Shown: in pieces, positions 1 through 64,000 of the stretch
Position numbering within the stretch: position 1 is the stretch's first letter
How the letters are laid out: the number at the start of each line of letters is the position of its first letter
NCBI GenBank assembly: GCA_002269645.1
Contig: NIVC01003908.1
Location: 6,187 to 70,186 of the forward strand
DNA from: Macrostomum lignano
Taxonomy: Eukaryota
Reading direction: 5' to 3'
DNA: 64,000 nucleotides
Program-made: the position numbers and the translations under genes
The notes under the pieces: model-generated
What the model was told of the DNA's origin: nothing
The model's input: only the letters and a program-made list of their open reading frames with translations
Databases searched by the model: none

Positions 1-9727: not shown

Positions 9728-9861
9728 TGAGTCAGCTTGGAGAGAGTTTTCCTGCCATTCCTGCACCAGAATAGAGGGGGTGCAGGTGTAGTCTCGTAGG
9801 CCTCGTAGGTGTTGTGTATTGCAAAGGCATGCGATGCGTAGGGGTAGTTCGGGGACAGCGT

Positions 9862-9957
9862 TTCTAGAAACTTCTACCGCGGACTTGTTTACGCATAGTT
9901 CCAGAAGTTTCCTTCCCCGGTCTTTCTAGAACTTTCCTTCCCCGCGTGCATAAATAT
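9862..9957 (+). promoter_or_regulatory. Three perfect heat-shock elements followed by a TATA-like box
   Basis: TTCtaGAAacTTC 9862-9874, TTCcaGAAgtTTC 9899-9911, TTCtaGAActTTC 9924-9936, then CATAAATATA at ~9948. Confidence 0.65.
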
Positions 9958-10949
9958 ACGAGCCGCCCTCCTATTGGCCAAGCCCTCTTTTGGTGCCACT
10001 GAGCGCCCGGATAATTATCTATATTGTTTCTGCGTTCGTTAATTCAACAACAGAACAGTAGGCCTCGTAGCTCGTAGGCCTGGTCTGTCTCATGCTACAC
10101 AGGCGTGCTGAACCCACCATGCATGCGGCGGCCGGGCTTTGCTCGTGCCCCTCCCCAGCCGTGCCCCCTGCCCTGTGCTCAGGGCTGGTTGGCATCGGCT
10201 GGGCCGGCTTTGGCGCGGGTGCAACCCCCCCCCCCTTCGCAGGGTTTTGATTGGCTGGCCGGCGCGCGGCCAGTCTCTATTTTTTGTAGTTTGCTCGTTT
10301 TGGGGGCTTAGCCGATGGGGCCATCTGCGCCAGGGTTTAGTTAGTATTTATTGCGTGACTCTGGGTTTTGCTCTCGCCCTGCGTTTGTTGATTTTTTTTG
10401 CGCTCCGAGATTGCAAGCGAGACTTGACTCAATTTACTAAGTAAGAAACAGCGAAATTAGCCAACCTAAATCAAAGAAACTGCGAGCGATCTGGGAAGGT
10501 TAAAATTAGTCACTTAGCCCCAATTGAGAAGTTTTTCGAGCTGCGCTTGAGACCTACGAACAAAATCAATAAACGTGCGAACAGTAATTTGGTCACTGGT
10601 AAGCCAACTGCTTGAGTTCACTCTTTTATGGGGAGCTTGTTAGGCTGCAGGGAGTTCTTGCCAGGGCGTCATAACGCCGGGAGCATATAGCTCGTACCAA
10701 ACTGTACCTCTACTTATAATATATACCCACTGTAAAAGCACTCGAGAGTGTCACCACACCGAGCCGCAGCGCGAACTCTGAGTGTCGCAACACCAGACGG
10801 AGCAACCTATTATCGCGGAGCGTCATCACGCCTGCTTGTATCCATATAAGTACTAGACAGAGCGTCACTACGCCTGTTATATTACATGTATGTAACCTAT
10901 ATTGTACTCGGGACTGGGCCCTCAGACCGACCCTGGTTACGACAAATTT

Positions 10950-12490
10950 ATCAGCATAAACTTAAAGAAGACCCTATGGCCGCCATGCTCGGTCGTGTCG
11001 CACCTGGTGCCAGTTTTCTAAGGACAGCTCGCGTCCGATTCGAGTGCTGCATCCCAACGAAAAAGCGCCATCTCAATCGCATTCTCGACAGCCGGAAAAC
11101 AAAGTTGCACTGCAACCGTGGTCGCGGTACGCAGTGCCGAGACAACATCAACCACCAGTTTGGAGTTGGACGTTAAAAGAAACAAAACCTACAACAAGTT
11201 TCTCGTGGACACTTGAGCCTCGGTTTACATCGTTTCACCTCAACTATTTAATGCACTTGTTCAAGATACAAACGTTCGTTTAATTACTACTGCCGGAGCC
11301 ACCATACCAGTTTGCATGTCGGTCCTACTGGATGTCTCAATCCGCAGTTTGCGTCGCGCCTTCTAGTGGACCTTTCTCGTGGCCTCAGTGGCAAAATCCA
11401 CCATTGGTTACGACTTCTTGGCTCACCATGGATTAGTTGTCTATTGCCGGCGCAAACACGATTTAGACTCAGAAACGGGATTATCTACTGTTACCTGGTC
11501 AATTTCAAATGTTCATTGTAGCCCATTCACTGTATCGGTTGGACTGCCACCCAACCTGGATTCTCGGACGAGCACGCTGTTCACAAATTGTTGCAGATTG
11601 TTTTTTTTAGTTGAAGGCAGAGCCCTTCCGCCAGCTTCAGAGGTCAAGCACGACACTGTTCTCCGGCTAGACACTGGTAGTGGACAACCGGTTCACTTGC
11701 GACCCCGGCAACTGCACCCTGCAAAAATGCAGGCTACAAAGCAGGAGTTGCAGCAACTAATCGATGCAGGCTACCTCAGACCATCCTCAAGCGCTTGGTC
11801 GTCACCCCTCCACATGTCACCCAAGGGCTGGCGTCAATGCGGTGACTATCGCGAACTGAACAAACCAACAAATCCTGACAACTATCCGGTTCCACAATTT
11901 CAAACCTTCACTACGTACCTACGGAAGCACTGTGTTTTCAAAGTTAGACCTCGTTCGCACCTTTCATCAAATTCCACTCGTAGAAGAAGATATCTGCGAA
12001 ACCGCTATCACCACACCGTTTGGATTGTTAAGTACACTCGAATGCCCTTCGGCCAGCGAAATGCAGCGCAAACATTCCAACGCTTCATCGACTCTGTTTT
12101 TTTTGACGGACTGTCATTCGTCATCTCTTGCATCGATGATGTCTTGATCTCCTCGAATACTAGGGAAGACCACTACTCGCATTTGGAACAAGTTTTGGAC
12201 CGCCTACGAACACACGGACTGCAGGTTCACCTGAAGAAATGCGAGTTCTTTCAATCTGAGGTAGATTTCCTCGGCCACCGCGTGACTCCAGAAGGAGTAA
12301 GACCTCTCTAGAATTAGATTTAAATAATCACTAACTGGCCGACACCCACTGATTCAAATGCACTTCGGCGCTTGCTCGGAGTCGTCGGTCTCCATCGCCG
12401 ATTCGTTTCAAACTTCGCTGACCGCATCTGTCCGCTGCAAGACCTACTCATTACATCACTAGTCAGCAGGAAACTTCCAATTGACAGAGT
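10950..12490 (+). pseudogene. Ty3/gypsy retrotransposon protease-RT, decayed
   Basis: FLVDT*ASV (protease, ~11200), [48 protein letters not shown] and FLGH. Confidence 0.9.
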
Positions 12491-12954
12491 AGCACATAAA
12501 CTCTTTTTATGTGAATGATAAATGAGCAACTACGGGACAAAATGAGATTCAAAGCTGATTTAGCACGAATGGAGAGATTACTGGCTCCGATACTAAGTGA
12601 AGAGCATCGCCAAAAAATACGTTTTCGGAACGATCAAGATCTGTAAAATCCGTCGTGGGAGGAGCAACAAAAGATTTGGAATTTTTGGCTGCCAAAGCAC
12701 AAGAGGAACAGGCCGCCAAAGCTTGAACTACCATCAACTTGGAGCAAGGATTTAAGCACGCCTCCAACGCCAGCACCTGAAAATAGGAACAAAAGGTTCA
12801 TTTTTTCCGGAATCCCCGATAACGACAACTCTGTAAAAAGCTCGTTATCGTGTAGTTAAAACAAAAACTTATTGAGACTCTCGGGTATATAAGCACCAGC
12901 CCGGAGCATCTGCGAGCGCCCGTACCTGCAAATTTTTCTAAACAGACAAGAGAC

Positions 12955-13699
12955 ATGGAGACAGTGCAAGACTTTAACTGCGTCAAGCGAGAGCTGCTGG
13001 CACTCAAACCGCGAGGTCCGAGCTTCAACGGGGTTGAAACGTTTGACATTGAATATGACGAACAGGGACCTCTCTACTTGGCCAATGCGGTCCCTGTTTT
13101 GATCGTCAAAGGTGTGCGTACTGACAACGAAGGTCGCGAATTCATCATCATTGCACAAAAACACATTGAAAGCTGCATACCCTACACTTTCAACACTGTG
13201 GCGGAGCACCTTTCCAGCGAAAGTCTAGCTCTGCTGGGCTACAACCCAGCATTTGGAGGTGACAGTGCAGCGTTTGGGCTGGCTCACGACTTTAAAATGT
13301 ACGACCAAAACGGTAGAGGATTACAAAAACAAGAGCGGCTACTACAGGATTCTGTTTACTCTCGACACGGCCGTGATTCGAGACGCTGTTTTGACCGCCA
13401 TGCCAAAAATTCAACAGCTACAGTTTGTCGAAGAAGCCAAACAGGCATTCGATCGTTGCTATTGGACGCCACCTCCAAAAATCAAGGTAGGCTCCAAGAA
13501 AGTAAGCAAGAAAGCAAAGAAACCACCAAAGCTTGTCAAGGAGAAGCAGCCAAAGGCGCCTAAAAATCAGGCCAGAAAGCGACAGCATCAATCGAAACTA
13601 GTAGCAGCCAAAGAATCAAAGAAGCGGTCGAAAGCCCCCAAGAAGGATACGAAAGTAAAAACTGCCGAAAAATCTACTTGCAGAACGTCGAGTGTGTGA
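12955..13699 (+). pseudogene. Unknown protein with Lys/Pro-rich C-terminal tail, apparently one gene split by a frameshift near 13310
   Basis: ORF 12955 (globular, ...FKMYDQNG) overlaps ORF 13253 (VEDYKNKSGYYRILF...KKVSKKAKKPPK). TATATAA at ~12885 upstream. Confidence 0.5.
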
Positions 13700-14148
13700 A
13701 CCGAGTGTTTTGCGCGAAATGGAGCCGCATGCCTGACTTGGACTGGGCGAGCGCACGGACATTTCGCAGACCAAGAGATCTTATCAATTTGCGAATAGGA
13801 AAATGTACAATCAACTTTTTTCAGCGTTCTTTGTCTGCAATTGTATTCGGTTGTCGCTCAGTCAACCCAGTTTTGCGTCTTTTTCCTCAATGTAAACCAA
13901 TTTCTGTTGTTGTTACCACTAGTACTTACCGCGCTGAAGTAGACAGATGGCCAAATTTTTTCCAAATTGCATACTCCGGGTCCCACTGGGTGAAGTGGGA
14001 GTGCGAAGTTTTCAATGGAATAGTAATAAAGTCTCCATTTCGCAAGGTGCAATGCGGAAAGAATGGCCGCCTTGTTTTTCTTGGAATACGAAGCTTTAAA
14101 GAGCTCTGTCAAATGTACGATCATGTGACTAGCGTTTTGCATGTCTAA
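13678..14148 (+). CDS. Divergent TATA-binding-protein-fold protein
   Basis: LQNVECV, TINFFQRSLSAIVFGCRS, WECEVFNGIVI and GRLVFLGIRSFKEL..YDHV..VL resemble the two TBP repeats. The start is uncertain (TTG). Confidence 0.6.
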   Translation: MQNVECVNRVFCAKWSRMPDLDWASARTFRRPRDLINLRIGKCTINFFQRSLSAIVFGCRSVNPVLRLFPQCKPISVVVTTSTYRAEVDRWPNFFQIAYSGSHWVKWECEVFNGIVIKSPFRKVQCGKNGRLVFLGIRSFKELCQMYDHVTSVLHV

Positions 14149-14288
14149 TCCATGTAGCTGTTGCGTAACTTTACTGTTTTACCACTGTACTGAATTTGTA
14201 TGTACGTACAAGCTGCTATGAAATTGTTTATAAATATATTGTGCATAAATTGCAGTGCACTGCAACCAACATCTTTGAGCTAAACAAA

Positions 14289-14645
14289 ATGACAAACGGA
14301 ATCTCCAGACTATGTTCTTGTCGCGGCGAGCTCGCAGAGCTCGCCAAAGCCCGTCCCACTCTTCGGCGGGCAATTATTCGAGGTGCAGGCAAGGAACTGA
14401 TTCATTGTCTCTGTGAATTGAGTCACAACGTACTCCGGGGAAATATCGATCTTTCTCCGAAACAGTATCTGCGATTAAAGCGATACAGAAGATCGTTGCG
14501 TGAATTGGCAGACACAAAATTGTCTATAAATAGGAAGAAGAATGTGCTTCTCTCGAATCCTCAAGTCGGTGGTTTTCTACCCATCCTTGCATCCGTTGCT
14601 GCACCGCTAATATCAAGCCTGTTTGGCGGACTACTTGGTCGCTAA
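14289..14645 (+). CDS. Maverick PW protein
   Basis: RRAII..A.KELIHCLCEL..NVLRGN..LS...L.RY...LR.LA and QVGGFLPIL followed by an amphipathic tail. Confidence 0.85.
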   Translation: MTNGISRLCSCRGELAELAKARPTLRRAIIRGAGKELIHCLCELSHNVLRGNIDLSPKQYLRLKRYRRSLRELADTKLSINRKKNVLLSNPQVGGFLPILASVAAPLISSLFGGLLGR

Positions 14646-14646
14646 A

Positions 14647-15392
14647 ATGAATAAATACGTTGTTGTACCAGAAGAAGAATTTAATAGACTAAGTCAAGGC
14701 GCACCCCGAGAAATTGCATCCAAAACAGAATAGGAAAACTCAGTGAATACAACACTCAACTCCAAAATAAACTAAGTCAGATCAAGCAAAAGAAGAGTAA
14801 TCGTTTTCCTGAACGACAACAACGAGTTTGGGACATGCTGACAGAAAGATACCCAAATTTGGAGTACAACAAGTCGTGGGAAATTGTATTTGATGGAAAA
14901 ACCTGGCCAGGAAGCAATATTTTCGATCTATTGAAGGAGATTACATCGAATGAAAGGCGCGACCGCCCAAGCCCAAAATATAGTACCGCTTTTTGGGCCC
15001 TGGCCGAAGAGGCAGATATTGCAAAAGCTCTACTAGGACGACGCCAACAAGAAGAAGTCAGTGTGAAAAAAGAAGTCGGCACGGATCCGGATCGAGACGA
15101 TTTTTTAGTCGAGCAAGCAATTGGAACTAATGATTTCTACAACGACTTCCACAAAGACCAAGCCAGTGGCCAGAATGAAGTTAAAAAATTTGAAGATCGT
15201 GGCAGCGATGCCTACAGGCATGCTTCATACCAACTTCGCGAACCAAAGAGGCGGCAGAAACCAGCAGTAAAATACGAGACGTTAAAAAAACTATACATTT
15301 TCATGATTTATAATCTGTTTTTGGATCATGGGTGCCGCAGCTGTAACTTCAAAGCTTTGCTCAGACAAACCGTCTGTGGAGTTCAAGTGTAA
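14647..15392 (+). pseudogene. Conserved Maverick gene between PW and INT (PM-like), frameshifted
   Basis: Begins MNKYVVVPEEEFNRL; continues WEIVFDGKTWPGSNIFDLL and ...P.....F. Confidence 0.55.
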
Positions 15393-15424
15393 TTACTTAT
15401 GCTGTGCATCGACTCTAGTCGCGA

Positions 15425-16489
15425 ATGAGGGTGAAAACCGCTCTTCGGAGAGTGTACGAACAGGGGGACGCCGCTTTTACAAATGCTGCCCGTGTATATC
15501 GGGAGGCCAAACGGCTGGTCCCCTCCCTGACGAGACGCCAAACCGACGAATGGCTGAAGACCCAATCGAGCTATACCCGGCACAAGAGGGTTAAAAGAAA
15601 ATTCCGAACCGGAAAAGTAATGTCGGGAGGCTTCATGGAAACTGTGCAAGCGGATTTGATGGACATGTCGCGATACGAACAATGGAATGATGGTCATCGA
15701 TATATTCTAGTTGCAATTGATGTGCTTAGCAAATTGGCTTTTTGCCAGCCAATAAAATTGAAAAGCGACACTCCAAAGGCTTTTGAAAGCATGATCAAAG
15801 ACTTCCCCATTAAGCCTTTATATCTACACGTTGATCGAGGTACCGAGTTTTATAACAATCGCATGCAGAACTTACTGAAAGCCCATAATATCAAAATGTA
15901 CAGTACAAACTCTGTATACAAGGCAAATATGGCTGAAAGGCTGATTAGGACTCTCCGAAAACGTTTAGCTCGCTACTTTGAGCATAAAAACACGTGGCGT
16001 TGGATCGACTATTTGCCAATATTGGTTAAAAGTTACAACACAGTACACTCTACTATTGATATGAAACCTTCGATTGTCGGTCTGCACAACCAAAAAGAAT
16101 TGTGGGAAAAGCTCTACAAGGATCCTGAATATGATGAACCAGTTTACCAAAAAGGGGACTTTGTCAGAATTTCAAAATCTCGTCGAGCCTTTGACAAGGA
16201 AGCATACGATATGTACAGCGAAGAAGTTTACGTTGTGTCTCAAGTATGCCCGGGACCGCCTCATTTTTATCGCATTTCCGACCTATCTGGAGAACAAATC
16301 GAGGGTCGATTCTACTATAATGAACTTTCAAAGACGGTTCGATCGGACCGCTTTGTTATAGACAAAATTCTGCGTCGCAATGTCGTCATCAATGGTGTTG
16401 CTCATCATTTCGTTAGTTGGCGCGGCTATCCCGAGTCGTTCAATGCATTTGTACCAGTTGAGGAAGTTATAAATATAAGACAAGGATGA
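15425..16489 (+). CDS. int: Retroviral-like (rve) integrase with C-terminal chromodomain, intact
   Basis: D(VQADL), D(HVDRGTEF), E(MAERLIRT); chromodomain IDKILRR...FVSWRGYPESFN. Confidence 0.95.
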   Translation: MRVKTALRRVYEQGDAAFTNAARVYREAKRLVPSLTRRQTDEWLKTQSSYTRHKRVKRKFRTGKVMSGGFMETVQADLMDMSRYEQWNDGHRYILVAIDVLSKLAFCQPIKLKSDTPKAFESMIKDFPIKPLYLHVDRGTEFYNNRMQNLLKAHNIKMYSTNSVYKANMAERLIRTLRKRLARYFEHKNTWRWIDYLPILVKSYNTVHSTIDMKPSIVGLHNQKELWEKLYKDPEYDEPVYQKGDFVRISKSRRAFDKEAYDMYSEEVYVVSQVCPGPPHFYRISDLSGEQIEGRFYYNELSKTVRSDRFVIDKILRRNVVINGVAHHFVSWRGYPESFNAFVPVEEVINIRQG

Positions 16490-16523
16490 ACACACATACA
16501 CTCGAAACGTGTAGTATATTACA

Positions 16524-17672
16524 ATGCATCTATTCCTACCTAGCAATGCGTGCGTTGAGCACTATCCTGAGAATAATTCGGCACATTATAGCATTAATTT
16601 GCCCGACACCCTCCACTTTCCGAATCATGAAGTCTGCATCGAACGGATCTACTTTTGTAAAGAATTCAAAACCGTCCCCGATAATCGAATGGTTGATGTC
16701 CTGACCAACGCTCCCGAGAATGAAGTGATTGACATTGAGGTGAGAGAAAAACCCGCCTCCACGTATAAACAGTTTGCGTCGGTTTCTCTCGCCGCGGGGC
16801 TATCAACAGCCAACGAAGTGGTTGATGCAATCATCGCCGCTCTAAAATATGAGCAAGACGATAATGCGATGATTTGCATTGAGCGTTCACAGGAAGGCCA
16901 AATTTCAATTGTGAACAAATCATGGTACGGTGCGAACATTAGGCTGTCCAGTAATGTGTGTAGCATGTTTAAAAAGGTTGACGACGCTGGAAATAAATCA
17001 AATATCGAAGTAACGACTTTTTTATTAAACCCAAGAAATTCTTTAGTATTCGCTATAGAATTGGAGTCCTCCTCCATAGAGATTCCCATGACTCTAACGT
17101 TTGAAAAGAGTGTCTGGCCTTCTAGAACGTCACTGCGGATTGCTAAAGGGTTCTACCGCACGCCTGACGAGCTCTTAAATTATGTTAATGGAGCGCTTTG
17201 GAGCGTCGTTTCAAAGCTCCCAATAAGTCCAGCGACGAGAGTGGATGCATTCCGCTACAACCCTTTTCTGAACCGGTGTGAGTACAAACCCATTGAAAAC
17301 ATTTTATTCGACATTGGAGAGCTTGCTGCCATTCTCGGCTTTCGCGAAGATGTTTTCAATGAAACTCCAAAGACGAAACGACCAATCGATTTAACAAATG
17401 GTGTACAAACTATGTACATCTATTCAAATATTGTCGACTCTGCCATTGTTGAAGACGTCAAAGTCCCCCTGCTTGGGGCAATTTATTTGAATGAAAATGT
17501 ATACGGCGAACGAGAGTACTGCGAGTTTGTCAATCCATCCTACTTACCGTTGGTGAAACACCCATTCAAAACCATTGAGGTGCAAATCTGTGACGACATG
17601 GGCAAGTTAATGGATCGGATTCTTCGAGGCAAAACTGTTTTATCGATCAACATTCGTGAAATTAAGCTATAA
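16524..17672 (+). CDS. Minor capsid protein (penton, PX)
   Basis: LFLPSN...YPENNSAHYSINLP at the N-terminus; MYIYSNIV....V.D..VPLL and EF.NP.YLP at the C-terminus. Confidence 0.9.
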   Translation: MHLFLPSNACVEHYPENNSAHYSINLPDTLHFPNHEVCIERIYFCKEFKTVPDNRMVDVLTNAPENEVIDIEVREKPASTYKQFASVSLAAGLSTANEVVDAIIAALKYEQDDNAMICIERSQEGQISIVNKSWYGANIRLSSNVCSMFKKVDDAGNKSNIEVTTFLLNPRNSLVFAIELESSSIEIPMTLTFEKSVWPSRTSLRIAKGFYRTPDELLNYVNGALWSVVSKLPISPATRVDAFRYNPFLNRCEYKPIENILFDIGELAAILGFREDVFNETPKTKRPIDLTNGVQTMYIYSNIVDSAIVEDVKVPLLGAIYLNENVYGEREYCEFVNPSYLPLVKHPFKTIEVQICDDMGKLMDRILRGKTVLSINIREIKL

Positions 17673-17716
17673 ATAAAGAAGTTTTCACGAATAAAAGGTA
17701 GCAACTGATCGACAAT

Positions 17717-18085
17717 ATGCCTTCAATCTTGATCGGAGGAGCTTTACCGGTATTTTCCGGTGCACAGCGCGGCAACGGCCTGTTTAGCAGCATTGCCCGA
17801 TTTGCCCTGCCAATTTTAAAGAGTTTTGGCAAAAATATTCTTCGCCACGGAACACGAGCCCTAGCTACAACAGTTAACGACACACTCGATCAAGGCGGGA
17901 ACTTGAAAGAAGCAGCATTGCGTAACTCTGTCCAGGCAGCTAAAGATGCTTTCAAGGACACTGTCACACAACGAGGTAGCGGCAGACAAAGACGAAGAAA
18001 AATGACTAGCAAAAAAACGAGAAAAAGACTGCAGCATTCTGACATTTTCGACTCTATAAATAAAAAAACCCGTGCCAATAACTGA
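17717..18085 (+). CDS. Maverick PZ protein
   Basis: LPVFSGAQRGNGLFSSIARFALPILKSFGK; QRGSG followed by a basic tail. Confidence 0.8.
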   Translation: MPSILIGGALPVFSGAQRGNGLFSSIARFALPILKSFGKNILRHGTRALATTVNDTLDQGGNLKEAALRNSVQAAKDAFKDTVTQRGSGRQRRRKMTSKKTRKRLQHSDIFDSINKKTRANN

Positions 18086-18128
18086 TCTGTCTATTAGAGC
18101 ACCACACTAAGCCGCTGTTGAAAGAAAA

Positions 18129-19411
18129 ATGACTGAGTGCCTGTGTACAAAGTCGGAATTCGAGCTATTTGCTCCTCGCGCCCACCAAATTGCAGCAATT
18201 AGCGCTACCACTGAAGAAGTTCACCCTGTTGCCAGTGTTGAAAATGCCAGCGTGGTCGAATTTAGGATTGTTGGTGGTGAGACGTTTATCGATCTTAACG
18301 ACATTGACCTCGAGATTAAGGCCCGCGTTAGGCAATCTAATGGCACAAATCTTGCTGCTGATTCGAATGTTGCGCCGGTCAATTACGTCCTTGAAAGCAT
18401 GTTTAAAAACGTCACGTTGACAATCAACGGGACACACGTAGAGTCGAGCAATAACAACCACGCTTACAAGGCCTATATTCGCACGTGTTTGAATTACGGA
18501 CACGATTCAAAAACCAACCAACTGAGAATGATGGGCTACGCAAAGGACGCTGGAGGTCAAATGGCTGTGGTTGGAAATCCTGGCTTTGTAGCCCGCAAGG
18601 CGATGGCGGCAAACTCACGCACCTTTCACCTTTATGGACCTCTTAGTTTAGACTTTTTTGTTACCAACGACCGAATGCTACTGCCATACACTGATATGGT
18701 AATTACGCTGACCATGCACAATTCCGGGTTCGTTCTGGAAAACCACGCGGACGGGGTTGATGCGCGGCTAGTACTCGAGAGTGCCAAACTACATGTGCGC
18801 CGCGTCAAGGCAAACCCCCAATTGGCATTGGAGATTGAAGAACAACTAGGCAAACAGAATGCAATCTATCCGATTGAGCGACTTGTTGTGCAAAATACTT
18901 CAGTGGCTGGCGGTGTTCGGACATGTAAATCAATAATATATTTCCTGAACAAAAGCCTAAACTAGTGGTTGTTGGCATGGTGAACAGCGGCGCATACAAC
19001 GGTGTGGCTACACATAACCCGTTTAATTTTGAGCCATTTGGTGCCGACAGTGTCGCTCTGTATAAGGACGGAGTCAGTCTGTGTGGACAACCGTTTACTC
19101 CTCGATTCGGTGTTCATAACTATGCTCGCGAGTATGCCATGCTACTAAAAAGCCTAGGAAAGATGAATCGGGACCTGGATATTGACGTATCATATTCCGA
19201 CTATGGAGCTGGCTACTGCTTCTTCGCCTGGAATCTCATGCCCGACATGGAGCTGGGCGGGCATAGCATGCCTCGCGAGCGAGGGAATCTGACGCTACAA
19301 ATAAAGTTTTCTGCTGCCTTGGCCGCAGGAATCAACGTGTTGGTGTTTGGCTACTTTGACAATACTGTGCAAATCACTCGCGGTCGTCAGGTTATTCTAG
19401 ACTACGTGTAG
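18129..19411 (+). pseudogene. Major capsid protein (PY), single frameshift near 18927
   Basis: CTKSEFELF, HPVASV, IDLNDIDLEI and SMFKNV; P.LVVVGMVNSGAYNG...NPFNF in the second frame. Confidence 0.93.
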
Positions 19412-19458
19412 AAACAAACATTTTTTTATTCCCAAATAACGGCCATATTCATGCCGAT

Positions 19459-19908
19459 ATGAATAGTCTAGATATATTAGAACGTCTAATACTGCCTGTC
19501 CCTGTTCGAGTAACACCCGTTGACAGGATTCCGCAGCCTGTTTATCCTGCTGCATACGTGATTAACTTTGACACTGGCAATCTACCAGGCACTCACTGGG
19601 CTTTAATTTGTCTTCATGCCGATGAGAGCGTGAAATTTTTTGACCCCTTGTGTATCGATCCTGTGCCAGATTTATTAAAGTTGTGGATCGCAAAGTATGT
19701 CTCCGCGGAGGTTGCAATGAACCGGCATCCTGTACAGCATCCGCTGAGTGTGACCTGCGGGGCTCATGTAATATTTGTGGCTGAAAAACACTTTCTGGAG
19801 GGTCTGTTAATTGAAAAAATATTGCGCGACTGTTATAGCACAAATCTTTACGAGAACGACTTGATGGTGCAGAATCACTGTCTACAAATAAAGCAGCATC
19901 ATCCATAA
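19459..19908 (+). CDS. Adenain-like cysteine protease
   Basis: YVINFD...PGTHW, FFDPL and VQHPLSVTCG. Confidence 0.92.
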   Translation: MNSLDILERLILPVPVRVTPVDRIPQPVYPAAYVINFDTGNLPGTHWALICLHADESVKFFDPLCIDPVPDLLKLWIAKYVSAEVAMNRHPVQHPLSVTCGAHVIFVAEKHFLEGLLIEKILRDCYSTNLYENDLMVQNHCLQIKQHHP

Positions 19909-19931
19909 ATATGATTGGGCGGCCTATCAAA

Positions 19932-20559
19932 ATGTATCAAACAATAGACCCTGATTCTTTAAAATTTGCCCCCAAAACGTTGGCAATTTTTGCTGGGGTG
20001 GCTCAAAGCGGCAAGACCACACTTGTAAAAAACCTATTAAGACAAGAATTTTTTCAAGATCCGAAGCCGATTCGCGTAGACTGGTTTGGTCATTATCCGG
20101 ATCCTGAACTGTTTGAATTGCCGTACCCTGTAAATTTTCGTTCGTGTACATTTGATCCTGAACAATGTCCCTGAACCAAATATTCTGCTTGTCGTCGACG
20201 ACCAAATGCATGCCATGGAAAAGAGTGGCGCTTTTACAACTTTTTTCACGCGCAAAGTCTCCCACGTGGGGTTCCGACTTTGGTATCTTGTGCAAAACCT
20301 GTTTGCAAAGGGTATGGAGCACCGAACTCAGTCGCTCAATTCGAACTACCTTGTTTTATTCCGCAATGTACGGGATGCCAGCACAGTGTCTCATATTGCA
20401 AGGCAGCTGGTCCCCACTAATCCGAAAAGTTTTGTCAAAACGTATGAGGATGCTACTCGCGACCCCTACTCATACTTGATTGTAAACTGTTTGCAAAATG
20501 CTCCTGCTCGCTATTATTCAAACGTTTTGGGTCGTCACCCAATTGTGTATGCTAAATAA
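19932..20559 (+). pseudogene. A32-like packaging ATPase, frameshift near 20160
   Basis: GVAQSGKTT; LLVVDD; FTRKVSH; YLVQNLF; SLNSNYLVLFRNVRD. Confidence 0.92.
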
Positions 20560-21214
20560 ATCGTATACGTATCAAAGCTCGGCCGGCTTTTTGTGTAAAT
20601 ATATATATACGCCTTTTGAAAACTTATTTGGGAGAGGGGGTTGGGGGATGACGTAATTGTCTCGGAGTGTCGACGAGGGCTGAATTCTAGAGAGTGAAGT
20701 ATGGAAGGGGTGGATATAACAGTGTGGACAGCAGCCATTTACTGGCTGACTGACTCATCATGCCTCCGCGCGGGGGCCGCCAATTAATTGTGAGGGGCGA
20801 CAGAATATTTTCTTGGATGGGTGGGCGCTACAGTTCTGTGCGTACACGAAGTTTGGGTTTGATCGAACAGCTATGGGGTGGGCGGACGCTACAATTCTGT
20901 GCGTACACCAATTTTGGGTATGATCGACAGTTAATTCTGCGCTACACCAATGCTGCATTGTGCGGGGCTGGGGGCGCGCGCGTTTCTACGTACAACGGCT
21001 ATGGTGAAGCGCTAATTATGCGTACTATATTGTACTCGTCGCTTCTGTACGATACAGTGTACACTGATTACATGTATAATTAGATTTACATGAGAGCATA
21101 AATGTCTCACATAATGACTCTGGACCAATTAGAATCGGTCTAATGTATTTAGATAGGCGTTGAATTTGCATTGGCTCTGACACCCACCTCACCTCCAAAA
21201 CCCAGCTCTAACTG

Positions 21215-21650
21215 CACATTACGTAGTGAAGCGATTTGACCAACATAGCCTTGTACGTTCGATCAAACGATAAGAACGCATCGTTGCCAATCAGCTTCAG
21301 ATTTCGCTTCTCTAATAAATACCGGTGCACAGACGCGCGAAAACACGTGTCAGTGTACTTACAGCATATGGCTTTCCATCAGCTGTTTTTAACTGAACGG
21401 ACGAACAGGCGTAGATAGGAGTTGAGATACCTCACTGGCATATTCTCGATGTGATCAGGTAAATTCTCCGCGCGTAGAAACTCTTTTAGTTTGCGAATAT
21501 GCAATTCAGTTTGCTTAACCGTCGACTTCGTTTACTTTCTTGCTCCACATGTAGGCCAGCTTCTTCTTCTTCGGTCAATTCACGAAACAGGTTTCCAACG
21601 TGATCTTCCGGTGTAGGATTGCGTAGTTCCTCATCAATTAGCCTCTCTTG
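21215..21650 (-). pseudogene. Crypton-type tyrosine-recombinase transposon, N-terminal relic
   Basis: Manual reconstruction across small indels: FRELTEEE...TVKQT...LKEFL...IENMP..YLNSYLRLF...VKTADGKPYAVSTL..VFASVHRYLLEK...I..DAF. Confidence 0.65.
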
Positions 21651-21651
21651 C

Positions 21652-22960
21652 TCATCCGTCAGCCCTGTCCATCGAAGATGCCGTCACGGATTTTCTGACG
21701 GTGGAGGGCACGGAAGTCACGAGCGGTGATTGGAGGCCGGACCGACAACCGGACAGGTGGGCGAGCCAGCGGACGGGTGGGGTAGTTGTTCCATTGGCCC
21801 GGCCAACGCAACGCCTGCCGTTGGAAAGGCCAACGGATGTAGGCTTTGATAGCCGATGCAGCGCGGGTGCCTTTCTTGGCGACGGGGGCGAGGCGGGCCT
21901 TGGCGAAGAGGAGACGCGCAGGTGATCTGAGTTCCTGCCGGACGTAGACAGCGAAGCCGTAAGCACTAGGAGAGCCATCTGAGAACATGACGATGCGTAC
22001 CGACTGGCTGGCGTTTTAAATAGCAAAGTGGGGGACGCGGCGATCTCATTGAGCCGGAGGAGATCGGGCAGATCAGAGCTTTGCCCAAGCATCGCGAGTC
22101 ACCTGGCTGGCGGCCTCGTCTCAGGAAGTGGAGACCTGAAAGGCCTGACGACCAGCGTCGTCCCAGAAGACAACCAGCAAGAATGAGTGATGCAGTAGTC
22201 GACTGGATCGTAGGAGGTGTAGACACCTTGACAGAGTGTGCGGCAAGTCAACTTTCGGGACGCGACAAATTGGGCTTTTTGAGTCAGATTTTGTCGAAGG
22301 TTGGTATAGGCCCAAGAGGCCGACAAAATTGCCTGTGATGCTTTGTTCGTCGGGCAGACAGGGAGGTTGCTGGCGAAGCTCGCGGAGACCGTAGACGAGG
22401 CGGGCAGTGTCGTCTTCAATTTTGGCACCGACGACGAGGTTGTCGATGTAGAGGCCGCCGATAATGCGCTGTATTTCAAGGCGAATGAGGGCCGAATTCT
22501 CGGATATAATAGCGTCCCGACAAACTTTATGAAGGACTGCGAGCAGGATCCAAGGACTGGGCGAGGCACCCATGAGGCAGCCAGATCTCGAAGTTGCCCT
22601 GGACGAGTGGTTTTGTGATGTATACGGGAGGATGACGCGGAGGGCGTCACTGTGAGGCGCGTTGGCACCGATTTGGTAGAATGGGGCCTTGAGATCGGAC
22701 GTGATGGCGAAGCGATGGCTCCGATGTAGCGAGTTTAACAGGTTGGGCCCGGGCTCGAGGAAGTTGTTCAGTGTAGCACCGGTGAGAGAGGTCCTGGCGG
22801 AGGCATCGACGACGGGGCGGATACTCGTTGAGTGCGAACGCTCGTTCTTGACGACTGGAAAGTGGGGTAATCGGGAAAATAGGTTTCAATAGTCTGGGCG
22901 GCTGACTTTGCCGGCGGCGGGCCGCTGCATGGCTTCGACGTGCGGCTGCCCCGCAACAGG
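21652..22960 (-). pseudogene. Bel/Pao retrotransposon RT-RNase H relic
   Basis: MGASPSPWIL, LYIDNLVVG, FSDGSPSAYG.AVYVR and LLFAKARLAP. Confidence 0.85.
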
Positions 22961-23021
22961 GGCCGCTTCAGCTGTGTTGTGGTCGTCCTAAGACTGATGC
23001 GTGCCTTGACTGAGCGTGAGC

Positions 23022-23200
23022 TTGTTCACAGATCATAAACCCCTAGCTCAGGCCTTCCACGCCAATCGCACCACAACACTAATACTGTCTTGTCCGAGTA
23101 ACGTGGCAGATGTCCTGCAGTACATTCGCGGTGCAGACAAGACAACGTAATAGCTGATACCCTTTCTCGACTGTCTGAATTTCAGTGGAAGACTACGTTT
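23022..23200 (+). pseudogene. Ty3/gypsy RNase H C-terminal fragment
   Basis: LFTDHKPLAQAF, then YIRGAD..NVIADTLSR. Confidence 0.75.
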
Positions 23201-24708
23201 CCAAATTGCAACAGCTGATGTAGTCGCTGCCACATCAACTCGGTCGATCTGTTGAGTATCTCTGAAGCACAACGACCGGAGCGTTCTCATCTGCTAGCTG
23301 CACCATCTGCACTGTATAGATATTTCGTTGTACTTTTTATTTGCGACTCAATGTGTCTCTCTAGTCGAGTTTGTGAAACCCATACGCTATACACCAGTCA
23401 TTATTTTCTGATAGACTATTTCCTTTTACACTTCGTTCTCGGCTTCTTGCAGTGCATGTATGTGCCCCAACATTTTTTATCGTTAACTCGCAAAGCAAAT
23501 ACAAATCAACATTGACTCAAGAATCTAGAAACTTGTAGTTTCGCTACAGTTAGATAAATGGTATATATTCCCCATTTATACCAGTGCTCGGGCAATAGAC
23601 CATTTTACCCTTGATTTTGAACAAGGAGAACTTCGAAACTGACAAACTCCTCTTCAGCATTGATACATGTACTCTATGGTCGGGCACTCAAAATCTACAA
23701 TCAATATTGACAGATCAAGCTTCATGTCTGTATGTCAGCCTCTGCGTATATCACTGGAACTTAGACTATTGCACAAGTGCAATTGTCAAATGGTTACAAT
23801 TTCATGTTGAATCGATTTCATTTTAAAATATAAAGTTCTCGTTTATTTGCACTCTGTGCCGGTGCAAATAAATCATTTATCTGCACCGGTGCAGATAAAC
23901 GAAATAAACCATTAGAACATAGACTACTGCACCAGGCTCTATCGTATCCATCTTTCTTGAAATTTCCGCGGCGCTTAAACAACATGCTTCCCGAAAATTC
24001 CCGAACCTTCTATGAAATTATCTTTAAATAAAAAGCACCCGGCACTGCTAACTGCATTACTCAAGCCTAAATTTTCCATACGGAACCACCGCCTTTACGC
24101 CTCATTTATTTAAATTGTTACACCCCCATCACGTGTCTAATTCTTTTACTCCCCCCTAGCAGTCAGCAGCTCCTTAAGTAAGTAACCTTTATTTATTTAT
24201 TGGGTTAAATAGCTTTCCAGCTATCTGAACCATTTACATAGATATCGGCTTTCTAGGCCTATATATAAAATTAATTTATATTTTATATATAAGTCATTAG
24301 GGGATTAGCCTTTTTATTATATTAGTTTAGGGCCTAGGCCCTACTTTATAAACTTTAAGTTTTAGCTAGAGCCAGTTATAATCTCTTTTATAGATACCTC
24401 TTATCTCTCAAGGTATAGGCCCTAGCTTGGTTCAGTCTTAGCTCTAGGCCTATTTTTTTCTCAAAAATTATTGACATATATATATACTAAACTAGTTGCA
24501 TCAGAAAATTTATTTGTTCCCTAAGACTTAAAATCAATTTATAAAATTCTAACACCCTTTGCTTCTAGTTAGTTTATCTCTAGATTTATTTTTTGTGAAT
24601 TAAGAACAAGGTATTAGAGGTTTCTAGTATAATTTTTTTAAGTAAGTAGGCCTATATGGCTATATAATATTTTTAGGATTTTCACTAACTAGCAGTGTTG
24701 CCATAGCT

Positions 24709-25096
24709 AGGGTGTCCAGTGAACCTTTTTTTAGCATATGCAAAAACAAAAAAATGGTGAAAAAGTTGTCTTCTTTAAATGGTTGTAACTTTTCAAATAA
24801 TTAAAATATTGCTATATTCTTATGTTTGTTGAAAAATAGACAAATATATCTTTCAAATGACATATAGTTTTCATGTTTAGGACATGATTACAAAGATACA
24901 GACTGTCAAACATTGTATAAATTTTTATAAATTTTCAAAACTGCTAAATGTGCATGAAAAATTAAAAATATAGGGTTGGAAGGATTTGTTTTTAGCAAAT
25001 AAGTGCATAACTGCTAAGAATGCTTGCACACTGAGTGTAGGTATAGGTAACTTCCTGGAGATCATTTTAAGTGAAATTTTTTTATTTAAGAATATG

Positions 25097-25147
<51 letters not shown>

Positions 25148-27530
25148 TAAAATGGCCATAACTTTTGAATGGAAAGAGGGGCCACCCTGATTCTTTTTGC
25201 TACTTACTTCTAGTGACAAAAATGAAACTTTTAGACAAAATAGGATGATTGTAACTCTTGCTGCAATATACTTAATAGAAATTGTCAAAATGAATGCAAA
25301 TCCCCATAAGAGACATAAAAAAATGGGGAATTTTTTGAAGCTCAAAATAAGGGCCAGTTAGTTTCTTTGATAAAATGATAACAAAACAGGCCAAACTCTG
25401 TCATAAAGGCAAATCCTAATAACTTTTGCCACCAAAGTTATTAAGCATAATTGGCATAGGTGTACATGCAAAATACACTACAGGAAAATGTATATTGAGG
25501 GGTTTTACATTCAAAAAGAAGTTATGTATGCAATTTTTTCTTCAAAAATGGATAGTAAGACTTACAATATATTTTATCTTTTATGCATTTCTCAATAATC
25601 CATCTTTTATCTGCCAATCTTGCAGATCCCATACACACTACACCTACAATATCTGCTATGAGCACTTGACAAGCTTATGTGCTGCTTTGTGCTACTGTAC
25701 AATCACCTCTATCATTTTAGCTGGGCCCAAAGATTGCGCACAGCTTCTTGAAGGCTTGCATAGGTGTCCCTCTCTTCTTAAAGGGAGCAGGCAACAGTAG
25801 CAGCAGAGAAATGTTAGCAAACTAGTATCCAGAAGTTGACTCTGGCATAATTGTAGCTGGGACCACTGCAAGAAAGACAAATGCTTGGTCCATATAGATA
25901 ACCCAAGGACTCTGCTTGCTAGCAGCTTCCTGGCACACATTCAACCTCAGCAAGTCTCGCACCTTTTCCTTCACTTTCATTACTGCTTCCTACAACCACA
26001 GATTATAAAGTTATAAAGTACATTTGGTTTAGTGTCTGTAAACAGACTAAGACATTCTGCCAAGCTAATTAAAAGCATTAAAATGTACTAGCTGAGTAAA
26101 AGCTGAGCTGACTAAAAAGGTTCTCAGTTGATTTGGCTACTTGCAGATAAAGTGGGATGGGGATATGGGAGCAGACAAATTGATTGTCATACTCTCATAC
26201 ATGTACATGTACATACACAATGTAATCACACTATGTATTGCCCTTAAGATTGTTAGATTGGCTATGAGCAAGTTACCAATCCAATACTCTATTGCCGAAC
26301 TGATGTCCTGTCCTAGCAAACTGTTGCACAGTTGGTGACTTGAGTCTCCAGCTGCCAGGACATGTCATCCAAGCTGATTTGTACTGCCAGCAGCTGGTGC
26401 AGATGTTGCTGATGCTGCAGGCACCTTAATACTGGAGAGGAAAGGCACACACTCGCATTTTGTTGACTGCCTGCTGGCTGATGCAGCTGACACCCTGGAT
26501 ACTGCTGATGGTGCAACCTATATTTGTGTCAAGGCCCTAAAACCCACTGCAATATTGTCTTGATCATGCCTGATTGGCTTGACTGTTAGTAATTGCAATT
26601 GTAATACTGTAGTAGACTCATAGTACAATGAGAAAGCCAGCATAGCAGACAAAATGCTTTTTCAGATATTTGCTGACAAATGAACTACCGATGAATTGGT
26701 AGCAGACAAATTGATTGGAGTACCATGAAAAGCTATTGTGCTAAAAAGTGGACATAGTGAACAAGTAAATGAATCAAATGATGCAGGTAAACTATAAAGG
26801 TAGATTCAATTGCTGAATTTGGGCATGGCCTTTTCAAACATAAAAGTACATGAGTTAGTGACATACAAGCTTAGTAAAGCTTTAATTCATTACAGTTATC
26901 AGATAGACTACAAAAATGTTTTGAATGACTCTAGCATGAAGATAGTTAAGATTAATATTGACAGGAGCTATATAGATTTTTAGACAACATAGATATCCAG
27001 AGTGGTATTTTGGAGGACCCATTTTCATGGAAATAATGGTCAACCATTTACATACTACTTACAGTAGGAAGTAAAAAATCTTACTAACTACAGTATACAA
27101 GTATTACTTTGACATGAAAGTAATTTAAAATAAGGTAAATAGAAAGTATACCACGAAAAAATTTCTTTACCTTTTTAGTCCTAATCCCTAGATATCTACA
27201 TATATAAAACAGTATATATAAATATAAAATATCAGAAAATGTTGTGGCAACAAAAATTTATAAAATAACACTTAAAACACTAAAATTGGATATAAAATAA
27301 AAGTTACAAACATTTTACTGCAAAAAATGCTTTTTGCCTAAAAATGGCACAGTTTTTAGTGTATTTGAGATAGGAAAAAACAACATTTTTTGAAATGAAA
27401 AACTTTATAACTTTTTTATTACTGAATAAATTTTCAAAAGTCTAGTGTCATTTCACTCATATCATCCAGGGCTGTAACATGACATAGTGAAAAATTTAGA
27501 TTTAAATTTTTTTTTGCACTGGACCCCTTA
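24709..27530. mobile_element. 2.8-kb DNA transposon with short TIRs and 7-8-bp TSD, superfamily unassigned
   Basis: CCATAGCT flanks both sides (24701-08 and 27531-38). Ends (T)AGGGTGTCCAGTG and CACTGGACCCCTTA. Decayed coding-like core at ~25.6-26.5 kb. Confidence 0.7.
25097..25142. repeat. (AT)n microsatellite
   Basis: Direct observation. Confidence 0.95.
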
Positions 27531-27842
27531 CCATAGCTGCACAAATTTTGTGCAATGCGTAAATAATATGCAAGATCCTAAATTTCTGCACAAATCAGAC
27601 TTTTTTGGATTGTTGACAATCTGGCAATAGCAAAATGTTCAATTCTACTTTAAATGATTATACATTGATATTTCATTTGTCAATTATGGCTGCTCTTTGT
27701 TTGTACTTAAAATTAAACATTCAGGGAGCATGAGAATTTGCCTGGCTGGCTTCCTGTGTTAAATTTATCAAAGAAAATCGCATATCTGCTAATAGCTTTC
27801 CTTTTTATAATTTCTTTCTTAAGGTAAACAAACAGTCACAAG

Positions 27843-28125
27843 AAATTTCTTGCAGGAAAATCTTTCTACTGGAAAAAGTCTGTGCGGGAAAAATCGTGTG
27901 GGAAAATCTCGGCAGTAAAAGCTTGGCAGGAAAATCTCAACAGGGAAATTTCCTGCGGGAACTCTCGCTATGGTAAAAACTTGTTGCGGGAGAATCTTGT
28001 GCAGGGAAAGTTCCGTTGTGCAACAAAAATTTTCGTTGCGGGAAAAACTTGCTATGGGAAAATCTCATGCAGGCAAAACTTGTGCGAGAAAGCTCCGCAG
28101 GAAAAATTCCTGCGGGAAATTCTTA
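27843..28125. repeat. Degenerate satellite of GCGGGAAAA/GCAGGAAAA units
   Basis: More than 10 recurrences at ~20-bp spacing. Confidence 0.7.
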
Positions 28126-28980
28126 TAGACCCCTATTTTCATACTATTTTGTTAATTTTCAAGCATTTAAAAGCATTTGATTTATCATTTGATTCATTTA
28201 GAAAAGATTTTTAGGGATTTAAAAGTTTTGAAAGTTGTTACTTAGAAAAAATTAGAACAAGAAAAAGGATGCTGGATTGAATTTCTTCATTTGTTTCTTC
28301 ATTTTGCTAATAACAATCAGCTTAGGTTTCTATCTGCACAAATTTTTCACCCTGTGCAAAAAATAATTTTGTTGTGAGTGGCAGCATGCTAATTAGGATG
28401 TCTAGTAAGCTATTTTTTCTCCATAGGGTATGTAGAAAAGTGAAAAAATGACAAATTCAAATGCATATTAGACATACTCAGGATCATGTTAGATGCATAC
28501 TGGAATGTATACTAGAGAGTTTTTGTTTGTATACCTATTGCATTTCATTATTGCTTACTACACATCATGTATGTCATTGACAATAATTAACAATAGGCTT
28601 ACAAACAATAGCAAAAAAATACATTCAAACATTACATGTAAAAATGCATAAGAAAAAACAAAGCTTAAAAAATTATAACCTTATGAGACTAAACTAAAGC
28701 TATTTGCAGCAATATAAAAAATTTGTAGCTTTTCAAAGTTATGCAGAGTTTTGCTAGAATTTGAAATTGAAGCAAAATGTAAAAATGAGAAGTTGTTTTT
28801 GCAAATTTGAACCTATATAAAAAGTTTAAAAAAAAATTTAATGAATCATTTTTAATGATAACTCCAGTCTTAGGATAGTAAACATGTAATAGTTGTTTAC
28901 AAACTGTTTTTTGATGAAACTTTTATGTGAATTCATAAGAGTACATAAAAATTTGGCACATCATTTTAAACTGGCTTGTG

Positions 28981-29750
28981 TTAGAATATTTCTACTACAC
29001 CTTGCACTATCTTCATAGTGCTTTGTACAGAAGGCCACATAGAAGCAACTTGATTAGCCTTGATGTGCCACTGTACATCATTATTAGCCTGCAACTGAGT
29101 TTCATCAGCATTATCATTGGAGTCGGAGTCAATACCACCTTGATTCTCAATAGCTGTAGCTTGATCCTCTAGTGCCTCATTCTCAATCACGGCTGTAAAC
29201 AAAGTAATATAAATTATATTGCAGATAGCCAGGTAAACACCATGGGCAATGCACAATTGCTGCTCGCAATCAATAAGCTTTTCAAATTTTACCATAATCG
29301 TTGTACTATTGGTGGTGTAGCATATGATGTCATTGTGGAGGTGCAACCCAAAACGTTTTAGCTGCTCAGAGACCAGTGCTGTCAGTGCCTTAGCAGAGAA
29401 AGAGCCTTTGATACGAACAAGGCCTAAGTTTTGAAACTTTTGATCAGGCATGTGAACATTAATGTTCACGTACCTATTGCTATTAAGGCCCATCCACTCA
29501 TCCAGTGTCAAAGAAAAGTGCTCACCAGCACTCCTCAGTTGTAGCAGATAATCTTGGATTCTGCCTTCAATTACTTAAGCATAATCCATTTTATAAGCCT
29601 TGATGATTTCATGCGAGGCAGGCAAGTGAAAACCACAAGCCTCCATCCCAATCAAATGTTCTTGGAAGTCACCATTAGCAAGAATGACAGCCCATGCTTG
29701 GCAATCATACGCGAAAGAATTTGCTTTAAAGCAGTGCCTTTGTTCACGAA
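28981..29750 (-). pseudogene. hAT transposase relic
   Basis: TLDEW (first catalytic D), ICYTTN..TIMVK and CIAHGVYLAI (CxxH). Confidence 0.8.
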
Positions 29751-29754
29751 ATTC

Positions 29755-30280
29755 CTAGTTCACGTGAAAACTTACTAATCTTGTTTTCCGAGAAATTACC
29801 ATTTTGTGGCAATGCAGGGTAAAGATTATCACTGATTTCATGCTGGACTGATCGTACTGTTCGTAGCGTCCTATGCTATTCGAATTCCTCAAAGTGACGA
29901 TAATGTACCTTGGATTGCTACAGGAACCCTCTTTAATGCAGATATTGTGTAGAATCATTCCGCTCATCTCTGCACATATAAGCTGTATAAGCAACATCAA
30001 TGTCTTTTTCAATCGCCCTCAAGTATTCAGCTTTGAGTGCAGTCTTGGGCTCAATAATTTCTAAGTACAGCTTTACGCCAGTTAGCTTAATCTCCATCGA
30101 TGTATGATTAGCCCCTGACCAAATTCCTCTGTTCCGATCATCTCTAGTCAGTCTAAATGTGTAGCTAAAATTGCTTGTCAGTCGATTAAAACTATTACAG
30201 AAACCGCTCATAAATGTCTTGACGGCACAAAAATGTCTACGGACCTATACAGTGCTTTTCTTACAGCATCAGTTGCAGCC
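29755..30280 (-). pseudogene. Family A-related MCP fragment
   Basis: MSGFCNSFNRLTSNFSYTF...IEKDIDVAYTAYMCRDERN is nearly identical to 6846-8132. Confidence 0.9.
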
Positions 30281-30973
30281 ACGAGAGGGTAATTGTATTG
30301 TATTGTATTGTGGGTTTTGTATTGCATGCTCCTAATAAAGAACTTGGAAGACTGCTGAAAGAGCTGGGGGTTGAGAGAGTAGAATGATTCAAGCAAGAAA
30401 ATTCAGCTCATTTTTTGGATTGTCGGGTGTTTGGAAGAGAGAACCAGGAGGGGGGTTTATATTGCACGCGCCAAAAAGAGACTGCATACATTGACAATGC
30501 ATTTCCCAGTATTTAAGACAGTTTTCCGACAGTTTCTGTTGAGCAAAAAGATTTCGACAGTTATTAAAACAAAGAGGTTCACAACAACTATTTGCACCGT
30601 TTGCAGATTTTGCAGCATCTATTGACCCATTAACAGTGTTGCAATTAATCCAGCACCTGAACCAGCTTGAGCTATTCGAGGTAGATTATCTTTAACTAAA
30701 TTTTCTGCAGAAGTTTAGAAATCTAGAATTCCTTCTCCTTCATAACTATAATGTTTTTTTTTATTCTGTTAAAAAATCATTGGCATTTTTATAATGAAAA
30801 AATTGACGACAAAAAATATTTTCAATCCAAAGATCTTTCGATTGGATAACTGTTTTAGATAACTGTTTTACAAAAACTTGAGGTAAAAGTGACTCTAGTG
30901 AGTCAACATGTTTTCAAAAAGTTGGTATTTGTATTTTTTGTGTGAAAACACAATCCTATAGTAGACTATAATC

Positions 30974-31458
30974 TTAAAGTAGAATAATAAGCCAGTTCAT
31001 TGATTTTTTGTCGCGCGCTTTTTTAGGTTCGCTGGGAAAGTCGCGACAGTCGGTTGCCTTGAGGTTGTGCTTGAGCTTCAGGTTGAGCTTGAGCTTGAGC
31101 TTGAGGTTGAGCTTGAGCTTGAGCTTGAGGTTGAGCTTGAGGTTGAGCTTGAGGTTGAACTTCTTGGTATGGTGGCGGTGGTAGTGACAACTCAATGTTG
31201 CGGATGTTGCAAGTCTGCAGAGTGACTGCTTCTTGCTCGTCATAGTTTCTTTGGCGTGCTAGTTCTTGTTTAAATCGTCTTAAATTTTGGATGAATCTTT
31301 CGGTCTTCTTTAGCACTTTTGAAGTGTCTAGGAGAACCTGGTCGTCCATTTGATAAAATAGTTTCGGGCTTTAGGGCTGCTAAGACATTTCTATAAAGCG
31401 CAGCAGCTGTCATCTGCGCCGTAGCTCGCCTAGCTCTAACTGTGGCAAGGCCAGACAT
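30974..31458 (-). pseudogene. PPPY-motif protein with QPQA repeats, frameshifted
   Basis: AALKPETIL and LPPPPYQ resemble AGLDPETLI and SPPPPYQ in 52911-53345. TATA-like box ~65 bp upstream. Confidence 0.5.
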
Positions 31459-31964
31459 TTTCGAGTGAATTTTTTTGTGAGAAGCGCAGCGAAAGCTGAG
31501 TGATTAAAAAAATCTACCCAATATATAAGGCTGCAGAAACATAGCTTCCCCTTTTGAGAACAATAGATATTGTACGGAGGGACGAAATTTGGTGTACAAA
31601 GGGGTGAGGGCAGCCACACAAAGGAATGCAATCCTTTCTGTCAGAATTCTAACTGGCTGTCAAAAATTTGCCGCGTTTCTGAAAATTTCCGTCAGACTGA
31701 CAGATATTTGACGCATTAAAACACTCATCATTTACTATAAGTAGTTTTTTAATCCTTCTCTTCGCTATCAAGAGCTATTATTCTTAAGTAATAATCCTCT
31801 TCCTTCTCTTCAAATTCACTTATTTTTGCAATTTGTAAAATGAGCTCTCAAAATAATTCTCTCTTAAATCATAAATTCCTTTCTGTTTTACTTCCTCAAT
31901 CTGTTTTGATTTTTCTAGAAAACGTCTTTACTAAAAGCCAACTCTGTAGCTGGAGGACAGATGC

Positions 31965-32360
31965 TAGTAGAGAAACCAAATCCAGTGAAAAGAGTTGTAT
32001 TGAGTAATAAGGAGATTCACGAGATTGTGCTACAGTTTGAGACTGAAGATGGGGTGGGTGTTATTTTCAACGGTGAAGAGTTTGTATTGACGTTAATCAT
32101 TGGGAGAATATAAGAAAAAATTACAATTGCCTAATGATTTCTGCAAAGTTATAGTAGCTGTCTTAATCTTTTACGTAGGTTACTCCATACTTGAGAAACC
32201 AGTGTCTTTAGAGAGCTAGAATAATATTAGGGACATTGATATCAACGCCGGGCCAATATTTTCTCATGTATTCGCTGCATTCTAGTTTGCATCAGTACTT
32301 ACTCTTGTAATTAGGCTCGTGCGCTTTGTAATAAGAACCTGTAGAGACGATTGGAAGCAT
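31965..32360. pseudogene. Family A relic: penton 3' end (+) and decayed 79-aa TIR ORF (32121-32360, -)
   Basis: High identity to 8875-9262, with three in-frame stops in the small ORF. Confidence 0.9.
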
Positions 32361-33190
32361 TTTTATTGAGAATTTAATTTTTTTCGGAGGATGAGCACCC
32401 TGGTTTGGGCATTGGCGCTAATTTGATTGTCTTGGCACACTTTTGCAAGGCTGGGAGGCTCCTTAGGAGACTGATATTTTTCATAATAAATGTAGAGAGG
32501 TTAGAGTAAGTTAGAAGAGATTAGAATAATTTTTGGAGAGACCCTTTTCTTCGGGAATAATAAAGTTATTATTGTGGCTCTGATAATTTTTGTCCTAGAA
32601 TACTATACTCACAGAATGCAACTCACAAACTGATCTGGAATAATAAAAAGTAGAGAATTTAGAATATGGAGACATATTTTTGTGAGGGGCAGGTACCCTT
32701 TTTCCTGATCGATTTGGGAAGAATAAAGTTAATCGTTTGTGCATTATGGAGGCTGCGATAATTTTTGTCCTAGATTGCCCCTTTCGCATACTACTGAGAA
32801 GCGAGGAAACAGAAGAGAAGATAGAAGTTTCAAAGGATCACAATTCTTTGTCCTAATAATAATTCTGTAATAGTAATAATAATGATAATCAAAAAAAATA
32901 ATTGATATTACTTGATAATAATAATATAATAATAATTCTTTGTCCTAAGAGGGACATAGGGAGTGTCAGGCAGAAACCAGAGTTTGCCAATACATGTTTT
33001 CCCCAAATCCTAATTTTACACGAATATGTAAACTTCGTGCAGTGTGCAAAATTTGCAAAAACTAGCACAAAAATGCATTTTTAAATTAAAACTTCTATAG
33101 TGCTGCTTCAGTTGTACCAATCTTTTTCAATATGGACGCATTCAATCTTCAACTATTTTAATGCAATTGTTAAAAATTTTGATTTTTAAA

Positions 33191-34167
33191 TAGGGATGTT
33201 GATTCCCCGGGGAATTTCCTTATCGGGGACCCCGGGGAATTTACTATCATTCCCTGGGGACCCGGGGAAAAGAAAAAATAAGTAAACAACGGCGGATAAC
33301 TAAGTGTTAACTGGCATTTTTTAACTTTGATTTAAGCTTTGGACTAAATGTTTAAAGCGCAAGGGTAAAACAATGCTTAAACAATGCTTATTTAAAATTG
33401 TATTTTATGTGGCATCACCAAATCGTGCGCGCACCTTTGTCAGAAAGAGTCCGGAGGCGGAAAATGTTCGCTCAGCAGCTACACTCTTGGGAGGAACCGA
33501 TAGTCGGGCCTAGGGCATTATATAACAACTGGAAAGCAGCAGCAATCGGCAATAAAAAGCGAGCAATCAGCAAAAAAAGGTCTGCTACAGCAGATTGGTG
33601 CTGTGTTCTACAGCCTGATATGCTGTCTGCTACAGCTTGATGCTATCTGCTGCTGTCAGCTACTACCTGCTTCCTGGTGCTATCTATTGATTATCGCTTC
33701 AATATAGTTGTCTGCTTCTTTTTTCTCTGTCTGCTGCCTGCTGCTTTTTTCTGTCTGCTGCCTGCTGCCTTCAGCTGCCTTCTGCTTTCTGCTGCAGTCT
33801 GCTGCCATATCATACTGTCTACTGATGTCTGTTGCTATCTGGTGCTGGGTAGCTACTCCACTACTGCTGCTTCTGCCGATTCTTGAAAGTGTCGCAACAG
33901 TGCTAGCTTAGACAACGTGGCATCACCTAATCGTGCGCGCACCTTTGTCAGAAAGAGCCCGGAGGCGGAAAATGTTCGCTCAGCAGCTACGCTCATGGGA
34001 GGAACTGAAAGTAGGGCATTGTATAGCAACTATACATAAAGAATTATTCTTATTTAAATGGCAAAATGAAATTACAAATGCTTTTTAAAATATTTTTTCC
34101 CCCGGGGTCCCCGGTCCAATTCCCCGGGGAGTATTCCCCGACAAGCTCCCCGGGATCGACATCCCTA
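33191..34167. mobile_element. hAT-type MITE with CCCCGGGG subterminal motifs
   Basis: TIRs TAGGGATGTTGATT and TCGACATCCCTA; flanks TTTTTAAA and GTTTCAAA match 6/8. Confidence 0.75.
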
Positions 34168-35886
34168 GTTTCAAAGGTATTCTTGAATCACAATTAAAGT
34201 TAGGCTATTTTTTGTTAGCAGGACAGCCACCCAACCTTCTTGCCTGCTTCTCTTTCCCGATCTGGGCCTAAAGGGTGTAATATATTTTAAAATTGACTAA
34301 CTTTTGGCTGCCATAATTTTTCTCCATGCAAAGCAATTGACTTCAAACGTGATACAAGTCTTCATTAATTTATTCTTTATCTAAATACAAAGTCTCAACT
34401 CAAAGTCTCATATGCTTATAAGAAACTATAAGCATATGAAGTTTGGCTGCTTTTTCTGGTGTTGAGTTGTTCTTGTTCTCATTTCTCCAGAATAGAAGGA
34501 GGGGGGTAGGCCGGAGTACATAATAGCAATAATATGCAGTGTTTTAGAATTTAACTTGGACTTTATTTGTGCCCTTGTAGAATTTCTTAACCAAATTGTT
34601 CTAAGCTACATGACTGTCTTATCATATAGGCTTAACAGTTAATAGGGTCATTCTAAATAAGCATAGTTATAACATATATAGTCATCAGTTAACAAAGTTT
34701 AGACAAAGTTTAGAAAGTCAGGCATATTCATGCCTGAATATTTTCAAGTATGATACCAGACAAATAAATTTAAGTATTGCATAACCAATTGATAAAAAAG
34801 TATTTATTGGTTCTCTTCTAGTTGGCTTCTGTACGGCCAGCTTCTGTACATTCTCAAAACTGGTCCACTTGGAGGTGTAGGCAAAATAAGCATGGATATT
34901 GTCTGCAAGTAGTTCAGCTTGATGACTCAGTCTGTAACTGACTACCTTCTGACTAGCTTCTGACTGCCTCATCTGTCGACTAAGATACACGATCGGTGTT
35001 TTCAAAACCGTCGTGTAGTGACTGTGCATCGGGCCTAGGTGTTGTAACTAACTAACTTTGAGGCTAGAATTGTTCAATTACCTTATATGCATCGTGCGTT
35101 CAATCATGGTATCGTTGTTTCGATTGCGTAACACTGTTTTCAACGTGCACATGAGTATAAATATATTGAGCGAGACTCAAGTGTCTCCAACTGAATTGAA
35201 TTTAATCAATCAACTAGAACACAACACGTCGCTTTGAACTTGATTCAAGACCGCCCCGATTCTGACATCTGGTGCATCAGTGTGATGATCAGTGTGCATC
35301 TGATTCATCATCTCTAACAAAATTCCGATAATAATTGCATAGTCCGAGAAAACTTTGAAGCTCTGTCACAGTCTTAGGTTTCGGCTAGTTCCTAATCGCT
35401 TATAGCTTTACCGCATCTCTTAATTCCTGATTCTCCTATGACGTGCCCTAGATTTTGTTGTACAGACTTGAAAGGGTGACATTTTTTTAGCTTTTAGTTT
35501 GATATTACCCTAGTCAGAAATAATGGCAAAAAAGGAATTTTTAATTCAAATTATAATGTCATTAAGTGCCGTTATATTCGAAACAAGCGCGAATATAATG
35601 TTAAAAATTATCTTATTAAAATATATTGCCTTTTTGTTAAGTGTAAATTACTTTTACAATGTAGATGTAGGTCTGAGTAGATTGAATTGTGTCGCTAATA
35701 TCTTGTGGCCGTCCTGCTATTGAATCAACGATTTTGAAACTATGCCACTCCATCTAGTAATCCGTTGTACAGAAAATGAGGTGGAAGGAATATTTTTGCG
35801 CGATAAATATAAATATAAATATTGAAATATTAGGACAGAAGCATGCAAAAAAATTGCTTGTATTGAAAAAGAACCTATTTATTTTT

Positions 35887-36830
35887 TTAGCGCGCATATT
35901 GCTCAGGCATGTGGCTCAAAGGATGGAGATTTAAAAGTAAAAATCGTTCACCAAAATATGTGGGACAATATTTAAAAACAGGCTGCGAAGTTGTTTTAGT
36001 GTCGCAAAACATGAATTTAGTGAATATAACAAAGTATATATAGTGTGAATAGAAGATATGAAGCAGTAGATGAACATTCAGCGTCTGGAATCGTTTAGGA
36101 CAGCATTTATCGAGGTGATGCAAAAAAGAACGCGTTCTTGCACTTGCTTCATTAATGTTTGTAGAGTAGAACGAGTGTAGCATTGCCACCAATGACAAAA
36201 AGTTTCTTTGATAAAATTGTATAGGACTCAGCCTAGATGAGAGAATAGAGAGAAAATCCAAATGTGCGGTTTTAAGATTGAAAAAAGTGCGTCCTCATCA
36301 TTAGCATCGATAAGGAGTGGAATAAGCAAGTCATTCGCTTATACCTGATCCCATCCTTGGGACGTTTGGTGGTTTTATAATTGCGGCCTATCGTGTCAAA
36401 GGCCGTCCGGAATAGCTTCTCCACCAGCATCTTCAGCTGTGCCTTCACGGATTCGTTCAGGCTGTTTTAACTTTTATTTCGCTTCTTTTAATTTTCTTTT
36501 AAAAGATTCATGATTCACTACTACAAGTATGTTTAATTTGAAATTCACCAAAAGTTATTTTTTTAGGCGCTACAATTTCCTCAACATTAATGCACTAAAG
36601 TATTTGTATCGCATCAGCAGTCGCTTTACTAAAGATTAGCTTATACGAGTAGTAGACTAAAAGGATTGCACTGCTTACTACATTGCTCTTTGCATTCTGG
36701 CGACAAGCTTCTATGAGGTGCTCGTAATCGTCGATGCCAGTCATAGGAAGAAATTCGAGGTTACTTTCTTCCTGAACCGTATTCCCTTAGCCCTGAAGAC
36801 TTAGTCGGCGCTCGATCAACGTTAACGCTC
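35887..36830 (-). pseudogene. Possible EnSpm/CACTA-like transposase relic
   Basis: TLNVHLLLHI motif; the surrounding frames are decayed. Confidence 0.35.
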
Positions 36831-36998
36831 AGTCATGGCAGCCTTTTGGCGTAATACTTTAGCCAGCATGTGTACAACTCCCTCAGTTTCATACATTTTC
36901 ACTCCCACCGCTGCTAGTATTGACTGTATTCCAGTCAGCTCCAGATAAGGTATACAATTTACCCTATCCAGTACTACACACGAGCGCAGCTTATGCCG

Positions 36999-37255
36999 TG
37001 TAACTAAATTGACACGACTCAATTGATTTTCTCTTTAGAGTTTGTTAAGAGAAAGCCAAAAAAGCCCTCTGGTTCGCTGGCTGTTTTGACTTATTTCTTT
37101 AGATAAAGCGAAAAGAAAATGACGCGTGGAGGGTGGGGGCGCCCAGTGTACGAGCGGATGTACATTGCACGACAAGCGGGGTGAAAGGTGAGTCGGCTTT
37201 CTCTTAATGTAAAGAAAACCATTTGGGCTGAATAAATATGAACTTTTCCGCCACA
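36999..37255 (-). repeat. 3' LTR (polypurine tract GGGGGAG at 37256-37262)
   Basis: Homologous to 42534-42767 plus 48635-48660. Confidence 0.9.
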
Positions 37256-37592
37256 CTCCCCCAATGACCTGATCGATTGAGGTCAAGGTCATTTCACAAA
37301 AGGAAAAGTAACACAAGGTAGAAAAAACAAATATTGCCGCCGCTAAAACATTGATCGGACTGCGGAAAAAAAGCAAAAACCAAAAAAGCACGAAAATCAA
37401 CCAACTGTGTATAAACTGCAAAATTACCAGAAAAAACTCAAACCCCGACCATCGAAAAACAACGACTGAGAACCACCAACCAACCGACATCGAACGACCA
37501 CTGACCGAACGCCACCAGCAAAATGACCAAAAGAACACAGGAAAAACGACTAGACGCAGCCAGCAGCCGAGTAAAAAACCACTAACGACACG

Positions 37593-40500
37593 TCAGACTT
37601 CCAGAGGTACCAGCAACTTCACTGGCCGTCGAAGATGCGTAGCAGCTCGACCACTTTGAGAACTGGCCACCCGCAGTAGGCATGAACGGGCGACTCCATC
37701 GTGACCCTGGTGCACAGCTTCGACAACCGCAAGCTTCCACTGAAGTCTTGGCAATCCGGCATCCATCACTAACACTACGTCACCAACTCGTATTTCCCGA
37801 TTCGATGTTCGACCGTCTTTGGATGATTGCTCACGGAGGGCCAGAATGTACTGTGCTTGCCACTCCTTCCAGAACTTGTTCAGCAAATGTCTGGACTTTC
37901 GGAGCCTTTCGGGAAGCGGCAGGACCATTGAAACTTCCTCTTCGTCCTCTGGTTCTTTTTTCAGGCGGCGCAGAACGAGGAAATGACCAGGTGTGATGAC
38001 TTCTGATTGCTCGCCAGAAGACACAAAGCCAAGCGGTCTTGAGTTTACAACCGCTTCCGCCTCACAGACTGCTGTCGACAGCTCCTCGACGGGCAGGAAA
38101 GCCCTTCCGATTGTCTTCTTGAGCACTGATTTCACTACGCCGACCAGTCTCTCGTAGAAGCCTCCCATCCATGGAGCTCGCTCGGGAATGAATGTCCAGG
38201 TGACTCGGCGGCTGCTCAGAAAATCTTGGCCTGCTTGAGTCCGTAATAGAGCTTCTTCTGCATCCAGTAGCCTGGCCGCCGCATGGAAGGTTTTAAAGTT
38301 GTCAGAGATAATCGATGGTACACCTCGGCGGGCACAGAAGCGTCTCAGGCTCAGAAGGAATGACTGCGTTGTCAAGTCAGTGACGAGTTCGAGATGCACT
38401 GCTGGTGTGCTAGTACAGGTCAACGATCGAATGTAGGCTTTATGTTGGCCGTCATCCTCCCCCCTGCGCATTAATCGAGGCCAACATGCTGGAACGCACG
38501 ACACGTCATAAAACGAGATGCCGGCAGCTGTGCTGGTTGTGCAATCCGGTACGGCAATCCTTGCAATCGAATGCATGTGTTGCATGATTTGAGCACAGAT
38601 ATTACCTTCTGCCGCCCTTTCAGTAGCCAGAATCGCTCACGAATTGTACTAACGTCGCGGAGGCTCCCTCATGACCGACTTTGTGGTGCGCATCCGTGAT
38701 AAGCAGTATCTGGAAGCTGGGGTCTAATGGGCAGAGAATCGGGGACTTTTTTCGTCAGAAAGCGGAGTGTCTCCAAGCCTTTCCGCGCTACGAAGAACAC
38801 CTTTCGGGTCCAAGAACAGCGAGAGGTTCTTGTTAACCTGCGTGCGGGCAGTGCTGTCGCGAAGACTGCGAATGTCGGCTTCGAAGTCACGCGACTGCAG
38901 CGATTTAATCCAGAACTCCTCCGTTTTTAACAGCTTTGCCGACGTCAGCTCGACAGTCGTAGCCTGCCGCGTCCGTTTTAAAATGCTGATGAAACGAAGA
39001 ACCCACGCTGAGACCCGCAGCAATCTAGTCAAGGAATTATAGCGCTGCACCTCGATGATGGAGTGGATGCGTGCCGATTGTACCTCTGACGTCGACGTCT
39101 GTGTGACTACGCAGCTGTGTTCATCTTCTCGATGATATGAGCTTTGGTCGCCTATTACAGGTTGTTCCAGCCAGAGCGAGGAATCCAGAGACAGCCACTT
39201 AGGACCCCAAAACTAGGGGGACGATTAATCGAATGCGCCGGGCACGACTGGTCGGGTAGCAATGTCGGCGAGGTTGTCCTTCCCAGGGCAGAACAGTCAC
39301 TTCTCCGGTGCCACAGCTGCTGGAATGTTGGAAACTCTGTTTTGAATGAATGGCTTCTACAATTTGTGTGTCGACTTGAGCCACCACAGAACGTCCATGC
39401 TATCGCTCCAGCAGGTGATGACGCCATGCGGATATTCAGCGCGGACTTTGTCGAGGGCTTGAGCAAGCTCGTTTGCAGCCATCAACTCTAGCCGTGGAAT
39501 AGTCGTCGGAGCTATGGGCGCGACGCGTGTTTTGCCCATCAGTAGCGCAACTTGGACGTCACCCGAATCGAATGTAGACCGTAAATAGACGCACGCTGCG
39601 TAGGCCGATTGAGATGCTTCACAGAACCCATGAATTTCGCATGCGATGGGCGTCTGTCTGAAGACTCTTCGGTCGAGTGGCATCGTCTAACATCGTAACT
39701 CAGCTAAGCATTCAACCCACTGCGAGTTAAGGGGCTCCGGAAGCATAGCGTCCCACGGCACCTTTAGTTTGCAGCTCTGCTGAAAAAGCAGTTTGGCTCG
39801 CGTCAGCAACGGGCAAAGAAGGCCAAGAGGGTCGAACGTCTTGGAGAACGCTGACAAAGTCGAACGCTTGGCCGGTCGAGACGGTCGAGACGTTCGCCGG
39901 ACAAGCCGATTGCCGGATGATCGCGAATCGACAAATTGAATGCGTCGCTATCCGGAATCCATTGCATGCCAAGGACCTTGACTGGTGATTTGGTTGAATG
40001 TGACACGCCACAACCATCTTCAAGAGCAGTGGTGTTCAGAGCTGAGCAGTTAGAGAGTCAGCCGCGTATATTCATCGATGCTTCCAGGAACGCGCTCCGC
40101 GTTATGTGATACAATGCCATAGCTTCCTCTTCGGAGTCTGCGCCAGATACTAGGTTGTCGACATGTGTCCTGAGACAGTTTCAGACGAACGGTCTCGGAA
40201 GCCTTGGTTGTTGTACGGAAAAGGTGAAACAGAACTTCTTGCAGGATTGCTGGACTGGAGATCAGGCCAGACACAAGGCGCACATAGCGAAAGACGTGAA
40301 TACTTGATTTCTTGTCGTTCATGTTCTCCAGCCACAAGAACCGAAGGGCGTCTCTGTCCTCCTCACGAATAGTGATTTGAAGAACAGCCTTCTCGACATC
40401 AGCTATGATGGCTACAGTATGATTTCGAAAGCGAAGTAGCAACGAAGAGACGGAGGGCAGTCGACACGGACCGGCCTCCAGCACGTCATTAAGAGAGTAA

Positions 40501-42210
40501 TCCGTCGCTGTCTTCTCACTTGCATCAAAGACAATGCGAAGTCGAGTCGTCTGACTTTCCTCCCTTATCACAGGAAGGTGTGGGATGTAGTGATTGAGCG
40601 TTTTCGGCTCGTATTGGTGCTGATTCAATGACGCTGTGAGCGAGTTGGTCTTTAAAGATTTCGTGGAAAATTCACGTGGTTGTTGTCTCTGCTGTCTGTC
40701 TGCTGGATCTCGTTGCGCATGGACTCTGCAGCTTGAGAGCGTACCACATCGGCTAGCGACTCACCGACAGTGAAGAGTGCAAGTCGTGATAGGATCATCC
40801 GCTGATGCAGAGACTGTGAGTCTACCACTGACCAGATAGCCGAGCTTGCTTTTCACTGCCACCGGACCTTTACCACTCACTGTGCGAAATACTTCGCCAT
40901 CTACAAGATCGTAGAAGCAGTCAGCACCAACCAATATCGAGATCGGTTCGGATGCATCTCGCGGGTCGAACGGGTCGGTGAGATCGAGGCGTTGTATCTC
41001 TGGATGAGCATCCAGCATGACCGATGCTTGCGGTGAGCAGATCCGTGGAGTTGTGTAACCGCGCAGAGAGAAAAGGCTGGGGGAATTCCATCGGCGAATG
41101 CTGAATTTTACAATTTCTGAATCAAATTCGGTGCTACTGGCACCAAACGTGCCGACTCGGAGGACTTCTGTGCCTTCTGACTCTAATCCAAAATGCTTAC
41201 TGAGAGCTTGCCGAATGTAAGTCTTTTTGCTTGCTGTGTCGAACAGTACGCGTACAGGAAGTTCCATCTGGGCTCATCAGCAAACATTTTTCTGTCGGCA
41301 TGACAACAGCTGGGCTTGAGTGCACTACCAGAGACTGGCTATCGGAGCTTAGATAGCTGTCACGTTGTTGGACTCCGACACTGGCTTCGGCTTTGACTGT
41401 TTCGAAAAACCAGCTTGGTTTCCGGGCCCGTTACTTACAGTGGAATACAGGCTGGGGCAGATGCTCGGATGATGCATTTTGCCACAACATCGGCACGCAG
41501 GCAACAGAAGCAGCGCAGAATATACGAAACCTTGCCTTCGCGGTGGTGTGCACCTTACAAGATTCTGACGAATGGTTGCCTTGGCAAAACGTGCAGGAAA
41601 GCAGAGAACCGTCCTTTTGTTTTCTGAATGCTACTTTCTGCTGATTGGAAGAAAATCTACGCTGAGCTTTAACGATGAGCTTCCTAGAGTACTGCGGCCC
41701 TCCGGACCAGGCTTTTGACCGTCTGGGTGCTTATGGCCGCTTGCCGAGCATCGTTCTCGCAGTTTGATTTCGCTATCCAGAGAGTCTAAGAATAGTTCGA
41801 CAGATTTTCCTCCTCTTTCAACTCGGATAGACCAACTCGCAGCACGTCAGCTCAAATTACAGGCAACTTTGCTTCAAGACTCGGCAGCAGAAACACTTCG
41901 TAATTCGACTGGTAGACACCAAGAGTCTCTAAACCTCGGACACAGGACCGAGTGGTATCAATGAAGGATCTAAGCGATTGGGTAGAGTCGGACGGACACT
42001 TCACGGCTTCGAGCTTCTTCATAAAGTGCTGGACTAAATTTTCTTTTAAGCCGTACCGATCTACGAGTAACTCCCAGGCAGTATGATTGTCTTGTCCTGT
42101 CAGCTGAAGGTTGTCGACGCAACGCCGAGCTTAACCACGCAAGCAACTCAAGAGGTAACTGAACTTCTCGACATCAAACAGCGTTATTTTCAAACAGTGA
42201 AATCGAAAAA
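37593..42210 (-). pseudogene. Bel/Pao gag-pol (gag, Zn knuckles, PR, RT, RNase H, IN), frameshifted
   Basis: VLFDTAS (PR); YIPHLPVIREESQTTRLRIVFDAS (RT); EIHGFCEASQSAYAA (RH); SDNFKTF and PWMGGFYERLV (IN). Confidence 0.95.
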
Positions 42211-42244
42211 AGTTTTCAGTCCAAAAATTCTGAACTCAACTAGC

Positions 42245-42420
42245 CGATGACACACGACGACAGACCAGCCGGCGAGGCACGACCACACAAAGACCAGCCG
42301 GCGACACGACGACACGAAGACCAGCCGGCGACACACGACGACACGAAGACCAGCCGGCGACACACGACGACACGAAGAACAGCCGGCGACACGACGACAC
42401 GAAGATTAGCCGGCGATGAA
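42245..42420. repeat. Short tandem repeats (GACACGACGAC / GACCAGCCGGC) in the retroelement 5' UTR
   Basis: About 6 imperfect ~30-bp units. Confidence 0.8.
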
Positions 42421-42515
42421 CGAAAGCACGAGTACTACACACATGCAGACACAATGGGCCAGCGCACGTCACGCTGTGCAAAATCAATTGATATTTCGCT
42501 TGTAGTTAGATAAAG

Positions 42516-42533
42516 CTCACTGTTCGGGTGCCA
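42516..42533 (-). other. Primer-binding site, tRNA-Lys(UUU)-like
   Basis: TGGCACCCGAACAG directly follows the LTR end; one mismatch to the Lys3 PBS TGGCGCCCGAACAG. Confidence 0.75.
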
Positions 42534-43249
42534 TGTAATTGACACGACTCAATTGATTTTCTCAAGCAAACACAGTACCACAGAAAGCGAAAAAAAGCCA
42601 TCTGGGTCGCTGGCTGGTTTGACTTATTTATTTAGATAAAGCGAAAAGACAATGACGCGTGGGGGTGGGGGCGCCCAGTGTACGAGCGGATGTACATTGA
42701 ACGACAGGGCGGAGCGGGGTAAAAGGTAAGTCGGCTTTCTTTTAATGTAAATAAAACCATTTGGCCTAGTAGAAGGCATGAGGGGGCTTTTGGGACAAAA
42801 TTTTTCATATCCTCCATAATCCCATTAAATCCATCCATATTATCCCCGACAGAATCAGAAAAAAGGGGGGTCGCACTCGCTCACAAAACGTCCTCCATAA
42901 TCCCATTAAATCCATTCATATTATCCCTGACAGAATCATGAAAAAGGGGAGGGGCCGCACTTGCTCCGAAAACTTCGAACATAATCCCATTAAATCCATC
43001 CATATTATCCCTGACAGAATCAGAGCAGGTGTCAACTGATACCTGTTATGCTCACTGTGGACACCTGTTATGCTCACTGACACTGACATCATCCACCGAC
43101 ATCCACCCATAACATTTCTAAAACAATCAGAAAATAATCTGCATTCTTCTCCCCACATTTGATTCGCAACGTGCGACCAGATCCCTAAAACTTTAAATTC
43201 CCTAACCCAGGGTCCTCACCCTTTAAAAAAAATTAAATTCTCAATAAAA

Positions 43250-43489
43250 ATGTTTCCAGTTGTCTCTCCAGGTTCTTATTACAAAACGCACGAGCCTAAT
43301 TACAAGAGTAAGTACCGATACAAACTTGAATGCAGCGAATACATGAGAAAATATTGGCCCAACGTTGATATCAATGTCCCTAATATTAATCTAGCTCTCC
43401 AAAGACATTGGTTTCATAAGTATGGAGTAACCTATGTAAAAGATTATGACAGCTACTATAACTTTGCAGAAATCATTAGGCAATTGTGA
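43250..43489 (+). CDS. 79-aa TIR-encoded protein (left TIR copy)
   Basis: Two substitutions relative to 9023-9262. Confidence 0.6.
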   Translation: MFPVVSPGSYYKTHEPNYKSKYRYKLECSEYMRKYWPNVDINVPNINLALQRHWFHKYGVTYVKDYDSYYNFAEIIRQL

Positions 43490-43493
43490 TTTC

Positions 43494-43772
43494 TTACATT
43501 CTCTCAATGATTAACGTCAATACAAACCCTTCACCGTTAAAATCAACGCCCATGCTTCAGTCTCAAACTGTAGCACAATCTCGTGAATCTCCTTATTACT
43601 CAATACAACTCTTTTCACTGGATTTGGTTTCTCTACCACCATCTGTCCTCCAGCTACAGAGTTGGAGATGTTGTACAAAATATTCGTTCGCTTTCCCTTA
43701 AATACCCAATCAAGACTGAGATTAGTTCTGATTAGAATATTCAAACCCTTTACAATGTCTGCTATATTGGGT
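43494..43772 (-). pseudogene. Penton 3' fragment
   Basis: PNIADIVKGLNILIR...LQFETE matches 8155-9018. Confidence 0.9.
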
Positions 43773-44087
43773 CTTCGTCTTGAGTGGGCGAGCTTCCTTA
43801 TAACTGGAAGCAATGTCTATTACTGTGAGAGCATACTTGTAGCCCGAGTCATTGGGGAGAAACAGAAGATCTGCTTGGTGTGCCTCATTAGGTTTATAAA
43901 TACTGAAATGGGGCCTTTCAAATTTTACTGGTGGGAAATAGACTTAAAAGACAGTCTGCTTAGAGAGCCATTTTTCTACTGTAGCTTTTGGTTCCTTACT
44001 CAGCTCCATGAGTTTACTAACGGCATTTTTGCCTACAAAGAATCCTTTGTCGCTGTAGTAGAGTTTTTTAAGTTTCTGATCTGTCAT
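43773..44087 (-). pseudogene. Polinton rve integrase, N-terminal ~105 codons with one stop
   Basis: Manual translation MTDQKLKKLYYSDKG...KWLSKQ..*VYFP...RPHF...PNEAHQADLLFLPNDSGYKYALTVIDIAS.YKEARPLKTK. Confidence 0.9.
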
Positions 44088-44117
44088 TTATTTATAAAGA
44101 AAATTTTAAATAAAATA

Positions 44118-44600
44118 ATGCAGCGCTCTGGTGGTAAAATAGATTCACATGGACTGATAGAAAAGCTTCCTCATCCAAACAAAGGCTGGACACTTCCCGG
44201 CTATAAATATTGCGGGCCTTTGAATAATCCACTTGAAATTCAGTTAGATACAAACGATAATCCAAATCCTGGGCATGAGCCTGTGAACGAGCTAGACTCT
44301 GTCTGCATGTGGCACGATGTCAAATATAGAGATTTTCCTGAGGAGAAGAATCGTTGGGACAAAGAAATGCTTAAGAGACTAGACAATATAGAGGCTTCAA
44401 GCGGATTTCGTGAGTCGATCGCTCGGAAGCTAGTTAAAGCTGTTATTTTTAGTAAGGCAAAGTTGGGATTAGGAATGGGCGCTGAGGGTGGGTGCACGGG
44501 GAGAGAGGGCGGACGCACGGGAGCAGGGTTTATTTTGTGTTCTCCAAACAATGAATTGGGAAGACTGTTGAAAGAGCTGGGGGTTGAGAGAGGCGCTTGA
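44118..44600 (+). CDS. Parvovirus-type phospholipase A2 (adintovirus PLA2X-like)
   Basis: Ca-binding loop LPGYKYCGP, catalytic NELD..C..HD..Y, D..ML..LD, and terminal KLGLG. Confidence 0.9.
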   Translation: MQRSGGKIDSHGLIEKLPHPNKGWTLPGYKYCGPLNNPLEIQLDTNDNPNPGHEPVNELDSVCMWHDVKYRDFPEEKNRWDKEMLKRLDNIEASSGFRESIARKLVKAVIFSKAKLGLGMGAEGGCTGREGGRTGAGFILCSPNNELGRLLKELGVERGA

Positions 44601-44926
44601 GTCGGGAAAGATTATTCGCAGCCAAGCGCAACAGCTGCATTTCGAAAAGGGGTGGGGTAACTGCTATTTGCTGAGGGAGCGCAGCTTTTGCGAATGTACA
44701 ACTTCCACGCGTGCTTTCCTTTCCTTTCCTTTCTTTCCTTTGTATTGCGCACGCCAAATAACGAATTAGAAAGACTGCTGAACAGTTTACATTGATAAAC
44801 AACTGAAAGACTGAAGCGACATATTATAGTCGCTATATAGTTTATTAGTTTATTATAGTTTTTCATGTGGTAAGCAACGTGGCAACAACAGAGCATGCAG
44901 CAGAAGACAGAATGCCTATCTTAGGT

Positions 44927-45234
44927 AAATAATAATAATAATTGATTACACCTGCCCAATGGGCAGATGTGCAACCGACAGCTCAGCCGCAGCTATTGCG
45001 CGGCGCATCTGAAGGCTGCGTGCGGCTGTTCAGTCCAAGGACTGGGGGTCGCCACACACACCCTCAATTACTCCAGCTAATGCTGGCACCCATTTTACAG
45101 CTGGGTGAACTGAAGCAATGCGGAGTAAAGTGCCTTGCTCAAAGACACAGATTGTTGCAGGGGGATCGGGAATCGAACCCCCAACCTTCATTCAAGTCGT
45201 GAGTCTGACGCCCTAACCACTAGGCTACAACCCC
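44927..45234 (-). mobile_element. tRNA-derived CORE-type SINE
   Basis: A box TAGCCTAGTGG, B box GGTTCGATTCC, MIR-CORE-like segment (CCCATTTTACAG...AAGTGCCTTGCTCAAAGACAC on +), and an (ATT)n tail. Confidence 0.85.
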
Positions 45235-45376
45235 GTATGTGCAGGGTCTAAACTATGCAACAATATAAAGGTTTCTGGGTGAGCGCCTGCTTTTTCTTCC
45301 CAGTCCCACCACACTGAACACCCCGCCCAGTTCTGCCTGTCTCTTTTTTTTCTAGCCTCCGCAACTAGTCAAACAG

Positions 45377-46711
45377 CCACCTCAGAAAATGAAACCGCTG
45401 GTTTCAAATTTTGAGGTGGGTGATCCTTTAAAGACGCTTGTGTCTTTCTTTTTCTAGCCTCCCAACCCCCAGAGAGGGCCGGGGGGTCTGGGTAGACCAA
45501 CTCTCAGGCCAGCCCTTCTCTCACCCGTCTTGCCCCACCGCCTCTCATTCCAAGCATGTCCTCTGGGTGCCTCTCTTCGCAACTAGCTCTCTCTAAGCTC
45601 TCCTAGTCAAACAGCCACCTCAGAAAATGAAACCGCTGGTTTCAAATTTTGAGGTGGGTGATCTGAGTTCTGCACTGCTTCTCTAGCCTCCGCAACTAGC
45701 TCTACGCTCTCCCGAGCTCATTCTATTTTTAGTCAAACATAACACTAGCGATCTCGCGCTGGGGGTAGAGGGGCGCCTGGGAATTTTGAGTCTCCCGTTG
45801 TACTGAAATCTCCTTCCCCTTGAGCTCCTCTCCCTTTCCCTTCCCCAACAGTCCGGGCCAGAGCACTGGGCTCTCTTTGCACAGGGGCGCCGCGCCACCT
45901 CAGAAAATGAAACCACTGGTTTCAAATTTTGAGGTGGGTGATCTGAGTTCTGCACTGCTTCTCTAGTCTTCGCAACTAGCTCTACGCTCTCCCGAGCTTA
46001 GTCAAACAGCCACCTCAGAAAATGAAACCGCTGGTTTCAAATTTTGAGGTGGGTCTACACTGCTGCGCTATTCAGTTCTCACCCGCCCTGCCACTCACTG
46101 CATGCAGTCCGCGCATTCCGCCACAAGTCCCCCCCTTCTCTCTCCACCCACCCTCCCTCTGCAATTCACTTCTGTGCAGTGCAGCGCCAAAGCCAAAAAA
46201 GAGAATTGCAGAGGGTTGAGGGTTGATCCGGGCGGGAGGGGGTCTTTCTTTTTCTAGCCTCCACAACTAGCCGCTCCGTTTTCTTCTACGCTCTCCCGAG
46301 CTTAGTCAAACAGCCACCTCAGAAAATGAAACCACTGGTTTCAAATTTTGAGGTGGGTGATCTCTTCTACGCTCTCCCAAGGGTTTTATTTTTAAAACTT
46401 ACGTCTACACTCTACAAAGTACAACCTTCTGGGTGATCCCTCCGTTTTCTTCTACGCTCTCCTAGTCAAACAACCACCTCAGAAAATGAAACCGTTGGTT
46501 TCAAATTTTGAGGTGGGTGGTCTGAGTTCTGCACTGCTTCCAGCAGAAACATTTGTCTACACTGTCTCAAGCAAATTTGCTATTTTAATCAAACACCCAC
46601 CTCAGAAAATGAAACCAGTGGTTTCAAAATTTGAGGTGGGCAATCAAAATGGCATACTTGTTAAAAAACCACCCCAGAAAATGAAACCATTGGTTTCAAA
46701 ATTTGAGGTTG
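45377..46711. repeat. Eight dispersed 43-bp imperfect palindromes
   Basis: CCACCTCAGAAAATGAAACC-nnn-GGTTTCAAATTTTGAGGTGG at 45377, 45615, 45895, 46010, 46314, 46474, 46597 and 46669. Confidence 0.95.
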
Positions 46712-46800
46712 GTGTCAACATTAGTAACTATCCAAGGATAACTTGCTATTATTATAGCTTCATGAGTTGCTAAATAAACAATACATTGCTAATTTAAAAG

Positions 46801-47424
46801 TCAAAACAACAAGCCTTCGTCCACTTCCTGTTGCAGCATCGCAAGGGCCTCTGGCAAGTATGCAATCATCGACTTCAGCTTGTGCAGGGACATTGCAGAT
46901 CTTTGTAGCACCGGATATTTCTCAGCTTGGTCAGCCAATTTCATCAGGAAGTTGGTCCACTGGCTGGTGAACGGTGCACGTCTTTTCAGCTCGTTGAACT
47001 GTTCCTTACTGAGAACCCGCTCCATTCTCAGAAAGATCCTGCCGAGCTGTAGGCCGTTTGCAAAGCCATGCTTACCATGCCGTTCAACTAGCTTATGAAG
47101 GTTGGCAATCTGTACAAGCACTGCGTCGGTCGTAAATGTTCCCTGCATAAATTCTTCTAGAGAATGCACTGGCACAGGCTCACTGTTGGTTTTGTAGGCC
47201 GTGCGCAACTCGTCCAGAGCCTTGCCGATTTGTAATTGCTTGTCGGTAGTTTTCGCTAGCCGTCCATTGATAGTTGGCTTCACGATTGGTGACCGAGCAA
47301 TTGCATTGTATTTATCGGCCCAAACATTCCAGTTGTCGAGATCTTTACTAGAAAATACAGCCTTTATGAAGTTCTCCAGATTTTGGATGTAAACGTCGTT
47401 GCCTGCTTGCATTTCTTCATCCAT
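46801..47424 (-). CDS. 207-aa helical protein (DUF3102/HTH-like), intact
   Basis: Clear homologue of 54097-54708. Segment G.QLGRIF.....LS...F......FT..W..FLMKLA. Confidence 0.7.
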   Translation of the reverse strand: MDEEMQAGNDVYIQNLENFIKAVFSSKDLDNWNVWADKYNAIARSPIVKPTINGRLAKTTDKQLQIGKALDELRTAYKTNSEPVPVHSLEEFMQGTFTTDAVLVQIANLHKLVERHGKHGFANGLQLGRIFLRMERVLSKEQFNELKRRAPFTSQWTNFLMKLADQAEKYPVLQRSAMSLHKLKSMIAYLPEALAMLQQEVDEGLLF

Positions 47425-47541
47425 GGCAAGATCCAGAGATTAAGCTAGTCAAAAATAAGAAGTTGCTGGCTCAGCGAGTTGAGGCGGGGCGAGGCGAGGC
47501 GGAGCAGGCAGGGTGAAGCGAGGGGCGGTGTGAATCGGCTG

Positions 47542-47621
47542 TATATATACCATTGGTGTGGGCTCGGGAATCCACGGATTCTCTTTTTGTTCTAGAATTT
47601 TCTAGAATTCGAATTCTAGAA
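47542..47621 (-). promoter_or_regulatory. TATA + CCAAT + 4-unit heat-shock element promoter
   Basis: TATATATA 47542-49, CCAAT (-) 47552-56, TTCtaGAAttTTCtaGAA 47590-47607, plus TTCtaGAA 47614-21. Confidence 0.7.
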
Positions 47622-47973
47622 GGGAAACCCGCAGATTTTCTACTTATAGCCAGTATTTTCTATTAATGGTTGATTGGGGTTGCCTGGGAAAGATCTAGGA
47701 AGACTGCTGAAAGAGCTGGGGGTTGAAAAGGCTGGGGTTTAAACAAGGAACTAAATGGGCGTTTCTGAAGCTAGGCAAGGGATCTTCTGAGCTAGTTAAG
47801 GCTTGAGCTGGGCAAAAGCTTTTTTCTCTATGCTGCACACGCCGCTCGCGCTATGACAAGAAACAGCTGCCATACCCATTCCGCTATCACCCACCCGCCA
47901 CACAGCAAAATACCATGCGTAAAAATATCTATTAATGCAGTCTTAAAGTCTTAAAGCGTATCGTAACGACATT

Positions 47974-48213
47974 CTACAATTGCTTAATGATTTCTGCAAA
48001 GTTATAGTAGCTGTCATAATCTTTCACATAGGTTACTCCATACTTATGAAACCAATGTCTTTGGAGAGCTAGATTAATATTAGGGACATTGATATCAACG
48101 TTGGGCCAATATTTTCTCATGTATTCGCTGCATTCAAGTTTGTATCGGTACTTACTCTTGTAATTAGGCTCGTGCGTTTTGTAATAAGAACCTGGAGAGA
48201 CAACTGGAAACAT
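47974..48213 (-). CDS. 79-aa TIR-encoded protein (right TIR copy)
   Basis: One substitution relative to 9023-9262. Confidence 0.6.
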   Translation of the reverse strand: MFPVVSPGSYYKTHEPNYKSKYRYKLECSEYMRKYWPNVDINVPNINLALQRHWFHKYGVTYVKDYDSYYNFAEIIKQL

Positions 48214-48969
48214 TTTTATTGAGAATTTAATTTTTTTAAAGGGTGAGGACCCTGGGTTAGGGGATTTAAAGTTTTAGGGATCTGGTCGCACGTTGCGAAT
48301 CAAATGTGGGGAGAAGAATGCAGATTATTTTCTGATTGTTTTAGAAATGTTATGGGTGGATGTCGGTGGATGATGTCAGTGTCAGTGAGCATAACAGGTG
48401 TCCACAGTGAGCATAACAGGTATCAGTTGACACCTGCTCTGATTCTGTCAGGGATAATATGGATGGATTTAATGGGATTATGTTCGAAGTTTTCGGAGCA
48501 AGTGCGGCCCCTCCCCTTTTTCATGATTCTGTCGGGGATAATATGGATGGATTTAATGGGATTATGGAGGATGTGAAAAATTTTGTCCCAAAAGCCCCCT
48601 CATGCCTCATGCCTGCCCTCATGCCCTCATGCCTGAATAAATATGAACTTTTCCGCCACATGCCTCTTCCTGCTAATAAATATTTAACTCAAAGCTCAAT
48701 TTCCCCGCTACCGCGCCATTTACTTCCCCCAGTACATGTAGAATAATTGAGGCATAACTCCACACATTTTAATAAAGAATACGGCTAAGCCAATGTACTG
48801 TATTTTATTACGTAGAGATAGCAACAATAATAGCGCGGAAGCAAGTTTACAGTGGATGGTAACATGCAAAAGTAGACGGCATAAGAAGGCAAAACAACAA
48901 GTAACCTAGTCAATGTAGTCAACAAGTACTCGTAACTCACGATGCGAATAGTGAATAAAATTTACCGTA

Positions 48970-49002
48970 AGTAGAATGCATGAGGGGGCTTCTGGGACAA
49001 AA
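48970..49002 (+). repeat. 33-bp family A terminus stub
   Basis: AGTAGAATGCATGAGGGGGCTTCTGGGACAAAA. Confidence 0.9.
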
Positions 49003-49188
49003 GTTGCCTCGAGTTGCCTCGCGGGGGGCGGTCGGGGGTGTTTCTAGTGACTTTATTACGTGTTTGATTTCTATTTGTGCTTATTCGTTATGATGCATTT
49101 TATTATAGTATGAATGCTATTTGCGTTTGCTTACTCGTTGTTTTGCCATCTTTTCATTCACCCTCTACATGTTAACACATACTACGGT

Positions 49189-49821
49189 AGTAGAATGCAT
49201 GAGGGGGCTTCTGGGACAAAATTTTTCACGTCCTCCATAATCCCATTAAATCCATCCATAACAAACCGCTTATACTTTCCCGGGCCATTCTAACGGCCCC
49301 TGACGCTTGTGTAGCGGCCCGCGCCGCGGATTCTGCCTTATAAACTTTCTTCTCGAATCCCAATTCCCTATACCAAGTGTCATCTTTAAACTCAACCTCC
49401 GCATCTTTGTGAACTTGCATGACCACTCTCATTACAGTGAGATCATAGGCTAGTTTGACAGAGAACATTTTTTATCTGGCTTACTCGCATCAGGTGTCTC
49501 AGAATGGCCTCTTTTAGTAAAGACGTTTTCTAGAAAGTAATTGTAGGTATCCACACTTTGCGTGCTCACAGGGAATACCACAGGTTCTGCTGCTGCACCT
49601 TTCCATTTGTAATAAAACTTATTATTTGCTGCCGTCACATTGGGAACGTTTGACCAACCAGTGAAGTCGTTAAGATAGACATGGTAATTAGCACCTGGAT
49701 CCAGGCTAATCGCCTGCTCTAATTTTTGAATAAATATTCCGTTTGAGTCATTAATTCGCCCAGTTATTGTAATAGGAATGCTCTCCTTGGAGTGAGAAAC
49801 AATATTGTTTAGTCTTTTGGA
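49189..49821 (-). pseudogene. Family A terminus (~72 bp) fused to the N-terminal two thirds of the penton gene
   Basis: AGTAG start at 49189; ORFs 49226-49468 and 49450-49824 match 8155-9018. Confidence 0.9.
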
Positions 49822-50272
49822 CACGCGTGGTACCTCGCGGTTAGGGCTACTGGTTTTCTATTGCTAAGGATTTTACTAGTGGATTTACTGGTTTTAGATT
49901 TTGGTAGATTTGCTGCCACCAGGCTTCCTGCTTCCCTATTTCTATTAATTTAGTGATAAGGAGTGACACAGGAAAACCGAAATATTTAACAAAACTTTAT
50001 TACTTCAAAAAAAGAAAAGGAAATCAGCATGCAATGGTTATTGTTACTTTACTTGTGCGAAAAATAGGCATTGACTACCTTGTAGTGCACTGTTGTTGGC
50101 ATCGACTACCTCCAACAGTTTTACGTATTTCCCAATATTTTCCCTGCCTCTTACCTTTCCTAATTTGAGACTTCGTAAGTCCGCGAACGATCGAACGAAT
50201 TGCTTTCCCAAGCCCCAAACTGCTCTATACTTCTAGAGAATCCCGAAAACTGGCGATTTTCCCCCGCTCTAA

Positions 50273-51110
50273 TTACTTTCCCAAACCTAAACTACTGACA
50301 GTAGGCAAAAGCATATCTGCTTCGCTACTAATTCCCATTCTTTCCAGCTTGCTGATTGATCCTGGAGGTCGGAGGGGACCGAATGGGTTCGGCAGCAACT
50401 GTAGCTGGGGCAGTGGTGGTTCCTCAACGGTGGCCGCCGGCGCGTCTGAGCCAACCGGCTCTTCTTTGCTCTCCTCCTGCGGCTCCGTCTCCTCATCTAC
50501 CTCTTCATCTACTTCGCACTCCACATGTTGGATCAGGTCCTGCATGAACCGTTCAAGTTCCCCCTTTAGGTTTTCCTCCCGAGTGGCCTCTTCTAGAGCG
50601 GCGAGATCTAGATCAATCACTAGTTCTCGATGCAGTTCCCTTTCGCCCGGGTATTCATGTAGCTTATTTGGAGGAGTTATTGGCTCTTTAATTTTTGCCA
50701 CTTTTGGCTGCGGTAGCTGGTTTTCGGTGTCCGTCTCGCGCGACAGCTTGGCTCCGTATACCCTTTTAACGGGGTACGTGCGAAGAGGGGCGTCAGCCAT
50801 TTTAGTTAAATTTTGGCTGCAGGAGGTTAAATGGGTTTAACAACTCCGTTATCCTCTGCACATAAATTTTCTGATTTAGCCTGACTGTTAATCTATCTGA
50901 AGCATGACGCTCTCTTGCTGGCCTAGTTTCTAAATTATTGTTATTTAATTGTACCGGCATAACTCCTTGTGCACCAGGTAAATTATTTTTATTATTATTT
51001 TGATTTCGCACGTTAATTTGATTTTGCACTGGCATAAACTGCTCATGATTTTGATGTTGCACTAACATTAACTGCTCATTATTTTGATGTCGTACTGGCA
51101 TAAATTGCAC
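50273..51110 (-). CDS. Two low-complexity ORFs (Asn/Gln-rich and Glu-rich), origin unknown
   Basis: 102-aa and 175-aa ORFs. RPARERHASDRL resembles retroelement pol tails; no catalytic motif. Confidence 0.3.
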
Positions 51111-51149
51111 TGCATCCTCGTACTCGTCTTCACTTTCTGAGTCATTGTA

Positions 51150-51249
51150 AGTAGTAGTATGCTATAAGGGGCTGCGCCACACTTGATTGCTCGGGCGCAT
51201 TGCGCGCCAGCTCGCTGGATGACTCAGCCCCTTATAACATACTACTACT
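51150..51249. mobile_element. 100-bp mini-element with 25-bp AGTAGTAGT inverted repeats
   Basis: AGTAGTAGTATGCTATAAGGGGCTG and CAGCCCCTTATAACATACTACTACT (1 mismatch); no TSD seen. Confidence 0.55.
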
Positions 51250-51443
51250 ACCAGGAGGTCAGGGTTACAAGTGGTGTGTGATAAATATAAAAATATATAA
51301 ATATACATATATCTGTGAGTGAGGGTGTTGAGGGTGAGGGCATGTGGGGGAATTGGCATGTGGAATATTTCACAGAACACAGATTTTCCGGAATTTTTAT
51401 ACTTTTTAAAAAGGGGGTGCCCTCGCCCTCATGCCTCACTCAT

Positions 51444-52490
51444 TTTGAAAATCACTAAAAACAAGTGAAAAATGACTAAAAACAGGTGAAAATGGTCTGA
51501 AAACAGCGATTTTTTGTGATTTTCAAAAATTTTGAAAAAGTGCAATTTTCACGATTCCAGCTCTAAAACCATGAGAAAAGTTGGATTCACGGGTCAATTT
51601 AATGCAATTTCAAGTATGTCATCCATGAAAGTGTCATCCAATTTAACAATAGTAAATTTTATATATATAAAATGGCCTTCAGTAAACCATTATTTCTAGG
51701 AAATGCTTTAGATATTCAGTCAGCTATAACAAAACTACCACCCATCTTTTCCACTGGAAAGTATCCTGGCGAATTTCATATACCAGGGTATTCTTTTGCA
51801 AGCCAACAGCTCTGACTCACAATGCTGATGATGTATCAGAACCCCCGTAACGTGGCACATTTTTGTCTATTTTTAGAACTAGAAAAAAATGAATGAAGCA
51901 AACACAAAAGACTCTCAGACACACAGTGGGTGGCTCCACTGGAGCACAAAGGCAGCCTTTATTTCAAAGAGTTGTTTTCAAGGTATATACTAAGGTAAGT
52001 AGCGCGGAGTGAACGTTTGAATGATTATTGTCACTTTAAGTAGTAGCATGTCAATTTTTCTGGACGTCCAGAAAAAATTCTGGATATTTGTCTGTCATGT
52101 GTTTATTAGTAGTATAGGAAAAGTAGGTTTAAGCGCAGAGCATACCATGAAATTCACTGAAAAATGACTAAAAACATGTGAAAATGGTCTTAAGACAGTG
52201 ATTTTAGTGATTTATTTTTTAATAATTTTGAAAAAGTGCCATTTACACAATTCTAGCACTAAAACCAAATAGTTATTTTGGAATCGTTGGTTCATCTCAA
52301 TGCCATTTCAGGTGTAAACAATTTGAAACTGTCATCAAATTTGATTTTGCTTACTTTTTTCGTCATAAAATGGCCTTCAATAAACCACTATTTCTAGGAA
52401 CTGCTTTAGACATTCAGTTAGCTATAAAAAACTGCCTTAGATTTTCTCCACTGGCAAATACCCAGGAGAACTTCATATAGCATCATACAA
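51444..52490. repeat. Two diverged ~340-bp direct repeats
   Basis: 51444-51790 versus ~52150-52490 share AAATGACTAAAAAC...AAATGGCCTTCA.TAAACCA.TATTTCTAGGAA. Confidence 0.75.
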
Positions 52491-52910
52491 TTTCGCAGGT
52501 CACCATGTGGCCTCAGTGAGGAAGTCAATGTCCTTGCTAGTCATCGGGCTTTAAGTCCGCGACCCTCAGTTGAATTTTACTTAACCAAAAATTTATTTAG
52601 TAATTATGATATGTTGAAGTAAAGATTAAAATCATAAAGTATTTAAACTAATTTTAAATTAGCACCTCCGCATGAATATAGCTGCAATTACTTCTAAATA
52701 AGTTATATAGCATTAAAGGTAGAAAACTGATGTAATGACATACTTAAATCCGGTAAGGGTTTAAGTAAGGGTTTTTGCGTCTTTTACGATTAATTAAAGA
52801 ATTTATGTTGATAAAGCATCAGCTCTATGGGTATAAGTGTACTCTCACTGATTTCTTAAAATTAATTGTACATATAATCGTACTACAGTCAATAGAGCAG
52901 TTCAAATTAG

Positions 52911-53345
52911 TCAGTCAGTGGTCTCAGCAGTTGTAGCAGGAGCTTGATAATCAGTTGTAGCACGAGCTTGATCATCAGTTGTACCACGAGCTTGATCAGC
53001 AGTTGCAGCACTGCCTTGATATGGTGGTGGTGGTGATGGTGGTGGCGATACTTCATTCTCCACAGCTGTCAAATCCCGCACATCAGCTTCCAAATTGCGA
53101 AACTGAATAGCATAGGTCTGCATACTTCTACGCTTGGACAGATTCTCCTTTAGCAGGTTTAGAAGAGCTGTTTCCTTCTTAAATGACCGATGGACATCAG
53201 CTCCTTTAAGTCGAGCAATTAATGTTTCGGGATCTAGGCCAGCAAATAAAGTTGAAGGTAGGAGTATTCGAATCTTCCGCTCAGTTTCCTCAAATGCTTT
53301 TTTATGTTCCTTGTATCGCTTTCGCAGTTCTATTTCTGATGGCAT
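52911..53345 (-). CDS. Coiled-coil protein with PPPY motif and ATTDDQAR repeats
   Basis: 144-aa ORF; homologue relic at 30974-31458. Confidence 0.6.
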   Translation of the reverse strand: MPSEIELRKRYKEHKKAFEETERKIRILLPSTLFAGLDPETLIARLKGADVHRSFKKETALLNLLKENLSKRRSMQTYAIQFRNLEADVRDLTAVENEVSPPPSPPPPYQGSAATADQARGTTDDQARATTDYQAPATTAETTD

Positions 53346-54096
53346 TTTTCAGCTTGATCACATAAAAACACAACTGAAGCTTGGGCAATATAAAATACAC
53401 TATTTACACTATGATGTATTATCATTGGTTGCCAAAACCAAAACTTTTTTGGCAGAAATTTTGGTCGCAAGATTTGGCAGAAATTTTGGCAGAAATTTTG
53501 GCAGCCAATGAGAAAGCGACAATGGGTGAAAAGAATGCAACTTGCAGGCTCATGCCAGATGCAGAAAAAAGTCTACCCACATGAGTCAGAATTGTAGTTA
53601 CTTGAGAAGCTCGGCATCGCACTGCACATGCACACTGAAAGAAACTATGTTCCTTTTTTCTTTAAAGCAGAATGACTCAACATTCTTTCTAGCTTTTCGC
53701 ATCAAGAATGAAGCAAAGCAACTAACCTAACCCTAACAGTTTAGCAGTTGAGTCAATAAGAATTTATTGTTCCTTTATCAATAGGTTTTGAATATCAGCA
53801 TGCTGCAGCAGGAATTGAGCACCTCTTAAACCCCAACTCTAAAGCACGGCCATGGCAGTTTTTTCTCTATTTTCATGACTCAGTGCGCATGTAAGAAGTC
53901 GCTTAGGTGGCTTGATAAAAACCCGCTTTAGTTTTGGAAGCAATACAACACACGTTTATCAGACAGACTAAAGCAAACAGAGCGAACATATAAATCACAC
54001 AACTCAGCAACAACGAAAAGGTAAGAAATAAGAGTTTTGTTCTTGTGTTGATTTTGATACTAAATAGTTATAATGCCCTACATTTTAGAATCCCGT

Positions 54097-54708
54097 ATGG
54101 AGGCAGCAATGGCATCATTCGAATCCGACCTCGATAGTCTTATCAAGAAGATTTTTTGTAGTGGGGATTTAAAGCATTGTAAGAAATGGATAGGAGAATA
54201 CAACAAGGTTGCTAGAAAATTTAATAGGAAGAAGTTTGCTATTCCAACTTTTCGAGGTAGATTGGAGAGAGTGGACAAGACAAAGGAACGAATAGCAGAA
54301 GCTGCTAAAATACTGCGGGATTCGATGGAGCATCAAGAGCCGGGAGAGATTAATGAATTTATGGACGGAGAGTATCAATTTCAGGATGCAATTACAGAAC
54401 TTAATTCCATTGATAAAATGATAAACGAGCTACAGTGCCGGGGCTTGCAGTATGGAATTAAGTCTGGTCAGATATTAATAAGAATGAAGCTTTCATTGAG
54501 TGACGAGGAGTATAAAGTATTTTTGTCTAGACTACGCTTTAAGTCGGCGTGGGGGAACTATTTAGTCCGAGTGGCTCGTCTAAGCACAGCACATCCAATT
54601 CTGTGGCGTTGTGGCATCTCACTGTTTCGCCTACGTTCTATAATCAAGTACGCTGAGAAAGCCCTGGAGATGCTGGAGGAAGAGGAGGAAGATGCACTTC
54701 TGATCTGA
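54097..54708 (+). CDS. ~203-aa helical protein (DUF3102/HTH-like), intact
   Basis: Homologous to 46801-47424. TATAAAT at 53989; likely start MEAAMA (54097). Confidence 0.7.
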   Translation: MEAAMASFESDLDSLIKKIFCSGDLKHCKKWIGEYNKVARKFNRKKFAIPTFRGRLERVDKTKERIAEAAKILRDSMEHQEPGEINEFMDGEYQFQDAITELNSIDKMINELQCRGLQYGIKSGQILIRMKLSLSDEEYKVFLSRLRFKSAWGNYLVRVARLSTAHPILWRCGISLFRLRSIIKYAEKALEMLEEEEEDALLI

Positions 54709-54767
54709 CGAAAATCTTATTGCGCGCGTTGTGAATCATAACATCTGACTCTCATTATGCTGACTAT

Positions 54768-55182
54768 TCTTTTTCACATCGAATACTGCAGTATCTGGAT
54801 CTTTTTTGCTCGTTGCTTTTTCACATCGAATACTGCAGTATCTGGTTCTTTTTTGCTCGTTGCTTTTTCACATCGAATACTGCAGTATCTGGTTCTTTTT
54901 TGCTCGTTGCTTTTTCACATCGAATACTGCAGTATCTGGTTCTTTTTTGCTCGTTGCTTTTTCACATCGAATACTGCAGTATCTGGTTCTTTTTTGCTCG
55001 TTGCTTTTTCACATCGAATACTGCAGTATCTGGATCTTTTTTGTTCGTTGCTTTTTCACATCGAATACTGCAGTATCTGGTTCTTTTTTGCTCGTTGCTT
55101 TTCACATCGAATACTGCAGTATCTGGTTCTTTTTTGCTCGCTGCTTTTTCACATCGAATACTGCAGTATCTGGTTCTTTTTC
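54768..55182. repeat. 9 x 47-bp tandem array with a 12-bp perfect palindrome ATACTGCAGTAT in each unit
   Basis: CACATCGAATACTGCAG at 54775, 54822, 54869, 54916, 54963, 55010, 55057, 55103 and 55150. Confidence 0.97.
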
Positions 55183-55291
55183 TGCCTATTGTAATATCGC
55201 TTATACATTTCTAATTGCTTAATCGTGTGGATGCCACAATAAATTTATAACGTCATTACATAATTTTCCTGCTAAATTTATTTTATAAAAA

Positions 55292-58200
55292 ATGGAACAA
55301 CTCAGAAAGATGAGTGATGAAGAATTTGAACAATACATTCAAGCTGAGCGGTTTCGGCGTCAGCAGCAAAAGCACACAGATAATGAGCCTATAGCGGAGT
55401 CCAAAGAAGATGAAGTGGCAGCTCCGCAGATTGGTGATGAAATAATACTACATAAATCCTTTAGAGAGAAGTATAATAAGAAGTCAGAAATTTCAGAGTA
55501 CGTCATTAGGAATGTTAATGAAGGTTATATAACAAAGGTTTTTATTCAGTATGAAGATGCAATTAAAGCAGTGTTGGAGAAAGTTAGAGATGGTGGACGG
55601 AGTAAGTTCAACTTGCATTTTGAACTAGAATTCAAAAAGAATTTTAACGAAGACATTCCTCCATTCACAGTCTATGACAATGAAAGTGGATTCTACAATA
55701 TTCAGTCAGATTCACAGTATGACGCTGCCCTTACCGAAAGACAGAAGATATTGGAAAAGTTCATTGATGAGTTCTGTGAGAAGGGATCAGATAATGTCTT
55801 TGTGCAGATAAAATCTATCTACATCAGAGTTGCCAAGGTTTCTAGCATTCAGGGAGGATCCTTCTTTACTAACAATGAAGTTAAAAAATGTCTATCAATT
55901 CTTAACATTCAGAATGATGATGAGAAATGCTTCCTCTGGTGTGTATTAGCTGTTAAACATCCACAAAATAAAGATGGTTATCGAGTGTCAAAATATAAAC
56001 CATATGAAAAAGAACTTAATCTCACCGATATCCAATTCCCCATGAGAATAAAAGATATAAAAAAGTTTGAAAGACTAAATGAAGAGTTTGCTGTTAATGT
56101 GCTGTATTATGAAGGTAAATTCCCAGATACACTACAACATCTCTATGTCTCACCTCATAATCAACGAACTTATGTAGTAGATTTACTATACTTGGAGGAA
56201 GATGGTAAGACTCATTATTGTCTGATAAAAAATCTTACAACATTAGTTTCAAAACAAACTGGAAAGCGTGTAAATCACAAGTCATTTTTATGCAGAACAT
56301 GCATGACTGTTTACACAAGTGAAACCGTGTTGGCCGAGCACTCAAGGTTGTGCGGTAAAAATGCACCTGGTCATTATAAATTACCTAAGGAAGAATCGAA
56401 GCTGAAATTTAAAAATCATATATTCAAACTAAAGCTACCCATCGCTATCTATGCTGACTTTGAAGCAACAACTGAACCCATTGAAGCACAAAGTAAAAGC
56501 TTCACTAAGATTTTAGACAAAGAGTCATATACTCTAAAAGTAGCAAATCAGAACGCAATAGCTTACGGTTTTTATATCCATTCTGAGTTACCCGAGGTAA
56601 TTAATGTTGAAGTTTTTTCAACAGCTTTTTCAACAGCTATTTGCTCCTGTGTATCTATGGTTGTTAGTTCATATCGGTACGATACTGTATTGAATATTTA
56701 TTGAACTTTCTAGAAAGGGATACGCACAGCTATTTGCATTAACAATATTAATCAATATTATGTATCTGACAATTACTATATAAAGTACTAAAAGTACGAG
56801 CTATAAACTATAAACAACAATTAAATCGAAGTATGAAGGATATTGTGGCACAGATGCCAAGGAAAAATATGTTGATAGAATGGTTGAAATTCATCAACAA
56901 ATTAAGAATGGTCTGAAGGAGCCTAAGCATATTAATCATAATTTGACAGCGCAAGAGGAGGCTTCTTACTGTAAGGCTAAACAATGCTACATATGCGAGA
57001 AGGAGTTTGATATGGTTCCAGATATGAAGGTGCATGTGAAGGAAATTGACAGTAAAGTTACTATAGAATCTTGGTGCAAAAATGTCTGAACAAGAGCAAT
57101 AATATAAGTAAATATAAGATCACAAAGCAACAATGGAAAGAGTTTTACAGGGCTGAAAAATGTGCGAATTGTAAAAATGACTTCACACTTAAGCTAGGTA
57201 AGGTAAGAGAACATTGTCACTATAGTGGCAAATATAGAGGGGCTGCCTGTAAATCCTGCAATGCTCTCGAAAGTAAGAAGCGAGTAATCCCAATCTACTT
57301 CCAGAATGGATCCCACTATGACTTTCACTTCTTAGTGACACACTTAAAGAGCAAAGAGATCATGGAGGATAAATTATTTCCTCCACTATCTAAAACTTCT
57401 GAAGAGTACATTTCTCTCGAGTTTGGATGTAACAAAGTAGTACTGAGGTTCCTAGATTCATACAGGTTCTTGGCTTCCTCGCTGGATATCTGCGCAAAGT
57501 CCCTGAAGGATGAAGACTTCATCATAACAAAGAAATACTTTAAAAACGACAGCGATTTTCAATATGTTAAGCGCAAGGGTGTATTCCCATATGAGTATAT
57601 CAGAAGCTTTGGAAGATTAGCAGAAACTGAGTTACCACCATTGAAAGAGTTTTACTCGAGGTTGAAAGGTGAAGACATTTCTTCAGATGAATATGATTTT
57701 GCAAAACAAATGTGGAAAACTTTTAATTGTAAGAATTTGGAGGATTATATGATGCTGTATCTTAAGGTTGACGTTCTATTATTAGCAGATGTATTCGAAC
57801 GCTATAGAACATTCTTCCTGAAACACTTTGAGATTGATCCAGCCAGATGCTTCTCAGCACCAGGATTGAGTTGGAATGCTGGGTTGAAGAAAAGTAAAGT
57901 TGAGTTAGACTTGCTGGCGATATCGATATGATTCATATGATTGATAGTGGAATAAGAGGTGGATTTAGCGGAGTTCTAGGGTCACGATATGTAAAGGCAA
58001 ATAATCCTTATCTTCCAGGCTATGATTTAGAAAAACCAACTTCCTACTTACTTTACGTTGATTGTACAAATCTCTATGGTTATAGTATGTTGGAACCCCT
58101 TCCTTTTTCTGACTAAATGGGAAGCTGATTCCAACTATTATAAAAATCCTCCTGAAGGACGGGGCTGTCTTGTTGAATGTGATCTTGAATATACAAAAGA

Positions 58201-59335
58201 ATCAAAAAAGAAAACGTATGCCTTCCCATTAGCACCTGAAAGTACAACTGTGTCAGAAAGTGAATTGAGTGAATATCAGAAAGGATGTCTAGAAGTCGAA
58301 ATGAAAAAGATTGGAAAAGTTCCTAAATTGATCCTTAATTTAAAAAATAAAACAAAATATATCGTACATCATAAGCTATTGCGATTCTATGAAGAGATGG
58401 GCTTGAAAGTGACAAAAGTACATAGGACGATTTCATTCAATGAAAAGCCATGGTTAAAGGAGTATATCGAGTTTAATACGATAGAAAGAAAGAAGGCAAA
58501 AGAAGCAAAAATTGAGTTCGAAGACAATCAGTTCAAAATGCTTAATGTAAGCATCTTTGGCAAGACAATGGAGGATGTTAAAAAGAGAAAGCGATTTGAG
58601 TTGCTGACAAGTGAGGATGAGATATCTAAGATAATATCCAAGCCAGATTTCATAGACTTCAAAATCTTCAATGAAAATCTAATTTGCATTCACCAGCGAC
58701 CTAAGAATATCCCTCTTGGAACAAAGCCAACATACGCTGGACAAGCAATTCTGGATCTCTCGAAATTGCATATGTATGAAACATTTTACAAAGTTTTCAA
58801 GTCCAAATGGGGGGATAATGTTGAGATTGTTACCTCTGACACCGACTCATTCATTCTTCATATAAAGACAGAAAATATTTATAAAGACATTGCTCAGATG
58901 AAGGAGCATTTCGATTTGTCGCTGTATACAAAAAATCTTCCGATTGATTTACATGATATGACTAATTGTGGAAAGCTGGGAACATTCAAGGATGAATTGG
59001 CAAAATATGATTGCATAATGACAGAAGTAACCGCTCTAAGATCGAAAGCATATTCATTTAAAACAGTTTATGTCAGCACTCAAAAGGAAGGGAAGGAAGA
59101 GAAAAAATTAAAGGGAATCTCAAAGTCAACAGTGAAGCATCATGTACAATATGATGACTATAGAAATATACTACTTGATTATAACGAACCAGTCTATAGG
59201 AAAGTGTATAGCCTTAGATCAGACAAGCATAACATGACTTTAATAGAACAAAATAAGAAGGCTATTAGTCCTTTCGATGACAAAAGATACATTGAATCCA
59301 ATGGAATTATAACACATCCTCATGGATTCAAATAA
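55292..59335 (+). pseudogene. polB: Full-length protein-primed PolB, disrupted by a solo LTR and three frameshifts
   Basis: IQND.EKCF.W, IYADFE, VREHCHYSGKYRGAAC..CN, RFLDSYRF, KGVFPYEY, YVDCTNLYG, N.SIFGK, TSDTDS and FDDKRY. Confidence 0.97.
56605..56819. mobile_element. 215-bp solo LTR inserted in pPolB
   Basis: TGTTG...CAACA with 5-bp TSD ATTAA (56600-04 and 56820-24). Removal restores the frame EVIKSKYEGYCG. Confidence 0.9.
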
Positions 59336-59337
59336 GT

Positions 59338-59559
59338 TTAAAAAACCAAACAATTCAATTGCTTAAGAAGTTTCTTGCGCTGATCATTAAACTCAACATA
59401 CTTCCTGATCTCTTTTATTTTTTTAACTAACTTGTCGATTTCAACTTCAATAAATGCTTCTGCAAAAACAATAGCAGTTTCAAGAAAACATTTGCGATCA
59501 CTTAATTTATCAATATATCCATAATCCGGTTCTATTATTCCACGATGTGTATGCACCAC
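59338..59559 (-). CDS. Small coiled-coil ORF, probably with an upstream part starting near 59644 after a frameshift
   Basis: 73-aa ORF convergent with pPolB; T-run-CTAG-A-run-ATG start motif at ~59642. Confidence 0.4.
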   Translation of the reverse strand: MVHTHRGIIEPDYGYIDKLSDRKCFLETAIVFAEAFIEVEIDKLVKKIKEIRKYVEFNDQRKKLLKQLNCLVF

Positions 59560-59667
59560 CCTAAAGTTATTTATTTTATTTCTCTATCAATGCGCTTTAT
59601 TTCATCTTGGTATGCATTTAGGAGAACTTTTATTGCAGCCATTTTCTAGAAAAAAAATTATACAATA

Positions 59668-60378
59668 TTAATTGTAGGGAGGTGCACTTGGAGCATTTGA
59701 TTGAATATTGAGTGTTGCCGAGTACTCTTTTGGCTTATCAGCTAGACCCAATTTTTCTCTCAGATCTTTCTCTAGCAGTTCCTTTTTATTTTTTTCCTTC
59801 GCTGAATGACCAAGTCTACTCTCTTTGAGAATTTTATCAACGACTTCCGAATGGTTAACTTCTTCAGGCGCAACACAGGCGTCTAACAATTGATCTCTTT
59901 TCTCTCTGTATTCTGAATAAATTGCAGTAGCTGCTTGAACCTCTTCAAGATTTAATCTATAATCATTAACTGCTTTTTGGGAGTAAATATACAATCTCTC
60001 TCTGTATTGATTTGCCAGATCTCTGAAAACAATGTATTTTGCCTTCTGCTTTTGGCAGTGCATTTTCACAGTTGCAAACAACGACGTGGATTTTACAGCT
60101 TCAAAACCACTCATTGCCCCGATTACTACTCCAATGACTAAGGGATTCAATGTCAGTATCGATGTTGCTATGCCAATTCCTGTAGCAGCCAAGAGACTTA
60201 CATTTCCTGTCACAATGTTGATCCAATTTATCCTGCTACTTTGCCGTTTGTACTTTTTTACCTTTTTGCTATAAATTGTAAGATCTTTAGTAATGCATTC
60301 AATACTGCCTTTGATTTCACCCTTTCTCTGATTGAAATAGTCCCGCTCCCTCAAATCTGCTTCATGCAGCTCAACCAC
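59668..60378 (-). CDS. Membrane-associated hydrophobic-hairpin protein ('GasderminX'-like)
   Basis: KKVKKYKR followed by two hydrophobic helices; C-terminal PSAPPY. Confidence 0.75.
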   Translation of the reverse strand: MVELHEADLRERDYFNQRKGEIKGSIECITKDLTIYSKKVKKYKRQSSRINWINIVTGNVSLLAATGIGIATSILTLNPLVIGVVIGAMSGFEAVKSTSLFATVKMHCQKQKAKYIVFRDLANQYRERLYIYSQKAVNDYRLNLEEVQAATAIYSEYREKRDQLLDACVAPEEVNHSEVVDKILKESRLGHSAKEKNKKELLEKDLREKLGLADKPKEYSATLNIQSNAPSAPPYN

Positions 60379-60410
60379 AGGATAGATGTGTTCATTTTTA
60401 TCAATTATTT

Positions 60411-61790
60411 TTATGTGGCAATTATGTCTAAAATCGGATAAAGTTGAAAGCCTGAAACTATAAGAACAGTTGATCCTTCAGTGGCCGAATTAATATGCAC
60501 TCTATAAACGGAGAATTTTTCGGTGGAAGCTACTTCGAAATACTTCATCACTCCAGGAACTAAACCAGCGTTTTCGGTAGAAAAAATATTCTTAAAGTCT
60601 CTCTTGTTATTGCTACCTTTTAGAATAAAACTTTTTGGTTGATTTTTTATAATTTCACTACCTACTGCTTTGGTTCCTTTCAATCCGAATTTCCAAATTT
60701 GAATAGACTCGGGAAGTTGTACTTCAATGTAAGAATTGGGTTCATTCCTCGATGCCCATTCTGAATTAGATACTACATAACCCCAATTATCTGACGTTTC
60801 AAATGCTCCTGATGACGCTACATTGAAACCCCTTTCTCTATAGTTTTGACGTGTTGCTAGTGAGGGAATATATCCTGTATAAGATTTGAAACCTAGTCCC
60901 CGCCTTAGTCGCAGCTCCACTGATTCAAGTGCATTGTCTACGTATAGCTTTGGTACAGCTTGAAATCTATCTATAGGCCACACTAAATCATTAACCACTG
61001 TTTGTCTCTCAAGTAATTCAACTTTTGTAAGCTTTACGGAACCAGAAAAATTAAGAGAATAATGGAAATAATATGAGGGATTGGGTATTTTTTTCCTAAG
61101 ATGTGCATTGCCCCTTCGTAGTTCAATGGGTGCACTTTGTTCAACAGGTGTCCAGTTTGTTCCATTTAGGCTCACACTAACAGACCAACCAGGCCACACC
61201 TCTCCTTCCAACTTTATCTCTACAACTTTCCTAGCTCTTTTCAAAAATTGAAATCGTATCCACTTGTCTGAGTCATCTACACTGCTCCATTCTGAAGCTG
61301 GGTTTGAATCTGCAACATGATATGCTGCTGAAGAGTTATGAGAAGCGGTCACTTTCATGTCAGGATGGGAAGCGTTTGAAGTCAGTAATGAAAGAATATT
61401 GACTAATTTCGAACTCTTTGTACCCCCCACAGTACCTTGCCTTTCTGCTAACAAAGTGTCAATCTCAGTTTTAGAATACATCTTAGTGTCAATCTCAGTT
61501 TTAGAATACATCTTAGTGTCAGTTTCGGTTTTTGTGTAGACATTGTTTACGCGCCCATGAGCATCGTCAATTAATTGTAGCATGGTGATATTCATTGCGT
61601 CACTATCTTCCTTTGAATAAGAGTCTGAAACATTTCTCTTTGCTAACAATAAATTATCTATTTCCTCTCTCTTATATCCTTCATTTTCATTGATGTATCG
61701 ATCATCAGCTAACACTATTGTTATTCCAGGTGCTATATCATTTGAATTTGACGAGTAACCAAATTGATTGGCAGTATTCTTGTAACTCAT
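60411..61790 (-). CDS. Putative fibre/receptor-binding protein with two discoidin (F5/8-C)-like domains
   Basis: DDRYINENE; repeats YTKTETD/YSKTEID; VTAS....AYHVAD....EWSS....WIRFQF; W......SYIEVQLP...I.KFGL...PKSFILKGSNN. Confidence 0.7.
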   Translation of the reverse strand: MSYKNTANQFGYSSNSNDIAPGITIVLADDRYINENEGYKREEIDNLLLAKRNVSDSYSKEDSDAMNITMLQLIDDAHGRVNNVYTKTETDTKMYSKTEIDTKMYSKTEIDTLLAERQGTVGGTKSSKLVNILSLLTSNASHPDMKVTASHNSSAAYHVADSNPASEWSSVDDSDKWIRFQFLKRARKVVEIKLEGEVWPGWSVSVSLNGTNWTPVEQSAPIELRRGNAHLRKKIPNPSYYFHYSLNFSGSVKLTKVELLERQTVVNDLVWPIDRFQAVPKLYVDNALESVELRLRRGLGFKSYTGYIPSLATRQNYRERGFNVASSGAFETSDNWGYVVSNSEWASRNEPNSYIEVQLPESIQIWKFGLKGTKAVGSEIIKNQPKSFILKGSNNKRDFKNIFSTENAGLVPGVMKYFEVASTEKFSVYRVHINSATEGSTVLIVSGFQLYPILDIIAT

Positions 61791-62217
61791 TTTAATTGCT
61801 GCAAAATTTCATTATAGCTATCTCCTTTATCGATTCGGTGTAAAAAGTACAGCGACATTTGGCCACAAAATTTCTTATCAAAAGTTTGAATTTGTTCTTC
61901 CATGTCTCCACATATTCTATTCTTTGTGTGATTAAACTTTTCCATAATTTCCTGTGTAGGTGGTAGTGCATAGGAATCAAAAAAATAAACCTTATCAGGA
62001 GCTGAAAATATAGCTGAATGATGTATACCCGTTCTTTCGAAGTGTGAATATTTGTCATAAAGTAACCATACTGTGGTAAATCAACAATTTCATCTCTCAT
62101 GGCATAGCGAAATGGTTTTAACTTGAGATATTTTGCCCAATTTATCAGATCAATATTAGTCGTAGTGTCAGTACCAAACATTTGTTTAAATGCATTCCAT
62201 CTCTCAGCTTCGCTCAT
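61787..62217 (-). pseudogene. Adenain-like protease, one frameshift near 62030
   Basis: The shifted frame gives GIHHSAIF...VYFFDSYALPP...IQTFDKKFCG; its TGA overlaps the fibre ATG. Confidence 0.85.
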
Positions 62218-62226
62218 TTTTAACAC

Positions 62227-63005
62227 TCATATTTGTCGTATGTGAAGATTTATAAATATTTCCTCGCCATCAAAGTCGTATAGAACACCAGACTCATCTT
62301 CGATGACAAAGTCGAATGTGCTCAACATGTTTGTAGTTAGTGGTAGGTACACAGGATTTGCGGGCTCTTGAATAATTTTACTTCCCATTGGGACAGAGAA
62401 CGATGGAATTGAAAGAAGTATTTGCTTATCAATTAAATGATTTCCATTAGCTGGATCAGTGATAAACCCCTTTGATATTTAGACAACGAACCATGATCGC
62501 ACTTCTAGCTCCGTCTATCCGAGCTGGATTTGGAGCTCTCTCAAATGGTTTCAAATACACTTCCGAATTGAATCCCAACAGTCTTCTAAAGTTATTGGAA
62601 TGTGCATCCCTGAAATCAACTTGATAATCTGTGGCTAACCGTAACTCAACTCTACGCGTGTCTAGGCTTGCACTGAAAACAATAGCCCCCTCTTTCCAAT
62701 CATTTGCAGCTGTTAGCAATCTTTGAATCTCGCTTGACAGACTTTTAACTTCCCATGACCCTGCTTGAATCTTTAACTTTTTCCATGTTCTACCACTATC
62801 CCTCGAGTATCGCAACTCCTTCAATATTGTTAATAGCATCAAAGACTGCAAACTTTTTTATACCAGCTTCGTATTCTCGATCTTCATACAAATTTATAGG
62901 AGTGCCTAGAGTTTGTCGAAATGGGTTTTTAATTGAAAAGAAGTCAAATGTGCGTTGAAACTTTTTACTCAAGAGGATGTTGACTTTTTCTATTTCTTTT
63001 TCCAT
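62227..63005 (-). pseudogene. Penton, frameshifted
   Basis: PINL..D.EYE.G; LRYS.D.G.TW..L.I..GSWE; LLGF; EPANPVYLPL...IEDESG.LYDFDGEEIFINLHIR. Confidence 0.88.
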
Positions 63006-63007
63006 TT

Positions 63008-63737
63008 TTAAGCAAGTAATTCTGCTAGCTCTTTATCAACATTATTATGTCCTTCTGCCTTGGCGGCTAATAAAGTTAACACTCTTTCACTGAGTCCAGA
63101 TCCCGGTTTTACTCGATATCCTGGTGGATTATCTTTCAATATCCTTACTGCTTGCTTATAATTCCCACTTGATTTGGCCGCTGGATTTTTACAATGTTCA
63201 ATGAGGTTAACATAATCCTGCAATGTTTGCATCTTGAATTGCTTCAGCTCTTCACCATTTTCAGTTACTTTAGGCATTTTGAACAACTCTTCAAGATCTT
63301 CAGAAAATGGCATTCGAAATTCGTTGACAATGATGTCTCGACCTTGTTCATGGAATTCAACATCTATTACAGATGATCCAAATATATATCCAGCATCAGT
63401 TTTTTGAATTCGTATACTATGTGCTGGTCTTTGAGTTATTGGAATCTTTCCAATTTCTTCAATTCTTTTGTCAAATACTTCCAGAGGTTCAAATCGTCCT
63501 TTTGGTGTACTTGATTGCGGAACTGGAACTTTTTGATTCTGAAGTTTATCAACAAGGTTGGCATTGACATCAATAAATTCATCAAGCTTTTCTGTGACAG
63601 GTTTTTTGAGCTAATGGAGCCACTCTTGCATATAAACTCTCTTCTCCAATTTTCAAATAGCGTTGAGCATCATTTCTGGATTTGTACATTCTCGCTGCTT
63701 TGCTAAATTAATGAGTTCTTATATATTCATTAGTCAT
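63008..63737 (-). pseudogene. Homologue of 5595-6815 (GSGL...LLAAK.EGHNN tail), decayed
   Basis: PFSEDLEELF versus PFTETLLTFM; shared C-terminal motif. Confidence 0.65.
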
Positions 63738-64000
63738 TTTTACAATGGGATTTAGTTAGAACATCCTTATACAAATCTTGCTCATCCTCATCAGCTCTTG
63801 TATTTATATAGATATAGCCATACTTCTTTTTCCAAGCCTCTCTACATTTAGCCTTGAATATAGCGGGCTCATAATTCGTTTCTATATTTCTAGCAATGTG
63901 ATTCAAGTTTGTATCTTTTGTTTAAAGATTATGTAACATGTCGTATTCTCCTATTGTATTGCGATCAAGTTTGGTAAAATTTTGAGCTAGATAAAAACCA
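63733..64000 (-). pseudogene. Packaging ATPase C-terminus, frameshifted
   Basis: FYLAQNFTKLDRNTI... and CREAWKK..YG.IYI. Confidence 0.75.

Follow-up and report, generated by a model that had tools for sequence, protein, structure and literature searches.

The window analysed here, a 64,000-nucleotide stretch of Macrostomum lignano contig NIVC01003908.1, contains a TBP-like open reading frame (ORF) at positions 13678..14148 of the + strand, the product of which is almost certainly a highly diverged TBP homologue of a Polinton/Maverick family. The ORF comprises 156 codons in the window and 159 in sibling copies, with three codons missing near 14046, and lies within a + strand frame that is open from stop to stop over 194 codons (13564-14148). 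The four motifs on which an earlier note, made from the letters alone, had based its comparison with TBP are real and all fall within this single frame, and the position that it gave the ORF is likewise borne out, with PW and the integrase-capsid-protease-ATPase block following directly downstream. Position 13678 is occupied by TTG, with no in-frame ATG back to the previous stop at any of 30 loci, and neither this missing start codon nor the conserved site resembling a splice acceptor was picked up in the note; the ORF would be coding from 13684 if 13678-13683 forms a splice acceptor. Searches of the same genome returned 101 matches to the ORF among 108 candidates, and these copies fall into two groups, family A (~95% alike) and family B (~73% alike).

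The structural block (14289..20559, + strand) encodes PW, ORF234, an integrase with a chromodomain-like end, PZ, a small basic ORF, PY, a protease-like ORF, and an ATPase. The integrase (15419-16489) matches Pfam rve with an E-value of 2.9e-8, the P-loop ATPase ORF gives weak Pfam matches, and PY, PZ, and the protease-like ORF give none; PW, PZ, PY, and PRO are provisional labels, in part carried over from the earlier note, and no Pfam match names these proteins. A terminal-repeat-like segment (20724..21227) matches, in inverted orientation and at 80-85%, the left end of a different family A copy. Only this right-end TIR segment was found in the window, and the place expected for the left arm is taken up by a reverse-transcriptase fragment (11367..12311, + strand). 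The copy in the window is decayed, with frameshifts in PY, the ATPase, and the upstream gene U. A family B copy of 10.56 kb is flanked by ~680-bp TIRs that are 97% alike, and carries between them Fic, two small ORFs, U, the TBP-like gene, and the structural block, with a family B Fic-domain gene (L080:1730-2533, Pfam E-value 7e-14) located beside the left TIR. No tblastn match to a protein-primed DNA polymerase of the B type and no long ORF that might encode one were found between the TIRs of the family B copy, and the family B element is best called a polymerase-less Polinton derivative; the absence is less certain for family A, as the left arm of the window copy is not intact. Fragments of other Polinton-type elements, with polymerase-like ORFs, occupy window positions 1-9000 and 54000-64000, in which no second TBP-like frame scored. 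A repeat of ~81-84-nt units, present in both orientations, was observed at window positions 9378-9727, 42768-43772, and 47976-49820, and also interrupts family A copy L024.

Comparison of families A and B shows the TBP-like gene to be under purifying selection, with a dS of ~1.9, a dN of 0.14, and a dN/dS of 0.074, synonymous sites being near-saturated in this comparison. The two halves of the ORF yield similar dN/dS values (0.066 and 0.082), compared with 0.9-2.3 for shifted and reverse control frames. Among the best-scoring loci (the best 30 of the 101 matches), 24 have kept an uninterrupted frame between the TTG and the C-terminal helix and six have a broken one; the earlier note had named a frame not conserved among copies as a possible refutation, and the frame proved to be conserved. 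Relatives of the protein occur outside its own genome, namely P0002 (65% identity), P0009 (61% identity), and P0013-P0015, and locus scans for relatives of the gene returned none in viral_contigs or metagenome_contigs.

A Pfam scan of the window ORF alone gave no match, nor did L002 match PF00352. PF00352 is the sole Pfam family matched by the family B protein (E-value of 8.5e-5, 22.8 bits, with the curated cut-off at 22.9 bits), with P0002 (E-value of 0.0024, 18.1 bits) and P0009 (14.1 bits) scoring lower and the close relative P0013 clearing the cut-off at 24.6 bits. Of the proteins scored against PF00352, the profile named in the earlier note, P0013 alone thus exceeds the curated cut-off, and the matches of clade members cover the C-lobe only. 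Using a profile of cellular TBPs built from 143 loci after de-duplication, all five clade members tested, the window ORF included, outscored 1000 of 1000 shuffles through the C-lobe, with no significant sequence match to cellular TBP for the N-lobe alone. The window ORF ranked first of 752 window frames with this profile (E-value of 0.09), and also with a profile of other Polinton TBPs (E-value of 8.3e-4). The least biased test of homology, a search of 1.84 billion proteins with a clade-only profile, gave four matches at E<=1e-3, these being three relatives, P0013 among them, and one canonical TBP, P0016 (E-value of 3.6e-4), which scores 165 bits with Pfam TBP. Furthermore, hhalign of the A/B profile against the family C and D Polinton TBPs described below gave 83.6% (E-value of 8e-6), with gene U as a control giving 0.4%. 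The likeness to TBP first noticed from the sequence is therefore upheld by both the shuffle test and the clade-only profile. An ESM Atlas search with P0002 gave no usable match, and a likeness to haloalkane dehalogenase, the sole result of a phmmer search of the window ORF against the PDB (E-values of 0.5-1), was rejected as chance.

One detail of the original comparison, the pairing of LQNVECV with LQNIVST of TBP, is probably out of register by five residues. P0002 has Ser at the Asn paired in this way, but retains the Asn of CVNxVF, which aligns with the Asn of other Polinton TBPs and with yeast N69 (model residues 1-159 corresponding to yeast 62-236); however, one MAFFT run that included the host TBP picked the original register.

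Structure prediction extends the similarity to the whole protein. AlphaFold, supplied with a 20-row alignment of Polinton TBPs that held no cellular TBPs, gave a model with a pLDDT of 85 and a pTM of 0.75, compared with a failed model (pLDDT of 37.7) from the single sequence; as this alignment included Pfam-positive Polinton TBPs, the fold is supporting rather than fully independent evidence. Foldseek (E-value of 7e-9) counted 44 PDB matches at E<=1e-3, with all among the matches listed being TBP structures, and a structural aligner gave a Z-score of 14.3 over 157 residues with an RMSD of 4.0, the next unrelated rows having a Z-score of 6.8. The two-lobed saddle is found along the entire length of the model, in agreement with the two-repeat layout and saddle fold that had been anticipated, albeit from an alignment-assisted model. 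The best viral structure matches (BFVD) are of the large-DNA-virus TBP-like kind, with an E-value of 5e-8.

In yeast numbering, the family A and B proteins retain equivalents of N69 (in the likely register), V71, T112, F116, G125, E186, E188, F190, G192, V213, and G216, and have lost those of F99, F207, N159, and P191, with Asn at the position of L114. Two of the four DNA-intercalating phenylalanines, F116 and F190, are therefore kept and two, F99 and F207, are gone, and of the paired asparagines N69 is likely kept and N159 is Thr in all Polinton rows. The DNA-facing equivalents of N69, V71, F116, F190, and V213 are kept across families that are 23-35% apart. All 20 Polinton TBP rows agree at the equivalents of E186, E188, and F190, with the two glutamates (human E284/E286) being those of the C-lobe contact with TFIIB. 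Most of helix H2 is absent, with ~16 alignment columns missing and seven residues of H2 left in the model. In the parts of PMC7221094 drawn on here, these two glutamates bind TFIIB, a basic patch of the N-lobe is the Mot1/TFIIA contact, and F207 (C.L5.1) is treated as a universal DNA contact; the basic H2 surface that serves Mot1, TFIIA, and Brf1 on the N-lobe of cellular TBP is not present in the Polinton protein. Among the ORFs of the element that were scanned, none matched the TFIIB family, with U and three other ORFs having no assigned family. Given the invariant glutamates and the lack of a recognised TFIIB in the element, the protein would likely act through host TFIIB, and its reduced grip on DNA is the main doubt on a predicted role as a promoter factor.

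The TBPs of families A and B are not the only ones encoded by Polintons in this genome. Of 330 candidates from a PF00352 search of the genome, scores were obtained for 150, every one of them above the cut-off, and besides the host TBP and a TRF2-like gene, Polinton structural genes were present in 14 of 16 regions taken from this search. Families C (L043-L058) and D (L053, L059-L068) account between them for well over 100 matches, and their TBP genes, positive by Pfam, are free-standing, have their own ATG, and are preceded by a different gene, with no U homologue. Family C also encodes a polymerase and a PC4 gene, and no polymerase match was found in family D copies. All Polinton TBPs here have Thr in place of N159, have lost P191, and carry a PR-type motif near F99. 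In a tree of 36 rows (7 of 49 eukaryotic, 13 of 64 archaeal, 2 host, and 14 Polinton), all Polinton TBPs fall on one side at 98/94, where long branches meet, such that a single origin is only suggested by these sequences. The host TBP core and the TRF2-like gene (L031-L042) each appear to be intronless over the core and are present in three copies.

Upstream of gene U, a textbook TATATAAG box (12886..12893, + strand) lies 69 nt before the ATG and is present in families A and B; this is likely the promoter, read by host TBP, of both U and the TBP-like gene, which has no box of its own. A second word, TATAAATA, recurs on the + strand of the structural block, lying 60 nt before the PW ATG (14229..14236), inside PW 122 nt before the next ORF (14525..14532, at the same place in family B), 56 nt before the PZ ATG (16468..16475), 49 nt before the small basic ORF (17668..17675), and 74 nt before the PY ATG (18055..18062). 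It thus lies 49-122 nt upstream of an ATG in five of the nine genes examined in the window, with a variant, TACAAATA, 49 nt before the ATPase ATG (19883..19890, + strand; the same variant is seen in family B); in family A, neither INT nor the protease ORF is preceded by a box. TATAAATA occurs five times forward and never in reverse in 7.9 kb of family A, and seven times and never in family B, where shuffling gives averages of 0.13 and 0.18, respectively; an unbiased scan also ranks it first among the 8-mers of each family. The word often runs on into AATAAA, which is absent at three of the five window sites, and part of the A/B signal may stem from overlap with a poly(A) signal. Further TATAAATA sites are found elsewhere in the window at 6401, 58876, 62251, and 63801.

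No TATAAATA was found in the family C and D copies examined. Family C instead has TTAAGAA (7 occurrences, 0.47 expected), with 4-7 forward and 0-2 reverse occurrences in nine further copies, and eight of eight [CT]TAAGAA sites lie 40-148 nt upstream of an ATG. In family D, [AT]TAAGAA is found 6/0 and 5/0 times forward/reverse, with an ORF following only three of the six and one of the five, and the statistics of the family D word, ATAAGAA, are swamped by tandem repeats. Each TBP lineage is accompanied by a different word, TATAAATA in A/B, TTAAGAA in C, and ATAAGAA in D, although this covariation across three related lineages could reflect shared descent. In L047 and L081 of family C, the PC4 and polymerase genes have ordinary TATATAAGG-type boxes and the structural genes and TBP have TTAAGAA, a distribution that suggests an early/late split and autoregulation of TBP in this family. 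The proposal in the earlier note that the protein redirects host Pol II to non-TATA viral promoters is not supported for families A and B, as TATAAATA, the word repeated upstream of their genes, is a consensus-type TATA box; it fits better the sister family C with its TTAAGAA.

Gene U (12955..13486, + strand) begins with an ATG at 12955, has a conserved part of 180 codons, and is frameshifted near 13312 in the window copy. It is under strong constraint, with saturated synonymous sites and a dN of 0.165, and gave no family or structure match; an ssDNA-binding OB-fold is no more than a conjecture for it. Homology between families A and B stops at a donor-like AAG/GTAGG after U codon 180 and restarts at TTGCAG/AAC, with the TTGCAG (13678..13683, + strand) conserved in both families and likely to be a splice acceptor or, less probably, a UUG start. 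The spacer (13487..13683, + strand) is a candidate phase-0 intron, 196-206 nt long in family A and 66-67 nt in family B. Its donor and acceptor motifs recur at all 30 loci, with each end in phase 0 and the spacer lengths of mixed frame; a second in-phase GTAAG, at 13502 on the + strand, is confined to family A. TTGCAG is the sole such acceptor motif common to A and B within 700 nt upstream; in a post hoc test, codon-level conservation of the donor was weak (p ~0.12), with a value of 0.05 for the acceptor. The starts assigned to P0009 and P0013 are internal methionines, as would fit a gene that lacks an ATG start.

In two copies, L080 (3480-4604) and L077, U and the TBP-like ORF share one open frame with a spacer that is a multiple of three, representing either a natural variant or an assembly error. 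An assembly error that hides a fusion in the window is unlikely, as the 197-nt spacer is free of indels in a short-read contig. Proteins of greater length that would represent a fusion were absent from 2347 candidates, which is weak evidence, and contigs of four sequencing runs over the region contained neither a joint of the candidate intron nor a loose end at the acceptor, three of these runs being RNA by guess only and possibly DNA, and contigs tending to drop rare forms. Programmed frameshifting from U was rejected, as the shift required differs between lineages (spacer modulo 3 of 2 in 15 and of 1 in 15 of the 30).

A start supplied by the host can also be envisaged. In the sections of PMC8629364 used here, the spliced leader of Macrostomum lignano ends in ATG and the top trans-acceptor motif is [T/C]TNCAG; the corresponding part of PMC12582326 describes flatworm leaders as able to supply a start codon, and acceptors shared by cis- and trans-splicing are known from this system. 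TTGCAG fits the acceptor motif, and the AUG of the leader would land in frame at 13684. The leader-plus-donor sequence ATG/GTAAG was found at 30 places in the genome (G000) and at none in a reversed control. Spliced-leader genes lie in arrays with a spacing of ~11-20 kb (G000 C1211-C1214, C3671, C3672, C3830, C4525, C4853, and C2205). We regard cis-splicing to U as a reasonable prospect for the start of the TBP-like protein, trans-splicing to the AUG-ending leader as a more tentative one, initiation at the UUG as rather unlikely, and some other means as improbable; cis- and trans-splicing could coexist.

Taken with some reserve, the reading we favour is that this reduced TBP homologue is the element's own promoter-recognition factor, predicted to bind TATAAATA and to recruit host TFIIB and Pol II, with a plausible role in transcribing the structural genes of the element. 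Under this scheme, host TBP would first fire the TATATAAG promoter of U, and the TBP-like mRNA would arise from the U transcript by splicing at TTGCAG, either in cis, giving a U-TBP fusion, or in trans, with the leader AUG in frame. The protein would then bind TATAAATA via its remaining N69, V71, F116, F190, and V213 equivalents and recruit host TFIIB, escaping regulators that grip the basic surface of the N-lobe, and the outcome would be a two-step programme, early then structural. Counting against this reading are the loss of N159 and of the F99 and F207 equivalents, and the fact that TATAAATA, as a consensus TATA box, should be read by host TBP unaided.

The same two observations favour an alternative that we consider unlikely, in which host TBP reads TATAAATA and the Polinton protein, having no specific DNA binding, biases transcription in favour of the element by engaging TFIIB or regulators of TBP as a decoy or adaptor. 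The loss of N159 and of two wedge phenylalanines out of four, alongside invariant TFIIB glutamates, is in keeping with this alternative; however, the DNA-facing residues listed above are retained, and families that differ in their TBPs also differ in their word, an observation not expected if the protein were purely a decoy.

Less probable again is a function not in transcription but in replication or packaging of the polymerase-less element, for example at its terminal repeats, with the protein forming the C-terminal, DNA-binding part of a fusion to U that is made by splicing. The phase-0 donor and acceptor conserved exactly at the end of U and the start of TBP homology, the single frame of L077 and L080, and the lack of a polymerase gene in the family B copy read from TIR to TIR all speak for this alternative. 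Against it, families C and D, which have no U homologue, encode stand-alone TBPs that begin with an ATG, the glutamates that contact TFIIB persist, and the TIRs of the B copy do not contain TATAAATA. A decayed, non-functional passenger or chance look-alike, suggested by the missing ATG, the damaged window copy without a Pfam match, and the six broken loci, is highly improbable and largely refuted for the family by a dN/dS of 0.074 at near-saturated synonymous sites, by relatives at 61-65% identity outside the genome, and by the retrieval of a canonical TBP with the clade-only profile, though it may hold for the window copy alone.

The promoter-factor reading can be extended, speculatively, to small Polintons in general, which would run TBP-promoter pairs of their own: one captured ancestral TBP may have diversified together with its word into three co-resident lineages, using host TFIIB and having shed the regulator surface, with the start codon in the present lineage coming from the host spliced leader, so that the structural genes would be expressed in step with the trans-splicing activity of the cell. 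A promoter factor encoded by a single gene and paired with a defined word would open to experiment the timing of capsid and packaging gene expression in Polintons, and with it the question of whether these elements still behave as viruses. A single host in which three natural variants of TBP go with three different words would illustrate the ways in which TBP specificity can be rewired.

Compared with cellular and archaeal TBPs (PF00352; PDB 1ytb, 3eik, and 2z8u), the Polinton protein has the same full-length two-lobed saddle (Z-scores of 13-14 over 152-157 residues) and equivalents of N69, V71, F116, E186, E188, F190, G192, V213, and G216, but is 15-20% identical, ~20 residues shorter, lacks most of H2, replaces F99, F207, N159, and P191, has no ATG, and is encoded by a mobile element. 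The flatworm trans-splicing system, with its AUG-ending leader and [T/C]TNCAG acceptor (PMC8629364 and PMC12582326, in the portions cited above), is one that the TBP-like gene may use. With other Polintons, Mavericks, and adintoviruses, as covered in the available part of PMC8502044, the element shares TIRs and an integrase, and probably also an ATPase and a capsid-type gene block, and differs in that the family B copy has no polymerase gene from TIR to TIR. The Fig. 5 legend of that paper (Starrett) labels a TBP in some adintovirus-like element, with no promoter word, mechanism, or splicing discussed for a Polinton-type TBP in the part available; our literature search found no paper devoted to Polinton TBPs or their promoters, with this legend alone mentioning one, and the supplements of the paper may name the element.

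Viral TBPs of herpesviruses and large DNA viruses are already known. In the excerpts of PMC12529657 considered here, the vTBP of beta- and gammaherpesviruses is a viral TBP mimic that serves late genes with host Pol II, a role the Polinton protein may share, and the two have in common a TATA-variant word and polar substitutions in the saddle (Asn for L114 in the Polinton protein). In contrast, KSHV ORF24 as described there is large and multidomain, has five viral partners, requires all four phenylalanines, lacks the TFIIB glutamates, and reads TATTWAA, whereas the Polinton protein, set beside ORF24, UL87, and BcRF1, is a bare 159-residue core that keeps the glutamates and is paired with the word TATAAATA. 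The TBPs of nucleocytoviruses (PMC7221094, in part) and poxvirus VITF-3 (PMC12917281, in part) are likewise diverged viral TBP folds; for the majority of viral TBPs, the former source describes divergence at the TFIIB contact together with a TFIIB supplied by the virus itself, in contrast to the protein of this 10-kb element, which keeps the contact. What this locus adds is an extreme reduction of TBP, three TBP-word pairs in one host, and an ATG-less start, with a minimal TBP that has the TFIIB contact and no regulatory helix being unlike both the herpesvirus and the large-DNA-virus versions.

Follow-up and report, generated by a model that had tools for sequence, protein, structure and literature searches.

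A probable heat-shock promoter in a non-autonomous Polinton derivative of Macrostomum lignano

What switches animal Polintons on is, to our knowledge, an open question, and one locus of Macrostomum lignano raises it in a concrete form. In a 64-kb stretch of contig NIVC01003908.1 (hereinafter, the window), a first-pass annotation had singled out a perfect four-unit heat shock element (HSE) in front of a minus-strand ORF and read it as the heat-shock promoter of a Polinton gene, whose HTH-like product would be an immediate-early switch for Polinton reactivation. Is this a heat shock promoter, what kind of element carries it, and what might it control?

A motif scan bears out the described arrangement, namely a four-unit HSE upstream of a CCAAT word and a TATA box and facing the ORF. 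The array consists of four perfect nTTCn/nGAAn units in alternation (plus-strand letters) at 47589-47608, 39 bp from the TATA box, and is accompanied by a second HSE of two units at 47613-47622 that is 4 bp out of phase with it and whose far end is 73 bp from the TATA box. On the minus strand, the CCAAT word (47556-47552) is followed by the TATA box TATATATA (47549-47542) and then by the start of a 207-aa ORF (46801-47424), with the ATG at 47424 in a CCATGG context, 118 bp past the TATA box. As in canonical HSE promoters, at least three contiguous alternating nGAAn units are combined with a TATA box and a gene start close downstream. Both the HSE and TATATATA are symmetric, so the direction of the promoter is read from this geometry. 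With just 2 bp between it and the TATA box, the CCAAT word is too close for the usual NF-Y site and is unlikely to function as one. By eye, the 3' context of the TATA box resembles those of the heat-induced LTRs id115, id55 and id36 of the same host. These features make a heat-inducible, HSF-driven promoter in front of the ORF the probable interpretation.

Chance alone rarely yields such an array locally: when 47425-47975 is shuffled 20,000 times with its dinucleotides preserved, at least four units arise in 7 cases and at least three units in 156. On the scale of the window, arrays of at least four units appear in 3/100, 1/100 and 2/100 Markov-simulated 64-kb sequences of orders 1, 2 and 3, respectively, and the window itself contains two perfect arrays of at least four units and five of three units, with about 1.2 expected; three of these arrays are those of a solo LTR (see below). 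Because the site was chosen post hoc from a very large scan, rarity alone proves little; the HSE gains weight from preceding a TATA box and an intact ORF. As a background, 11.5% of sampled positions have a TATA-like word at a distance of 15-80 bp on the strand that fits.

The immediate surroundings of the array suggest how it could have arisen without any function. The promoter HSE region contains three identical 8-mers and a perfect 22-bp palindrome (47600-47621) that overlaps both HSE sites, and about 50 bp upstream of the HSE lies a remnant of the C-terminal coding end of a PLA2X gene (47674-47742, plus strand), which probably marks a recombination junction. Given this proximity and the overlapping palindrome, the array could be a neutral by-product of a local duplication plus inversion of a TTCTAGAA block next to the junction, in silenced transposon DNA, in which case the gene would not be heat-induced; the few comparable arrays in simulated windows and an HSE-less paralog of the gene (see below) are in line with this explanation. 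Nevertheless, we consider it unlikely: it leaves unaccounted for the position of the array 39 bp from a TATA box that faces an intact ORF, the paucity of matching local shuffles and the strong precedent of HSE-driven elements in the same host. Alternatively, the 22-bp palindrome, which is a perfect dyad and lies in the promoter of a gene for a putative HTH protein, might be an operator for autoregulation by the HTH protein of the element, with a merely coincidental fit to the HSE. The dyad, however, does not resemble the eight palindromes located downstream of the ORF, and the in-phase four-unit array reaches beyond it, so that an operator appears very improbable.

The precedent comes from a study of heat-inducible LTR elements in M. 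lignano. According to the accessible part of PMC12801592, HSEs are present in 6 of 137 LTR families; four of the six are strongly induced at 37 °C (log2FC 6.3-9.1), the other two, with one HSE each, are not, and the induction of id115 is lost when its HSEs are mutated. One such element is found in the window, which provides a control: a 248-bp solo LTR (9810-10057, plus strand) with three HSEs and a 5-bp target duplication differs from the published Mlig-id115|Mag LTR at 3 positions (counted by eye). Thus, the HSE plus TATA logic of this host is already known from a neighbor in the same window. The promoter in front of the 207-aa ORF does not appear to have been captured from any of the sources compared. 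Derivation from the id115 LTR is rejected as the alignment score of 26 was reached in 103 of 300 shuffles; the scores with DNA upstream of the paralog and upstream of a gene at 31.4 kb were equalled in 277 and 112 of 300 shuffles, respectively; and for a site at 24 kb, only 2 of 300 shuffles scored as high, yet the alignment is a gappy chance one. A comparison by eye with the other five HSE-bearing LTRs reveals no likeness either. The 24-kb site combines a three-unit with a perfect five-unit HSE (23953-24011), which are followed by an AT-rich tract resembling a TATA box (near 24023) and by a possible splice donor (near 24180); the owner of the site was not found in the accessible supplements of PMC12801592.

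The element that carries the promoter is a 5.9-kb unit (42768-48634) with inverted repeats at both ends. The left terminal inverted repeat (TIR; 42768-43487, plus strand) and the right one (47976-48634, minus strand) are identical in 630 of 637 aligned bases, and both recur, at about 90%, at the right end (8736-9727) of another element in the window, Polinton A; at the outer end of the right TIR, short reiterated units replace the terminal bases. Between the TIRs are a 3' remnant (43490-43772, minus strand) of the final Polinton A gene (8155-9018; its position, rather than any family match, suggests a minor capsid protein), a PLA2X-type gene (44118-44600, plus strand; Phospholip_A2_4, PF08398, E = 7.8e-14) of the class named for alpha-class adintoviruses (PMC8502044, in the part available), eight imperfect 43-bp palindromes that are scattered past the end of the ORF (45377-46711) and are candidate protein-binding sites (one unit folds at z = -6.5), and the ORF itself with its promoter. 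Genes for pPolB, integrase, ATPase, protease and capsid proteins are absent from 42768-48634, where only the PLA2X gene, the 207-aa ORF and remnants are found. Lacking polymerase, integrase and capsid genes, the unit is a non-autonomous derivative rather than a self-reactivating provirus. The proposed heat-shock promoter of a Polinton gene holds up as a probable HSF promoter, by the host precedent (PMC12801592, as accessible), but its carrier turns out to be a non-autonomous 5.9-kb derivative.

The unit interrupts one LTR of a BEL/Pao element (nested insertion, 37007-48660), the other LTR of which represents the empty site. This pair of an interrupted and an uninterrupted LTR indicates that the unit moved as a whole, and recently. 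The interrupted LTR resumes at 48635, and the right end of the unit is damaged where a 6-bp target-site duplication would be read. Several other features of family A sequences in the window can be mentioned. Within the element, the minus strand of about 44950-45230 looks like a SINE of tRNA origin. Further rearranged family A fragments are located at 29750-32800 and 48960-49830, and the PLA2X C-terminal motif is repeated at 30313, 44526, 44745 and 47689, which is likely a recombination hot spot.

The locus is present in multiple copies. The stretch is found in 20 of 24 public sequencing runs (8 studies, one organism; none of the 20 is labelled as RNA in its record), and the contigs of four of the 24 runs (X3, X12, X17 and X20) that were aligned form two classes, one near-identical and one roughly 90% identical. 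Among the differences listed (40 of 118 single-letter ones and 12 of 26 indels), the 18 core bases of the HSE are untouched, and the closest one to the core is at 47589, a flanking position; near-identical copies are, however, uninformative with respect to selection. The HSE is spanned without a gap by X17 record 12 (4 differences) and X20 record 23 (3 differences), and X12 record 7 covers it with 9 differences in 113, at positions that are not listed. In X3 and X12, a joint between 47468 and 47974 deletes the entire promoter. The joint lacks the GT-AG borders of an intron and is present in a run guessed to be DNA. X20 record 22 retains the TATA core, which is followed by unlike upstream sequence; the X20 contigs leave 47672-47839 and 47896-48231 uncovered. 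The contigs of the three runs guessed to be RNA cover the ORF but also the promoter, plus the TIR in X3 and X17, and are not taken as evidence on expression. No relatives of the ORF locus were found in the viral and metagenome contigs searched. Thus, conservation of the HSE among copies, which the first-pass annotation had made a check of its proposal, extends to the near-identical contigs; the HSE is absent from the deletion variant and from the paralog, the left ends of full-length elements being outside the view. In X12, the summed contig depth at the TIR (47976-48370) is about 100 times that of the ORF, and the inner flanks are of several unlike kinds, which suggests that many TIR-bearing derivatives exist, although contig depth is not a copy number.

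The 207-aa ORF encodes a protein for which a confident, all-helical structure is predicted (pLDDT 87.5 for the whole protein and 93.8 for residues 95-207). No Pfam family could be assigned to it, PHROGs and PDB sequence searches return noise with no relevant match, and among the 215 candidates from a word-based protein search, none is a close homolog. The same search with an alignment (A3) retrieves P0003 alone (1 of 3366), and a two-sequence profile retrieves 18 representatives at E-values up to 0.001; the sole named relative is a M. lignano protein, which, like the id115 solo LTR, points to M. lignano or a very close species as the host. Fold searches with the model of the whole protein produce no clear match. 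The C-terminal domain, in contrast, aligns with Spo0J (Z = 6.8, 97 of 113 residues, rmsd 5.0), KorB (Z = 5.7, 95/113, rmsd 4.3) and ParB (Z = 5.7, 95/113, rmsd 5.0), but also with Raf1 (Z = 6.3) and USP8 (Z = 6.0); partial matches to unrelated helices score equally, and all these Z scores are below 8 and tied with those of unrelated helical proteins. The best viral fold match of this domain is a DUF3102 protein (Foldseek probability 0.90, E = 0.25), and DUF3102 recurs among the Atlas feature-search matches, whereas the PF11300 and ParB models match none of the 15 family members at an E-value of 1. The HTH-like label can accordingly be retained as a fair but unproven description of a possible ParB/KorB-type domain, in view of the weak structural leads to Spo0J, KorB, ParB and DUF3102, but it receives no backing from Pfam or PDB sequence matches. 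Among the differences listed in the ORF, 4 of 11 are synonymous, compared with an expected share of 0.22 (p = 0.20). A candidate splice acceptor located some 20 nt ahead of the ATG was rejected because a difference at 47446 destroys it in many contigs. Past the end of the ORF, the minus strand has the words ATTAAA at 46589 and AATAAA at 46390.

A paralog of the ORF (54073-54708, plus strand; 28.5% identity, E = 1e-26) is encoded in a second element of the window, Polinton B. Both genes directly precede repeat arrays, namely the eight palindromes at 45377-46711 and an array of 47-bp tandem repeats with a short dyad in each unit at 54722-55242. The repeated pairing suggests a protein with its cognate sites. 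The paralog lies upstream of pPolB, and the 207-aa gene is the first gene inside the TIR. The 600 bp upstream of the paralog contain a TATA-like word but no HSE, even of three units with two mismatches. Polinton A, which encodes matches to protease, A32 ATPase and double-jelly-roll proteins, shows no three-unit HSE array in the 9.7 kb in view, its left end lying beyond the window. The polymerase genes of both Polintons (1-2059 and 55292-59335) are broken across several frames; that of Polinton B carries an endonuclease VII domain, and a three-unit HSE (56702-56790), followed after 60 bp by a TATA-like word, is located at a break in its frame. The Polinton B ORF at 60411-61790 contains an F5/8 type C (discoidin) domain (E = 4e-10) and might encode a receptor-binding fibre.

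The gene order lends some credence to the immediate-early switch, in which the HTH product would start the replication of family A Polintons and the expression of their structural genes in trans, in a prophage-like manner: counted inward from a TIR, the gene comes first, and its paralog precedes pPolB. A further point in favor comes from the accessible 2-h heat table of PMC12801592, in which one transcript encoding pPolB and endonuclease VII, i.e. with the architecture of Polinton B, is elevated (log2FC 2.8, padj 0.010, baseMean 4.4). Against this, another pPolB row in the table goes down (log2FC -1.6), there are no rows for PF08398, PF04665 and PF00770 (PLA2, A32 and adenoviral protease), and no concerted Polinton signal emerges; the table gives no sequences, its rows are not assignable to family A, and the ORF is not traceable there, as it lacks a Pfam label. 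Furthermore, the carrier has no polymerase, integrase or capsid genes, the HSE is missing from both the paralog and the visible part of Polinton A, and the promoter is gone or replaced upstream of the TATA core in some copies. KorB-like proteins, moreover, often are repressors, which also counts against a switch. Taken together, the defective carrier with its damaged right end, the HSE-less paralog, the promoter-less copies and the heat table speak against the switch proposed by the first-pass annotation, which we regard as quite unlikely. The same low expectation applies to the longer chain by which, in family A Polintons or their satellite-like derivatives, the HSF promoter would induce a ParB-like regulator that acts on the palindrome array and thereby promotes Polinton replication or transposition in trans.

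The reading that best accommodates all these observations, to which we assign a probability of about 0.65, is narrower. A core promoter that responds to host HSF, with its 4+2 HSE units and the TATA box 39 bp downstream, would drive the 207-aa gene: upon heat shock, host HSF trimers would occupy the HSE and the gene would be transcribed. Its product, most likely an HTH DNA-binding protein of the ParB/KorB type, would then act on the element's own repeats, be it the palindrome array or the ends. Under this scenario, the HSE would have been gained at the subfamily level, paralleling the four LTR families that are induced by heat, and would not be a conserved Polinton switch.

The HSE promoter is a concrete candidate cis-element, and published heat-shock RNA-seq and reporter transgenesis exist for this host. 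If the gene is induced by heat, the locus would represent a further independent acquisition of HSEs within one genome. Giant viruses are, in the literature as accessible, a known trigger of algal Polinton-like viruses; should the switch interpretation prove true after all, a defined host-stress trigger would be at hand for an animal Polinton/adintovirus. In addition, the 207-aa ORF family is an unnamed family of Polinton proteins, probably ParB-like, that is paired with repeat arrays.

Among known systems, alpha-class adintoviruses or Polintons with PLA2X (PMC8502044, in the part available) share the PLA2X gene with the carrier, and the TIRs of the latter are common to Polinton A, but the carrier differs in being internally deleted and non-autonomous; the words 'heat' and 'promoter' do not occur in the available part of that article. 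With ParB, Spo0J, KorB and DUF3102 proteins, the ORF product appears to share a long helix, the helix-turn-helix spacing and trailing helices, which align over 95-97 of 113 residues, as well as the presence of palindromes nearby; by contrast, Z scores for Spo0J, KorB and ParB are only 5.7-6.8 at 6-12% identity, and the N-terminal CTPase domain of ParB is not recognised in the ORF product. In gamma-herpesviruses, HSF2 acts at the ORF50/BZLF1 promoters (PMC12047821, as far as accessible), which is similar in that a host heat-shock factor is found at a viral switch gene; the role of these genes as lytic switches, however, is proven and belongs to intact viruses, whereas the present promoter is known from the sequence of a defective element.

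The closest parallel is provided by the HSE-bearing LTRs of M. lignano (Mlig-id115, id36, id55 and id38; PMC12801592, in its accessible part), in which, in the same host, canonical HSEs closely precede a TATA box. Unlike these, the present promoter, as compared with the id115 LTR by alignment and with the other five by eye, is not LTR-derived but is internal to the TIR of a Polinton-type DNA element, and whereas the LTRs drive gag-pol, it faces a putative regulator, the induction of which is predicted. ONSEN, a Ty1/Copia element of Arabidopsis (as described in the accessible part of PMC12801592), is likewise a mobile element with host HSF sites, in another class and host. The HSEs of Caenorhabditis Helitrons (PMC6927752, in the part available) are mobile HSF sites as well, but they rewire neighbouring host genes, whereas here the array faces a gene of the element. 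Polinton and maverick are not mentioned in the accessible passages and supplements of PMC12801592, and a literature search that covered titles and abstract openings, mostly outside subscription journals, found no description of an HSE in a Polinton. HSE hijacking is thus already known from ONSEN, Caenorhabditis Helitrons and M. lignano LTR elements in the literature as accessible, and the Polinton case appears to be new; if heat induction holds, Polintons would join LTR elements and Helitrons as hijackers of HSF.
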